IMG/VR virus record: IMGVR_UViG_3300010362_000046
Coordinates: 1-41,236 of that record
Source of the DNA: a virus
Taxonomy: Duplodnaviria; Caudoviricetes
Reading direction: 5' to 3' (one strand)
DNA length: 41,236 nucleotides
Numbering within the stretch: the first letter of the stretch is position 1; the number at the start of each line of letters is the position of its first letter. A program made the translations under genes and the position numbers. Positions 1 to 41,236 of this stretch are shown here, piece by piece. The notes under the pieces are model-generated. The model did no database searches and was not told the DNA's origin. It was given only the letters and a program-made list of their open reading frames with translations.

Positions 1-8
1 CGATTGCC

Positions 9-656
9 GTGAGCAACTTCCCGAACAAGGTCGCCGTGAGCGGTCCGATGACGTTCGCGCCGCCACTCACGAGCGGTGTCCCGTCGCCGTACACGACCTC
101 AACGGTGCTGAAGACCGACGTGCCGATTCCGGCCGGGAGCGCCTTGCTCGTTAACTGGGGCGATGGTCAGTTGCAGCAGATCACCACGGGCGTGGCCGAC
201 CTCAACGGCCCCGGCATCCGAGTCGAGCACACGTACGCGACCAACGGGAGCTTCCAGCCGACCGCGAACGTGAACGCACCGATCAACAACCCTGGCTTCC
301 CGACGCAGTTCGGCCCGGTTGCCAACACGAACCTCAACCCCGTCGTCCTCGGCGGACCCACGCTGACGTTCTCGGGTCCGGGTACGGCACTCGTCAACGA
401 GAGCAAGCAGTACCGGGTGTACGCCAGCGTCGACGTCACGAACGCCGGAAGCTGGTACCGCGTCGATTGGGGCGACGGCACCTTCGACAACGTCACCGCA
501 GCGGTGGCTCCAGCGGGCACGTTCACGTACATGAACCACGCCTTCACCGCGCCGGGGACCTATCAGCCGCTGATCCAGTTGTTTGACGGCGCGACGTTCA
601 CCGCCGTGACCGGCGCCACGCCCATGACCACCCCGGTGACGGTCACCGTCACCTAA
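9..656 (+). CDS. PKD/Ig-like repeat protein, probable virion decoration
   Basis: Two WGDG motifs, each followed by H-T/A-Y/F-x-x-x-G-x-Y/F-QP (PKD signature); lies just upstream of the major tail gene. Confidence 0.7.
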   Translation: MSNFPNKVAVSGPMTFAPPLTSGVPSPYTTSTVLKTDVPIPAGSALLVNWGDGQLQQITTGVADLNGPGIRVEHTYATNGSFQPTANVNAPINNPGFPTQFGPVANTNLNPVVLGGPTLTFSGPGTALVNESKQYRVYASVDVTNAGSWYRVDWGDGTFDNVTAAVAPAGTFTYMNHAFTAPGTYQPLIQLFDGATFTAVTGATPMTTPVTVTVT

Positions 657-722
657 TGCACCACTTGCGCGGCGGACGGTGCGAACCTACGGCCCGAGCG
701 TGAACTCCCCGAGGAGGGCCGG

Positions 723-1640
723 ATGAGCCGTTGTTTCGCCAGCATCAAGGGCCTGTCGATGCGGGCCACACGCGTCGACGGTTGCGGCGCGGTCATTCCC
801 GGCGCGAACGCGTCCGTCGTGTCGTGCGGGTTCATCTCGATCGGGGTGAGCGCCAACATCGAAGACGGCGAGGAGTTCACGCAGAAGCTCGCCAACGGCA
901 CCCTCTGCGTGTCCGAGAAGGACTGCTCGATCCTCAAGTTCCTCGAACTGGAGATCGCGCTCTGCGAAGTCGACCCCGAGTTGTACGAACTCATGACCGG
1001 CAACCGGATCGTCACCGACGGCGGCGCGCCCGGCGAGTCCATCGGCTTCACGCTCTCCGAAGACCTCCGCTGCGAAGGTGGCGTCGCGCTCGAAGTGTGG
1101 ACCCGTGTCGCCGGTACCGGCGGCTGCGAAGGCGGCACCGCGTACCAGTGGCTCTACTGGCTGTTCCCGAACGTCGTCGGTGGCGTGATCTCCGGCGACC
1201 TCACGATCGAGAACGGGCCGCTCACCTTCACGCTTTCTGCACACACCCAGTCGTCGGCGCAGTGGGGGACCGGCCCCTACGACATCTTCCAGGGACCGAG
1301 CGCCGGGACACCGGGCGCGCTTCCCTCACCGATCGAGCCGGGTGAGCACATGCTGACGATGCTCACCGACGTCGCGCCGCCCGAGTGTGCGTGTGGCTAC
1401 CAGGCTGTCGGCGGCGTAGTCGCCGCGGCCGGTGCGACCGCCGGGACGCCGGGTACGTGGACCCCGGCCGGATCGACGCCGCCAGCCTCGGTCGCTGCGC
1501 TGCAAGGCGCGACCCCGGCGATCGTTGCGTCGCCGACGACCGCGTGGGCGACCGGCGAGTTCATGCAGACCGGCACCGCCGGTACTGCCGGGCAGGCGTA
1601 CTGGGACGGTTCCGCGTGGGTCGCAGGCGTCGCGCCGTAG
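723..1640 (+). CDS. Major tail (tube) protein
   Basis: 305 aa; N-terminal RATRVDGCG...EDGEEFTQKLANG resembles actinophage major tail proteins; position in the tail module. Confidence 0.75.
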   Translation: MSRCFASIKGLSMRATRVDGCGAVIPGANASVVSCGFISIGVSANIEDGEEFTQKLANGTLCVSEKDCSILKFLELEIALCEVDPELYELMTGNRIVTDGGAPGESIGFTLSEDLRCEGGVALEVWTRVAGTGGCEGGTAYQWLYWLFPNVVGGVISGDLTIENGPLTFTLSAHTQSSAQWGTGPYDIFQGPSAGTPGALPSPIEPGEHMLTMLTDVAPPECACGYQAVGGVVAAAGATAGTPGTWTPAGSTPPASVAALQGATPAIVASPTTAWATGEFMQTGTAGTAGQAYWDGSAWVAGVAP

Positions 1641-1654
1641 CCTGAGAGGCCGAT

Positions 1655-1915
1655 GTGACGCTGGACGAACTGCTGGCGCTGCTCCCCGACAACGACCAAG
1701 GCAAGATCACCGCCGCGGCGATGCGGACGGTCGTGACCGAACTGTTCGGTCAGGTTGCCGCAGCGGGCAAGGTCATCGCGCCGCTCCGACCCACCGACGA
1801 TCTCACGAACTACCAGGGGCAGGTCGGTGAACTCTGCATGTTCGAGTGGCCGACCGGGCAGCCGAAGTTGTGCGTCTGGAATGGCGTCGGCTGGGCTGGT
1901 CTCGGAGGACCGTGA
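1655..1915 (+). CDS. Hypothetical virion-module protein
   Basis: 86-aa ORF, GAGAGG RBS upstream, GTGA overlap with next gene. Confidence 0.6.
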   Translation: MTLDELLALLPDNDQGKITAAAMRTVVTELFGQVAAAGKVIAPLRPTDDLTNYQGQVGELCMFEWPTGQPKLCVWNGVGWAGLGGP

Positions 1916-2748
1916 GCTTCAGCCCTGACTTCGATGTGGCGTTCGGGACGCTCGCCGAACCGGTCGAACGGCCACCGTGCTCGCGGTGGATCGACGACCT
2001 CGGCGCGTGCTGCGGCTCGATCGGTCCCGTCGACCAGGGCCTCATCGACGAAGCCATCGACGCCGCGACCGAGATCCTCTGGGCGCTGTCGGGACGCCGC
2101 TACCTCGTCTGCCCAGTCTCCGTACGGCCCTGTGTGACCCGCTGCTCGACCATCCCGGTCGGATGGTCCATGTGGGGTGTCGGGACGCCGTGGCCGGAGT
2201 CCTACCGGCTCCTGGCGGCACTCCAGTGCCACTGCCCACCCGAGTCGTGCGGCTGTGTCGCGTTGCCGACCGTCGTGGTGCCCGGCCCGATCTTCCGCAT
2301 GACCGCCGTCTGGGTCGACGGCCAGCAACTCCCGTCGACCGCGTACCGGGTCGACTCCGGCTCGCGGCTCACCCGACTCGACGGCCAGCAGTGGCCCGCC
2401 TGCTCCGACCTCGCGGCCGGACCGACCGATCCCGGCTCGTTCATCATCGACTACGAACGGGGCCGACAACCGCCGGAGATGCTCCGGGAAGCGGCCCGCG
2501 TCCTCGCGTGTGAACTGGTCAAGTCGTGCACGCCGGGCGCCGACTGTGCGCTCCCGCAACGGGTCACGTCCATCACCCGGCAAGGCGTGTCGTTCGCGAT
2601 GCTCGACCCGATGGACTTCATGGACAACGGCCGCACCGGTCTCTACGCGGTCGACCTCGCGTTGGCGGCACTCAACCCGCACAACCTGACACGCGGTGGG
2701 AGGGTCTACCGGGCCGACGCGCTCCCGTCGGCGAGGACCGTCTGGTGA
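1912..2748 (+). CDS. Head-to-tail adaptor (Cys-rich)
   Basis: GTG start overlapping previous stop; AATEILWALSGRRY, LTRLDGQQWP and LPQRVTSITRQGV motifs typical of actinophage adaptors. Confidence 0.7.
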   Translation: MSFSPDFDVAFGTLAEPVERPPCSRWIDDLGACCGSIGPVDQGLIDEAIDAATEILWALSGRRYLVCPVSVRPCVTRCSTIPVGWSMWGVGTPWPESYRLLAALQCHCPPESCGCVALPTVVVPGPIFRMTAVWVDGQQLPSTAYRVDSGSRLTRLDGQQWPACSDLAAGPTDPGSFIIDYERGRQPPEMLREAARVLACELVKSCTPGADCALPQRVTSITRQGVSFAMLDPMDFMDNGRTGLYAVDLALAALNPHNLTRGGRVYRADALPSARTVW

Positions 2749-3626
2749 TCCCGAGCGTCGAACAGCCCGCGATCGTCACCAGCCCGCCGTCGTGGTTCGA
2801 CATCCTCGACGCCGTCCTCCAGTGCGCGTGCGAGTCGCTGACCGGCAGCGAGTTCGGCTGCCCGGACCGCAGCTTCGTCGCGATCGGTGAGGTCGCCTGG
2901 GACGACTGCTGCAACGGGCAACTGTGGGTGAAGGCCAACCGGCTCTACCGCTCGACGATCTTCCCCGAGATGAACCTGACCGTGTCGCCATGCTCCGGGC
3001 CGTACGCGATGGAGTTCGAGTTGGGGTTCCTCCAGTGTGCGCCGACCTCCCACACCGACGGCTCGCCCCCGACCGTCGACGAGTTGGAGACGTCGTCGCG
3101 GGCGGTGTACGGCGCGGCGGAAGCGATCCGGCGGGGGATCTCGTGCTGCTTCGTCGGCTGGCAGGAGACGATGCAGGGCGCGGGCATCCTCCTCGACGTC
3201 CTGCCCGGCGAGATGAACTTCCTCGGCCCGGACGGCGGCTGCGTCGGCGCGCTCATGTCCGGCTTCGTGCACCTCGACGGCTGCGTCTGCGACGCGCCCC
3301 CGCCGCTCCCGACTCCGAACCCGCCGCCGGGCGTGGTCATCACCTGGGGCATCCTCCCGGCGCACGTCCGGGAAGGCGGCACGACGACGTCGTCGCTGTC
3401 GGCGTCGATCCCGCTGCACGAAGGCGACCAGTGGCGGATCACCTGGGACACGGCCACGGAGATCGTCAACGCGGTGCCGGGCCAGGCGTGGACGGCGAAG
3501 ACGCCGACGAGCCACACGTGGAACACGGTCGGCGAGTGGACCCCGAAAGCCGACCTCGTCCGGGGCGATCAGATCTACGCGCACGGCACGTATCCGGGCA
3601 CGGTGACCGTCACCATCCCCTCGTGA
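2745..3626 (+). CDS. Tail terminator-like protein with C-terminal PKD/Ig-like extension
   Basis: GTGA overlap; Cys-rich N-domain (VAWDDCCNGQLWV, GPDGGCVG), Pro linker, then a beta-rich domain (WRITWD...SHTWNTVGEW). Confidence 0.55.
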   Translation: MIPSVEQPAIVTSPPSWFDILDAVLQCACESLTGSEFGCPDRSFVAIGEVAWDDCCNGQLWVKANRLYRSTIFPEMNLTVSPCSGPYAMEFELGFLQCAPTSHTDGSPPTVDELETSSRAVYGAAEAIRRGISCCFVGWQETMQGAGILLDVLPGEMNFLGPDGGCVGALMSGFVHLDGCVCDAPPPLPTPNPPPGVVITWGILPAHVREGGTTTSSLSASIPLHEGDQWRITWDTATEIVNAVPGQAWTAKTPTSHTWNTVGEWTPKADLVRGDQIYAHGTYPGTVTVTIPS

Positions 3627-3684
3627 AATGTCCGAAATGTCGATTGCTTCGGATTCGGGGAGTCCGGTGCCACGATGACCGATC

Positions 3685-4083
3685 GTGGCCGACGTGCACC
3701 TCGACAACGCCGCGATCACCGACCTGCTCTCCGGCCCGACCGGCCCCGTCTTCCGTGACCTGACCCGCCGGGCGATCCGAGTCCAGAACGCGGCGAAGGC
3801 GCTGTGCCCGGTCGACACGGGACGGCTCCGGTCGTCGATCACCTACCAGGTGCGACGCAACGGAAACACGCCGTACGCAGTGATCGGCACGAACGTCAAG
3901 TACGCGCCCTACGTCCATGAGGGCACCGGCATCTACGCCGGGCGCGGTCCGATCCGGCCCGTCCATGCCCGGTTCCTCGTCTTCCGACCGAAGGGGTCAC
4001 TACGAACCGTCTTCGCTCGCCAAGTACGTGGGGTTCGGCCGCGGCCGTTCTTGCGCGATGCGCTCGCGGCGGCACGCGGATGA
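3685..4083 (+). CDS. HK97 gp10-like neck/tail completion protein
   Basis: AKALCPVDTGRLRSSI, GTNVKYAPYVHEGT and RPFLRDAL motifs. Confidence 0.85.
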   Translation: MADVHLDNAAITDLLSGPTGPVFRDLTRRAIRVQNAAKALCPVDTGRLRSSITYQVRRNGNTPYAVIGTNVKYAPYVHEGTGIYAGRGPIRPVHARFLVFRPKGSLRTVFARQVRGVRPRPFLRDALAAARG

Positions 4084-4538
4084 TCCTCAACCGCGCTACC
4101 CGAAGGAGTCTCATGCACCGCACGTTCACGACCGAGCGTCGGGACGCTCCGACGTTCAACATCGACGACGAGGAGATCTATGAGTGCGTCGCGGAGTGTC
4201 CCTCCGGCGTGCTGCTTGACCTCGCGCAGATGACCGACGAGGCGACGCTCGTCGACGAACAGGTCCGGGCGTTCGTCCTGTTCCTCGACACGGTTCTCGT
4301 GCCCGAGTCACGCCCGGTGTTCCAAGCCCGGCTCCGGGACCCGGCCCGGCCGGTCTCACTGCCGATGCTCATGGACATCACCGCGTGGCTGATCGAGGCG
4401 TACACGGCCCGCCCTACGAGCAGTCCGTCGGACTCGCCCAGTGGGCCATCGACAACTGGGTCGGCTTCGACGGACAGTGCGCCCTCCAAGGCATCGACCC
4501 GCTCGACCTCGCGGCGGGCCGCTTCCTCAACCTCGTGA
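4080..4538 (+). CDS. Tail assembly chaperone (G-like)
   Basis: Just upstream of tape measure; ends WLIEAYTARPT plus Ser-rich tail; true start may be ATG 4113 (AAGGAG RBS). Confidence 0.75.
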   Translation: MILNRATRRSLMHRTFTTERRDAPTFNIDDEEIYECVAECPSGVLLDLAQMTDEATLVDEQVRAFVLFLDTVLVPESRPVFQARLRDPARPVSLPMLMDITAWLIEAYTARPTSSPSDSPSGPSTTGSASTDSAPSKASTRSTSRRAASSTS

Positions 4539-4804
4539 GCGTCGTTCTCGCCGCCCACCACGCCCAGCAGCAGCCAGCCGTCATGCCGGGCGACGACCTG
4601 CCCGCGCACCTGCGCGCGCTCCGGGCCGACGGCACGCCCGCGATCCGACTCGTCGAACCGGAGCCAGCACCCGTGCCGCCACAGCCACAGCGTGTCGTGC
4701 ACCAAGGCCGGTACGACCGGAAGGTGCCGGACTGGTGGATTGACGAGGACGAGGCCGCAGCCCAAGCCGACGGCGTGCTCGGCTACATGCGAGGGGTGAC
4801 GTAG
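4415..4804 (+). CDS. Tail assembly chaperone frameshift extension (T-like, -1 frame)
   Basis: Open -1 frame overlapping the chaperone 3' end and running to the tape measure start; no convincing start of its own. Confidence 0.6.
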   Translation, partial: YEQSVGLAQWAIDNWVGFDGQCALQGIDPLDLAAGRFLNLVSVVLAAHHAQQQPAVMPGDDLPAHLRALRADGTPAIRLVEPEPAPVPPQPQRVVHQGRYDRKVPDWWIDEDEAAAQADGVLGYMRGVT

Positions 4805-4808
4805 TCCG

Positions 4809-7800
4809 ATGACCTCGGTCGGCCCCGGTAAGAACATCGGCTCCGCGTCGATATCGGTCACTGCCGATACCTCCGGGTTCCTCACCGATCTCAACTCGAA
4901 CCTCCGGCGTGCGTTGTCGCAGGCGGAGAACACGGTCCAGCGGGCGGGCCGCTCGATCCGCGACTCGCTGCGAAACAGCTTCCGGCAGGCGAGTGCCGAA
5001 GCGCGTGGTATCCGCGCGCCCGACGTCGACACGAGCGCGGCGGTCCGGTCCATCAACCGGGTGCCCGAGGCGATGCAGGACGCGGCCCGCCGGACCCGCA
5101 CCGCGGGCGGCGAGTTCCGTGGCTTGTTCTCCGACGTCGAAGGGCAAGCCGACCGGGCCTCCTCGCGCATCGGTGCGGCGTTCCGCCGGATCTCCGACAC
5201 GTCGCGTGAGATCGGCGTCGAAGTCGCGTCCAACATCGCGACGAGCCTCACGTCCGCGGCCGGGCGGCTCGTCACGTTCGGCATCCAGTCGGCGGCGTCG
5301 CTCGAACAGACGCAGGTCGCGTTCACCGGCCTGCTCGGATCGAGCCAGCAAGCCGAGGCGTTCATCACCCGCCTTCAGAAGTTCGCGGCAGCGACCCCGT
5401 TCGAGTTCCCGCAACTCACGACCGCGACGCAACGGCTGATCTCCCTCGGCCAGACCGGCGACCAAGCCATCGCGACACTCACCTCGATCGGCAACGCGGC
5501 AGCCGCCGTCGGTGTGGGCGGCGACGCGATCGAAGGCGTCGTCACCGCCCTCGCGCAGATCCAGGCGAAGGGGAAGCTCTCCGCCGAGGAACTGAACCAG
5601 ATCGCGGAGCGGCTCCCGAACCTCGACCGGGGCGACATCTTCGACCGGCTCGCGGCGGCGATGGACAAGCCCCGCTCGGAGATCCAGAAGCTCTCCGACG
5701 AGGGCCTCATCCCCGCCGACGTCGCGATCAAGGCCATCACCGACTCGATGAACAACGTGCCCGGAGCGGCGGGCGCGATGGCACGCCAGGCGCAGACCTT
5801 GAACGGCTTGTTCTCCACGTTCAAGGACACGTTGCGAACCACGCTCGTGACCGGCTTGCAGCCGATCATCCCCGCGCTCAAGTCCGGTCTCGCCGACGCG
5901 GTGCCCGTCATCCAGACCGCCATCGGGTCGATCGGTCCCGCGTTCGCACGGCTTGCGAGACAGATCATCCCGTTCCTCCTGGAGATCGCGCGCGTCTTCG
6001 GACCGGTCGTCGGCCGCGTCCTCAACGCGTTCGGCGACGCGCTCTCCCGGCTCCTGCCGGTGCTCATCCCCGCGGCGCATGCCATCGCGGACTTCGTCGA
6101 TGAGGCACTCCCGCTCGTCGAGGTGCTCGGCGATCTCGCCGCCATCTTCATCGAGCAGTTCACGCCGGTTCTGCGCGACCTCGCCCCACTCGTCGGTGAA
6201 GTCGCGCACCAGTTCAGCCGGGTGCTGTTCGGCCCGTTGCAGCAGGTGCGTGGCGTCATCGCGAACCTGATCGGCGACTTCCTCGGCCTCGGTCCGGCGA
6301 CGTCAGCCGTGACCACCTTCGGGTCGCAACTTCAGCCGGTCATCCAACGGATCACTGATCTCGTCAAGGTCGTCGGTGACTTCGTCGTCGCCAACCAGAG
6401 CAAGTTGCTCCCGGTCCTGCGGAACCTCGGCATCGCGTTCTTCGGACTGCGGACCATCAACCAGGTCATCGGTCCGATCACGCAGAGCCTCATCGGGATC
6501 GGTCAGTCGTCGGCGTCGCTGCGCGAGGCGGGCACCAACGTCGGGTTCCTCGGCCGCAACGTCGGGAAGCTCGGCGGCTTCGCGGGGAACCTCGGCGCGA
6601 TGCTCCGCACCCTCGGTCAGATCGCTCCGTTCGCGGCGGTCGCGGCCATCGGCCTGTTCCAACTGGCGCAGCACAACGACGCGCTCCGCTCCTCCCTCGA
6701 CCGTGTTCGCGACTCGCTGTCGCAAGCATTCCAGCGGGTCGCGCCCGCGGTGCAACGAGCGGTCGAGCAGATGTTGCCCTCGATCATCCAGTTGGTGCAG
6801 GAACTCACCGCACTCGCGATCCAAGTGCTCCCGATCCTCGCCGACGCCTTCTCGAACCTCATCCCCGTCATCTCGACGCTGATCTCGACGGGGTTCCGCA
6901 TCCTCGGCCCGCTCGTGTCGCTCGTCGCCCGGAACTTCCTGCTCCTCGCGCCTGCCATCGCCGCGGTCGGTGTCGCGGTCGCGGGCATCCGTCTCAGCGG
7001 ATTCATCGGCGATCTCCGGAACGGGAACCGGGAGTTGGGCCTGTTCGGCTCGGCGCTCCGGACCGGTATCACGGCCATCTCCGCGATCGGGCAGGCCGTC
7101 CTCGGCGGCATCGGCGACTTCCGGACGTTCTTCCAGGTCCTGCGCGCTGAGAATGTCGGTCCGTTCCGGGCCGCGATGGGCGCCGCGAGCGAGAGCATCA
7201 CCGGCGTCGGCTCGTCCGCGCTCGGCGCGGTCGGCGGACTCGGCGCGCTCAACATCGCGTTCCTTGCCGCTATCCCGCTCGTGATCGGGTTGGGCATCGC
7301 GTTCCAGAAGGCAGCCGAGAACCGACGTAACCAGGCCGAACTCGAACGCACGCTGCAACAAGCAATCGAGAACACGAACACGAAGGTCCGGGAAAGCATC
7401 GCCGAGTGGACGCACCAGCGCCTCGTCTCCAAGGGGCGCATCGACGACCTCGGCGAACTGGGCATCGCGGAGAACACCTACTCGGACGCTGTCGCCGGTT
7501 CGACCGACGCGCAACGACAAGCGCGCGTCGCGGTTGCCGCGTACCTCCGCACCCAGACTGACCTCAAGGACATCCACGGCCAGAACAAGGCCCTCAACGA
7601 CCAACTGATCGACTCGTACATCCGGACGGGTCGTACCGTCGACGACAACGCGGCGAAGTCGGTCCGGTTGCAGGCGATCATCAGCGAGTTGCCGGACCAT
7701 CTCGAACGCACCATCAACGACCTCGCGAAGGAAGAACGCCAGTTCCGTGAGAGCGCCCGCACCGAGTTGGATCTCGTCGCATCCGGCAAGGACCGCGCCG

Positions 7801-9383
7801 CGCAGATCGCGCGCACCGCGCTCGAACAAGCGAAGCTGAACCCGGAGACGTTCAACTACGCGAACGCGCTCGACCAGGTCCACCAGGCGCAGCAGGGCGT
7901 CGTCACCACCGACACGCTCCAGAACATCAAGGACCTCCAGGGCAGTTGGGACGCGGCGTCCGCTGCGGCGGACGCGTACCAGCAGTCCCTGAAGGGCGTG
8001 ACGAACGCGCAAGGTCAAGTCGTCACGTCGGGCCAGGAGTTGGTGCAGGTCCAGAACGCGTCCGCCGACGCGCAGCAGCAGTTGAACGCCCGCATCAAGG
8101 CGAACTCGGACGAGCACACGAAGAACGCCGATGCGCTCAACCGCAACACGGAGGCGGGCAACAAGAACGAAGACGCGATCCTGCAACTTGTCCAGGCCCG
8201 CCAGCAGGAGAACGGCGCGCTCCTCCAACGCGACGTCGCGCAGCGTGGTCTCACTGCCGGGCTTCAGCAGGGGATCTTGCGGGAGAACCAGCTACGCCAA
8301 CAGGTGGTCCAAGCGGCCAAAGACATGGGCCTCAGCGACACCGCCGCGCAGCAGTACGCGAACACCCTGATCGGTACTCCGAAAGACATCACGACCCGGT
8401 TCCAGCAGATCGGAGCCGAACTCGTCAAGCAGCAGATGGAGGACCTCGCCCGCCGTGCGGATGCGCTCACCGAGAAGGGCCAGATCCGCATGGACATCCA
8501 GGCCCTGATCGACACGGGCCAACTCGACAAGGCCGACGCGATCCTCGACAACATCGCGCGCCTGCGTGTCATCGAGATGCAGCCGAACCCGGACCCGAAG
8601 GCCGTCGCTGCGACACTCCAGAAACTCGACACGTTGGGTGTCTCGCGTGAAGCGGTCATCGAGGCGGTGCCCGAAGCGGCGTCCGTCAGCAACACGACCG
8701 CCGTCCTCGACAACTCGGCGAACCCTGGCGGGAACCCGCGCACCGCCCACATGACCGGTCAGGCGAACACCGGCGCGTCGACGAGTGCCCTCAACCAGTC
8801 CGCGAACCCTGGCGGCAGGCCCCGCATCGCGGGCATCACCGGCCACGCGAACACCGTCACTGCGACCCGTGAACTCGACGCTGCCGCCCACGACCGGCAG
8901 GCCAAACTCCACGGCCTCGCCGAAACCACTGCCGCCGAAGCCGCCATCGACGACGCCGCCCGCGACCGGCTCGTGAACCTGATCCTCAAGCCGTCACTGC
9001 CGCCGCAGGTCTTCCACGTCAGCGGCACCCTGAACCTCGGCCGGTTCGCGTCGGGTGGCGGCGTCATGCCGGGCGTCCCGATCTGGGTCGGTGAACGCGG
9101 CGCCGAACTGTTCGTCCCGTCCGCGCCGGGCGCGATTGTCCCGCACAACCGGTCCCTCGCGATCGAGCGGGCCGTACGGGCCGGAGTCATGTCGGCCGGA
9201 TCGGCGCAGGGCGGTACGGGGACGGCGACTCTCACCGCGCCGGTTGTGTTCAACACGACCGTCAACATGGGTGGCGTGGCCGATGTCGCAACCGCCGAAC
9301 GGGCTGGACGTGCGTTCGCGGCGTCGGCCGAACGGGCGCTCCTCCGGCGCGGCGTTATCACCCGTGTGCGGACCGGAGGCTGA
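4809..9383 (+). CDS. Tape measure protein
   Basis: 1524 aa, Ala/Leu/Gln-rich; tape-measure domain (ASLEQTQVAFTGLLGS...FAAATPFEF), hydrophobic middle, C-terminal FASGG...VGERGAELFVP. Confidence 0.95.
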   Translation: MTSVGPGKNIGSASISVTADTSGFLTDLNSNLRRALSQAENTVQRAGRSIRDSLRNSFRQASAEARGIRAPDVDTSAAVRSINRVPEAMQDAARRTRTAGGEFRGLFSDVEGQADRASSRIGAAFRRISDTSREIGVEVASNIATSLTSAAGRLVTFGIQSAASLEQTQVAFTGLLGSSQQAEAFITRLQKFAAATPFEFPQLTTATQRLISLGQTGDQAIATLTSIGNAAAAVGVGGDAIEGVVTALAQIQAKGKLSAEELNQIAERLPNLDRGDIFDRLAAAMDKPRSEIQKLSDEGLIPADVAIKAITDSMNNVPGAAGAMARQAQTLNGLFSTFKDTLRTTLVTGLQPIIPALKSGLADAVPVIQTAIGSIGPAFARLARQIIPFLLEIARVFGPVVGRVLNAFGDALSRLLPVLIPAAHAIADFVDEALPLVEVLGDLAAIFIEQFTPVLRDLAPLVGEVAHQFSRVLFGPLQQVRGVIANLIGDFLGLGPATSAVTTFGSQLQPVIQRITDLVKVVGDFVVANQSKLLPVLRNLGIAFFGLRTINQVIGPITQSLIGIGQSSASLREAGTNVGFLGRNVGKLGGFAGNLGAMLRTLGQIAPFAAVAAIGLFQLAQHNDALRSSLDRVRDSLSQAFQRVAPAVQRAVEQMLPSIIQLVQELTALAIQVLPILADAFSNLIPVISTLISTGFRILGPLVSLVARNFLLLAPAIAAVGVAVAGIRLSGFIGDLRNGNRELGLFGSALRTGITAISAIGQAVLGGIGDFRTFFQVLRAENVGPFRAAMGAASESITGVGSSALGAVGGLGALNIAFLAAIPLVIGLGIAFQKAAENRRNQAELERTLQQAIENTNTKVRESIAEWTHQRLVSKGRIDDLGELGIAENTYSDAVAGSTDAQRQARVAVAAYLRTQTDLKDIHGQNKALNDQLIDSYIRTGRTVDDNAAKSVRLQAIISELPDHLERTINDLAKEERQFRESARTELDLVASGKDRAAQIARTALEQAKLNPETFNYANALDQVHQAQQGVVTTDTLQNIKDLQGSWDAASAAADAYQQSLKGVTNAQGQVVTSGQELVQVQNASADAQQQLNARIKANSDEHTKNADALNRNTEAGNKNEDAILQLVQARQQENGALLQRDVAQRGLTAGLQQGILRENQLRQQVVQAAKDMGLSDTAAQQYANTLIGTPKDITTRFQQIGAELVKQQMEDLARRADALTEKGQIRMDIQALIDTGQLDKADAILDNIARLRVIEMQPNPDPKAVAATLQKLDTLGVSREAVIEAVPEAASVSNTTAVLDNSANPGGNPRTAHMTGQANTGASTSALNQSANPGGRPRIAGITGHANTVTATRELDAAAHDRQAKLHGLAETTAAEAAIDDAARDRLVNLILKPSLPPQVFHVSGTLNLGRFASGGGVMPGVPIWVGERGAELFVPSAPGAIVPHNRSLAIERAVRAGVMSAGSAQGGTGTATLTAPVVFNTTVNMGGVADVATAERAGRAFAASAERALLRRGVITRVRTGG

Positions 9384-9386
9384 CCG

Positions 9387-12134
9387 TTGGCCGGAGTCGA
9401 CTACAACCCGCACACGCCGATCACGGTCGGCAACGAGTGGTACGCGTCCCGCGACCGGTCCGTCCCGCTCTCCTCGACTGTCGGCCGGGCCGCGCTCGTC
9501 GACGCGACCACGAGCGAGTCTGCCGACGCGGTCGCGATCCACGCACTCACCCGCCAGGGCCAGACCACCGACCGGCTCCTCGCCCGCTACGGCGTCGACA
9601 TCTACCGGGCCGCGGACATCAATGCCGGGCCGGTCAAGGTCGCCTACTCGCTCCCCGCCGCGGATGTCACGAGCGAAGTCGGGCTGATCACTGGCCCGAC
9701 CGCTGGGCAGCCCCGCTGGCAGATGCTCAACGACGACTTCGGCTCCGCCTACGCCAACGACTACGTGCTCCTCACCTGGAACGCGTCGTCGCCGATACCG
9801 GGCCGGGCGATCCTGCGGCTCCAGATGTCACCGACCTGGTGGGACTGGGAGGCCGGACGACGCGGGCAGCATGTCGTCGTCGACCTCTCCGACAAGCGGA
9901 TCATCGACATTCGCATCGGCATGAACACCGCCGCGCTCAACCCGGCGCAGCCGTGGTTCTACGGCCGCTACGACGTGCAAGGCGCAGCCTCACCGGGCGA
10001 CGGCTACGTGTTCGGCGAGGTCGGCTCCAACAAGGGTCTCGGCGTCCGCAACGACAACGTCATGGCAGCCCGCTACCTGTCGATGTTCGGCCGGGCGCAG
10101 CACCGCAACATGCAGTCACTTCGGCCACCCGACATCGACACGTTCGAGGTCGGCGGTCCCGGCTGGATCGGCGTCCACTTCGGTGGCGTCGCCCACCGCA
10201 ACTACGGCCCGTACCCGGCGTTCCTCGGTCTCTACAGCCTGACCGTCCAGGTGCTCTACACGACCGAGAAGCGGCTCGCGACCGGCTACACGAACGGCAG
10301 CGTGAATGCCGACCCGCAGTTCCCCGGCGAGTGGCTCAACGTCCCGCTCGAAAGCCCCTACAACGGGTCGCCGCTCCAGTGGTTCAAGGAGGCCGGGAAC
10401 CGCTACGTCATCTCCGTCCGGCAGACCTCGACGACCGGCATCCAGAACGACTGGCGGGGCCTCGACGCCGGGAAGACCACCGGCCACCTCCTCGACATGC
10501 TCCCGACCGTCTCCTCACGCGACATCGCGTTCGAGGGCGGCACCGCCTACCCGACCGCGGCGCTCCCGCAGGCGCAGCCGATCACGCCGGTCGGGACCCG
10601 CACCCCGGCGTACCTCATCAAGCTCGGCGCGGATGTCCTCGACGACAGCCAGCCGTACGTCCGGCCGATCTCCGTGTTCGTCTGGGGCAGTCAGAACACG
10701 CCGCTCAACGAGGTCGACGCCCGGCAGGCCCGGACCGCCGACCCGGACGTCATCACCGAGTCCATCGGTCTCGGCCAGGGCTTCTCGACCGGCGTCGGCA
10801 CCGCCGAGTACGGGATCGTCACCGTCGTCGCCCGCAACCACGTCAACATGCGGTATCTGAAGGAGCCGCTCACCGTGACCCTCGTCGACAGTGGCGGCAC
10901 CGCCGTCGGCTCCGGCGTCACGTTCCACCCCGAAGACATGAACGTCACGAAGTTCGGTGACGGCCTCTGGTACGTGATGTCGGCCCGCATGGAGGACGCC
11001 GCTGCGCTCGTTGCGGGCCAGAGTTACACGCTCACCGCGACGTCCGACGCCGATGTCGTCGCCCCGTGGGAACTGCTCCTCCTGACGACCGAGGAGGCCA
11101 CCGCGGCGACCGAGTCGTGGGGCACCGACGTCGACCATGCGACGCTCGTCACGGCCGGGACGCCGCCAGTGTCGACCCCGATCGCCTGGTTCGACGCGGC
11201 CTACAACTTGGGGCAGGTCCCACCGCAAGTCACCGGCGCTGCGTCCGAGCTACGCCTCATCGACGTCTCCCACGGTCTGGGCATCGCCAACGCTGACGTC
11301 TGCGGTCGAGGACAAGGGGCGTACGGCTGTGTCCTGTCCGCCCTCGACTACATCCTGCTCCGCTGGGACCAGACGATCCTCGACCACTTCGACCACTACG
11401 AGATCGAACGGGCCGAACCGATGGTCGAAGGATCGCAGCCGCTCATGTGGACGCCGATCGCGGTGATCGCCGACCCGGCCGTCATCTCGTTCGCCGACGT
11501 CGAGGTGCTCCGCAACCGGCCGACGTTCCACCGCATCCGGCAGGTCCGCACCGACGGCGGCTTCTCCGACTGGACCGTGTTCCCGCAGCAGATCGCGCAC
11601 CTCCCCGAGTTCGCGGTCGTGCTCGCCTCGAACTACCGGCCGGAACTCGCGGTCGCCTACTTCGACATGGCCCCGTTCGAGTGGGAGCCAGTCGACGGGA
11701 CCCGAGCCGAGACCCGGTACCTGTACGGCAACGACCGGGGCATCGTCCTGCGCGAGCACGAGGCGCGCGGCGACACGTTCACCCGGACGCTCCTCATCGC
11801 GTTCCGCGACCCGGCCATCAAGCAGGCACTGATCCCCGGTGGCCGGTCCGTGTTCGATCCGCTCGTGACCGTCGCGCACCTGCGTGACGTTCCCTACATC
11901 GCGTTCGTCGATCACTGGTCGCGGCGCTGGTGCACCGCACCACGCGTCACGCGACTGACCGAAGAAGAACCGGCTTCCGGCTACACGGCCGAGGTCGACT
12001 TCACCGAGGTCGCCGGACCGTCCCTCCTTCGCTTCGGCGAGGGCGGGCAGTCGGGCGGCGGCGGTCCGCAACCGCCAGGCACGCTCACCGGTTGGGATGC
12101 CGACCTGTGGGATGTCGACGACTGGGAGGCATGA
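9387..12134 (+). CDS. Large minor tail protein
   Basis: 915 aa directly after tape measure; FN3-like segment (LRWDQ...HYEIER...RIRQVRTDGGFSDW); WDADLWDVDDW C-terminus. Confidence 0.75.
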   Translation: MAGVDYNPHTPITVGNEWYASRDRSVPLSSTVGRAALVDATTSESADAVAIHALTRQGQTTDRLLARYGVDIYRAADINAGPVKVAYSLPAADVTSEVGLITGPTAGQPRWQMLNDDFGSAYANDYVLLTWNASSPIPGRAILRLQMSPTWWDWEAGRRGQHVVVDLSDKRIIDIRIGMNTAALNPAQPWFYGRYDVQGAASPGDGYVFGEVGSNKGLGVRNDNVMAARYLSMFGRAQHRNMQSLRPPDIDTFEVGGPGWIGVHFGGVAHRNYGPYPAFLGLYSLTVQVLYTTEKRLATGYTNGSVNADPQFPGEWLNVPLESPYNGSPLQWFKEAGNRYVISVRQTSTTGIQNDWRGLDAGKTTGHLLDMLPTVSSRDIAFEGGTAYPTAALPQAQPITPVGTRTPAYLIKLGADVLDDSQPYVRPISVFVWGSQNTPLNEVDARQARTADPDVITESIGLGQGFSTGVGTAEYGIVTVVARNHVNMRYLKEPLTVTLVDSGGTAVGSGVTFHPEDMNVTKFGDGLWYVMSARMEDAAALVAGQSYTLTATSDADVVAPWELLLLTTEEATAATESWGTDVDHATLVTAGTPPVSTPIAWFDAAYNLGQVPPQVTGAASELRLIDVSHGLGIANADVCGRGQGAYGCVLSALDYILLRWDQTILDHFDHYEIERAEPMVEGSQPLMWTPIAVIADPAVISFADVEVLRNRPTFHRIRQVRTDGGFSDWTVFPQQIAHLPEFAVVLASNYRPELAVAYFDMAPFEWEPVDGTRAETRYLYGNDRGIVLREHEARGDTFTRTLLIAFRDPAIKQALIPGGRSVFDPLVTVAHLRDVPYIAFVDHWSRRWCTAPRVTRLTEEEPASGYTAEVDFTEVAGPSLLRFGEGGQSGGGGPQPPGTLTGWDADLWDVDDWEA

Positions 12135-12137
12135 GAG

Positions 12138-12782
12138 ATGACCATGACCGGCTGGCTCGCTGACGTTGCGCCACAGCAACGCATCCGCAGCCCGTGGGGC
12201 AACGCGATCCGGGACCGGACGATCACGCCGTTCCCGACGGCCGCTGATCGCAACGCGGCGATCCCCGTCCCGGCCGCGGGGATGACCGTCTACATCACGA
12301 GCCTGCACCAGTTGCAGACCTGGAACGGCACCGCGTGGGTCGTGACCGGCACCGACCGGCAACCGTGGGGCCTCATCGGTATGAGTCAACTCACCGCGCC
12401 GACCGGTGCGTTCGACACGACGCCAGGCGAGGGTCTCGTCATCGCAGGCTTGCAGGTCGTGCACACGGCGGACGGCACTCGACGGGTGTCGATCTCGGTG
12501 CACATCCCGACGATCTACAACGCGACGGTGAACGGCGCGACCGTCGACACGTTCCTCGAACATGACGCCAACGTGACCAGCCCGCGGTTCCGGCTGAACT
12601 TCGCACGGCAGATCGCCTACAGCGCCGCCGACGCGGTCGCGGTGCACATCCGCCACGTGTGGGTCCCGAACGGTGTCAACCGGTACACGATCATGGCCCG
12701 CACCACCGCAGGCACCGCGCAGTTCTACGCGGCGACGACGGCACCGCTTCAGATGATCGTTGAGGACATCGGCCCGGTATGA
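12138..12782 (+). CDS. Minor tail / fibre-associated protein
   Basis: 214 aa; FPTAADRNAAIPVPAAGMTVY...WNGTAW motif common in actinophage tail proteins. Confidence 0.7.
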   Translation: MTMTGWLADVAPQQRIRSPWGNAIRDRTITPFPTAADRNAAIPVPAAGMTVYITSLHQLQTWNGTAWVVTGTDRQPWGLIGMSQLTAPTGAFDTTPGEGLVIAGLQVVHTADGTRRVSISVHIPTIYNATVNGATVDTFLEHDANVTSPRFRLNFARQIAYSAADAVAVHIRHVWVPNGVNRYTIMARTTAGTAQFYAATTAPLQMIVEDIGPV

Positions 12783-13888
12783 CCGCGGTCGTCTTCCACC
12801 ATCCCGAGTCGCTGTCGACCGAGGAACTCCTTGACCCGCGACCCGAGATCGGGCAACGGTTCGACCGCTTCGAGTTCGAGCTACTCGACTCGCAGTTGCG
12901 CCGGATCGGGGTCATCTTCCCGAGCACCGAGAGCGCACCGACGATCTCGGCGTCGACGGACCGGACCCAGATGCGGGACCTGTCGAACCTGGAGTTCACC
13001 AAGTCGGACTACGAGCACGTCGATCCGTTCCGCGACCGGCTCCGGCCCGTGTGCGTCCTCCAGAACGAGACCCGCTGGCCGCTCGGCGTCTACCTGTTCG
13101 GCGAGCAGAACCGGCAGGTCTCGACCCGCGACGTGACGTTCCAACTGAAGATGACCGACCAGGCGTTCATGCTCGACCAGAACCTCGCGCAGACGTTCTC
13201 GATCGGGAAGGGCGCGTCGATCGACAGTGCGTTCGTCGCCCTCGCGCACGCGTCCGGTGTCGCGCAGGTCCAGGTCGCTGGGCATCCGGCGTACGCGGCG
13301 GCACCGAAGGCGTACGCGGCGGGCACCTCGATCTACGACGCGCTGAAGGACATGGCGACCCTGATGGGTTGCCTCGCCCCGTACTTCGACAACAACGGCG
13401 TGTTCTGGGCGCGGGTCGCGCCCGACCCCGACGGGACCGGTAGCCCGCAGTTCACGTTCGGGCCGGGCCGGATCGTCGCGGACTCGATCGTCGAGACCGA
13501 CGACAGCTACAACGCCCCGAACCGGTACATCGTCACCGGCGACGGCACCGACAACCCCGTCTCCGGCTTCTTCGACGTCCCGACGTCCGCGCCGCACTCG
13601 ATCCCGCACCGTGGGTTTGTTGTCGCCGACACGCAGTCCGTCACTGGGATCACGACGGTTACGCAGGCCGCGAACGCTGCCCGCGTGAACTACACGCAGG
13701 ACACCCGCTCGTGGGAGAAGGTCGCGTTCGAGACGCTCCTCGATCCGCGCATGGACCTGTTCGCGCTGATCGAGTTCAACGGCTCGACCGGCCGGGGCCT
13801 CTACCTGGAGACCGGGTTCAACCAGACGCTGCGCTTCGACGGCCAGCACACGCACGAAGCGAACCGGCTGTGGGACCGGTTCGGATGA
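12779..13888 (+). CDS. Minor tail protein (baseplate hub-like)
   Basis: 369 aa; ATGA overlaps at both ends; PLGVYL, YFDNNGVF and YNAPNRYIV motifs. Confidence 0.7.
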   Translation: MTAVVFHHPESLSTEELLDPRPEIGQRFDRFEFELLDSQLRRIGVIFPSTESAPTISASTDRTQMRDLSNLEFTKSDYEHVDPFRDRLRPVCVLQNETRWPLGVYLFGEQNRQVSTRDVTFQLKMTDQAFMLDQNLAQTFSIGKGASIDSAFVALAHASGVAQVQVAGHPAYAAAPKAYAAGTSIYDALKDMATLMGCLAPYFDNNGVFWARVAPDPDGTGSPQFTFGPGRIVADSIVETDDSYNAPNRYIVTGDGTDNPVSGFFDVPTSAPHSIPHRGFVVADTQSVTGITTVTQAANAARVNYTQDTRSWEKVAFETLLDPRMDLFALIEFNGSTGRGLYLETGFNQTLRFDGQHTHEANRLWDRFG

Positions 13889-14622
13889 CGCACACCGACC
13901 CGACGCTGCTCCCGGAGATGATCTCGCTCGGCGTCGCCGAGGCGCTCCGCAACCGGCCTCGCGACACGCTGATCCGGACCGGGACGGTCGTGTCGCTCGA
14001 TCCCGACAACCTGACCGTGAAGGTCGCGGTCGATGGCGACCCGCCCGAGGCTGCCGACGTCGAGATGCTCACGCTCATGCCGTTCCCCGAGGAGCTACCG
14101 CCGGTCGGGGTGCGGGTCTTCGTCATGTTCGCTCCCGGCGGGCTGGCATTCTGCCTCGGCCAGTTCGGCGGCATCCCCGATCCGGGCATGGTCCCGGTGT
14201 ACGGCGCGGGCGCGATCCTCGCGGCAGCGACGACCACCGGTGACTCGACGAACACGTCGAACACGCCGGTCGGCATCCCCGGCGGCAACGTGACGTTCGT
14301 CCTCTCGTCGGCGCGGAACATCCGGGTCGACATCAAGGTCGCCGCCCACCAGTCGGGCCTCAACCGGCTCGGTGCGCTCGGCCAGATCGACGGCGTGAAC
14401 GTCGCGCCGATCATGGTCGACACCGACCGGGTCAACGTGAACTACTGGCTGTCGGGCTGGGGCTGGACGACCCTCGAAGCCGGGCAGCACACGGCCAGCC
14501 TCATGAACTTCAACCCGGACAACGCGGGTGTCGGCACGATCCTCACGGGCGCGCAGATCATGGTCACCGATCTCGGACCGACCCCGACGTCGGGTGGGGG
14601 AACGCCACCAATCGTTCCGTAG
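13885..14622 (+). CDS. Minor tail protein (spike-like N-terminus)
   Basis: ATG overlapping previous stop; RTGTVVSLD...PPVGVRVFV...LGQF N-domain followed by a beta-rich domain. Confidence 0.65.
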   Translation: MTHTDPTLLPEMISLGVAEALRNRPRDTLIRTGTVVSLDPDNLTVKVAVDGDPPEAADVEMLTLMPFPEELPPVGVRVFVMFAPGGLAFCLGQFGGIPDPGMVPVYGAGAILAAATTTGDSTNTSNTPVGIPGGNVTFVLSSARNIRVDIKVAAHQSGLNRLGALGQIDGVNVAPIMVDTDRVNVNYWLSGWGWTTLEAGQHTASLMNFNPDNAGVGTILTGAQIMVTDLGPTPTSGGGTPPIVP

Positions 14623-14635
14623 ATGAGAGACTGAC

Positions 14636-14983
14636 GTGGTGACGACCGTCGTCGCGAAGAACATGCGCTACCCGCGGGAACGTCCGCTCCTCATCGGTGA
14701 CCCCGACGGGATCGTCCGGCTCGCTCGCGCGCGAGCGCACCTGTCCGGCGTTCCGGTCGGCTCGGCACTGTGGGTGACCGGCACCGGCGTCGACGCCGCG
14801 AGCGACACGATCGAGGTGCTCACGACGCCGGAAGAACCCAAGAACACGGAGAGCACCGAAGGCGAAGTGGACCTCGATGCGCTCGACCTCCCGGCGCTCC
14901 GCGCGCTGGCCGAGGTGCGGGGCGTGGTCCTGCCGAAGACCGCGAACAGCCAGCAGATCCGCAAGATCCTCCGAGGAGGCTGA
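14636..14983 (+). CDS. Hypothetical protein with HeH/Rho-N-like C-terminus
   Basis: 115 aa; LDALDLPALRALAEVRGV...SQQIRKIL. Confidence 0.55.
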   Translation: MVTTVVAKNMRYPRERPLLIGDPDGIVRLARARAHLSGVPVGSALWVTGTGVDAASDTIEVLTTPEEPKNTESTEGEVDLDALDLPALRALAEVRGVVLPKTANSQQIRKILRGG

Positions 14984-14985
14984 CC

Positions 14986-15186
14986 ATGCCGTGCTCGGGC
15001 TGCGGCAAGCGCCGCCAGTACCAGCCCGTCGTCGGGAACACGTCGGCGACGACCGCACCGCGGGCCGGGACCCGCTACAAGGTGACGTTCCCGGACGGCT
15101 CCCAGGAGTTCTACGGGAGTCCGATCCCGGCACGGCGTCGGGCCGCGACGGGTGGCGGGACCGTCGAAGAAGTGGTCCCGACGTAG
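14986..15186 (+). CDS. Small CxxC protein
   Basis: GGAGG RBS; MPCSGCG...YKVTFPDG, a type seen next to actinophage virion genes. Confidence 0.6.
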   Translation: MPCSGCGKRRQYQPVVGNTSATTAPRAGTRYKVTFPDGSQEFYGSPIPARRRAATGGGTVEEVVPT

Positions 15187-15188
15187 CT

Positions 15189-15206
15189 GTCTCACCCGTG
15201 TGAGAC
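15189..15206 (+). terminator. Hairpin at the end of the structural operon
   Basis: GTCTCAC-ccgt-GTGAGAC perfect 7-bp stem right after the last virion ORF; no U-tract. Confidence 0.35.
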
Positions 15207-15246
15207 CCTCGTGTAGCGAAGTAGATCGTTCGACACACGAGGTACG

Positions 15247-15759
15247 ATGGAACAGATGCTCAACTCCGACGTCGCGACCTGGATCGGCGCGGCAGTCGAC
15301 GCGCTCGGACGGCTCGACCACGAGCGCGAACAGGCCAACGACCGTGACGACCTGACCGAACTCGCGCACCTCCTCGGCGCGTTTCAGGAGATCGCCGACA
15401 ACGCCCTCGCGGCGCTCACCTCGACCGAGACCGCGATCGGGAACCTCATGCGCGACCTCGGCGAACGGCGTCTCGTCATCGAAGGCGTCGGGACGATCGA
15501 ACGGTCGGGTCGCAGCTACGACCACTACGACTCCGGCGCGCTGCTCCGGCAGGTGGTCCGCCGGGCGTTCACCGACCCGGACACCGGCGTGATCGGCGAC
15601 GACGCGGCGATGACACGGGTGATGCACGTCCTGTCGCAGTGCCTGCCGATCACCGGGTCGCTCCAGTGGCGGACGACGGGCTGCGCCCGGTTCGGGATCG
15701 ACGCGACCGAGTACCGCGAACGCGCGTGGGGCGCAGATCGAGTGAGGATCATCCGATGA
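15247..15759 (+). CDS. Hypothetical protein
   Basis: 170 aa, GAGG RBS, ATGA-coupled to the ERF gene. Confidence 0.7.
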   Translation: MEQMLNSDVATWIGAAVDALGRLDHEREQANDRDDLTELAHLLGAFQEIADNALAALTSTETAIGNLMRDLGERRLVIEGVGTIERSGRSYDHYDSGALLRQVVRRAFTDPDTGVIGDDAAMTRVMHVLSQCLPITGSLQWRTTGCARFGIDATEYRERAWGADRVRIIR

Positions 15760-16766
15760 CCGATGTCGATGCCCAGCGTCTGTACGCAACGACCGACGCG
15801 TCCGTATGGGCCGAGGAGTTTGCGAAGGTACAGCCCGACGTCGACAAGGGCCTCATGATCGGGTGGTTCGCCAACGCGATCGAGACGGCCCGTCAGGTCC
15901 CGACGCTCGATCCGCCGCCGGTCCATGTCGCGCTCGCGAACGTCGCCCGCCGGGTCACGGCCGTGTCGAAGCGAGGTGTCGCCGACCAGCGGATGGGCGG
16001 CTACAGCTTCCGGAAGTATGACGACATCGTCGACGCGATCCACGAGTGGATGGCTGAAGAAGGCGTCATCCCGCTGTGGAAGCACCTGTCCGAACCGCGC
16101 CACGAACCGTGGTCCGACAAGATGCACCGCTACGTCGCGCACGTCGAGTTCCGGTTCATCGGTCCCGCCGGAGACGAGATCGTCACCGAGGCATGGTGCG
16201 AGGCGCTCGACAACGGCGACAAGGGTCTCGGCAAGGCGATCAGCTACGGCCTGAAGGATCTCCTCTCCCGGATGCTGACCCTGCCGTTCAACGACCCGAC
16301 GATCGACAACGAGCAGCAGGTCACGCCGGAACGGTCGCAGTACGAGGAAGGCTACGAACGGACCTACGACGCGAACACGGTCGACACGGCCGTCGAGGAA
16401 GGCATCTCCGACGAGGAACGGGCTGAGATCCGCAAGCAGATCGAGGCGCTCTCCGACGATCAGCGGGCGGCGCTCTCCGAACGGTGGAAGAAGCTGACCG
16501 AGGCGAAGGCGCTCCGGCCCCTCGACCGGTTCAAGCCGACCGACGTCCCCGTGTTCAACGACCTCCTGAAGAACATCAAGACGCAGGTCCCGCCCTGTGA
16601 CGACGACTCGCCAGCGGAGGGCGCTGTCGACTCCGGGGGGACAGCCGCGGCCGGGGAGACGGAGGGGGAGGCCCCGGCCGCGGCGCCACTTCAGTGCGTC
16701 CATGAGACGTGCCGCGACCCGAAGTTGTGCGCCGAGCAGGGCATGTGCACGGAGGCCCCGATCTAA
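15756..16766 (+). CDS. erf: ERF-family ssDNA-annealing recombinase
   Basis: AVSKRG...GYSFRKYDDIVDAI...FRFIGPAGD...EALDNGDKGLGKAISYGLK matches the ERF core. Confidence 0.8.
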   Translation: MTDVDAQRLYATTDASVWAEEFAKVQPDVDKGLMIGWFANAIETARQVPTLDPPPVHVALANVARRVTAVSKRGVADQRMGGYSFRKYDDIVDAIHEWMAEEGVIPLWKHLSEPRHEPWSDKMHRYVAHVEFRFIGPAGDEIVTEAWCEALDNGDKGLGKAISYGLKDLLSRMLTLPFNDPTIDNEQQVTPERSQYEEGYERTYDANTVDTAVEEGISDEERAEIRKQIEALSDDQRAALSERWKKLTEAKALRPLDRFKPTDVPVFNDLLKNIKTQVPPCDDDSPAEGAVDSGGTAAAGETEGEAPAAAPLQCVHETCRDPKLCAEQGMCTEAPI

Positions 16767-16848
16767 CGGACCTTCTCCTCGTGGCGGCACTCTGCGGGGT
16801 GGGCCTCGTCCTGTTCGTCGCGTTCGTGCTCTGGCTCCGGGACGGCGA

Positions 16849-17127
16849 CTAGCCGCCACCGGCGGCACGGAGGAACAGGCTGAGGAAGAACAGGCCGACG
16901 AGCACGGTCAGGACCGTGAGCGCGATGCAGGCGACGAACGTGACCGCGGCGGCGAGGAGCCAGCCGAGGCGCCGTTCCCTACGCTGGCGGCGACTCCGGC
17001 GGCGGGCTTGCGCCCGCGGCCCCGCCGTGCCCTCCGCCTTCGGGGTGCGCTGCTCCCGGCTCTCCCGGTTCGTCGGCTTTGGAGCCACCTTCGCCGTACT
17101 GGCGGGGTCCGCCGACGTCGTGGACAT
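16849..17127 (-). CDS. Possible small membrane protein
   Basis: Strong hydrophobic stretch LGWLLAAAVTFVACIALTVLTVLVGLFFLSLFL; start uncertain, overlaps neighbour. Confidence 0.35.
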   Translation of the reverse strand: MSTTSADPASTAKVAPKPTNRESREQRTPKAEGTAGPRAQARRRSRRQRRERRLGWLLAAAVTFVACIALTVLTVLVGLFFLSLFLRAAGGG

Positions 17128-17308
17128 GGGTGCGGAGATCCTCGGGGTCGGCGGCGTTGCGCTCCTCGGCGGTGAGCGGCTGACCCGACTTGACCTTCTC
17201 CTCGATCGACTCCGCCGACGGCTTCTCGGCTGGCGCGGGCGCGGCAGGCGGTTGAGCGGGAGGGGTCTCGGCAGGAGGGGTCTCGGCAGGAGGTTCGGTC
17301 GAAGTCAT
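16979..17308 (-). CDS. Pro/Glu-rich hypothetical protein
   Basis: GGGAG RBS, ATG at 17308; PPAET repeats. Confidence 0.55.
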   Translation of the reverse strand: MTSTEPPAETPPAETPPAQPPAAPAPAEKPSAESIEEKVKSGQPLTAEERNAADPEDLRTHVHDVGGPRQYGEGGSKADEPGEPGAAHPEGGGHGGAAGASPPPESPPA

Positions 17309-17419
17309 GGCGTCTCCCAGAGATCGCGAAGCGGGGCGACTGTACCGCCTGAACATCCCCCCACGGCCGGATCTCGCAGCGTACGCTTCGCACGCCGGTC
17401 CAGGGGCTAGGGGCAGCGC

Positions 17420-17698
17420 ATGCACGAAGGCTGCAAGTACGGCGACGCGTCACGTTGGTGCATCGTCCGTGGCGATCTCCCCGTCGTGGCCTGCCGGTGC
17501 GGCTTCACGGTCATCGGCTGGCACGCGTGGCGCAAGCACGACAATGCCGCCGTCCTCCAAGCCGTCGACCCGGACCGCGTCCAACGGCAGTTCTGCGAGG
17601 CGACCGGGATCAGGCCCCGGTTCGTGCCGGAGATCCGCCGCAAGCACGTGTGGCTCAACGGCGGGCTGGAGGGATGCGATGGTGCAGACACAGGGTGA
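17420..17698 (+). CDS. Hypothetical protein
   Basis: 92-aa Cys-containing ORF. Confidence 0.45.
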   Translation: MHEGCKYGDASRWCIVRGDLPVVACRCGFTVIGWHAWRKHDNAAVLQAVDPDRVQRQFCEATGIRPRFVPEIRRKHVWLNGGLEGCDGADTG

Positions 17699-18008
17699 CG
17701 CGACCCGGATGAAGCTCTCGGGCTTCGCCGGGCATGAAGACGTCAACGCCGACCATGACCTCGACGACGAGATCTTCGTCGTGGCCCGCATGAAGATCGG
17801 CAGGCTCGGCCACCAACGCAACGCCGACGGGAAACTGATCCGCACCGAGACCGCGGTCCCGATCGAGGCGTACATCATCGACGCGCAAGCAGCCGGGTCC
17901 GATGTCGCTGATCTCCTCCACCAGGTCCGGGCCGAACGGAAGAAGGCCCTCGACGAGATGCTCGGCCGTCAGTCCCTGTTCGACGACGACGACGGCGACG
18001 ACGGGTGA
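17679..18008 (+). CDS. Hypothetical protein ending QSLF plus acidic tail
   Basis: GGAGGG RBS, typical codon bias, GTGA overlap with the HNH gene. Confidence 0.65.
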   Translation: MVQTQGDATRMKLSGFAGHEDVNADHDLDDEIFVVARMKIGRLGHQRNADGKLIRTETAVPIEAYIIDAQAAGSDVADLLHQVRAERKKALDEMLGRQSLFDDDDGDDG

Positions 18009-18376
18009 CATGGTGCCGGGCGTGCGGCGCGTCCGGCGACGATCCGTGCCGCCACAGTGACGGACGGCCCCGGAAGCAGTGGCATGCGGTCCGGCAACGC
18101 CAGTCGAAGGCCGTCACGTCCCGCCGGAAGTTCTCCCAGCAGGTGAAGGAGGAGGCGCTCGGCTGGTGCGCCGCCGCCGGTCTCGGCATCTGCCGCGATG
18201 TCCGCCATCACGGCCAGCACGCCCACCATGTCGTCCCGCGTGGGCGGGGCGGCTCGAACGACCCGTCGAACGGCCGGTGGTTGTGCTTCGAGGCGCACGA
18301 CTGGGTCCATGCCCATTCGACGCAGGCGGAGGCGCTCGGCCTCCTCGCCCGGTCAGGAAGTCACGACTTCTCGTGA
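18005..18376 (+). CDS. HNH endonuclease
   Basis: HAHHVVPRGRGGSNDPSNGRWLCFEAHDWVH. Confidence 0.85.
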   Translation: MTWCRACGASGDDPCRHSDGRPRKQWHAVRQRQSKAVTSRRKFSQQVKEEALGWCAAAGLGICRDVRHHGQHAHHVVPRGRGGSNDPSNGRWLCFEAHDWVHAHSTQAEALGLLARSGSHDFS

Positions 18377-18603
18377 CTTTCGAGGAGCATCTCGATCCGG
18401 CCGCACGGTGAGTGGTCGGCGTCGACGTGCTTCTCCGCCGCGCCGTACTGGACGAACTTGTCGCCACACGCGCAACACCGCCACCGGCCCGACCCCGGCC
18501 TGGCCTTGGCGCGGCGTGGCGACCGAGGAGGACCGGTGACGGTGGCCTGACCGCGGCGGATGGCTCGCTGGTCCGCAGGGTCGAGATCGGCGAAGCGGAC
18601 CAT
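18361..18603 (-). CDS. Small zinc-finger-like protein
   Basis: WRCCACGDKF...AEKHVDADH, C2H2-like spacing. Confidence 0.5.
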   Translation of the reverse strand: MVRFADLDPADQRAIRRGQATVTGPPRSPRRAKARPGSGRWRCCACGDKFVQYGAAEKHVDADHSPCGRIEMLLESHEKS

Positions 18604-18807
18604 GCCGTCGACGCTACCGCGGTGCCCGGCCGTCTGCGCGCCCGTCAGCGAGCACCGTCTGCCGGAGCCCGGCGAGGATGCTCACCGCCGCATCCAGCGG
18701 TGAGCGGCCGGTTGGGCCGGGTTTGGGGCATGAGGCCGCAGAAATCGTCACAAACCTGTAGTTACCGCCGTGACATTCCACTGTCCGTGGTCCAAGATCG
18801 CGGGCTA

Positions 18808-19149
18808 GTGGTAGCCGCCTCGGTCCATGCTCCGGCTCGCCGCAGCACCGATTGGCGTGAAGACGCCGTCTGCTTCGGGCTGTACGACGAAGTCGACTTC
18901 TTCCCTCGTCGCGGCGACCCTGCGATCGAGGCGCGCCAGACGTGCTGGCAGTGCCCGGTCCGGTGGGAGTGCCTCGCGCATGCGCTCGGCCGGGAACACA
19001 TCGGCGTGTGGGGCGGGACGACCGAACGGCAGCGTCGCCGTCTGCGGAAGTTGCCGGACTGGGATGCGGTCGTCCTGCGGGTCCTGACGGAGGACACGCG
19101 GCTCCGGCAGCGTCTCGACGTCGGGTACGGGCCGTTGCCGCAGATGTAG
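18808..19149 (+). CDS. whiB: WhiB-family transcription factor
   Basis: W-x4-C...FFP...CWQCPVRWECL...GVWGGTTERQR; start uncertain (GTG 18787 or 18808). Confidence 0.9.
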   Translation: MVAASVHAPARRSTDWREDAVCFGLYDEVDFFPRRGDPAIEARQTCWQCPVRWECLAHALGREHIGVWGGTTERQRRRLRKLPDWDAVVLRVLTEDTRLRQRLDVGYGPLPQM

Positions 19150-19347
19150 AGCGCGGACTCCAGGCCCAAACCCCCGCGGGCGGTACGGGCGCGGACACTG
19201 GAGTCCGCTGCTCCACCTTACCCTCGTCCATCGTGTTGTAGTGACGCAAGGGCGACTTCAGCTTGGCGTGGTTGCTGGCATCGCGGCTGGTCGCGGCCTA
19301 TTGCGCGCGCCGTCTTCCGGTAGTGGAATCACACGCGCTCCAACCGC

Positions 19348-19388
19348 GAAACGCCCCGGCGACCGTGCAGGAGACCGGGGCGTTTCTT
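19348..19388 (+). terminator. Intrinsic terminator/attenuator-like hairpin
   Basis: Perfect 12-bp stem GAAACGCCCCGG (19348-59) / CCGGGGCGTTTC (19375-86) followed by TT. Confidence 0.55.
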
Positions 19389-19448
19389 CCCTTGAGAGGT
19401 GGCTCTCATGGTACCCGACCCGCAAGCACCGAACACGGCCAGCATCTC

Positions 19449-20291
19449 GTGAGCGTCCAGTGGATGGGCGTTATCTTCGACCACGCCAGAGGCGTGAAGG
19501 GCGCGGAACGGCTCGTGCTCCTCTCGCTCGCGAACCACGCGAACGAGGATGGCTCGTGCTTTCCCGGTATCGCGACCATCGCACGGGAAGCCGGACTCAC
19601 CGAGTCCCACGTCCAACGCGTGATGGCGACACTCGTCCGCGACGGCTTCGTGACTCGTCGTCTCAACGGTGCGCCGATGGAGATGCTCGCGCACAGTCGT
19701 CCCGACCGCCGCCCGAACCTGTACCAACTTCAGCGGCACATCATCGAACGGGGTCGCGCAGATGTGGCCCCGCCGAAAAGTGCACGGGGTCGCGATCCAC
19801 GCGGGCACGGGGTCGCGATCCACGCGGGCACGGGGTCGCGCATTTCGCGACCCGAACCATCAGAAGAACCATCAGAGAACCGTCAAGAGATTGCGGAGCC
19901 TTCGGCTCTCGCCCTCCCTGGCCTAGAGGAACCGCGAACAGCAGAAGGGAAGAAGAACAGAAGACCCCGCCCGCCGGACGTTGTGTTCGAGGCGTTGTGC
20001 GAGGCGCTCGGTGCCAAGCCGCGGTTGCTGACGAAGACGGAGCGGGCGAAGTTCAACACGGCGGCGCAGCAGCTACGCGATGTCGACGCGACGCCGGGCG
20101 AGATCGCCGACCGGGCAGCCGAGTACGTCCGTCGCTATGGGACGGCCAGGCTGACGGCGATGGCGCTCGTCGGGCAGTGGTCATCGTTGGCCGTCCGGCC
20201 GGTACCGAGCCAGTCGTCAGGACCGCCGGGCTACGAGGAGCCTTACAACTGGAGCAACGTGACGTACCACAACGAGATCGAGGGGCTGTGA
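19449..20291 (+). CDS. Replication initiator with N-terminal HTH
   Basis: ERLVLLSLANHANEDGSCFPGIATIAREAGL...V...L is a typical phage initiator HTH; contains internal iterons; coupled to helicase. Confidence 0.85.
   Translation: MSVQWMGVIFDHARGVKGAERLVLLSLANHANEDGSCFPGIATIAREAGLTESHVQRVMATLVRDGFVTRRLNGAPMEMLAHSRPDRRPNLYQLQRHIIERGRADVAPPKSARGRDPRGHGVAIHAGTGSRISRPEPSEEPSENRQEIAEPSALALPGLEEPRTAEGKKNRRPRPPDVVFEALCEALGAKPRLLTKTERAKFNTAAQQLRDVDATPGEIADRAAEYVRRYGTARLTAMALVGQWSSLAVRPVPSQSSGPPGYEEPYNWSNVTYHNEIEGL
19748..19890 (+). repeat. Iteron array, probable replication origin
   Basis: 23-nt tandem GCACGGGGTCGCGATCCACGCGG at 19782 and 19805, partial copies at 19828 and 19748, inverted CGCGACCC at 19846, then A-rich GAACC(A/G)TCA x3. 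Confidence 0.8.
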
Positions 20292-21673
20292 GTCACGTCG
20301 TCCCGTTCGATCGGACCGGCAAGAAGTTCCCACCGTTCCCGGCGCAGTCCGAACCGCAGCAGCATCGTGCGGCGGGGAAGCCACCGGAAGGTGAGCGCCG
20401 CCCGAACCACCCGCCGCACGACATCTCCGTCGAGGCCGATGCGCTCGCGCTCATGCTCCAGGAACGGTCCGGTGCGGAGCATGTGTTCTCCGAGTGCACG
20501 GCGCTCGACTTCTACCTGCCGGAGCATCGGGCGATTGCGGGTGCGATCGAGGTGCTCCACCAGGCCGAGACGCCGACGACGTCCGCGTCGATCGTGGCGG
20601 CGAAGGTTCGGGAGTGTGGCTTCGACTCTCGGCCGGACGCGGCCAGGATCGAAGCGATCCGGCTGGCCGCAGCGCCATCACTGCCGGGCGAGGTGTACGG
20701 CCGGGAGATCCGGCGGCTGTCGGCATGTCGCGCGCTGTGGCAGTCCTCGGACGCGCAACGCCAACTCGCATGGAGTGGCGACCTGGATGGGGCGCTGACC
20801 GAGCGTGAGCGCGACGTGCCGCTGCCACGTGAGGTGCTCGGACGTCCGACCCGGATCGGGGAACTCCTCGAACGGCCGATCCCCGCGTACGACTGGCTCG
20901 TCGAGTCCCTGTTCGAGGTTGGCGACCGGGTGATCGTCACCGGCATGGAAGGCGGCGGGAAGACGACCCTCCTCCGGCAGGTCGCGACCTGCTGCGCGGC
21001 CGGATGGCATCCGTTCCGCTGCGTCCCGATCCCGCCGGTCCGGGTCCTGTACGTCGACCTCCAGGACGGCGAGAACCAAAACCGTCGCGAGTATCGGCGG
21101 CTCATCGACTACCTGCGCCGCTGCCACCGGTGGGACGACCGCCGGTTCGCGCTCCGGCTCCGGCTGGCCGGGATCGACCTGACGACCGCGTCGGATGTCG
21201 CCTGGCTGCATGAGGCGATCGACGAGCACCAGGCGGAACTCGTCTGCATCGGCCCGATCTACAAGTCGTACCGGGGGTCTGACCGGCGGGGGAAAGACTC
21301 GGAGGAGACCGCGCAACTGGTGCAGGACGAACTCGACCGGCTCCGGGCCGCGTACCGGATCGCGTTCTTCATCGAAGGCCACTCCCCCCACGGGACAGCC
21401 GGAGACCGAGCCGGGTACCGGATGCGCGGCTCGGCGTCATGGCAGGGCTGGCCTGAGCAGGTGCTCGGCATGGCTGGACTGCCCGACAAGCCCGGCGAAC
21501 CGAAGGCCGTCGAGCTACGCCGGTCGCGCGGTGATCGAGACCGGTCGTGGGATCGGTGGCCGCGCACCCTGTTCGAGGGTCGGCCAGGATCGTTGCCGTG
21601 GACCGGGAACGTGAGTCCGCCACCGAAGGATGACGGCTCGACCCTGCTCCGGCCCGACGATGACGTCTTCTGA
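20288..21673 (+). CDS. Replicative helicase (DnaB N-terminal domain plus RecA-like AAA domain)
   Basis: PPHDISVE...DFYLPEHRAI (DnaB-N); Walker A GMEGGGKTT; VLYVDLQ; RGSASW. Confidence 0.85.
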   Translation: MSHVVPFDRTGKKFPPFPAQSEPQQHRAAGKPPEGERRPNHPPHDISVEADALALMLQERSGAEHVFSECTALDFYLPEHRAIAGAIEVLHQAETPTTSASIVAAKVRECGFDSRPDAARIEAIRLAAAPSLPGEVYGREIRRLSACRALWQSSDAQRQLAWSGDLDGALTERERDVPLPREVLGRPTRIGELLERPIPAYDWLVESLFEVGDRVIVTGMEGGGKTTLLRQVATCCAAGWHPFRCVPIPPVRVLYVDLQDGENQNRREYRRLIDYLRRCHRWDDRRFALRLRLAGIDLTTASDVAWLHEAIDEHQAELVCIGPIYKSYRGSDRRGKDSEETAQLVQDELDRLRAAYRIAFFIEGHSPHGTAGDRAGYRMRGSASWQGWPEQVLGMAGLPDKPGEPKAVELRRSRGDRDRSWDRWPRTLFEGRPGSLPWTGNVSPPPKDDGSTLLRPDDDVF

Positions 21674-22280
21674 GCTAGTGAGGCATCATGTGCTCGTGCC
21701 CGACGAGTGGGATCTGTTCGCCGAGAGTGTCCGGCGGGCCGAGCGAGCCGTAGCCGTGGAGGCAGTCAGCACCGTGCCAGGCAAGCGAGCCGACTTCCAG
21801 GAGTGCACCGTCGTAACGGAGCCAGACGAGACTTGCGCGAGCACCACGCAACCTGAGCGAGCCGACCGCCGAGCTAGTGCCGTTGTAGGTGAGCGAGCCG
21901 CCAGTCCGGAGTGCGCCGAGTCCGGGAAGCGAGCCGTGGGTCTGAAGCACACCGCGATGCACGAGCGAGCCGCAAGCCAAGCGGGCACCGTGTCAAGGAA
22001 GCGAGCCACGCCAGAAGCGAGTACCGACGACTACGAGCGAGCCGCTTCTACTGCGAGTACCGATGACGGCGAGCGACCCGTAACCAGCGAGTGCACCGAG
22101 ATCATCGAGGACGACTGGGTCGAGATCGCATCCGTCCTCGGCACCGACACGATCCCCGCCCCGATGGCCTACGTCCTCACCCGCTGCATCGACCGGATGC
22201 TCGAACGCGACGAAGTCTCCCCGACCGCCCCCTGGCTCGCGATCGAGTACCTCGCCGCCGACTACCTGAGCGCCCCATGA
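21660..22280 (+). CDS. Hypothetical protein whose middle is encoded by the TIGR-like array
   Basis: Frame open through all 10 units giving ERA-x4-(S/C)T-x3 12-aa repeats; overlaps helicase stop and is ATGA-coupled to the next ORF. Confidence 0.55.
   Translation: MTSSELVRHHVLVPDEWDLFAESVRRAERAVAVEAVSTVPGKRADFQECTVVTEPDETCASTTQPERADRRASAVVGERAASPECAESGKRAVGLKHTAMHERAASQAGTVSRKRATPEASTDDYERAASTASTDDGERPVTSECTEIIEDDWVEIASVLGTDTIPAPMAYVLTRCIDRMLERDEVSPTAPWLAIEYLAADYLSAP
21741..22106 (+). repeat. TIGR-like guide RNA array A (10 units, 36-nt period)
   Basis: RAGCGAGCC-like repeat at 21741, 21783, 21819, 21855, 21891, 21927, 21963, 21999, 22035, 22071; second repeat (GAGTGCACC/GCGAGYACC) 18 nt after each from unit 2 on; unique ~9-nt spacers. 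Confidence 0.9.
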
Positions 22281-22585
22281 CCCCCGCCGTCGAAGCGATG
22301 CTCACCAACCCCCAAGCCCCCACTGCCCCCCTCCACGAGTTCCTCGACGCCTACCGCGCCGACGAGAACCTCTGGTGGAAACTCCCGTCCGGCCACCACC
22401 AGAACCTGTTCGACGAAGCCATCGACACCCTCGACCTCGTCGACGACCTCACCGAACTCCGCCGCGCCGTCCGCCGCGCCCTCAACGAACTCGGCGTCCC
22501 CGACGCCCACTACCCCGCCCCCGTCACCAACGCCGTCGAGATCCTCACCGACGCCCTCGGCCAAACCCGACCAGAACACTCATGA
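22277..22585 (+). CDS. Hypothetical protein
   Basis: 102 aa, ATGA overlaps at both ends. Confidence 0.65.
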   Translation: MTPAVEAMLTNPQAPTAPLHEFLDAYRADENLWWKLPSGHHQNLFDEAIDTLDLVDDLTELRRAVRRALNELGVPDAHYPAPVTNAVEILTDALGQTRPEHS

Positions 22586-23163
22586 ATCCGTGGGACCGCC
22601 GCGACAGCGAAACGAGCAAGTCCTACGACGCCTTCCAGCGATACCTCGCCCTCGGCCCCACCCGCAGCTACGTCAAGATCGTCGAGCAATACGAACGCCC
22701 GGCGAGCTACCACCGGCAGATCGAACGCTGGTCGAGTGAGAACGACTGGGTCGACCGCGCCCTCGCCTACGACGAACACCTCTGGGAACAAGACCGCCAA
22801 GAACAGATCGAAGAAGTCCGGCTCATGCGCCGCCGCCACAACCTCCTCGCCGTCACCGCCATCGAAAAAGCCGCCGAACGCATCAAGAACATCGAACCCG
22901 AACGTCTCTCCGTCAAAGACGCCATCGCCCTCGCCGAACTCGGCACCCGCCTCGAACGCGCCACCCGCGACCCCGGCGTCCCCGCCATCGAACTCACCCA
23001 GATCACCGTCGGCCCCTCCGGCTTCGACCTCCTCGAAGCCCTCCGCCGCTCCCCCCGCCTCGTCGACCTCATGGACGAAGTCGCCGTCTCCATCCCCGGC
23101 TTCGACGGCCGCACCGAACGCGCCGCCCGTCAGCGCATCCTCGATGCCGCTCCGGGCGAGTGA
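22582..23163 (+). CDS. Terminase small subunit (probable)
   Basis: WDRRDSETSKSYDAFQRYLALGPTRS...RWSSENDWVDRALAYD; immediately upstream of terL. Confidence 0.75.
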   Translation: MNPWDRRDSETSKSYDAFQRYLALGPTRSYVKIVEQYERPASYHRQIERWSSENDWVDRALAYDEHLWEQDRQEQIEEVRLMRRRHNLLAVTAIEKAAERIKNIEPERLSVKDAIALAELGTRLERATRDPGVPAIELTQITVGPSGFDLLEALRRSPRLVDLMDEVAVSIPGFDGRTERAARQRILDAAPGE

Positions 23164-24634
23164 CCTCGCACGCCACGGCTGGCGACTCCGACCCGACCTC
23201 CTCGGCGAACGGCTCTCCGCAGGCGACTACCAACGACCCCGCCACGTCCGCCACCTCGGCGCCCAGTTAGCGAAAACCATCGCGGCCGGGAACGGCCGAC
23301 TCCTCGTCACCGCCCCACCCCGCCACTCCAAATCCGAGACGTGCTCCCACTGGACCCCCACCTGGATCGAGCACCTCGACCCGAGAACCCGCGTCCTCCT
23401 CGCCTCCTACGAAGCGACCATCGCCGACGAATGGGGCCGCGCCGTTCGCAACACCCTCTCCGAACATCCCGAACTCGACGTCACCGTCTCCGACGACTCC
23501 TCCGCCGCCATGCGCTGGCGTACGAGCGAAGGCGGCGGCATGTGGACCGCCGGAGTCGGCGGACCCCTCACCGGCCGCGGCGGCGAACTCCTCATCATCG
23601 ACGACCCGTTCCGCAACCTCGCCGACGCCATGTCCGCCGTGAAACGCGACGCCTGCTGGAACTGGTACAAGGCCGTCGCCCGCACCCGCCTCCACCCCGG
23701 CGGCACGATCATCGTCATCACGACCCGCTGGCACACCGAAGACCTCGCCGGTCATCTCCTCGAACAAGGCGACTTCGACCACCTCCGCTTCCCCGCCCTC
23801 GCCGAACCCGACGAAGCCGACCGGCAACTCATCGACGCCGGTGTCCTCGACCTCGACGACTGGCGCGACCCGATCGGCCGCGCGTACGGCGAACCCCTCT
23901 GGCCCGAACGCTTCGATCTAGAGGCGCTAGAAGCCCTCAGGAGCGACGTCGGCGAGATGTGGGCCGGGCTATACCAGCAACGCCCCACGGACCTCCAGGG
24001 CGAGCTATTCGCCCGTCAGAAGTGGAACTACGCCGACGTCCCCCCCGCCGACCTCACCGCCCTCGTCCGCCGCTTCGACCTCGCCGCCACCAAAGAAGGC
24101 GGCGACTGGACCGCCGCCGTGCTCGAAGCCCGCGACGGCCAAGGCCGCACCTACATCCTCGACGTCCGCCGCGTGCAAGCCGACCCGGCCGACGTCGAAG
24201 CGTTCTGCCGGTCCGTGTGCGAAGACGACCGGAACCTCTACCGTGGCCGGGTGCGGGTGCGGGTCGAACAGGAACCAGGCGCGTCGGGCGTCGCCCTCCG
24301 CGACCGCTACGTCCGTCAGGTCCTCGCCGGGTTCCCGGTCACGTTCGCCCCGTCGTCGGGAGACAAGGTGATCCGGGCGCTCCCGTTCGCGGCGCAGGTC
24401 GGTGCCGGGAACGTCACGCTCTGCAAGGTCGCGCACCCGATGCTCCCGATCCCCGAAGACCGGCCGATCTGGATGACCGAGTTCGTCGAAGAACACGCCG
24501 CGTTCCCGCGCGGCGGCAACGACGACATGGTCGACGCCGCCTCCCTCGCGTTCAACGATCTCGTCGCCCACGCGCCGCAGCGGGCACGGGCGAAGTCGAT
24601 GTCGGACCGGCAGGTCCTCGGCCTGCTCCGGTGA
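23144..24634 (+). CDS. terL: Terminase large subunit
   Basis: PPRHSKS (Walker A), LLIIDDP (Walker B), TRWHTEDL, YQQRP, FDLAAT, EQEPGASG, NDDMVDA nuclease motifs. Confidence 0.95.
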   Translation: MPLRASDLARHGWRLRPDLLGERLSAGDYQRPRHVRHLGAQLAKTIAAGNGRLLVTAPPRHSKSETCSHWTPTWIEHLDPRTRVLLASYEATIADEWGRAVRNTLSEHPELDVTVSDDSSAAMRWRTSEGGGMWTAGVGGPLTGRGGELLIIDDPFRNLADAMSAVKRDACWNWYKAVARTRLHPGGTIIVITTRWHTEDLAGHLLEQGDFDHLRFPALAEPDEADRQLIDAGVLDLDDWRDPIGRAYGEPLWPERFDLEALEALRSDVGEMWAGLYQQRPTDLQGELFARQKWNYADVPPADLTALVRRFDLAATKEGGDWTAAVLEARDGQGRTYILDVRRVQADPADVEAFCRSVCEDDRNLYRGRVRVRVEQEPGASGVALRDRYVRQVLAGFPVTFAPSSGDKVIRALPFAAQVGAGNVTLCKVAHPMLPIPEDRPIWMTEFVEEHAAFPRGGNDDMVDAASLAFNDLVAHAPQRARAKSMSDRQVLGLLR

Positions 24635-24786
24635 GGAACTGGTTCGTCGCCGACGAGCGGCCGTGGCGCTGCCCGGTCTGCTGGGAACGGACCAACAAGC
24701 GGGTCAGGTGGTGGCGGATCTACCGGTGCAAGCTGGGTCACCGGTGGACGCGGCTGCCGATCCCCGGCCGTCTCCGCTGGGAGTAG
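24631..24786 (+). CDS. Small zinc-ribbon protein
   Basis: GTGA overlap; CPVC...YRCKLGHRW. Confidence 0.5.
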   Translation: MRNWFVADERPWRCPVCWERTNKRVRWWRIYRCKLGHRWTRLPIPGRLRWE

Positions 24787-24814
24787 GACATTTCACGACG
24801 AACCACGCGCAAAC

Positions 24815-25165
24815 CGGGACATACACGACGGCCCGGCTCCGGGGTCGCGATCCCCTCGGCCGGGCCATGTGTCGCTGCTCGGGTCACGTCCTACCGAGCG
24901 CCCCAGCATTCCGACTCTGACCGCTGTGGACGGCGAGGTAGCTGGTGCTTGCCAGCGTTGGGGCAGGTTCCCTGGTCAAGCCCACCGCGCGCGGCGGGTC
25001 CGCTGGCGTGATCTCGGGGGCTGCTCCCCCCGCCGGGCGCTCGACACGAACCTCCCCGGTCGTCACCGGACGAGTAGGCGGCACCTGACGGGGCAGCAGG
25101 CCCCTGGCGGCGAGGGGAGTCTCCCCGCCCTCGCACCAGGTACAACACCGTACGCCGCCGCATAT
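24815..25165. ncRNA. Candidate structured non-coding RNA
   Basis: No convincing ORF; about ten consecutive or nested stems visible by eye. Confidence 0.45.
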
Positions 25166-25179
25166 TCCCGTGGTGGAAC

Positions 25180-25536
25180 TTACGACTCGTCGGGTCCGTA
25201 CCGCTCCACGAAGTCCATCGACCGGTCGACGTCGTCGTCCTCGGCGGGCAGGCCCCGCCGCGCCCGCCACTCGTTCATCGCCTGGTTCACGAGCGCCGGA
25301 GTGAACGCCGGACCGGACGGCGCCTGCTGCTGCTCCGGCGTGACCTCGACGTCCATGCTCGCCAGCAACTGCCGCAGTAGCTCCTCACCCTCGGCGTCGA
25401 GCCGCCCTTCTTCGAGCGCGATCCCCCCGGCGAGGATCATGAACACGACCGTCATCGGCTGCACGTGCAGCTTCCGGGCGATCTGCCCGGCGAGTTGCCG
25501 CTGCCGAGCATCGAGCCGGACCCACGCCTCGGTCAC
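25180..25536 (-). CDS. Hypothetical protein
   Basis: GTG start overlapping upstream stop; 118 aa. Confidence 0.6.
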   Translation of the reverse strand: MTEAWVRLDARQRQLAGQIARKLHVQPMTVVFMILAGGIALEEGRLDAEGEELLRQLLASMDVEVTPEQQQAPSGPAFTPALVNQAMNEWRARRGLPAEDDDVDRSMDFVERYGPDES

Positions 25537-25727
25537 GACGTCACCCGCCGGAGCCGCAGCACGTAGATCCCGACCGGCCCGACCTTCCACGCCCGCCGCA
25601 GGATCGTGTCGCCGTACATCCACCGGTGCCCGGCGCAGAAGTCCTCGCCGGTCGAGTAGCCGATCCGGGTCCACTCCCACGGCCCGCGTTCGTGGCGGAC
25701 GGTGCGTTCGGACACGCGTGGTTCCAT
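25533..25727 (-). CDS. Hypothetical protein
   Basis: 64 aa; -10-like TAGGCT 6 nt before ATG (leaderless). Confidence 0.55.
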   Translation of the reverse strand: MEPRVSERTVRHERGPWEWTRIGYSTGEDFCAGHRWMYGDTILRRAWKVGPVGIYVLRLRRVTS

Positions 25728-25774
25728 CCCCCGAGCCTAGATAACTCCAGCCGTTAGTGGAGTAAACTTCTGGC
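25728..25774. promoter_or_regulatory. Divergent leaderless promoters with operator
   Basis: TAAACT (25763-68) 6 nt before + ATG; TAGGCT 6 nt before - ATG; ACTCCA-N8-TGGAGT inverted repeat 25744-25763. Confidence 0.6.
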
Positions 25775-26062
25775 ATGCCAAAGCCACACTCCGTCTCCGT
25801 ACAAGATGCACTGTGGGACGAAGCGATGGCCCGTGCGAAGTCCGAGAAACGGTCCCTGTCGGGGACGATCTCGACGCTGCTGCGCGGCTGGCTCGACGGC
25901 CAGATACACCTCGACACGTCCGCTCCGGCGTCGAACGGGACGCAACCCGACGACGAGTGCCTCCACCGGCAGCTTCGGTTCCTGCGGGCCGCGCAACGCT
26001 ACAAGTGCGAAGCCTGTGGACAACTGTTCGCGCAGCGGCCGTCCCGCGCCACCGTTCACTAA
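25775..26062 (+). CDS. Ribbon-helix-helix DNA-binding protein with C-terminal Zn ribbon
   Basis: HSVSVQDALWDEAMARAKSEKRSLSGTISTLLRGWL fits RHH; CLH...CEACG. Confidence 0.7.
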   Translation: MPKPHSVSVQDALWDEAMARAKSEKRSLSGTISTLLRGWLDGQIHLDTSAPASNGTQPDDECLHRQLRFLRAAQRYKCEACGQLFAQRPSRATVH

Positions 26063-26064
26063 CG

Positions 26065-26439
26065 GTGCTGGTCGAGCCGGTCGTCGCGCTCGTCATCGCG
26101 CTCGCCGTCTACCGGGTCGCGCGCGGCCTCACGTCCGACTCGCTGTTCGAGGGCTGGCGGGACCGGCTCGAACGGTGGGGCTACCAGGAGGACCGGCTCG
26201 CGTACCGCAACGTCGAACTGAAAGGGCGGGGCCACTCGAAGTACCTGACGCTCACGCGGGGGAAGCTGGTGGACCTGCTGACCTGCCCGATGTGTCTCAG
26301 CTTCCACGGCGCCTGGATCGCGCTGTGTGTGTGGACGACGTCATGGCCGTGGCAACTCGGCTGGAAGGGCTGGACCCTGGCGTTCGGGATTGCCGGGGCC
26401 TGCGCCCTGTTCTTCGGCTGGGATGCCTACGAGGAGTGA
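26065..26439 (+). CDS. DUF1360-like membrane protein
   Basis: LAVYRVARGLTSD...LLTCPMCLS plus hydrophobic segments. Confidence 0.7.
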   Translation: MLVEPVVALVIALAVYRVARGLTSDSLFEGWRDRLERWGYQEDRLAYRNVELKGRGHSKYLTLTRGKLVDLLTCPMCLSFHGAWIALCVWTTSWPWQLGWKGWTLAFGIAGACALFFGWDAYEE

Positions 26440-26580
26440 CCGGGCTTCGGTCATCGCTGCGGCCCACCGGTCGTCCCAGCCAGGGAGTTCGGCGGTCGCG
26501 GCTTCTTCGTCGAGTGCGACGATGCGGGCGAGGAGTTCGAGCACGGCGACCTGACCGCGCGCGAATGGTTCGGTGCTCAC
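26341..26580 (-). CDS. Hypothetical protein
   Basis: GTG start supplied by the last repeat (GTGAGCACC) of array B; 3' end overlaps the convergent gene. Confidence 0.45.
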   Translation of the reverse strand: MSTEPFARGQVAVLELLARIVALDEEAATAELPGWDDRWAAAMTEARSLLVGIPAEEQGAGPGNPERQGPALPAELPRP

Positions 26581-26886
26581 GGGTGAGACGGCTCGCTCAA
26601 GTACGTCGGTGTGCTCCCAGAACACGGCTCGGCTGGGACGGTGCTCACCATGATCTCGGCTCGCGCTTTGCGGCAACGGTGCTCACACACGCAACGGCTC
26701 GCTCTCGAACTTCGGTGCCCTGCCATCTTCACGGCTCGCTGTCGAGACTCGGTGCACTCCGATACCACGGCTCGCTCGGTGACGACGGTGCCCGTCGTAC
26801 GTTTCGGCTCGCTCCCACAGCACGGTGCCCTCAAAGACATCGGCTCGCTCACGCTTCCCGGTGCGCTTCGCACCTACGGCTCACGC
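26572..26886 (-). repeat. TIGR-like array B (about 8.5 units)
   Basis: + strand GGCTCGCTC-like at 26590, 26626, 26658, 26696, 26733, 26769, 26806, 26842, 26878 alternating with GGTGCNCTC-like repeats. Confidence 0.9.
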
Positions 26887-27018
26887 CCGCGGTTGACGGC
26901 GATCGCTCCGTTCTTCTCCAGCCTCGTGATCGCGTTCGCGACGGCGTTCCCCGGCGACGACCAACGCGCAGAACAGGCCGACGAGGACTCCGGCAGCGAA
27001 TGCGGTTGCGGGCTTCAC
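26881..27018 (-). CDS. Small single-TM protein between arrays
   Basis: GTG directly after a GGGGAGCGAGCC repeat; AFAAGVLVGLFCALVVAG; its TGA lies in the first repeat of array B. Confidence 0.5.
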   Translation of the reverse strand: MKPATAFAAGVLVGLFCALVVAGERRRERDHEAGEERSDRRQPRA

Positions 27019-27102
27019 GGCTCGCTCCCCTGAGTACGGTGCGACACTTGGCTCACGGCTCACTCTTGACGTGCGGTGCTCTCCCCACTTACCGGCTCAG
27101 AA
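27019..27102 (-). repeat. TIGR-like array C (2 units)
   Basis: Repeat 1 at 27019, 27057, 27094; repeat 2 at 27038, 27075. Confidence 0.7.
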
Positions 27103-27316
27103 CGACACGACAGTGGATCTCGCAGTTCGCCGGGAGCACGTCGGCGAGGAACGACGACCCGTTGAACTCCTCGGCGGTGACGGTCACCTCGTAGACGTCG
27201 AGGCCATCGCGCGACGTCCGGACCCACTCGGGATCGAGCGGGATCGTGGTCTTCGCTCCGGTCTCGGGATCGAGACGCATGAGGCGCAGACCTTCGGGCT
27301 TACAGCGATCTGTCAT
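27089..27316 (-). CDS. Hypothetical protein
   Basis: 75 aa; TACACT box 8 nt upstream of ATG. Confidence 0.6.
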   Translation of the reverse strand: MTDRCKPEGLRLMRLDPETGAKTTIPLDPEWVRTSRDGLDVYEVTVTAEEFNGSSFLADVLPANCEIHCRVVLSR

Positions 27317-27590
27317 CGGCCGCTAGTGTAGCCGCCTCGACTTCGTCGACCTGGGTCCATTCGCGTGCGACGTACACCCACAGTTGCTCGTCGTGGTACT
27401 CGGCGGACACGATCCGTTCATCGAGACCGAGGCGGATCTCGTGGTCGGCGACCGTGATGATCAGCCGAACCGAGCCGCGCCGACCGAAGTAGACGCCCGG
27501 CTCGTCGCTCTTGTAGTCCGGTGCACTCGCTGTCGTCGGCTCGCTCGAATCCTCCGGTGCGCGCATGTCCTTACGGCTCGCTCGCTTCAT
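27300..27590 (-). CDS. Hypothetical protein (N-terminus overlaps array D)
   Basis: 96-aa ORF; start uncertain. Confidence 0.5.
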   Translation of the reverse strand: MKRASRKDMRAPEDSSEPTTASAPDYKSDEPGVYFGRRGSVRLIITVADHEIRLGLDERIVSAEYHDEQLWVYVAREWTQVDEVEAATLAADDRSL

Positions 27591-27655
27591 GTGGTGCGGT
27601 CACGGGAATCGGCTCGCTTCCTCTCTCCGGTGCCCTCCGGCAAGGCGGCTCACAA
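27499..27655 (-). repeat. TIGR-like array D (4 units)
   Basis: Repeat 1 at 27499, 27538, 27575, 27611, 27647; repeat 2 at 27520, 27556, 27593, 27629. Confidence 0.85.
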
Positions 27656-27958
27656 CGCGGCGCGGGTCTGCTCGTTGACGCCCTGCTGCGGCGACAACAT
27701 GAGCCGGTCGGTCTGCGTCGTGAAGTCCGTCGCCGACCGGGTGAGGAGCGTCTCGGTGAGCGGCGTCCGGTTCACCTTCTGCACGACCGGCGGCACCGAC
27801 GCCAACGGCGGCAGCGGCGCGGTCCCGATCCGGGCGAGCGCATCGTCGGCGAACACCCGGTCGCCATACGCGGCGACGATCGCCCGGTCCGGCAGTCGAC
27901 GCACAACCCACGGGTCGTTCGGCTCGCGGGTCGGGTCGTAGTCCTGGAAGTACCGCAT
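27650..27958 (-). CDS. Hypothetical protein
   Basis: 102 aa, GGAGG RBS; TGA lies in the first repeat of array D. Confidence 0.65.
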   Translation of the reverse strand: MRYFQDYDPTREPNDPWVVRRLPDRAIVAAYGDRVFADDALARIGTAPLPPLASVPPVVQKVNRTPLTETLLTRSATDFTTQTDRLMLSPQQGVNEQTRAAL

Positions 27959-27962
27959 CGTC

Positions 27963-28079
27963 CTACCTCCGGTGATGCCAGGCCGTGCAGGCGATCGCGC
28001 CGAGGAGTAAGCCCATGACGAACCAGGCGGCGACGGCCATGACCTCGGCCTCTCGTGCGGTCGGTGCTGGCTGCATCAT
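27963..28079 (-). CDS. Small TM peptide (38 aa)
   Basis: Hand translation MMQPAPTAREAEVMAVAAWFVMGLLLGAIACTAWHHRR; starts inside the last repeat of array E. Confidence 0.4.
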   Translation of the reverse strand: MMQPAPTAREAEVMAVAAWFVMGLLLGAIACTAWHHRR

Positions 28080-28232
28080 GCTCGCTCGATGTTCTCGGTG
28101 CGCTGACTCACGACGACTCGCTCTCTACTGGCGGTGCTCGCAGTTGCCGACGGCTCGCTCGGTCATGTCGGTGCGCTCACTCACGTCGGCTCGCTCACCT
28201 ACCCCGGCGCGCTCGCTACTGGTGGCTCACGC
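28063..28232 (-). repeat. TIGR-like array E (about 4.5 units)
   Basis: Repeat 1 at 28079, 28115, 28152, 28188, 28224; repeat 2 at 28063, 28097, 28133, 28170, 28206. Confidence 0.85.
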
Positions 28233-28454
28233 TGCGCGTCCCTCGTCCACGAACCGCCAGAACTCGACGTTCGGACCCCCGTGAATCCAGGTGAACCGAC
28301 AGAGGTCGTTGCCGTGCTCGTCCGTCACGACGTAGTCGTACGGCTCACTCGAAGAACCTCTCGCCGTGACGTGGAACCACACCTTGCGAGCCGGGCACCA
28401 CACGACGCTGGCGTATCGCACACCGTCGGTCGTGTAGGCGTATCGCTTGTTCAT
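28227..28454 (-). CDS. Hypothetical protein
   Basis: 75 aa, GGAGG RBS, ATGA overlap; TGA lies in the first repeat of array E. Confidence 0.65.
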   Translation of the reverse strand: MNKRYAYTTDGVRYASVVWCPARKVWFHVTARGSSSEPYDYVVTDEHGNDLCRFTWIHGGPNVEFWRFVDEGRAA

Positions 28455-28807
28455 GCGCCCTCCTCGCCTTCCTCCTCAGCCTGTAGCTGCGCCTCGATCT
28501 CCGGCCGGATCTCGGGCACGTCGGTCCAGCCCGGCCACCGTTCCGCGTCCTCGGCCTTGCCGTCGAGTTCGGCCCACCGCCAGATCTCCTCGTCGGCCAT
28601 GATCCGGCCCGACTTCGCGCGCAGCACATCGTCGTCGGGGAGCCGTTCGACGAGGGTCACCTCGAACACGCCGTCGGGTAGCTCCCGGACCGGCAGGACG
28701 AGACGGCCGACCTCACCGGTGCCGGGCCGCTTCCCGCACCGACGGCAGATCGGGTTCCCGCCGTTGAACTTCCAGGCATGCCGGTGCGGCATCCAGCGCG
28801 GGATCAT
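28451..28807 (-). CDS. Hypothetical protein with HxH...CxxC motif
   Basis: ATG overlapping the Tas stop (ATGA); 118 aa. Confidence 0.6.
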   Translation of the reverse strand: MIPRWMPHRHAWKFNGGNPICRRCGKRPGTGEVGRLVLPVRELPDGVFEVTLVERLPDDDVLRAKSGRIMADEEIWRWAELDGKAEDAERWPGWTDVPEIRPEIEAQLQAEEEGEEGA

Positions 28808-29670
28808 CCGAACGACGGCGGCGCGATGTAGTGCGCGTGACCGCCCTCCGGCGTCAAGATGTACGGCTTCGGCGGCGGCTCCCCGTACCGGTCCTGGTAC
28901 ATCACGTGATGCAGGTGAGAGAGGAACAGCTTCACCGCCCACCGCCGGGCGCGCAGGTCGAGCCGCCCGACCGGCAGATGCCCGGACTCGTAGATCGCCC
29001 GTGTCGCCGCGTCGGTGATCTTCCGCTGCTCCAACGTCTCGAACGCGGTCCGCTGGTTGTGCTCCGACGCCGGACCGATCACCTTGCCGTCGACGTCGCG
29101 GCCGTCGCGTGTCAGTTCGTACTGCTTCCGTTCCCGGTACATCCGGCCGTAGAAGGCGTTCTCCCGGCCCGAGACCTTCACGAAGCTGTCGCCCAGCTTC
29201 CAGCACAGGACCTTCAGTTCGGCGTTCCACGGGCGCCGCTCGCCCTTGCCCCACTTCTTCGTCGGGTCGAGACCCGCGAACCGCCAGATGTGCCCGACGG
29301 TCGGTGCCCGCTCGATGTCGATGTGGGCGAGGAGACCGGCCGCGAGGACCGGTCCGACGCCAAGCTGGGCGCGTGCCCACTCCCCCGCGGTCTGCGACAT
29401 CGAGAAGACGTCGAGGACCGAGACCATCTGCTTCTCCAACGCGCCGATCTGCCGGGCGAAGTGATCGACGATCGCCGTCGGTCGTTCCGCCGCGGCGAGC
29501 GACCGGGCCTGGTTGTTCAGCGCGATGCGATGTTCCTGCAACTCGTAGTAGAGCGCGACGAGTTCTCGGGCCTCGTCGCGTCCGACGAGCGCACCGGCGC
29601 TGCGGACGTCGCGGCCCAGCTTGTCGACGGCGGAGAGCAGGTCGGGGGTGGCGTCGATGACGTCGGTCAT
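28804..29670 (-). CDS. TasA-like IS110/Nop-domain RNA-binding protein without RuvC domain
   Basis: IS110-type coiled coil (RELVALYYELQEHRIALNNQ), GVGPVLAAGLLAHI, WRFAGLDP, WNAELK, RARRWAVKLFL; no N-terminal DEDD domain; flanked by 36-nt dual-spacer arrays. Confidence 0.85.
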   Translation of the reverse strand: MTDVIDATPDLLSAVDKLGRDVRSAGALVGRDEARELVALYYELQEHRIALNNQARSLAAAERPTAIVDHFARQIGALEKQMVSVLDVFSMSQTAGEWARAQLGVGPVLAAGLLAHIDIERAPTVGHIWRFAGLDPTKKWGKGERRPWNAELKVLCWKLGDSFVKVSGRENAFYGRMYRERKQYELTRDGRDVDGKVIGPASEHNQRTAFETLEQRKITDAATRAIYESGHLPVGRLDLRARRWAVKLFLSHLHHVMYQDRYGEPPPKPYILTPEGGHAHYIAPPSFG

Positions 29671-29984
29671 CCAGTCGACTCCTCAGGTTCGGTTCGGGGA
29701 TGGGTCGGCCAGTTCGGCGTCGGTTCACGGCCGGTCTGCCGCCGGTACTCCTCGTAGTGCTCGGGTCGCCGGAGCCGTCCGGTCTCACCGGCCCACAGGA
29801 GAATCCGGTTCCATTCCCACGCCCGCGAGCCGTTGATCGCCGTGTAGTCGGGGTCCGGGAGCGCGTGCCGGTACCGCCACGTGTGGACGGTGCGGACGGG
29901 GACGCCGAGCCGTTCGGCGATCTCCAGGATGCCGACGGGGTCCGCCGGGCGGAGCGAATGGGTCGTTTCGGTGCTCATGTTCAT
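29667..29984 (-). CDS. HTH DNA-binding protein (AlpA/MerR-like)
   Basis: PVGILEIAERLGVPVRTVHTWRYRHALPDPD; ATGA-coupled to the Tas gene; TACAGT 6 nt before ATG. Confidence 0.8.
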   Translation of the reverse strand: MNMSTETTHSLRPADPVGILEIAERLGVPVRTVHTWRYRHALPDPDYTAINGSRAWEWNRILLWAGETGRLRRPEHYEEYRRQTGREPTPNWPTHPRTEPEESTG

Positions 29985-29988
29985 GCGC

Positions 29989-30285
29989 TCACTGTAGTGA
30001 GGTGTACGACGCTCGGGAGTGCTCCACGAGCCGGACGTTGACGTAGTCGGAGGTGGTCGAGACCTTGAGGAGGCAGGCCGGGCAGAGGACCTTCGGGCCG
30101 ACCATCACTGCGGGGGCGAGGCCGGACGACGGCGTGTAGCCGATGGCGAGGCCGGAGCCGGAGCATCGCTCCTGTTCATCGGTGCTCTCTCGGAACGCGG
30201 CTCGCTCACTTGTAACGGGACTCTCGGTACGAGCGGCTCGCTCGATGTTCTCGGCGCGCTCACGTTGTGCGGCTGTGCGATACAT
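29989..30285 (-). CDS. Hypothetical protein with array-encoded N-terminus and CxxC
   Basis: ATG 7 nt after a TACACT box; frame open across array F. Confidence 0.45.
   Translation of the reverse strand: MYRTAAQRERAENIERAARTESPVTSERAAFRESTDEQERCSGSGLAIGYTPSSGLAPAVMVGPKVLCPACLLKVSTTSDYVNVRLVEHSRASYTSLQ
30163..30279 (-). repeat. TIGR-like array F (3 units)
   Basis: Repeat 1 at 30163, 30199, 30235, 30271; repeat 2 at 30181, 30217, 30253; exact 36-nt spacing. Confidence 0.8.
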
Positions 30286-30290
30286 GGCCG

Positions 30291-30304
30291 CTAGTGTAGC
30301 ACAC
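30291..30304 (-). promoter_or_regulatory. Extended -10 promoter upstream of array F, HTH and Tas
   Basis: Reverse complement GTGTGCTACACTAG, same motif as at 35574, 36572 and 37876. Confidence 0.7.
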
Positions 30305-30310
30305 CCGGCG

Positions 30311-30523
30311 TCAGATCGGGAGCGAGGTCTGCCCCGGCGACAACCCGGACCGCAACTTCGAGATGCAGTCGTTGCACGCCCACCGGCCCGTCGGCTCCTC
30401 ACACACGATCGCGTGGGTCCCGCCCTCGCGGCGTTTCTTCACCCAGCCGGTCACCTCGAACCACTCCTCGGCCGGGCCGTGCGAACCGTCACCGTCGAAC
30501 GTGCACTGGCGATAGTCGGGCAT
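30311..30523 (-). CDS. Small Cys-containing protein
   Basis: ATG 6 nt after a TGCGACACT box; 70 aa. Confidence 0.5.
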   Translation of the reverse strand: MPDYRQCTFDGDGSHGPAEEWFEVTGWVKKRREGGTHAIVCEEPTGRWACNDCISKLRSGLSPGQTSLPI

Positions 30524-30698
30524 CCGAGCAGTGTCGCACGATCGACTCCCACGCAGCGTGATCCACGTACACGTACGTGATGTCACTATACGTGGTTGTT
30601 CGTGCAAAGACGCCGACGTTCCGTGAGATTTGCCCATTTACAGCGAGGGAACGTCGACGTACGCTGCACCGCACTAACTCACGGATGGAAGGAGACGC

Positions 30699-31547
30699 AT
30701 GGGCAGGGTCATGATCCCGCCGACGTGGACGGCGGCGAAGCAGGCGCTCGGCAACCTCGAAGGGCTGGTCACGGCGAAGGAGTGGGAGCGAGCGGCGATC
30801 GTCTGGGCCTTCACCGAACCGGGCCGCGGTGGTCCCCGAACCTCACGACAATCCGTGAAGTTGTCGGTGAAGGAGTTCAGCGAGCAGGGCATCAGCGGTC
30901 TCCGATCGCAGGACACCGTCCGCTTCTACCGGAGCCAGTGGGACCGAGCGATGCGCGACGCCGGTGCTCGTGCCGCCGAACCCGGCAAGACCCTCACCCT
31001 GCCGCTCGACCTCGACTGGCAGGACCACGGCGACGAGCAGCGCAAGAAGCGGTACGTCGAGAAGGACGAAGCCGCGATCTGCCGGTCGATCGACCGGCAG
31101 GACCTCGACGCCGAAGTCCTCGCCCAGAACCTGTCCGACGAAGCGGCGCGCACGGTCGCGGCCCGGCTGATCGAAGACCGGCCCGACATCGCCCGCGACC
31201 TCGTCGACGATCCGACGACCGACATGGCGCTCATCAAGGCCCGGATCGAGAAGGAAGCCGAGGAACGCGAGGAGCACGAGCGCAACGAGTTCGAGTCGTC
31301 CGGCGGGATCGCCGACGTCCACGACTACGTCCGCGCCACGGTCCTCGTCGGCACCGCCCGGCACAAGCTGAACCAGGCGCTCAAGATCCTCCACTCGCTG
31401 CCGCCGCTGCCCGAGTTGCAGCGCAACGACCTCCGCCAGGAGATCCGCTGGTTGGAGTCGTCGGTCGAGTGGCTGAAGGAAGTCGCGAAGGCCCGCCGGG
31501 CCGCATCGCTCGGAGAGGAGGTCGAGGAGTTCCTGTCGAACCAGTAG
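30699..31547 (+). CDS. Hypothetical helical protein
   Basis: 282 aa, AAGGAG RBS, typical codon bias. Confidence 0.75.
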   Translation: MGRVMIPPTWTAAKQALGNLEGLVTAKEWERAAIVWAFTEPGRGGPRTSRQSVKLSVKEFSEQGISGLRSQDTVRFYRSQWDRAMRDAGARAAEPGKTLTLPLDLDWQDHGDEQRKKRYVEKDEAAICRSIDRQDLDAEVLAQNLSDEAARTVAARLIEDRPDIARDLVDDPTTDMALIKARIEKEAEEREEHERNEFESSGGIADVHDYVRATVLVGTARHKLNQALKILHSLPPLPELQRNDLRQEIRWLESSVEWLKEVAKARRAASLGEEVEEFLSNQ

Positions 31548-31559
31548 AAGGAGCCGCAC

Positions 31560-31991
31560 ATGCGGAGAGAACACGCCGGAGCAGCCGTCTGGGCCGAACT
31601 CGAAGTCGCAGGCGCAGACGGACGCACGAAGCCGGAACTGGCTGCCAACACCGGGCTGACGCACTGCCAGGTGCAGGCCGGTCTCGCCTTCATCAATCAC
31701 CAGTTGCAGGAGACGAAGAAGCAGCCGCTGGCGGTGGAGCACGAGATGACGGGCCGTCGGGGCCGTCCGTCCCACATCCACTACCTGCCGGACTACTGGA
31801 GTGAGCAGGCCCTGTGGTCGAAGAAGCGCCTCCAGGACCTGCTCACTCGGTGCCGTACGGAGATGACGCGTGCCCGAGCGGCTCAGGCTCGGTGGCCCGC
31901 TGACGTCCCGCAGTTCCTCGATCACACGCTCGGTGGGATCGAGCGGGACATCGGTTACGCGATCAGCGTCATCGACTCCAGCACGCCGTAG
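31560..31991 (+). CDS. Hypothetical winged-HTH-like protein
   Basis: AAGGAG RBS; GRTKPELAANTGLTHCQVQAGL. Confidence 0.65.
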   Translation: MRREHAGAAVWAELEVAGADGRTKPELAANTGLTHCQVQAGLAFINHQLQETKKQPLAVEHEMTGRRGRPSHIHYLPDYWSEQALWSKKRLQDLLTRCRTEMTRARAAQARWPADVPQFLDHTLGGIERDIGYAISVIDSSTP

Positions 31992-32048
31992 CGAGCGTAC
32001 CACCGCGGCGCGGTACGATCTACTGCACTAACGCCAGGAGGTTGTGCC

Positions 32049-32873
32049 GTGCCGCGGCGCTCATGGAAGCCGATCGTCGCACGGGCCAAGGCGATCGTCG
32101 ACTCGTACGAACTGCCGGTCACGCTCCGGCAGTTGTTCTACCGGCTCGTCGTCGAGGCGCTCATCGACAACTCGACGTACTGCTACCGGCGCCTGTCCGA
32201 GGTCACCGCGATCGCCCGCCGGGCCGGAGCGTTCCCCGACCTCGCCGACCTCACCCGCGAGATCGTCCGCTACCAGACGTGGGCCGACCCGACCGACGCC
32301 CAGGACTGGCTCGCCGAGCACTACCGGATCGACCGGACCGAAGGTCAGCCGTACGCCGTGTACCTCTCGATCGAGAAGCACGCGCTGTCGACGCTGCTCC
32401 TCGACCGGTTCGGCGATCGTGGCATCCCGATCCTGCCGCTCGGCGGCTACTCGTCGCAGACGTTCGTCGACGACGTCGTCCGTGACGTCGAAGCCCGCCG
32501 CGATGACCGGCGGGCGATCCTGCTCCTCGCGACGGACTTCGACCCGTCGGGCGAGGATCTGGCCCGCGACTTCGAGGTCCGGACCGGCTGCTTCGACAAG
32601 GTCATCCGGGTCGCGCTCACCGCCGAACAAGTCGCCGAGTACCAGGTGCCGGAGTCTGTCGCGCCGGAGAAGACCGACCCGGATCAGACGAAGGACTCGC
32701 GGGCAAAGCACTTCCTCGGCAAGTACGGACGGCTCCGGCAGGCGGAACTCGATGCGCTCCCGCCGGATCTGCTGCTAACCCTGTTCGAGGACGCGCTGGT
32801 GCCGTTCTGGGACGCGTCCGCATTCGAGGACGCGTGCGCTCGTGAGGACGACGATCGGCTCGACCTGGCGTAG
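32049..32873 (+). CDS. TOPRIM-domain protein (Topo VI-A/Spo11-like family)
   Basis: TLRQLFYRLV (wHTH Tyr), SIEKHAL, GYSSQTF, TDFDPSG (DxD), ELDAL. Confidence 0.8.
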   Translation: MPRRSWKPIVARAKAIVDSYELPVTLRQLFYRLVVEALIDNSTYCYRRLSEVTAIARRAGAFPDLADLTREIVRYQTWADPTDAQDWLAEHYRIDRTEGQPYAVYLSIEKHALSTLLLDRFGDRGIPILPLGGYSSQTFVDDVVRDVEARRDDRRAILLLATDFDPSGEDLARDFEVRTGCFDKVIRVALTAEQVAEYQVPESVAPEKTDPDQTKDSRAKHFLGKYGRLRQAELDALPPDLLLTLFEDALVPFWDASAFEDACAREDDDRLDLA

Positions 32874-32874
32874 C

Positions 32875-33093
32875 TCAGAGGAGCGGGTCGCCCTGGATGA
32901 TCGGCGGCGGGATCTGCACGCCTTGCACGGTCTGCACGAACGCATCGCACGCCGCCTGCGACAACGACACGAACAGGACCTCGTTGCCCTGCCGGACCAT
33001 CCAGCCCGACAGGTCGAGCGGGATCGCGTCCGTGAGATCGTTGCCGAACGTCATCGCCTCGACCGTGATCGGGGCCGGTTCGCTCGTGGTCAC
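32875..33093 (-). CDS. Hypothetical protein
   Basis: AAGGAGG RBS, GTGA overlap. Confidence 0.6.
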   Translation of the reverse strand: MTTSEPAPITVEAMTFGNDLTDAIPLDLSGWMVRQGNEVLFVSLSQAACDAFVQTVQGVQIPPPIIQGDPLL

Positions 33094-33329
33094 GACGCCT
33101 CCTTCAGCGCGTCGATGATCGACGCGAGGGTCTCACCCTCGTGCTTCACAAGTTCGGCCGCAACGGTCGCGAACTGGTTCGGCGTGAGGATCTCGGTCTC
33201 GAAGCTGAACTTCTCCGGCCCGTCGCAGCCGACCTTGACGGCTTGACGGATACCGGCTCGCGAGCACGCGGCGGCGAGCGAACGGATCTGCTCGACGGTC
33301 GCGCCGTCACCGGACAGTCGGACTCTCAC
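33090..33329 (-). CDS. Hypothetical protein
   Basis: GAGGGAG RBS, GTGA overlap. Confidence 0.6.
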   Translation of the reverse strand: MRVRLSGDGATVEQIRSLAAACSRAGIRQAVKVGCDGPEKFSFETEILTPNQFATVAAELVKHEGETLASIIDALKEAS

Positions 33330-33517
33330 TCTCCCTCGTTTCCTTGGAGCGACAGGGGCCACGGCGTGGGCTTGTAGCCCTTCGCCGCGAGTTCCGCATC
33401 GTGCTCGCGCAGGTAGGTGGCGTATTCGGCGCCGTACAGCGCCTCGGCCTTGGCGTAGCCGTCTTCGACGGCCTCATCGAGTGCGGCGTTCACCGCCGCC
33501 TTGAGTTCATCGGTCAT
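33326..33517 (-). CDS. Hypothetical protein
   Basis: ATGA overlap; 63 aa. Confidence 0.6.
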   Translation of the reverse strand: MTDELKAAVNAALDEAVEDGYAKAEALYGAEYATYLREHDAELAAKGYKPTPWPLSLQGNEGE

Positions 33518-33690
33518 CGCACGTACTCCGGGTCGGCGGCGTTCACGAGCGCCCACTCGTCGAGCTTCGCCAGCGACGGGCTGCCGTCACCCTCGGCGTA
33601 CTCGTCGAGGAAGCAGTCGTCGCAGAGGTCACCGAAGCATTCGACGCCCGTACCGCACGAGCGGCAGACGGGCTTCACCTTCGTAGCCAT
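33514..33690 (-). CDS. Small Zn-finger protein (CxxC...CxxC)
   Basis: GAGGAG RBS; CRSCG...LCDDC. Confidence 0.6.
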   Translation of the reverse strand: MATKVKPVCRSCGTGVECFGDLCDDCFLDEYAEGDGSPSLAKLDEWALVNAADPEYVR

Positions 33691-33765
33691 CGTTCTCCTC
33701 AAGGGTTCGGGGCCGGGCCGCTGATCACGGCCCGACTTCCCCGGCGGGCCTCTCCCGCCGCACGG

Positions 33766-33810
33766 CTAGTGTATCACCTTGACTTCAGCGTCGCAAGGTG
33801 TGCTACACTC
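33766..33810. promoter_or_regulatory. Back-to-back divergent promoters
   Basis: + strand TTGACT (33779) and TGCTACACT (33801-09); - strand TGATACACTAG (33766-76). Confidence 0.7.
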
Positions 33811-33834
33811 TTACACGTCCGGAAGGAGGGCACC

Positions 33835-34743
33835 GTGAAATACGCGGATCTGTGCAAGAAGGTCTCCGACCAGATCGCCGATGCGATCGAGGCCGGGACC
33901 GCGAACGGCAAGTGGGAGTTGCCCTGGTACTCGCTCGGGCAGGCGAAAAACGCCCGCACCGGCGCCACGTACAAGGGCATGAACTGGCTGCTGCTTTCCC
34001 ACCTCCCGTGGTGGGCGACCTACAACCAGTGGCAGGACCTGGGCCTCCAGGTCAAGAAGGGTGAGACCGCCACGCCCGGCATGTTCTGGGGGCCGATCAC
34101 CCGGAAGAACAAGGCGACCGGCGCCTACGAGGATGTCCTCGACGACAACGGCCGACGCCGGGTCGCGGGCCGAGGGTTCTCGGTCTTCTCCTACGAGCAG
34201 GTCGAACCCCGCTCCGACGAGAAGTGGGTCGCGTCCGGCAAGGTGCCGTGGACGCCGCCGCCCGCCGAAGCGGCCGGGGCCGAGGTCCTCGACCATGCCG
34301 AGGCACTGATCGAGGCGCTCGCACCGCGGGTCGAGCACCACGGCGACCGGGCCTACTACGCGCCCGTCATCGACGTGATCGTCCTGCCGCCCCGAGACCA
34401 GTTCCACTCGACCGAGGGCTACTACGCCACGAAGTTCCACGAGGTCGGCCACTGGACCGGCCACGAATCCCGCCTCGCCCGCAAGTACGGGTGGGCCGGA
34501 TCGGACGACTACGCGTTCGAGGAACTCGTCGCGGAGTTGACGGCGGCGATGGTCTGCGCCGCGGTCGGCATCTCGCCCGAGCCTCGCCCGGACCACGCGG
34601 TCTACGTGAAGGGCTGGCTGTCGAAGCTGCGGTCGGACCCGACGGCCCTGCCCCGTGCGGCCGGGCTGGCGACGAAGGCCGCGAACTTCATCCTCACCGG
34701 CGGTGAGGTCCCGTCCAAGGAGAAGGAGGAGGTGGCCGCATGA
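33835..34743 (+). CDS. ardC: ArdC-family antirestriction protein (ssDNA-binding plus zincin-like domain)
   Basis: WELPW...NARTGATYKGMN...WATYNQWQDLGLQVKKGE; YYATKFHEVGHWTGHESRL; YAFEELVAE. Confidence 0.92.
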   Translation: MKYADLCKKVSDQIADAIEAGTANGKWELPWYSLGQAKNARTGATYKGMNWLLLSHLPWWATYNQWQDLGLQVKKGETATPGMFWGPITRKNKATGAYEDVLDDNGRRRVAGRGFSVFSYEQVEPRSDEKWVASGKVPWTPPPAEAAGAEVLDHAEALIEALAPRVEHHGDRAYYAPVIDVIVLPPRDQFHSTEGYYATKFHEVGHWTGHESRLARKYGWAGSDDYAFEELVAELTAAMVCAAVGISPEPRPDHAVYVKGWLSKLRSDPTALPRAAGLATKAANFILTGGEVPSKEKEEVAA

Positions 34744-35027
34744 CGGTCGTGCAGGTGAAGGTCGACTACCAGGACTGGGAGGCGCTCCCGGCGTCCCGGT
34801 ACGAGGAGCCGCTGGAGTTCGAGTTCGAGACCGATGTCTACGACGCCGAGGTCGTGCTCGAAGAAGTCTTCGCGTTCCTCAACCGCGGGTCGAGCCGGGA
34901 GCGATGGGACCTGCTGGAAGGGCGCCGGTCCCTCTCGGTCGGTGACCGGGTGACGGTCACGTACCCGTCCGAGGAGCCGTCGCGCTGGTACTGCGCCCGG
35001 TTCGGATGGGAGCGCCTCGATGGCTAA
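34740..35027 (+). CDS. Hypothetical protein
   Basis: GGAGG RBS; RSLSVGDRV motif. Confidence 0.7.
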   Translation: MTVVQVKVDYQDWEALPASRYEEPLEFEFETDVYDAEVVLEEVFAFLNRGSSRERWDLLEGRRSLSVGDRVTVTYPSEEPSRWYCARFGWERLDG

Positions 35028-35295
35028 CCGACGGCCCCGTCCCTGGAAGGCGTACACCGACGAGCCGGGCCAGGTCCGCCGGTCGGTCGGCACGTTCGCG
35101 ACGCGGCCTGCCGCGTTCAAGCGTGCCCGCCGGACGGCCCTGTTCGAGCACATCACGGTCTACGTCCGCAACGAGCACGAGCAGACCCGCCGGTGGGTGT
35201 TCACGCCCCGCGGCGAGATGTGGCAGGAGATCTGGGTCCTCGACGTCACGCGCCGGGTGGCCGAGGCCGGAGCATGGGAGCGGCTCGATGCCTGA
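35020..35295 (+). CDS. Hypothetical protein
   Basis: 91 aa, overlap-coupled. Confidence 0.6.
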   Translation: MANRRPRPWKAYTDEPGQVRRSVGTFATRPAAFKRARRTALFEHITVYVRNEHEQTRRWVFTPRGEMWQEIWVLDVTRRVAEAGAWERLDA

Positions 35296-35569
35296 GCACA
35301 AGGTGGTTCTGACCCCGCACGCCCGTGACCGGTGCGCGGAGATGGACGTCCGCACGAAAGTCGTGAAGCGCATCGCCCGCGAGCGCGAGGTGGCGTGGCC
35401 GTGCTTGCAGGCCGACCATCCGCCGGGCCGCAGCTTCGTCCGGTCCCCGGCGGTCGACGACCGGCTGCTGCTGGTGATCGGCCGGGGCGAGGAACTCGAC
35501 GTCGTGATCACGGTCCTCTGGTGGGAGCCGGACTGCTGGACGGACTTCCGAGTACGCACGGTGTCGTAA
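35288..35569 (+). CDS. DUF4258/RelE-like small protein
   Basis: VVLTPHARDRCAEM...LLLVI...VVITVLW. Confidence 0.55.
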   Translation: MPEHKVVLTPHARDRCAEMDVRTKVVKRIAREREVAWPCLQADHPPGRSFVRSPAVDDRLLLVIGRGEELDVVITVLWWEPDCWTDFRVRTVS

Positions 35570-35573
35570 GGTA

Positions 35574-35584
35574 TGCTACACTAG
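35574..35584 (+). promoter_or_regulatory. Extended -10 promoter
   Basis: TGCTACACTAG, intergenic. Confidence 0.7.
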
Positions 35585-35693
35585 GTCTCGTGAGAGTCCC
35601 CGCCCCTGAAGGAGGCACCGTGTTCCTGTTCTGCGTCGCCTACGCCGAGAAGCGTGCACGTGAAGCAGCCGCAAACGAGGCCGAGGAGGCATC

Positions 35694-35999
35694 GTGACCC
35701 CGAGCCAGATCCGAGCCGCCGCGCTCGCCTACAACGCCGACTACCCCGAAGCGGCCGACGAGATCGCCGTCGGCGACCCCGAACTCCACGTCTCCGCCGG
35801 ATACATCGGCTACGACGGCTATCGGCTCGTGTCGACCTACGGCATCCGTACCGCCGACGGTGGCTTCATCGCCGCCGAGGAACCGCTGGTGACCGACGTC
35901 CGCCGTCGCGACAAGCGCGAGTCCGCCGTCGACGCCGCCGAGAAGCTGTTCCGCAACTCCGACGGTGTCCCCGTCCGCATCCAACCGACAGGAGCCTGA
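35694..35999 (+). CDS. Hypothetical protein
   Basis: GAGGAGG RBS; 101 aa. Confidence 0.65.
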   Translation: MTPSQIRAAALAYNADYPEAADEIAVGDPELHVSAGYIGYDGYRLVSTYGIRTADGGFIAAEEPLVTDVRRRDKRESAVDAAEKLFRNSDGVPVRIQPTGA

Positions 36000-36000
36000 C

Positions 36001-36282
36001 ATGGCCCACTGGCAAGCCCGCACGATCGACCACGGCGACTGGGTCGACCTGCCACCCGACCGCCAAGAAGTGATCGCCGACAGCCCGGACGAGAAGGAAG
36101 CCGTCCTCGACGCGCTCCAGAAGTCCCTCCCGCTCGGCGAGCTACTGAAGCTGCTGCCCAAGGTCGCGCGCGAGCGCCACGACGAGTGGCAGGACTGGCA
36201 CGTCGTCCACGACGACGAGCACGCCACGTTCTCGGCCCGCCGGGCCGGGGGCTACGTCTACGTGAAGGGGGAACCCAAGTGA
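36001..36282 (+). CDS. Hypothetical protein
   Basis: AGGAG RBS; 93 aa. Confidence 0.65.
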   Translation: MAHWQARTIDHGDWVDLPPDRQEVIADSPDEKEAVLDALQKSLPLGELLKLLPKVARERHDEWQDWHVVHDDEHATFSARRAGGYVYVKGEPK

Positions 36283-36563
36283 GTGTCCGCACCGTGAAAC
36301 ACGACGGCTACAAGTTCTCGACCGCGTCGAGCCGCCGGTTCGTCGTGTTCAAGATCTTCGACGACGACAAGCCGTTCATCGTGAAGCGCACCGACTCGCC
36401 GACTACGGCGGGCCGCGAGTACGTGAAGCGGGTGGGCGGCTCGGGCCGGACCGTGATCGTCGACTTCCGTGACGGCGATGTCCCGGCCGACTCGCATGCG
36501 CCGGTGGGCTCGGGAGCCTGCTTGGCGTCGGGTCGGTCTCCGGCATCGTCTCGCCTGACCTGA
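36279..36563 (+). CDS. Hypothetical protein
   Basis: GTGA overlap; 94 aa. Confidence 0.6.
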   Translation: MSVRTVKHDGYKFSTASSRRFVVFKIFDDDKPFIVKRTDSPTTAGREYVKRVGGSGRTVIVDFRDGDVPADSHAPVGSGACLASGRSPASSRLT

Positions 36564-36564
36564 G

Positions 36565-36582
36565 TACGATGTGCTACACTAG
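36565..36582 (+). promoter_or_regulatory. Extended -10 promoter (leaderless)
   Basis: TACGATGTGCTACACTAG, identical to 37869-37886. Confidence 0.75.
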
Positions 36583-36586
36583 GACC

Positions 36587-36787
36587 GTGATGAGGTACCG
36601 CCGACTCCCCGACCACTGCACCGAGAAGGGCTGCACCGAACCAGTCGAGTTCGAGGTCGCCTTCGACGACTACGACACCGACGGCCCCGGCACCGAACGC
36701 CGGATCGTCGTCACCACCTACCTCTGCCGCGAGCACGCCGAGGATGCTCGCGACGACTCCGACTTCCTCGGCATGACCGGAGCCTGA
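36587..36787 (+). CDS. Small Cys/His protein
   Basis: Start 6 nt after TACACT; CTEKGC...LCREH. Confidence 0.6.
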   Translation: MMRYRRLPDHCTEKGCTEPVEFEVAFDDYDTDGPGTERRIVVTTYLCREHAEDARDDSDFLGMTGA

Positions 36788-36788
36788 A

Positions 36789-37334
36789 GTGCGTATCAAC
36801 ACCGTCGACTGCGCCCGCAAGTCGAAGTTCTCCCGCCGCTGCGAGAAGTGCGGCGCGGAGATCGAGCCGGGCATGACCTACCGCTATATCGAGCCGCGCT
36901 ACGGCCCGAAGCGGTACCGGTGCGGCGACTGCCCGCGCTGGCGCCCGTCGGAGATGACTGGCTCCAAGCTGGCGACGGCGATGGCCGGACAGGAAGACGC
37001 GGCCGACGCGCTCGGCGCGCTCGACCTCTACGTCGACGCCGACGACGTCGACAGCGTCGTGGACGACATCCGCTCGATCCTCGACGACTGCGCGCAGACC
37101 GGCGACGACTGCCGGGACGACTACCAGGACGGGTTCGACAACATCCCGTACAACCTCCAGGAAGGCGACGTCGCCCAGCAGATCCAGGAGAAGATCGACG
37201 CCCTCGAACGCTGGGCGGATGACCTGCGCTCGTTCTCACCGGACGCGTTCGGCGATGACGAGACCCCCCCGAACGAGTACCTGGAGTCCGTCGTGAATGA
37301 CGCCCAGGACCTCGTCGATGGCTTGGAGGCTTGA
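36789..37334 (+). CDS. Zn-ribbon plus acidic helical hypothetical protein
   Basis: CEKCG...IEPGMTY...CGDC; 181 aa. Confidence 0.7.
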   Translation: MRINTVDCARKSKFSRRCEKCGAEIEPGMTYRYIEPRYGPKRYRCGDCPRWRPSEMTGSKLATAMAGQEDAADALGALDLYVDADDVDSVVDDIRSILDDCAQTGDDCRDDYQDGFDNIPYNLQEGDVAQQIQEKIDALERWADDLRSFSPDAFGDDETPPNEYLESVVNDAQDLVDGLEA

Positions 37335-37335
37335 G

Positions 37336-37599
37336 TTGGCGAAGATCACCACCTACGAGTACGAGGTGAGCGGGCACGGCGAGTTCCCGCTCGACATGCT
37401 CCGCTACGACACGGCGTGGCCCGCCTACGAGGCGGAGATCCACCTGTTCGACCCGCCGCGCCCGAGCGGCACGAACCGGGCCGAGTACCTGAAGCCGCGC
37501 ACGATCCGGCTGCGCTCGAACCGCCAGCCGACCGCGGCCCGCTGGGCCAGCTTCGGGTGGAACGTCGGCGAGATCCGAGCCGTGGCGGTGACCCGATGA
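37336..37599 (+). CDS. Hypothetical protein
   Basis: GGAGG RBS, TTG start; VSGHGEFPLDMLRYD...RWASFGW. Confidence 0.65.
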   Translation: MAKITTYEYEVSGHGEFPLDMLRYDTAWPAYEAEIHLFDPPRPSGTNRAEYLKPRTIRLRSNRQPTAARWASFGWNVGEIRAVAVTR

Positions 37600-37772
37600 A
37601 GCTGATCGTCGAACTCGATCTCGACAACGCGGCGTTCGACGCCGACGACGAGATCACCCGCATCCTGCATCGCCTGGGCGACACGCTCGACGGGATCTCC
37701 CTTGGCGTGAAGTACCAGGGCACGTTGCTCGACGTCAACGGCAACACGGTCGGTGCCTGGAGCATCGCCTGA
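37596..37772 (+). CDS. Hypothetical protein
   Basis: ATGA overlap; DNAAF...LLDVNGNTVG. Confidence 0.65.
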   Translation: MKLIVELDLDNAAFDADDEITRILHRLGDTLDGISLGVKYQGTLLDVNGNTVGAWSIA

Positions 37773-37868
37773 GCCGAGAGGTGTCTCGGCGGACCGCGAC
37801 ATGGATGGCGCGGGCGCACGACAGCGGGAGCCGGAAGTGCCTCACCGTCGGCCCGGCTCCCAACCGAA

Positions 37869-37886
37869 TACGATGTGCTACACTAG
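37869..37886 (+). promoter_or_regulatory. Extended -10 promoter (leaderless)
   Basis: TACGATGTGCTACACTAG; ATG 6 nt after TACACT. Confidence 0.75.
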
Positions 37887-37890
37887 AACT

Positions 37891-38058
37891 ATGACAGGAG
37901 ACCCGATGCCCCCGACGTGCGAATGGTTCGTCCTCTGCGACGAACCGGCCTTCGCGCTCATCGAACACCCCGTGCTCGGCGACGTCCCGATCTGCCGTCG
38001 CTGCGCCCAGAAGTTGCAGATCCTCATTGAGTGCAAGCCGCTGGAAGGAGCGACGTGA
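37891..38058 (+). CDS. Small Cys-rich protein
   Basis: CEWFVLC...HPVLGDVPICRRC. Confidence 0.6.
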   Translation: MTGDPMPPTCEWFVLCDEPAFALIEHPVLGDVPICRRCAQKLQILIECKPLEGAT

Positions 38059-38840
38059 GCGACAAGGGCCGGACCGAGCTACTGACCTCGGTCACCAAGT
38101 ACGCGGAGCCGACGAGTACGTCCGGGTTCACGGCGACCCGCGTCAACATCCAAGGCGAGCCGGGCATGAAGGCCGTCGTCCGAGCGGTCGCCGACCAACT
38201 GAAGAAGGGCAACCTGGAGTTCGACCTGAGCGCCAACGCCGGGAAGCCGGTCACGCTGCTCATGGCTGCCGACAACATGCTCGGCGCGCCGATGATCTTC
38301 GCGTGGGAAGGCAAGCCGGTCCTCAAGCCGGACACCGGCCAGTGGCTGTTCATGTCGAAGGGCAGCCGCAAGTACGGCTACCGCCTCAACCTCGACCACG
38401 TCCTCGACGTGGCGGCGGGCTACAACAAGGTCGACCATCTGCGCTTGAAGGTCGAGGAGGTTCGCGCCCAGTATCCGGAGGTGACGGAACTGACGAAGGA
38501 ACGCCTCGCTGAGGTCCCGCCGTCGTCGAACACCTGCTCGCTGGCGGTGTTCGGCACGTTCCAGCTTCCGGGCATGGAGGCGACGCATGAGGCTGTCTGG
38601 CTCGTCTACGAGTACGACGACGAAGACGGCGACGACATCGTCTCGTCGGTGCTGTTCGTCCCGCCCTGGGCCGGATGTTCGGAGCACGGCTCCGCCTACG
38701 GCCGAGACCTCATCGCCCGCGGCAGCGCGGTCGTCGGGGGGATCAGCGTCCCGCTGAAGGAGGCGCTGGCCTGGACGGACCTGCCGCACGAGGAGGTCCT
38801 CGCCCACCTGCGTGCTGCGGTCGCACCGGTCGCGGCGTGA
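38055..38840 (+). CDS. Hypothetical protein
   Basis: AAGGAG RBS, GTGA overlap; 261 aa. Confidence 0.75.
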   Translation: MSDKGRTELLTSVTKYAEPTSTSGFTATRVNIQGEPGMKAVVRAVADQLKKGNLEFDLSANAGKPVTLLMAADNMLGAPMIFAWEGKPVLKPDTGQWLFMSKGSRKYGYRLNLDHVLDVAAGYNKVDHLRLKVEEVRAQYPEVTELTKERLAEVPPSSNTCSLAVFGTFQLPGMEATHEAVWLVYEYDDEDGDDIVSSVLFVPPWAGCSEHGSAYGRDLIARGSAVVGGISVPLKEALAWTDLPHEEVLAHLRAAVAPVAA

Positions 38841-39256
38841 TCCCGACGGACAGTCCCTGCGAGCGGTGCCACGAGCACCCGGCCACGGTCGGCTTCGGTG
38901 ACCCGCCGGAGTGGCTGTGCCTCAACTGCTACGAACGCGCACTCGCGGACGTCGGGCAGATGATCGCCGAGATCCGTCTCGCGCACATCGAACTCGACGC
39001 CGACGTCGAGTGCGCGTTCTGCGGTTTCGAGACGACCGAGCCGGGCTGGATCACCGAACGGGAGCCGGACAACTTCGGCGTCGGTCCCGGCACCGAGCCG
39101 CTCATGCTCTGCCAACTCTGCCGCTCGTCGTTCTCGGTCGGCTCGTGGCTCGCCGGACTCGCACTGGCGAACGACCAGATGGCCCGCGACCAACTCATGA
39201 TCGGGAACGTCCTACGCCGGGAGCTACGCACATGGACCCGTTCGAGCGTTACGTGA
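38837..39256 (+). CDS. Double Zn-finger hypothetical protein
   Basis: Four CxxC pairs; GTGA overlap. Confidence 0.65.
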   Translation: MIPTDSPCERCHEHPATVGFGDPPEWLCLNCYERALADVGQMIAEIRLAHIELDADVECAFCGFETTEPGWITEREPDNFGVGPGTEPLMLCQLCRSSFSVGSWLAGLALANDQMARDQLMIGNVLRRELRTWTRSSVT

Positions 39257-39429
39257 ACGTGAAGTCCGAAGACTTCCACCGGCGGCTGGAGGAAGCGTGC
39301 GAAGCGGCCCTCCAGTCCGGCGAGTACGGCGTGCTCGTGTCGCGCTCACATCCGCTTGACGATGCGACGATCGAGGTGTCCGACAAGGTGCCGTACGGCG
39401 TGATCGCCTGGCAGGTTCCCGAAGGGTAA
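39232..39429 (+). CDS. Hypothetical protein
   Basis: GGGAG RBS; 65 aa. Confidence 0.55.
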   Translation: MDPFERYVNVKSEDFHRRLEEACEAALQSGEYGVLVSRSHPLDDATIEVSDKVPYGVIAWQVPEG

Positions 39430-39518
39430 CCGGGTGAGGTATCTTCCACTTCACTACGGAGCAGATCGGCAGGAACCAATGACGACGGCAGCCGCTCCGG
39501 CTGCCTACCGTCGAACGC

Positions 39519-39746
39519 GTGTGGCTCATCGTCTACGCGCTGTTCATCATGCTCATCCTGCTGATCCTGCTCGGTGGTGCCGTCCGCATCGAGCAGTGGC
39601 TCGACCACGAAGCAGGAGAGGCTAATGAAGGTCCCGGAACTGATCTCCCTCAAGCTGTACGAGCAGAACGACTTCGATCCGAAGAAGCAGCCGGTGAGTT
39701 GGAGCGGCCGATGCTCGAACGGCGCCGGGGGCATCGCGTGCGCTGA
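39519..39746 (+). CDS. Possible small membrane protein
   Basis: MWLIVYALFIMLILLILLGG; overlaps next ORF, so the frame is ambiguous. Confidence 0.35.
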   Translation: MWLIVYALFIMLILLILLGGAVRIEQWLDHEAGEANEGPGTDLPQAVRAERLRSEEAAGELERPMLERRRGHRVR

Positions 39747-39867
39747 ACGCTCTGACTTCACCGTCTTGTGCACGTCCGGCAAGTGGGCACTGTGCGCCGA
39801 ACACACGGTGCCGCTCCTGCGTGCGGTCGCGGCGTACAACGGTGCACGCGTGGAGGTCGATGCGTGA
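39625..39867 (+). CDS. Hypothetical protein
   Basis: AGGAGAGG RBS; LCAEH. Confidence 0.6.
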   Translation: MKVPELISLKLYEQNDFDPKKQPVSWSGRCSNGAGGIACAERSDFTVLCTSGKWALCAEHTVPLLRAVAAYNGARVEVDA

Positions 39868-40190
39868 GCGCCCTGCCGCCCATCGAGTACCGGCTGTGCC
39901 GGATGCTCCGCTCACACGCGATGGAGGATTACTCCCCCGCCGCGCACGAGTACCAGGGGCCGAACTGGGGCCGGACGTTCTGCTTGCGGTGCACGCGCTG
40001 CACGACCCGCCGGTACGTGACGATCGACGGTCTCGGTGAGATCTCGACGCAACGGTACGTGTACCCCGACGGCTACCGGCTCGCTGGCGTCGAGTCACCG
40101 TCGACGCAGGATCTCCGACTCGACTACGTGAAGCGACTGCGCGCACAACGTAAGGCGCGCTCGAACGGCTCTCGAAGGAAGGCGTCATGA
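39864..40190 (+). CDS. Zn-binding hypothetical protein
   Basis: GGAGG RBS; CRMLRSH...CTRCTTRR...YVYPDGY. Confidence 0.65.
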   Translation: MSALPPIEYRLCRMLRSHAMEDYSPAAHEYQGPNWGRTFCLRCTRCTTRRYVTIDGLGEISTQRYVYPDGYRLAGVESPSTQDLRLDYVKRLRAQRKARSNGSRRKAS

Positions 40191-40615
40191 GTCCTCGTAA
40201 GCGCAACGGTCACGACAACGGCAACCTCGTCGCCGGGAAGATGATGTCTCGGTACCTCCAGGAAGTGCGGACGATCCCGGAGTCGAGCAACGTCGGTATC
40301 GGTCGCCTGCCGGGCTTCCCACCGACGTCTGACGATCCGGATGTCGTCGACAAGGCGATCGTCGAACTGCAACGCCGGATCGAGGCGGGAGTCTCACCGC
40401 TCAAGGAACTGCACTACCGGCAGCGGGTGATGGACATGCAAGTCGCGGTCGAGTGGTTGCGCGAAGCGGGCACGGGACCGACCGAGGCCGAGGAGTGGTT
40501 CGTCGCGAACGGCGCCGCGTACTGCCACGCGAAGCACTTCTCGTACGCGGCGTTGCGGGAGATGGGCGTCCCGGCCGAGGTCCTCAAGCGGGCGGGGATC
40601 GCACGCAGCCGGTGA
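40187..40615 (+). CDS. Hypothetical protein
   Basis: ATGA overlap; SYAALREMGVPAEVLKRAGI. Confidence 0.7.
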   Translation: MSPRKRNGHDNGNLVAGKMMSRYLQEVRTIPESSNVGIGRLPGFPPTSDDPDVVDKAIVELQRRIEAGVSPLKELHYRQRVMDMQVAVEWLREAGTGPTEAEEWFVANGAAYCHAKHFSYAALREMGVPAEVLKRAGIARSR

Positions 40616-40962
40616 GCGACGGCCCGCGGCACTACGACTTCGACGGCCAGCCCTGCACGTTCCACGAGTGGGTCGATCTCGTCCAGCGCGGCTGGAACGA
40701 TGACCGCCGGTTCGTGGGCCGCACCGAGATCGGCGGCTACCTCGTGTCGACGGTGTGGCTCGGCCTCGACTACTCGTTCGGCCACGGTGAGCCGCTCATG
40801 TTCGAGACGATGATCTTCGACAACCGCGACATCGAGTACGACACGGACGACGAACTGCACGAGACGTGCCGCCGGTGGCCGTCCCGGCACGCCGCCGAAC
40901 TCGGCCATGCCGCCGCCGTCAACTACGTCCGCGACGTCCTCGCGCTGCGCGGCGATGGATGA
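40612..40962 (+). CDS. Hypothetical phage protein
   Basis: GTGA overlap; VSTVWLGLDYSF...PLMFETMIF. Confidence 0.7.
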   Translation: MSDGPRHYDFDGQPCTFHEWVDLVQRGWNDDRRFVGRTEIGGYLVSTVWLGLDYSFGHGEPLMFETMIFDNRDIEYDTDDELHETCRRWPSRHAAELGHAAAVNYVRDVLALRGDG

Positions 40963-41236
40963 CCGGCTCGTCGCGATGGTCGACGACTACGCGGCGACGT
41001 TCGTCGCCGACGACCGTGCCCGGAAGGTGCTCGTGCTCGTCGCCCGGTTCCTCGACGCTGCGGACGGCCGTCCGCTCCTCAAGGAGGTCGACGCGTCCGA
41101 CGCGTGGCATGCCCGCATTCTCCAGGCGTACCTCGAAGGCACCGAGAACAACTGGACGGTCTGGGAGCAGGTCCTCGCCGACATGCACCCGGCCGTGAAC
41201 GTCTGGTCCGACGGGATGTTGACGGCTCTCGACGTC
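40955..41236 (+). CDS. Hypothetical protein, truncated by window end
   Basis: Frame from ATG 40955 (MDDRLVAMVDDY...) stays open to the end with typical codon bias. Confidence 0.55.
   Translation, partial: MDDRLVAMVDDYAATFVADDRARKVLVLVARFLDAADGRPLLKEVDASDAWHARILQAYLEGTENNWTVWEQVLADMHPAVNVWSDGMLTALDV

Follow-up and report, generated by a model that had tools for sequence, protein, structure and literature searches.

Box C/D snoRNAs of eukaryotes are guides bound by Nop-domain proteins and cut from transcripts that serve another gene, where they lie in introns and not in translated codons.

Dual-repeat TIGR arrays are defined, in the available text of their first survey, by two distinct, alternating repeats of 8-12 nt that are separated by spacers of about 9 nt and form a unit of about 36 nt (PMC12045711). 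The same text describes dual-repeat arrays with 10-nt repeats in this alternating layout beside tasA and tasParB (Faure et al., 2025; PMC12045711). According to the accessible parts of two further reports, the guides of dual-repeat systems are processed by a Tyr/His loop of the Tas protein (PMC13421893; bioRxiv 10.64898/2026.09.09.750476). As far as the available text of this literature goes, guide arrays placed in frame are in print only for tas genes, i.e., for the effector gene itself.

The window considered here, i.e., the whole stretch of DNA analysed (41,236 nt; IMG/VR record IMGVR_UViG_3300010362_000046, Caudoviricetes), comes from a soil phage and carries a dual-repeat array in frame within the 5' half of a small gene upstream of the terminase genes. 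Owing to this in-frame placement, the array is likely translated and would also provide a precursor for guides. Our main reading, which we give a rough probability of 0.5, is that the array is translated as a floppy linker before a C-terminal domain and is also cut into 36-nt guides by TasA.

Genomic context of the array

The following features, all on the plus strand, surround the array:

19241..21673 (+), helicase-like ORF upstream of the array (AAA_25, DnaB N-terminal domain)
21660..22280 (+), host ORF (P0002 in the public annotation, which places the start at ATG 21660 and gives 206 aa)
21690..21740 (+), short N-terminal coding segment that precedes the array (in-frame score of +0.14 log-odds per codon; GC3 0.88)
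21741..22106 (+), dual-repeat TIGR array of ten units, lying in the ERA frame of the host ORF
22107..22277 (+), conserved C-terminal domain of the host ORF (57 codons; GC3 0.93; +0.43 log-odds per codon)
22277..22585 (+), 102-aa ORF not assigned to a family, overlapping the host ORF stop with its ATG and the following ATG with its stop
22582..23163 (+), terminase small subunit (phrog_6299, E 7e-22)
23144..24634 (+), terminase large subunit (phrog_38, E 1.6e-85; Terminase_6C)

The helicase-like ORF may represent two genes (19449-20291 and 20288-21673). Its stop codon (21671-21673) lies past ATG 21660 and past an alternative host ORF start at ATG 21630 (216 aa), and at the other end the host ORF stop (22278-22280) and the start of the following ORF (ATG 22277) overlap by four bases, which bears out the view of the earlier note that the ORF is coupled to both of its neighbours. 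A further alternative start, GTG 21690 (196 aa), is preceded by a ribosome-binding-like GAGG at 21680-21683, 6 nt upstream. Possible starts also lie inside the array itself (ATG 21957, GTG 21990), and a host ORF beginning at one of these two codons is still conceivable. Translation of 21630-22280 yields 12-residue ERA...S/T repeats and, together with the gene matches on either side, agrees with the description of in-frame repeats between helicase and terminase. The host ORF gave no Pfam match at E values up to 0.1 and contains no ParB_N domain, and profile and sequence searches revealed no similarity to Nop or Tas proteins; tasA is a separate gene. No promoter-like or terminator-like sites were found near the array or near position 22106, and scans for Rfam families and tRNAs returned none.

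The ten units start at positions 21741, 21783, 21819, 21855, 21891, 21927, 21963, 21999, 22035, and 22071; position 22106 is the last of the array. The first unit measures 42 nt and the other nine 36 nt, so that the unit listing confirms the count given in the earlier note. Each unit consists of a 10-nt edge repeat, an 8-nt spacer A, a 10-nt loop repeat, and an 8-nt spacer B. Across the window, the 7-nt repeat core occurs in 41 copies compared to 21.6 +/- 4.5 in shuffled sequences, none of 100 shuffles reaching 41, and eight core copies between 21743 and 22043 follow one another at steps of 36 or 72 nt, with one step of 42 nt. Tandem Repeats Finder reported no row for the array, as expected for repeats that stand between unlike spacers.

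The TasA system of the phage

The tasA gene and the remaining arrays are found on the minus strand:

28804..29670 (-), tasA, encoding a 288-aa solo Nop-domain Tas protein with a conserved C-terminal Tyr270/His278/His280 loop
29667..29984 (-), helix-turn-helix protein gene just upstream of tasA (weak Pfam HTH matches; phrog_597)
26563..26850 (-), tas-side TIGR array of eight units (36, 37, 36, 37, 38, 34, 34, and 36 nt)
26992..27065 (-), tas-side array of two units (38 and 36 nt), the second with a degenerate loop repeat
27511..27619 (-), tas-side array of three units, inside which ORF 27300-27590 (-) starts in another frame
28052..28214 (-), tas-side array of a partial unit and four units (36, 37, 36, and 36 nt)
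30172..30261 (-), small array of a partial unit and two units of 36 nt, in the ERA frame

TasA is a full-length match to phrog_4285 (E 7e-41). Its PDB matches include, from residue 39, 9mty_A (E 2.8e-12), a 331-aa chain deposited as an IS116/IS110/IS902 C-terminal-domain protein, and TasH (E 2.3e-8). No nuclease domain, neither HNH nor RuvC, was found in TasA, and a tblastn search against phages gave no match. Among 21 TasA homologues, His278 is invariant and Tyr270 and His280 are nearly so; the loop is presumably equivalent to Y289/H296 of SpTasH.

The array in the host ORF ends 6698 nt from tasA, on the other strand, confirming the distance of about 6.7 kb noted previously. Five arrays that surround tasA on its own strand contain the identical dual-repeat unit, and the array at 21741-22106 is an authentic TIGR array belonging to the TasA system of this phage. 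Irregular unit lengths had been reported for an intergenic array, and units of 32, 34, 37, and 38 nt were indeed found in the other arrays; a second array of exclusively 36-nt units within an ORF was likewise recovered, at 30172-30261 in the ERA frame of ORF 29989-30402 (-). Degenerate units are present in the tas-side arrays too.

An exact-pattern scan of IMG/VR identified 86 stretches representing 85 loci. When these 85 and L007 were searched, 70 of the 86 proved to encode a TasA homologue; some of the loci are overlapping pieces of one contig, and among the matches listed the homologues are 47-61% identical. The family consensus, derived from 1053 units, shows the same 10 + 8 + 10 + 8 nt layout, with unit positions 1-9, 19-21, 23, and 26-27 conserved to at least 88%. 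Most of the 113 distinct family arrays of at least three units are out of frame and contain stops.

Repeat quality and guide capacity

The repeats of the array at 21741-22106 appear somewhat eroded. The edge repeat of unit 3 is degenerate and almost lost, unit 10 carries one edge mismatch and is followed by no full edge repeat, and units 4 and 6 have weak loop repeats. The array had been called the cleanest of the window, which holds for its regularity in length but not for its sequence, as each of its nine 36-nt units falls under the median repeat-quality score of the family (percentiles 4-44). Its median of 24.1 bits compares to 31.3 bits for the tas-side units, a difference that is not significant (Mann-Whitney P 0.17). 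Erosion has proceeded by substitutions only, indels occur only in multiples of three, and the single indel is 6 nt long. Guide output may therefore be low or nil.

One possible account, less likely than our main reading, is that the array was captured in frame and is still translated as a linker but provides no working guides now; it would persist because an in-frame, disorder-prone sequence is harmless, whereas frameshifts would kill the C-terminal domain. The low scores of all nine 36-nt units fit this account, and erosion by substitution with indels in multiples of three is what protein-level constraint alone would give. It is further in line with G004, a complete 86.7-kb phage record that keeps two long stop-free arrays and has no detectable TasA; therefore, array-derived coding repeats can persist without the effector. 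Moreover, no guide target was found: a scan of the window, in which one half had to match exactly and the other with at most two mismatches in both strand arrangements and with gaps of 0-4 (a target geometry that is our reading of the published rule), returned only a trivial match inside the array itself, compared to a mean of 5.5 for re-paired controls. Against this account, near-consensus edge repeats are kept in six or seven units and several units retain good loop repeats, while the quality gap to the tas-side units, which themselves include degenerate ones, lacks significance. In addition, the spacers are all different and unique, as in working arrays, with no guide common to the family or duplicated in the window, and the sense orientation of the array agrees with that of the transcript.

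Reading frame of the array

Across the array, the frame of the host ORF contains no stop codon, the other two sense frames contain five and four, and the antisense frames one, one, and four. The array is thus stop-free in a single frame, that of the host ORF. Every one of its nine spacings is divisible by three, which is true of 6 of 14 spacings in the remaining arrays of the window (Fisher P 0.006). On the other hand, 36 nt is the standard of the family (944 of 1226 spacings, 77%), and only four codons per unit of the ERA frame are able to become stops. With so few free codons, 24-35% of shuffles would lack stops by chance: the probability of a stop-free array was 0.24 when its own spacer letters were shuffled and 0.35 with family spacers, and pooled per-unit rates gave 0.12. 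Within the array, the codon signal (GC3 0.70; -0.07 log-odds per codon) amounts to no codon bias. Family-wide avoidance of stops in the ERA frame was considered and rejected, as the fraction of stop-free units (0.81) does not exceed the 0.825 expected for four free codons. GC3 at the free codons of the family is 0.54 in open and 0.53 in closed arrays. As a separate, weak observation, hydrophobic residues make up 15.7% of free codons in open arrays compared to 21.2% (P 0.012), a difference that may reflect base composition only.

The proposal of the earlier note that selection preserves the frame stands in part. The regular spacing, a sole indel of 6 nt, and a downstream domain without a start of its own speak for it, whereas the open frame would arise by chance with a probability of 0.12-0.35 and the 36-nt unit is the family norm. 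Selection on the reading frame of the array is thus only partly supported by these sequence comparisons.

The C-terminal domain

The conserved 55-residue domain that follows the array is real and shows the strongest codon signal in the neighbourhood. No in-frame start codon was found from the end of the array to ATG 22166, and making the domain consequently requires translation of at least the last array units. In a search of 1.84 billion representatives, 61 of 65 non-self matches covered only this domain. The matching part of these proteins lies in their C-terminal region, no more than about 35 residues from the end, and the domain stands either alone, in many short proteins, or behind ParB-like or Dam-like domains. 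Whether homologues lack the repeat block had been suggested as a check, and the block is absent from all 61, which identifies the array as a lineage-specific in-frame insertion.

Over its last 54 residues, the domain shares 37% identity and 65% similarity with the C-terminus of the ParB-like protein of Faecalibacterium phage FP_Brigit (YP_009797043), whose gene is located directly upstream of that of the small terminase subunit. It is also 33% identical to the C-terminus of a ParB_N protein from locus L016, whose gene is flanked by an in-frame array ORF and the gene of the large terminase subunit. In a three-way alignment, the domain keeps 11 of 11 invariant columns. A relationship to the C-terminus of TasParB is not supported, as the TasParB-like protein of L029, a locus with a ParB_N + HTH_ParB gene directly upstream of tasA, shows no similarity. 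Similarly, a ribbon-helix-helix start common to the array ORFs of L013 and L016 and to that of the window is not supported by any Pfam match; between the two former starts, a small database gave a similarity of no better than E 0.04, and for the window it gave none.

Searches for relatives of the locus itself returned little. A megablast of 19241-24700 against phages gave no match. Searches of IMG/VR with the host ORF and both terminase subunits, and of metagenome contigs with the large subunit, retrieved the own contig or weak fragments only, and searches for homologues of the whole protein found the protein itself or no candidate, with no usable match in a protein atlas. Of three soil DNA runs, one, probably the source sample, has contigs that cover the array with no listed differences there (two pieces differ by one letter each); the contigs of the other two runs leave the array uncovered.

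We consider it quite unlikely that the ORF is accidental, i.e., that the array disrupted the terminase-side gene, left the domain as a young pseudogene remnant, and acts as guide precursor only, if at all. The chance values for an open ERA frame and the 77% of family units that measure 36 nt anyway would allow for this, as would the lack of codon bias within the array and a single-sequence AlphaFold2 model of the host protein that is of low confidence throughout (mean pLDDT 41.5; residues 17-154 below 50). Evidence against it is given by the conserved columns and the codon signal of the domain, and by an ORF that is in phase with this domain, has a GAGG-preceded start, and overlaps the next start with its stop. 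The regular spacing relative to the phage's other arrays also argues against it, and, by our own arithmetic, the joint chance of length regularity (0.78^9-10), open frame, and domain phase is about 0.01. An ordinary protein repeat of 12-residue ERA...S/T units unrelated to guide RNAs would account for the open ORF and the regularity at the protein level but is extremely improbable, as conservation is seen at the nucleotide level including third codon positions, a rare arginine codon is used, the residues between repeats vary freely, and, around tasA and in the majority of the 113 family arrays, the 36-nt unit lies out of frame and is accompanied by numerous stops and by units of 37 and 38 nt.

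Association with terminase genes and proposed function

Of the family arrays located upstream of and co-directional with a large-terminase gene, 5 of 11 were fully stop-free, compared to 7 of 79 other arrays (P 0.005), an enrichment that was found post hoc with 11 query proteins for the large terminase and 6-kb flanks. Without the window, the proportion is 4 of 10 (P 0.019). In two loci, L026 and L087, a stop/start overlap is present at the end of the array ORF, as in the window. Distance from tasA is likewise not restricted to the window, as the array ORF of L013, a genome estimated to be 92% complete, lies about 18 kb from tasA.

In the favoured model of a translated guide array, the array would have neither a promoter nor a terminator of its own and would be transcribed within the helicase-to-terminase operon. 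Ribosomes reading through it would produce the C-terminal domain, keep translation coupled into the overlapping 102-aa ORF and then into the small and large terminase subunit genes, and protect the transcript from polarity. TasA, supplied by the opposite-strand operon, would bind the repeats of both kinds (edge and loop) and cleave inside the edge repeats by means of its C-terminal Tyr/His loop, as shown for SpTasH. The six or seven units that have intact repeats would thereby yield guides, and the same cuts would break this copy of the message ahead of the terminase genes. The released guides would then direct the nuclease-free TasA to DNA, where transcription would be blocked. That the mRNA is processed into guides and the helicase-terminase transcript cut thereby, as proposed in the earlier note, is something we only infer.

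An extension of this model, which we regard as unlikely, is that phage TIGR arrays in translationally coupled late operons are kept readable by ribosomes, that TasA loading and translation compete on one transcript, and that guide biogenesis, by severing the message upstream of the terminase, acts as an RNA-level switch tying the supply of guides to the timing of DNA packaging. The link to terminase operons offers a testable reason, i.e., coupling and polarity, for keeping a guide array translatable, and one ORF together with TasA provides a simple system in which to ask whether ribosomes and a guide-processing protein share one RNA.

Comparison with known systems

With dual-repeat TIGR-TasA systems as described in the available text of the first survey, the locus shares a number of units (ten) within the usual 5-15, a nuclease-free Nop-domain TasA, and a phage host (PMC12045711). 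It differs in that 6.7 kb separate the array from tasA, the two lie on opposite strands, and the distance exceeds the 5-kb flanks mined in that survey. It also lacks a terminator and lies inside a protein-coding ORF, a terminator being typical, not universal, in the arrays described there, and it has spacers of 8 nt where 9 nt are usual and no ParB_N gene beside tasA in the window. Arrays can thus sit well outside the flanks that were mined, at 6.7 kb here and about 18 kb in the L013 genome. Going by the available text of these surveys, remote in-ORF arrays may therefore be under-counted, and the survey with TIGRFinder, which is based on tas loci, may have missed them as well.

The FP_Brigit ParB-like protein (YP_009797043) shares the C-terminal domain and the place just upstream of the terminase genes; the protein of the window has no ParB_N domain and carries the array-coded block in its place, and FP_Brigit has no TasA. 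With box C/D snoRNAs there is an analogy only, as the guide units here lie in translated codons.

The closest parallel is provided by intragenic tigRNAs (Xu et al., 2026; bioRxiv 10.64898/2026.09.09.750476), for which the available text likewise describes in-frame guide units that leave the reading frame unbroken; the segments encoded there map to disordered regions, and the array-coded block here may be disordered as well. Whether message and guides come from one transcript or from separate ones is a question common to both. In the arrays presented there, the host gene is tas and most arrays are of the stem-loop type, whereas a dual-repeat array is found here in an unrelated terminase-side gene far from tas (Xu et al., 2026). 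The writing of guides inside genes would thereby extend from the effector gene to an unrelated, distant phage gene.

Genomic organization of the remote array

The window covers an IMG/VR virus record in full (41,236 bases; estimated completeness 55%, CheckV) and belongs to a high-GC soil phage. Its terminase genes (22582-24634) stand apart from the tail genes (1-14600). Downstream of the terminase, neither a portal nor a capsid gene could be recognised, and a TIGR-TasA island on the minus strand (24.7-30.5 kb) comes next after the large terminase subunit. A ten-unit array lies remote from this island, and its unit, in which an edge repeat and then a loop repeat, both 10 nt long, are each followed by 8 variable nucleotides, recurs in the minus-strand arrays around tasA. 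The 7-nt core of the edge repeat is present in 41 copies in the window, compared to 21.6 +/- 4.5 in shuffled sequences (41 reached in 0 of 100 shuffles). Tandem Repeats Finder returned no row for the remote array, as is expected for repeats that are parted by unlike spacers.

Arrays of the repeat family and start options of the host ORF
21741-22106 (+): remote array, ten head-to-tail units, one of 42 nt followed by nine of 36 nt
26563-26850 (-): tas-side array, same unit
26992-27065 (-): tas-side array, same unit
27511-27619 (-): tas-side array, same unit
28052-28214 (-): tas-side array, same unit
30172-30261 (-): minus-strand array, same unit
21630 (+): ATG, start option of the host ORF
21660 (+): ATG, start option yielding the 206-aa public protein P0002
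21690 (+): GTG, start option with GAGG 6 nt 5', 17 nt past the stop of the helicase-like ORF

The earlier note had placed the remote array within a coding ORF between helicase and terminase, and this arrangement is borne out. Of the six frames, only one is open across the array, with no stops; the remaining two sense frames contain 5 and 4, and the three on the antisense strand 1, 1 and 4. The open frame is that of ORF 21630-22280, whose stop codon overlaps the ATG of a 102-aa ORF. The stop of this second ORF in turn overlaps the small-subunit terminase ATG, and the large subunit comes next. In-frame log-odds per codon, from a codon model fitted to the window's long genes, were +0.14 for the 17 codons 5' of the array (GC3 0.88), -0.07 for the 122 array codons (GC3 0.70, flat in all phases) and +0.43 for the 57 codons 3' of it (GC3 0.93). 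The coding signal of the C-terminal segment begins exactly where the array ends. No in-frame ATG, GTG or TTG exists from this point to ATG 22166, and the nearest starts 5' of the array end, ATG 21957 and GTG 21990, are both located within the array.

Other ORFs of the window also touch repeats. A 96-aa ORF with coding signal (27300-27590, -) begins within the 27511-27619 array and covers its last units in another frame (SEP...AP). A 462-aa ORF (25806-27194, +) runs antisense across two tas-side arrays and is probably spurious, as antisense frames of such arrays are stop-poor family-wide; the codon model backs only 26065-26439 (DUF1360) within it. The stretch 19782-19890 contains 2.6 perfect tandem copies of a 23-nt repeat, then a GC-rich palindrome and a unit of 11-12 nt present three times, an iteron-like layout that perhaps marks a replication origin. 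By the ORF list, this region falls in the 5' part of the helicase-like ORF of 810 aa, a pair of genes according to the codon model.

TasA and the dual-repeat family

The 288-aa product of ORF 28804-29670 (-) showed sequence matches to PDB chain 9mty_A (331 aa, E 2.8e-12), whose deposited name is IS116/IS110/IS902 C-terminal-domain protein, to a solved TasH chain (E 2.3e-8) and, across its full length, to phrog_4285 (E 7e-41). The protein has no space for a nuclease domain and is therefore a TasA. In IMG/VR, the exact pattern (edge repeat, gap, loop-repeat end, gap, edge repeat) was found in 86 stretches, corresponding to 85 loci, a count that includes some overlapping pieces of one contig. A TasA homologue was found in 70 of 86 loci searched (the 85 and L007), the matches listed being 47-61% identical; the closest (61%), in locus L029, has a ParB_N and HTH_ParB gene directly 5' of its tasA. 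The 1053 units of 36 nt taken from these loci have a consensus (10 + 8 + 10 + 8 nt) that combines near-invariant repeat positions with spacers of zero information content. This layout is described for dual-repeat TIGR arrays, including 10-nt-repeat arrays beside tasA or tasParB (PMC12045711), and the remote and tas-side arrays share it.

The C-terminal domain and its array-less homologues

The C-terminal domain of the host ORF is real, as its homologues show. A tblastn search of 50,697 phage records matched a single phage, Faecalibacterium phage FP_Brigit (two records, E 7e-8), in which the last 54 residues of a ParB-like protein show 37% identity and 65% similarity to the domain and the gene adjoins the small terminase subunit, immediately 5' of it. 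In locus L016, a 186-aa ParB_N protein ends in the same domain, its gene being flanked by an in-frame array ORF on one side and the large terminase subunit on the other. The three-way alignment contains 11 invariant columns.

A HMMER search of 1.84 billion representative proteins yielded 66 matches at E <= 0.001. Excluding the window's own protein, 61 of 65 cover the C-terminal domain only, which lies C-terminally in each of them, at most ~35 residues from the end. These homologues are 49-379 aa long (22 have just 49-104 aa, and fragments may be among these). ParB_N is present in six and a phage Dam-like domain in three. The earlier note had asked whether homologues lack the repeat block, and this is what was found: as none of the 61 has more than two ER-type triplets, the block is absent from all of them. 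When the window protein is aligned with ten short homologues, its first ~140 residues are without counterpart. Taken together, these comparisons identify the block as an insertion or N-terminal replacement peculiar to the window's lineage. The remaining four matches, P0045 among them, cover the array-coded part only and belong to proteins called through other arrays. Public gene calls across other arrays in the frame that encodes 12-residue ERA...S/T repeats (the ERA frame) include P0006, P0040 and P0045, fused to real-looking domains; in P0045 the array stretch lies behind a RecT domain, and in P0006 a Cys/His-rich C-terminus is attached to it.

Is the reading frame under selection?

In the ERA frame, codons 1-3 and 7-9 are repeat and codons 4 and 10 start with a fixed G, and a stop is possible at just four codons per unit. 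The proposal that selection preserves the frame was sustained in part. In its favor, all 9 spacings of the remote array are divisible by three, as against 6 of the 14 tas-side spacings (Fisher P 0.006), the sole length change is 6 nt, and the array is phased with a C-terminal domain that lacks its own start codon. Regular lengths, an open frame and the right phase would coincide by chance with a probability estimated, after the fact, at ~0.01. Against it, the frame stays open in 24% of trials when the array's own spacer letters are shuffled and in 35% when spacers are drawn from the family, and 36 nt is the family standard (944 of 1226 spacings). Family-wide, 0.81 of 1066 units are stop-free in the ERA frame compared to 0.825 expected (0.71 and 0.53 in the other two frames).

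Open arrays near terminase genes

Among 74 arrays with at least six 36-nt units, 14 are stop-free in all units, compared to 8.7 expected, including arrays with 19, 16 and 15 such units. Of the 11 arrays that precede a large-terminase-like gene in the same orientation, 5 are fully open, compared to 7 of the 79 other arrays (P 0.005; 4 of 10 without the window, P 0.019). The terminase search used 11 query proteins only and matched 19 of 66 loci; in all 18 non-window loci with a match (including L013, L016, L017, L026, L039, L057, L069, L072 and L087), arrays and terminase gene are co-directional. In-frame coding signal flanks the arrays in L013, L016, L092, L045 and L026 and was not seen in L087, L085, L073 or L086, nor upstream in L070. 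A four-base stop/start overlap ends the array ORF in L026 and L087, as in the window. In L013 (92%-complete genome) the array ORF lies ~18 kb from tasA, and L069 exhibits the order helicase-like gene, tasA, array, HTH gene, small terminase subunit. This TIGR-TasA family may have a usual home in the gap between replication and packaging genes.

Two long family arrays, of 22 and 18 units, are present in locus L070 (G004), a complete (100%) phage genome of 86,757 bases with direct terminal repeats, every 36-nt unit being stop-free in the ERA frame. No TasA was matched in G004 by protein, 21-sequence profile or phrog_4285. The two qualify as orphan arrays or as coding repeats derived from arrays. 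Short Cys-containing tails form the ends of ERA-frame array ORFs at window 29989-30402 (-), with a CPAC motif, and at L013:6495-6989 (-) and L070:1314-2654 (-), with paired Cys or His. These tails, which gave no Pfam match, may represent a small zinc-ribbon-like module placed behind arrays.

A proposed double role of the transcript as message and guide precursor

In the most likely scenario, the remote array, near which no promoter-like or terminator-like site was found, would be co-transcribed with the helicase-to-terminase operon. Ribosomes would traverse the array, producing a long, probably disordered ERA/ST linker joined to the conserved C-terminal domain, and read-through would take translation on into the overlapping downstream genes. 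TasA, encoded in the opposite-strand operon, would bind some transcript copies and excise guides, thereby ending each such copy as message for the host ORF. The guides could then bring the nuclease-free TasA to DNA, where TasA proteins were shown to repress transcription (bioRxiv 10.64898/2026.09.09.750476).

The mRNA carries the array in sense, the right orientation for guides, and the ten spacer pairs of the array all differ, none being common to other arrays. In SpTasH, Y289 and H296 in a flexible C-terminal region cleave the precursor within the edge repeat (PMC13421893), and the Tyr/His dyad is reported as conserved across dual-repeat systems (bioRxiv 10.64898/2026.09.09.750476). The C-terminal loop of the window's TasA conserves Tyr270, His278 and His280, and TasA is predicted to cut the host-ORF mRNA at every good edge repeat. 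The main rival, a relic linker for which only ribosome read-through survives of the proposed steps, is possible, if less likely. The repeats of the remote array are eroded: all nine 36-nt units score under the median of the family, at percentiles 4-44. Little is left of the edge repeat in unit 3, the loop repeats of units 4 and 6 are weak, and unit 10 is not followed by a complete edge repeat. The median repeat score is 24.1 bits compared to 31.3 for tas-side units, a difference that is not significant (P 0.17).

Comparison with published systems

The first survey mined 5 kb on either side of tas (PMC12045711). In the main texts of the literature, in-frame arrays are described for tas genes only and are mostly of the stem-loop type (Xu et al. 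2026). A full-text search found no paper that links tigRNAs to terminase, and on intragenic TIGR arrays it found that preprint alone. The array of the window, in contrast, is of the dual-repeat type and resides far from tas in an unrelated gene beside the terminase genes, of which array-less homologues are known, and this combination is new here.

Follow-up and report, generated by a model that had tools for sequence, protein, structure and literature searches.

A nuclease-less TIGR-TasA locus in a soil phage, with its array in six pieces and small genes at guide-unit boundaries

The DNA considered here, referred to throughout as the window, is a siphovirus fragment of 41,236 nt (68% GC). On its minus strand a gene for a Tas protein lies behind a gene for a DNA-binding protein:

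28804–29670, minus strand: tasA, encoding a 288-aa protein with a coiled coil and a Nop domain, without a nuclease domain
29667–29984, minus strand: HTH DNA-binding gene (phrog_597, 2.5e-6; weak HTH Pfam matches), its stop overlapping the tas start (ATGA)

The tasA product matches phrog_4285 (6.8e-41) and, in a phmmer search of the PDB, both TasR (9mty_A, 2.7e-12) and TasH (21kl_A, 2.3e-8). Its AF2 model has a pLDDT of 90.4 and is all-helical from residue 9 to residue 262; the ten best Foldseek matches to the model in the PDB are all TasH or TasR chains, with probability 1.00 and TM scores of 0.50–0.73. By these measures the protein has the Tas coiled-coil and Nop-domain fold. No HNH or RuvC Pfam match occurs in the 288 residues—a weak Transposase_20 stretch is the only Pfam match of any kind—and the protein belongs to the TasA, solo-Nop, subtype. 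Across 36 relatives H278 and H280 never vary and Y270 hardly does, and all three lie in a C-terminal loop of low pLDDT. Their spacing resembles that of Y289 and H296, which the relevant part of PMC13421893 describes as processing residues in the flexible C-terminal region of SpTasH. By position and conservation, this loop of TasA is a candidate Tyr/His processing loop.

The TIGR array itself is built of 10-nt edge and loop repeats (consensus GAGCGAGCCG and GAGnGCACCG, respectively) and 8–9-nt spacers, in units of 36–37 nt. There are about 31 units, of which 28 parse cleanly; CCG stands immediately 5' of every spacer and GAG immediately 3'. The array is broken into five pieces on the minus strand (A0–A4) and a sixth (Ap) on the plus strand, each running in the direction of its neighbouring genes:

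30162–30261, minus strand: sub-array A0, ~2.5 units, ahead of the tas operon and within the ORF at 29989–30285, whose frame is open throughout
28078–28232, minus strand: sub-array A1, 4 units
27501–27655, minus strand: sub-array A2, 4 units
27018–27102, minus strand: sub-array A3, 2 units
26551–26886, minus strand: sub-array A4, ~9 units, the last degenerate
21741–22116, plus strand: sub-array Ap, 10 units, in the same direction as the surrounding plus-strand genes

The earlier note on this DNA, which lacked A0 (30261–30162) and Ap (21741–22116), had described an alternation of small ORFs and arrays along the minus strand, and every feature that it named is where it was said to be. A half-repeat chain detector recovers the arrays, and a shuffled 41-kb strand yields 0.05 chains. 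First edges are truncated at the 5' end, keeping only TGAGCC(G/A), and last edges at the 3' end (GAGCGAGCAT, GAGCGACGAG and GAGCGATGCT). In its alternating repeats, its unit length and its truncated terminal edges this is a dual-repeat TIGR array, and the same repeat family occurs in 142 of 204 Tas loci, the window's own DNA being one. Half-repeats in the family are spaced 18 nt apart in 2120 of 2318 cases, so that a 36-nt period is the family default. Arrays lie on either side of tas, 572 nt downstream and 492 nt upstream, and genes fill both gaps. The pieces also share content: a loop-AGAACATC-edge unit both opens A0 and closes A1, and near-identical spacers (AGAACATC, AGATCATC and AGATCATG) recur in A0, A1, Ap and A4. 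No spacer pair matches the window at one mismatch or fewer in either tandem geometry; matches at two mismatches were rejected as self-targets, being equally common in nonsense geometries. An Rfam search of 21000–31000, at E values up to 1, returned nothing.

Pieces of identical contigs, spanning 27774–28211 and 26253–26697, turn up in a second sample from another study, and the layout is therefore not an assembly artefact of one data set. Contigs matching the locus were identical fragments only, with no variant of other gene content in the parts they cover, and a distant blastn search of 25800–30600 against phage records gave no match.

Between and around the minus-strand sub-arrays lie eight ORFs, W0 to W7:

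28451–28807, minus strand: W0, 118 aa, with ATGA overlaps with tas and W1; GC3 0.88
28227–28454, minus strand: W1, 75 aa, ending in a TGA within A1's first edge repeat; GC3 0.82
27963–28079, minus strand: W2, a hydrophobic peptide of 38 aa whose ATG closes the last edge repeat, GAGCGAGCAT(G); GC3 0.85
27650–27958, minus strand: W3, 102 aa, GGAGG ahead of its ATG, ending in a TGA within A2's first edge; GC3 0.94
27300–27590, minus strand: W4, 96 aa, candidate ATGs at 27590 and 27566 both within A2; GC3 0.77–0.78, GC2 0.40
27089–27316, minus strand: W5, 75 aa (63 aa from ATG 27280), its TAA stop 3 nt past the first edge of A3; GC3 0.82–0.86
26881–27018, minus strand: W6, 45 aa from GTG 27018, stop TGA in the first edge of A4; GC3 0.65, GC1 0.83
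26341–26580, minus strand: W7, in the trailing region that meets a convergent DUF1360 gene; GC3 0.68

Overlaps of the ATGA kind chain the HTH gene, tas, W0 and W1 together. Against a GC3 of 0.90 +/- 0.03 in 17 long genes of the window, W1, W2, W3 and W5, at 0.82–0.94, look coding. W1 has a homolog in the small protein P0134 (39% identity over 77 columns), and W3 one in P0121 (91% identity, with an in-frame length difference of one codon), which is encoded on a contig of 2,011 bp and is the locus's only close relative. Support for W4 as coding is moderate. Its next in-frame canonical start lies 30 codons past the array, and in a set of 5.8 billion proteins it finds only itself. W6 is doubtful as a gene, and the antisense frame at 26893–27033 scores better than it does. 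W7 is probably not a gene, and it overlaps the DUF1360 gene (26065–26439, plus strand; GC3 0.92, PF07098 match). Relatives are otherwise scarce. Searches by tblastn of phage records with W0, W1, W3, W4, W5 and the C-terminal part of the ORF that holds A0 gave no match; W3 was found in no viral contig, and neither W0 nor W3 had a usable match in a protein atlas.

Three of the arrays—A0, part of A2, and Ap—lie within the 5' coding part of genes other than tas. Besides W4, the host ORFs are:

29989–30285, minus strand: ORF U, 98 aa, its 5' part being A0
21678–22280, plus strand: ORF containing Ap, its last 54 residues resembling the C-terminus of a phage ParB-N-domain protein

Past the array, ORF U has a GC3 of 0.95 in 30109–30165 and 0.90 in 29989–30108, and the first ATG, GTG or TTG after the end of A0 is GTG 30108. 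The ORF around Ap matches FP_Brigit by tblastn (9e-8; 37% identity at 7e-13 in pairwise comparison). This ParB-C-like match begins at residue 146 (22113), ahead of the first downstream ATG at 22164, and GC3 is 0.91 in 22107–22280. One frame of Ap is open, and the other two have 5 and 4 stops. Its multiple-of-3 units and open frame were considered as signs of selection for translation and dropped, the 18-nt half-spacing being the family default; an open frame in that register is, by hand estimate, expected about once in 4.

Where genes and arrays meet, they meet precisely. As the earlier note had seen, the TGA of each of W1, W3 and W6 (at 28227, 27650 and 26881) falls inside the first repeat: it occupies positions 4–6 of the first edge (GCGTGAGCCA, TTGTGAGCCG and GCGTGAGCCG). 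It had also rightly placed downstream starts in or just after last repeats, for ATG 28079 closes the last edge of A1, GTG 27018 comes right after that of A3, and GTG 26580 opens a loop repeat of A4. Position 4 of the edge is T, creating the TGA, in all four first edges of A1–A4 but in only 1 of the 20 other minus-strand edges (~5e-4, hypergeometric, calculated by hand). Among the 358 ORFs of at least 40 aa in the window, three have their stop in this context, and they are exactly W1, W3 and W6.

The stop codon in the first repeat is no peculiarity of this locus. In related loci the stop lies in an edge at 60 of the 161 non-redundant 3' ends of tas but at 0 of 965 control positions, and in 15 of 5123 ORFs other than tas compared with 1 of 6494 ORFs on the opposite strand. 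The enrichment is at real, long, high-GC3 genes, such as an ORF of 401 aa in L201 with a GC3 of 0.96. Where arrays lie upstream of tas, 29 of 39 loci have the tas start 0–40 nt past the last strong half-repeat; further examples of such junctions are found in L005, L004, L082, L084 and L180. The rule, then, is that in a degenerate first edge repeat the 5' half is joined to the stop codon of the upstream gene, and the downstream gene starts in or just past a 3'-truncated last edge. It is family-wide, and holds for tas and for unrelated genes alike in many related loci.

Faure 2025 (PMC12045711) and Xu 2026 (10.64898/2026.09.09.750476), in the sections that bear on dual-repeat TIGR-TasA, describe systems that are much the same: a solo-Nop Tas, alternating edge and loop repeats of ~10 nt, 8–9-nt spacers, units of 36 nt, a first edge truncated at its 5' end and a last edge at its 3' end, tas with arrays to either side, and a phage host. 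What differs here is that the array is in six pieces, none touching tas and one 6.5 kb off on the other strand, and that no terminator was found after the last unit. The earlier note knew of no description of such a layout for TIGR loci. This was too sweeping, since there are reports of arrays that separate tasParB from tasA, of sub-arrays, and of arrays within the tas gene, but the six-way, gene-filled split does stand out as unusual. Arrays between tasParB and tasA (described in Faure 2025, PMC12045711) likewise have a gene other than tas between dual-repeat arrays in a TasA locus, and Ap lies in a ParB-C-like gene. Here, however, there are seven small unrelated ORFs instead of one conserved partner, and the ParB-like piece is a 54-residue C-terminal match, to a phage ParB-N-domain protein rather than to TasParB, far from tas and on the other strand. 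Section 9 of Faure 2025 (PMC12045711) presents three sub-arrays of a stem-loop TasA locus, ~450 nt apart, with the gap termed intergenic, and sections 5 and 11 of Xu 2026 (10.64898/2026.09.09.750476) present tigRNAs inside the tas coding sequence. The present locus shares with these the in-frame guide units in coding sequence and the splitting of arrays by several hundred bases. In the published cases the coding sequence is that of tas itself, the systems are mostly stem-loop, and the gap is intergenic, whereas here the hosts are genes other than tas, the repeats are dual, and the gaps are filled with genes. The split array is an unusual form of a known system, not a new kind of system, and related phages have milder versions of it.

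How might such an array work? On balance we think it probable that this soil-phage locus is a nuclease-less, dual-repeat TIGR-TasA system with a six-piece array and small genes placed exactly at guide-unit boundaries, that genes and sub-arrays are likely transcribed together, and that TasA would cut the 36-nt guides out of the shared messages. The leftward block, from about 30285 to 26440, would make one transcript or two, and 30299 and 27331 are candidate positions for leaderless promoters. The C-terminal Tyr/His loop of TasA would cleave in the middle of the edge repeat, as in SpTasH. Mature guides would then keep only half-edges, and this would account for the conservation of those halves alone at array ends. 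Each guide cut would also separate the flanking cistrons, and the complex of TasA and guide would go on to bind DNA and repress it, as another TasA has been shown to do. Both mid-edge guide processing and repression by TasA are treated in parts of Faure 2025 (PMC12045711) and Xu 2026 (10.64898/2026.09.09.750476). For the present locus we infer co-transcription, and cutting by TasA at half-edge sites; judged from the sequence, processing of this kind, which the earlier note had raised as one of two readings, would fit the geometry. The two candidate promoters are copies of one 14-mer:

30286–30299, minus strand: candidate promoter, containing TACACT, directly before ATG 30285; an exact 14-mer in common with 27318–27331
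27318–27331, minus strand: second copy of the 14-mer, followed by 1 nt and then ATG 27316 (long form of W5)

That the 14-mer acts as a promoter at 30299 and 27331 is conjecture. It is a lead only because an ATG follows both copies, for 41 kb of DNA at 68% GC should, roughly estimated, contain exact 14-nt repeats by chance. A consensus scan of 25000–31000 returned no promoters and no minus-strand terminators, its one terminator-like site being on the plus strand. The trailing region (26425–26575) folds no better than its shuffles (z -0.64), and nothing after the array qualifies as a Rho-independent terminator. High-GC hosts often lack T-tract terminators, however, so the missing terminator counts for little.

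Such cuts might conceivably do more than make guides. It is a speculative and rather unlikely thought, but mid-edge cutting by TasA could double as message maturation and control, turning the sub-arrays into Tas-dependent timers for phage genes as well as stores of guides. At a first edge, a cut in or at the upstream stop (TG/AGCCG or T/AGCCG, the slash marking the cut) would leave a message without a stop and throttle the gene—in relatives, tas itself. At a last edge, only a few bases of leader would remain on the downstream gene, and actinobacteria translate messages of that form well. And U, W4 and the ParB-C-like ORF, with an array in their 5' coding part, would be switched off as TasA accumulates. 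There are parallels in mitochondrial tRNA punctuation and in polycistronic box C/D snoRNA clusters, where small structured RNAs lie between cistrons without spacer and their excision releases the messages, some of them leaderless. The punctuation of mitochondrial polycistronic transcripts by tRNAs is taken up in parts of 10.64898/2026.07.30.741833 and PMC13230965. Guides between cistrons would work alike, but the systems are not related by descent, and the RNAs excised here would be DNA-targeting guides.

As to how genes came to lie among the guides, it is most likely that the small genes, which are lineage-specific, are cargo lodged between guide units via recombination of repeats, as the earlier note had suggested for insertion into an ancestral array. 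This reading is favored, indirectly, because the array of the nearest relative among the compared Tas loci (L003, 61% Tas identity) is unbroken, running for about 16 units from the stop codon of tas, and because the ORFs W0–W7 are present in none of 204 Tas loci. Clearly foreign genes also occupy the same junctions elsewhere, namely an HNH endonuclease, an endonuclease VII and a GGACT enzyme. We do not count apparent inter-array gaps in lower-GC loci as genes, since 58 of them shrank to 29 (non-redundant, at least 120 nt) once arrays were extended with weaker repeats. What the suggestion fails to cover is Ap: insertion of genes into one ancestral array cannot account for a piece 6.5 kb away on the opposite strand, and therefore some array seeding or rearrangement must also have occurred. 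Seeding as the whole explanation would have the small genes there first, with TIGR units or segments spreading into gene boundaries and 5' ends in two operons, and the same working mechanism. Ap, in the other operon, on the other strand and within the ParB-C-like gene, speaks for it; so do the positions of A0 and part of A2 within coding sequence, the recurrence of near-identical spacers in A0, A1, Ap and A4, as copying of segments would give, and a solitary unit ahead of the GGACT gene in L180. We nonetheless think it unlikely, given that the nearest relative has a single contiguous array at the tas stop, that in most of the 142 loci with arrays these are contiguous and directly adjoin tas, with only the 29 gaps just mentioned, and that no other Tas locus has the inter-array genes, which are orphans. 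We know of no mechanism, moreover, by which arrays spread.

Two further explanations dispense with genes, or with guides. The sub-arrays could be independent, each a small transcription unit by itself, and the ORFs mostly spurious, with the gaps ordinary spacers that hold promoters or terminators and the codon overlaps without a role. W6 and W7 have poor codon statistics, W4 has no homolog, the TACACT-containing 14-mer occurs twice and may mark internal promoters, and one section of Faure 2025 (PMC12045711) has sub-arrays with an intergenic region between them. Yet W1 and W3 have homologs, the GC3 of W1, W2, W3 and W5 is gene-like, W3 has its GGAGG site and W1 its ATGA overlap, stops in edges are strongly enriched at real genes elsewhere (the 401-aa ORF of L201, for example), and there is no space for a promoter between stop codon and first guide. 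This we regard as quite improbable. That the repeats are repetitive protein segments instead of guide RNAs is scarcely credible, for all that Ap and A0 share an open frame (the edge reading Glu-Arg-Ala) that runs on into coding sequence. The spacers of Ap lack third-position GC bias (0.60/0.50/0.63, against 0.90 in genes); the minus-strand arrays mix units of 36 and 37 nt, which breaks any frame; 142 of 204 loci have these same repeats beside tas; and with a family-default period of 36 nt, the open frame is not evidence of selection.

There are practical lessons in the split array. Array finders that expect one block beside tas will miss pieces of it, and gene callers will misplace starts located within arrays. 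It is also a compact test piece of 4 kb, with five sub-arrays and several reporter-ready genes, in which to ask whether guide maturation controls the neighbours. The Discussion of Xu 2026 (10.64898/2026.09.09.750476) lists the transcription, end definition and growth of TIGR arrays as open questions. The present locus and the family-wide junction rule add two observations. In this Tas clade no space is left for arrays to have their own promoters, and array ends conserve only the half-edges of mature guides. Both speak for the excision of guides from messenger RNAs.

The interleaving of small open reading frames (ORFs) with TIGR sub-arrays in this phage is real and well supported. On the minus strand, a 10-nt edge repeat (GAGCGAGCCG) alternates with a 10-nt loop repeat, GAGnGCACCG, across spacers of 8 or 9 nt, making units of 36 or 37 nt. 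SpTIGR, with its 16 variable bases per guide, has the same geometry. About 31 units (28 cleanly parsed by script) are spread over six arrays, each oriented as the genes around it are. A half-repeat chain detector recovers every array, against 0.05 chains in a shuffled 41-kb strand at the four-repeat setting; Rfam gave no match to the arrays (21000–31000). Contig pieces from a second sample, in another study, are identical over 27774–28211 and 26253–26697 and so confirm the DNA layout there.

Arrays and located genes of the window
30261–30162, minus: sub-array A0, about 2.5 units
28232–28078, minus: sub-array A1, 4 units
27655–27501, minus: sub-array A2, 4 units
27102–27018, minus: sub-array A3, 2 units
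26886–26551, minus: sub-array A4, about 9 units
21741–22116, plus: array Ap, 10 units
28804–29670, minus: tasA, 288 aa (phrog_4285, 6.8e-41)
4809–9383: tape measure protein
20288–21673: DnaB-like helicase
22582–24634: small and large terminase
33835–34743, plus: ArdC-like anti-restriction protein (PF08401 with PF18818, a zincin-like metallopeptidase domain)

The record is linear, 41,236 bases long and rated about 55% complete, and its gene content by Pfam and PHROG matches is that of a siphovirus, with a major tail protein, Erf and WhiB in addition to the genes listed. WhiB and the GC content (65–71%) together suggest an actinobacterial host. Among phage records, blastn with 25800–30600 found no DNA-level relative of the tas/array region.

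The Tas protein belongs to a large family (4442 proteins at E up to 1e-5 among 8000 candidates scored). Sequence search pairs it with a solved structure of TasR (chain 9mty_A, 2.7e-12) and with a TasH chain (2.3e-8). Pfam finds neither an HNH nor a RuvC domain in its 288 aa, and hence we class it as TasA. A model built from 36 relatives (mean pLDDT 90.4) has only TasH or TasR chains among its ten best PDB matches (probability 1.00, TM 0.50–0.73), and IS110-family recombinases rank next. Across the alignment of these relatives H278 and H280 never vary and Y270 hardly does; all three sit in a low-confidence C-terminal loop of the model. The precursor-processing residues of SpTasH, Y289 and H296, are placed in a flexible C-terminal region in the text of PMC13421893, and Xu 2026 (bioRxiv 10.64898/2026.09.09.750476) describes in its main text a Tyr/His processing dyad retained in dual-repeat systems. 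Judged by position and conservation, Y270, H278 and H280 may be the equivalents of Y289 and H296.

The earlier note had the repeats supplying stop codons to the ORFs upstream and start codons to those downstream, and at both ends this is what we find. The TGA of W1, W3 and W6 (W0–W7 being the minus-strand ORFs between or beside the sub-arrays) forms positions 4–6 of the first edge repeat; the W5 stop, TAA, lies three bases past the first edge of A3. When the context is defined as a stop, (G)CC, a half-repeat in register and the next half-repeat, 3 of 358 window ORFs of at least 40 aa possess it: exactly W1, W3 and W6. The T that makes the TGA is present in all four first edges (A1–A4) versus 1 of 20 other minus-strand edges, a probability of about 5e-4 by hand hypergeometric calculation. 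At the other end, the last edge of A1 closes with the W2 ATG, GTG 27018 directly follows the last edge of A3, and both ATGs of W4 fall within A2.

This overlap of codons and repeats, real as it is, is not special to the window. We compared 204 loci around Tas relatives: 80 viral, 42 genomic, 80 metagenomic, one earlier viral and the window's own piece. A matching repeat family is present in 142, nearly always on the tas strand and adjoining tas. The tas stop lies inside a degenerate first edge at 60 of 161 non-redundant tas 3' ends, compared with 0 of 965 control positions inside tas; it takes the form TGAGCC, TAGCC or TAACC, followed by an 8–9-nt spacer and a loop repeat. Non-tas ORFs end this way too, 15 of 5123 on the array strand versus 1 of 6494 on the other, and they include ORFs of 401 aa (L201, GC3 0.96) and 233 aa (L149, GC3 0.89) that are clearly real genes. 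Where an array lies upstream of tas (39 non-redundant loci), tas starts 0–25 nt past the last strong half-repeat in 15, 26–40 nt past it in 14, farther than 40 nt away in 6 and inside the array in 1; in 3 the start was not found. Because tas and other genes in related loci follow this junction rule, we regard the overlap as the family's normal grammar for genes that flank arrays. Mature 36-nt guides begin and finish in the middle of the edge repeat, according to the main text of Faure 2025 (PMC12045711). At array ends, conservation seems likely to extend only to those half-edges that form part of mature guides, with phage genes packed right against them.

As far as our searches show, the family-wide rule is new to print. 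It appears in neither Faure 2025 nor Xu 2026, judged on sections and term searches of the main texts; on the same basis the former has no mention of stop or start codons, and the latter does not use the word 'interleaved' and mentions start and stop codons in a figure legend only. A library search of the tigRNA literature for interleaved, polycistronic, leaderless, cassette or subarray layouts matched, among the tigRNA papers listed, only Faure 2025, whose main text places arrays between tasParB and tasA and has one locus with three sub-arrays. The window's system has the tested defining features of dual-repeat TIGR-TasA, but its array is fragmented, its tas touches no array and its arrays sit inside non-tas genes.

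Do the inter-array ORFs qualify as genes? The 17 long genes of the window have a GC3 of 0.90 +/- 0.03, with which the ORFs may be compared.

Third-position GC of the minus-strand ORFs
W0: GC3 0.88
28227–28454, minus: W1, GC3 0.82
27963–28079, minus: W2, GC3 0.85
W3: GC3 0.94
W4: GC3 0.77–0.78, GC2 0.40 (low, gene-like)
W5: GC3 0.82–0.86
W6: GC3 0.65
W7: GC3 0.68

Judged by GC3, homologs, overlaps and a GGAGG, W1, W2, W3 and W5 are probable genes, W4 is a possible one, and W6 and W7 are unsupported. For W3 there is a single homolog at 91% identity; its changes are conservative, and a length difference of one codon keeps the frame. W1 has a small homolog of 83 aa (39% identity across 77 aligned columns). 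W4 matched only itself among 5.8 billion proteins, at similar length, and the GC3 of W6 and W7 is poor. The GGAGG stands eight bases 5' of the W3 ATG, and ATGA overlaps chain a helix-turn-helix (HTH) gene, tas, W0 and W1. An antisense ORF opposite W6 (26893–27033, plus; GC3 0.83) has better codon statistics than W6 itself, and W7 runs into a convergent DUF1360 gene (26065–26439). Residues 27–60 of W1 match stretches repeated 6–11 times per protein in repeat proteins of 1,000–3,000 aa in a representative library. Two phages have hydrophobic peptides beside an array or tas, W2 (38 aa) here and a 33-aa ORF in L004 (6798–6899), without mutual sequence similarity.

Other loci, too, have genes lodged in or against their arrays. 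The nearest fetched relative (L003, 61% identity) has a single unbroken array of about 16 units running from the tas stop. Across the array-bearing loci, 29 non-redundant gaps of at least 120 nt remain once weaker repeats are allowed, about ten of them between two arrays. In L005, a 143-aa ORF between two sub-arrays has a stop that overlaps the next repeat; in L004, the 33-aa ORF and a 47-aa ORF ending TAGCCG lie between tas and the array. L082 has an HNH homing-type endonuclease gene (5486–5998) between an upstream array and tas, its ATG coming after GAGCGCAC and its stop overlapping the tas start. In L180, a gene for a GGACT enzyme (gamma-glutamyl cyclotransferase-like; 5333–5878) has a single guide unit ahead and an array behind, and ends TAGCC. 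In L084 (2047–2700), an endonuclease VII gene lies between tas and the array, and a second short stretch, just before the array, encodes a Tas-like C-terminal motif, GGHAHKIEVP. The arrangement has the look of a mobile endonuclease gene that went in close to the 3' end of tas. W0–W7 were found in none of the 204 Tas loci. Among the roughly 140 TIGR loci we compared, fragmentation goes furthest in the window, which is nonetheless not unique.

Ap and A0 both lie within coding sequence. Ap occupies part of a 200-codon open frame (21678–22280, plus) between the DnaB-like helicase and terminase genes, and the 58 codons after it have a GC3 of 0.91. The frame ends in 54 residues that match the C-terminus of a ParB-N-domain protein of Faecalibacterium phage FP_Brigit (37% identity, 7e-13 pairwise), whose gene is likewise just ahead of a small terminase gene; the window's ORF lacks the ParB N-terminal domain itself. 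Since the first downstream ATG (22164) comes only after the start of the match, residue 146 (22113), the gene must start inside or ahead of Ap. After A0, the next 19 codons have a GC3 of 0.95 and no canonical start, and the frame, U (29989–30285, minus), runs without a stop from ATG 30285 through A0. Both genes thus begin in or before their arrays. Xu 2026 describes, in its main text, guide units in tas that leave the frame undisrupted, whereas the host genes here are non-tas. Selection for translation of the repeats was considered and dropped, because Ap spacer bases have no codon bias and 36 nt is the default period throughout the family. The U stop and HTH start (29993–29960, minus) sit in a stretch resembling one degenerate guide unit, with an edge-like GAGCGCAT, a short spacer and a loop-like GAGCACCG. 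The start region of W2 looks similar, and the stretch may be the scar of an array.

Leaderless genes are common in actinobacteria, and one layout in the window fits them. An exact 14-mer containing TACACT occurs twice on the minus strand, at 30299–30286, followed by ATG at +0 (U), and at 27331–27318, within the 3' end of W4, followed by ATG at +1 (a long form of W5). Both copies are candidate promoters, as a lead only, for a 14-nt repeat alone is within chance by rough estimate. In 25000–31000 the consensus scan gave neither a promoter nor a minus-strand terminator; the trailing region is not unusually structured. A single transcript likely covers the leftward block (about 30285 to 26440), unless the second 14-mer acts as a promoter, in which case there would be two; Ap would ride on the rightward helicase–terminase transcript. 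TasA would then bind each unit and cut mid edge repeat, freeing about 31 guides. The same cuts would part U, the HTH–tas–W0–W1 group, W2–W3, W4, W5 and the rest. By analogy with the TasA of Xu 2026, as presented in its main text, the TasA–guide complexes may bind and silence DNA; no spacer-pair match with up to 1 mismatch was found in the window.

The spacers bear traces of traffic between arrays. AGAACATC is common to A0 (first spacer, 30251–30244) and A1 (last, 28095–28088), with matching flanking repeats; one-mismatch versions are found in Ap (last spacer, 22099–22106) and A4 (26656–26649), and A1 holds two further near-identical pairs. Such recurrence suggests unit copying or exchange between arrays, and the presence of one loop-AGAACATC-edge unit both where A0 begins and where A1 finishes is a sign of exchange. 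Arrays probably also move or seed, as Ap shows, and the likeliest account of the small genes is that they are cargo that lodged between guide units.
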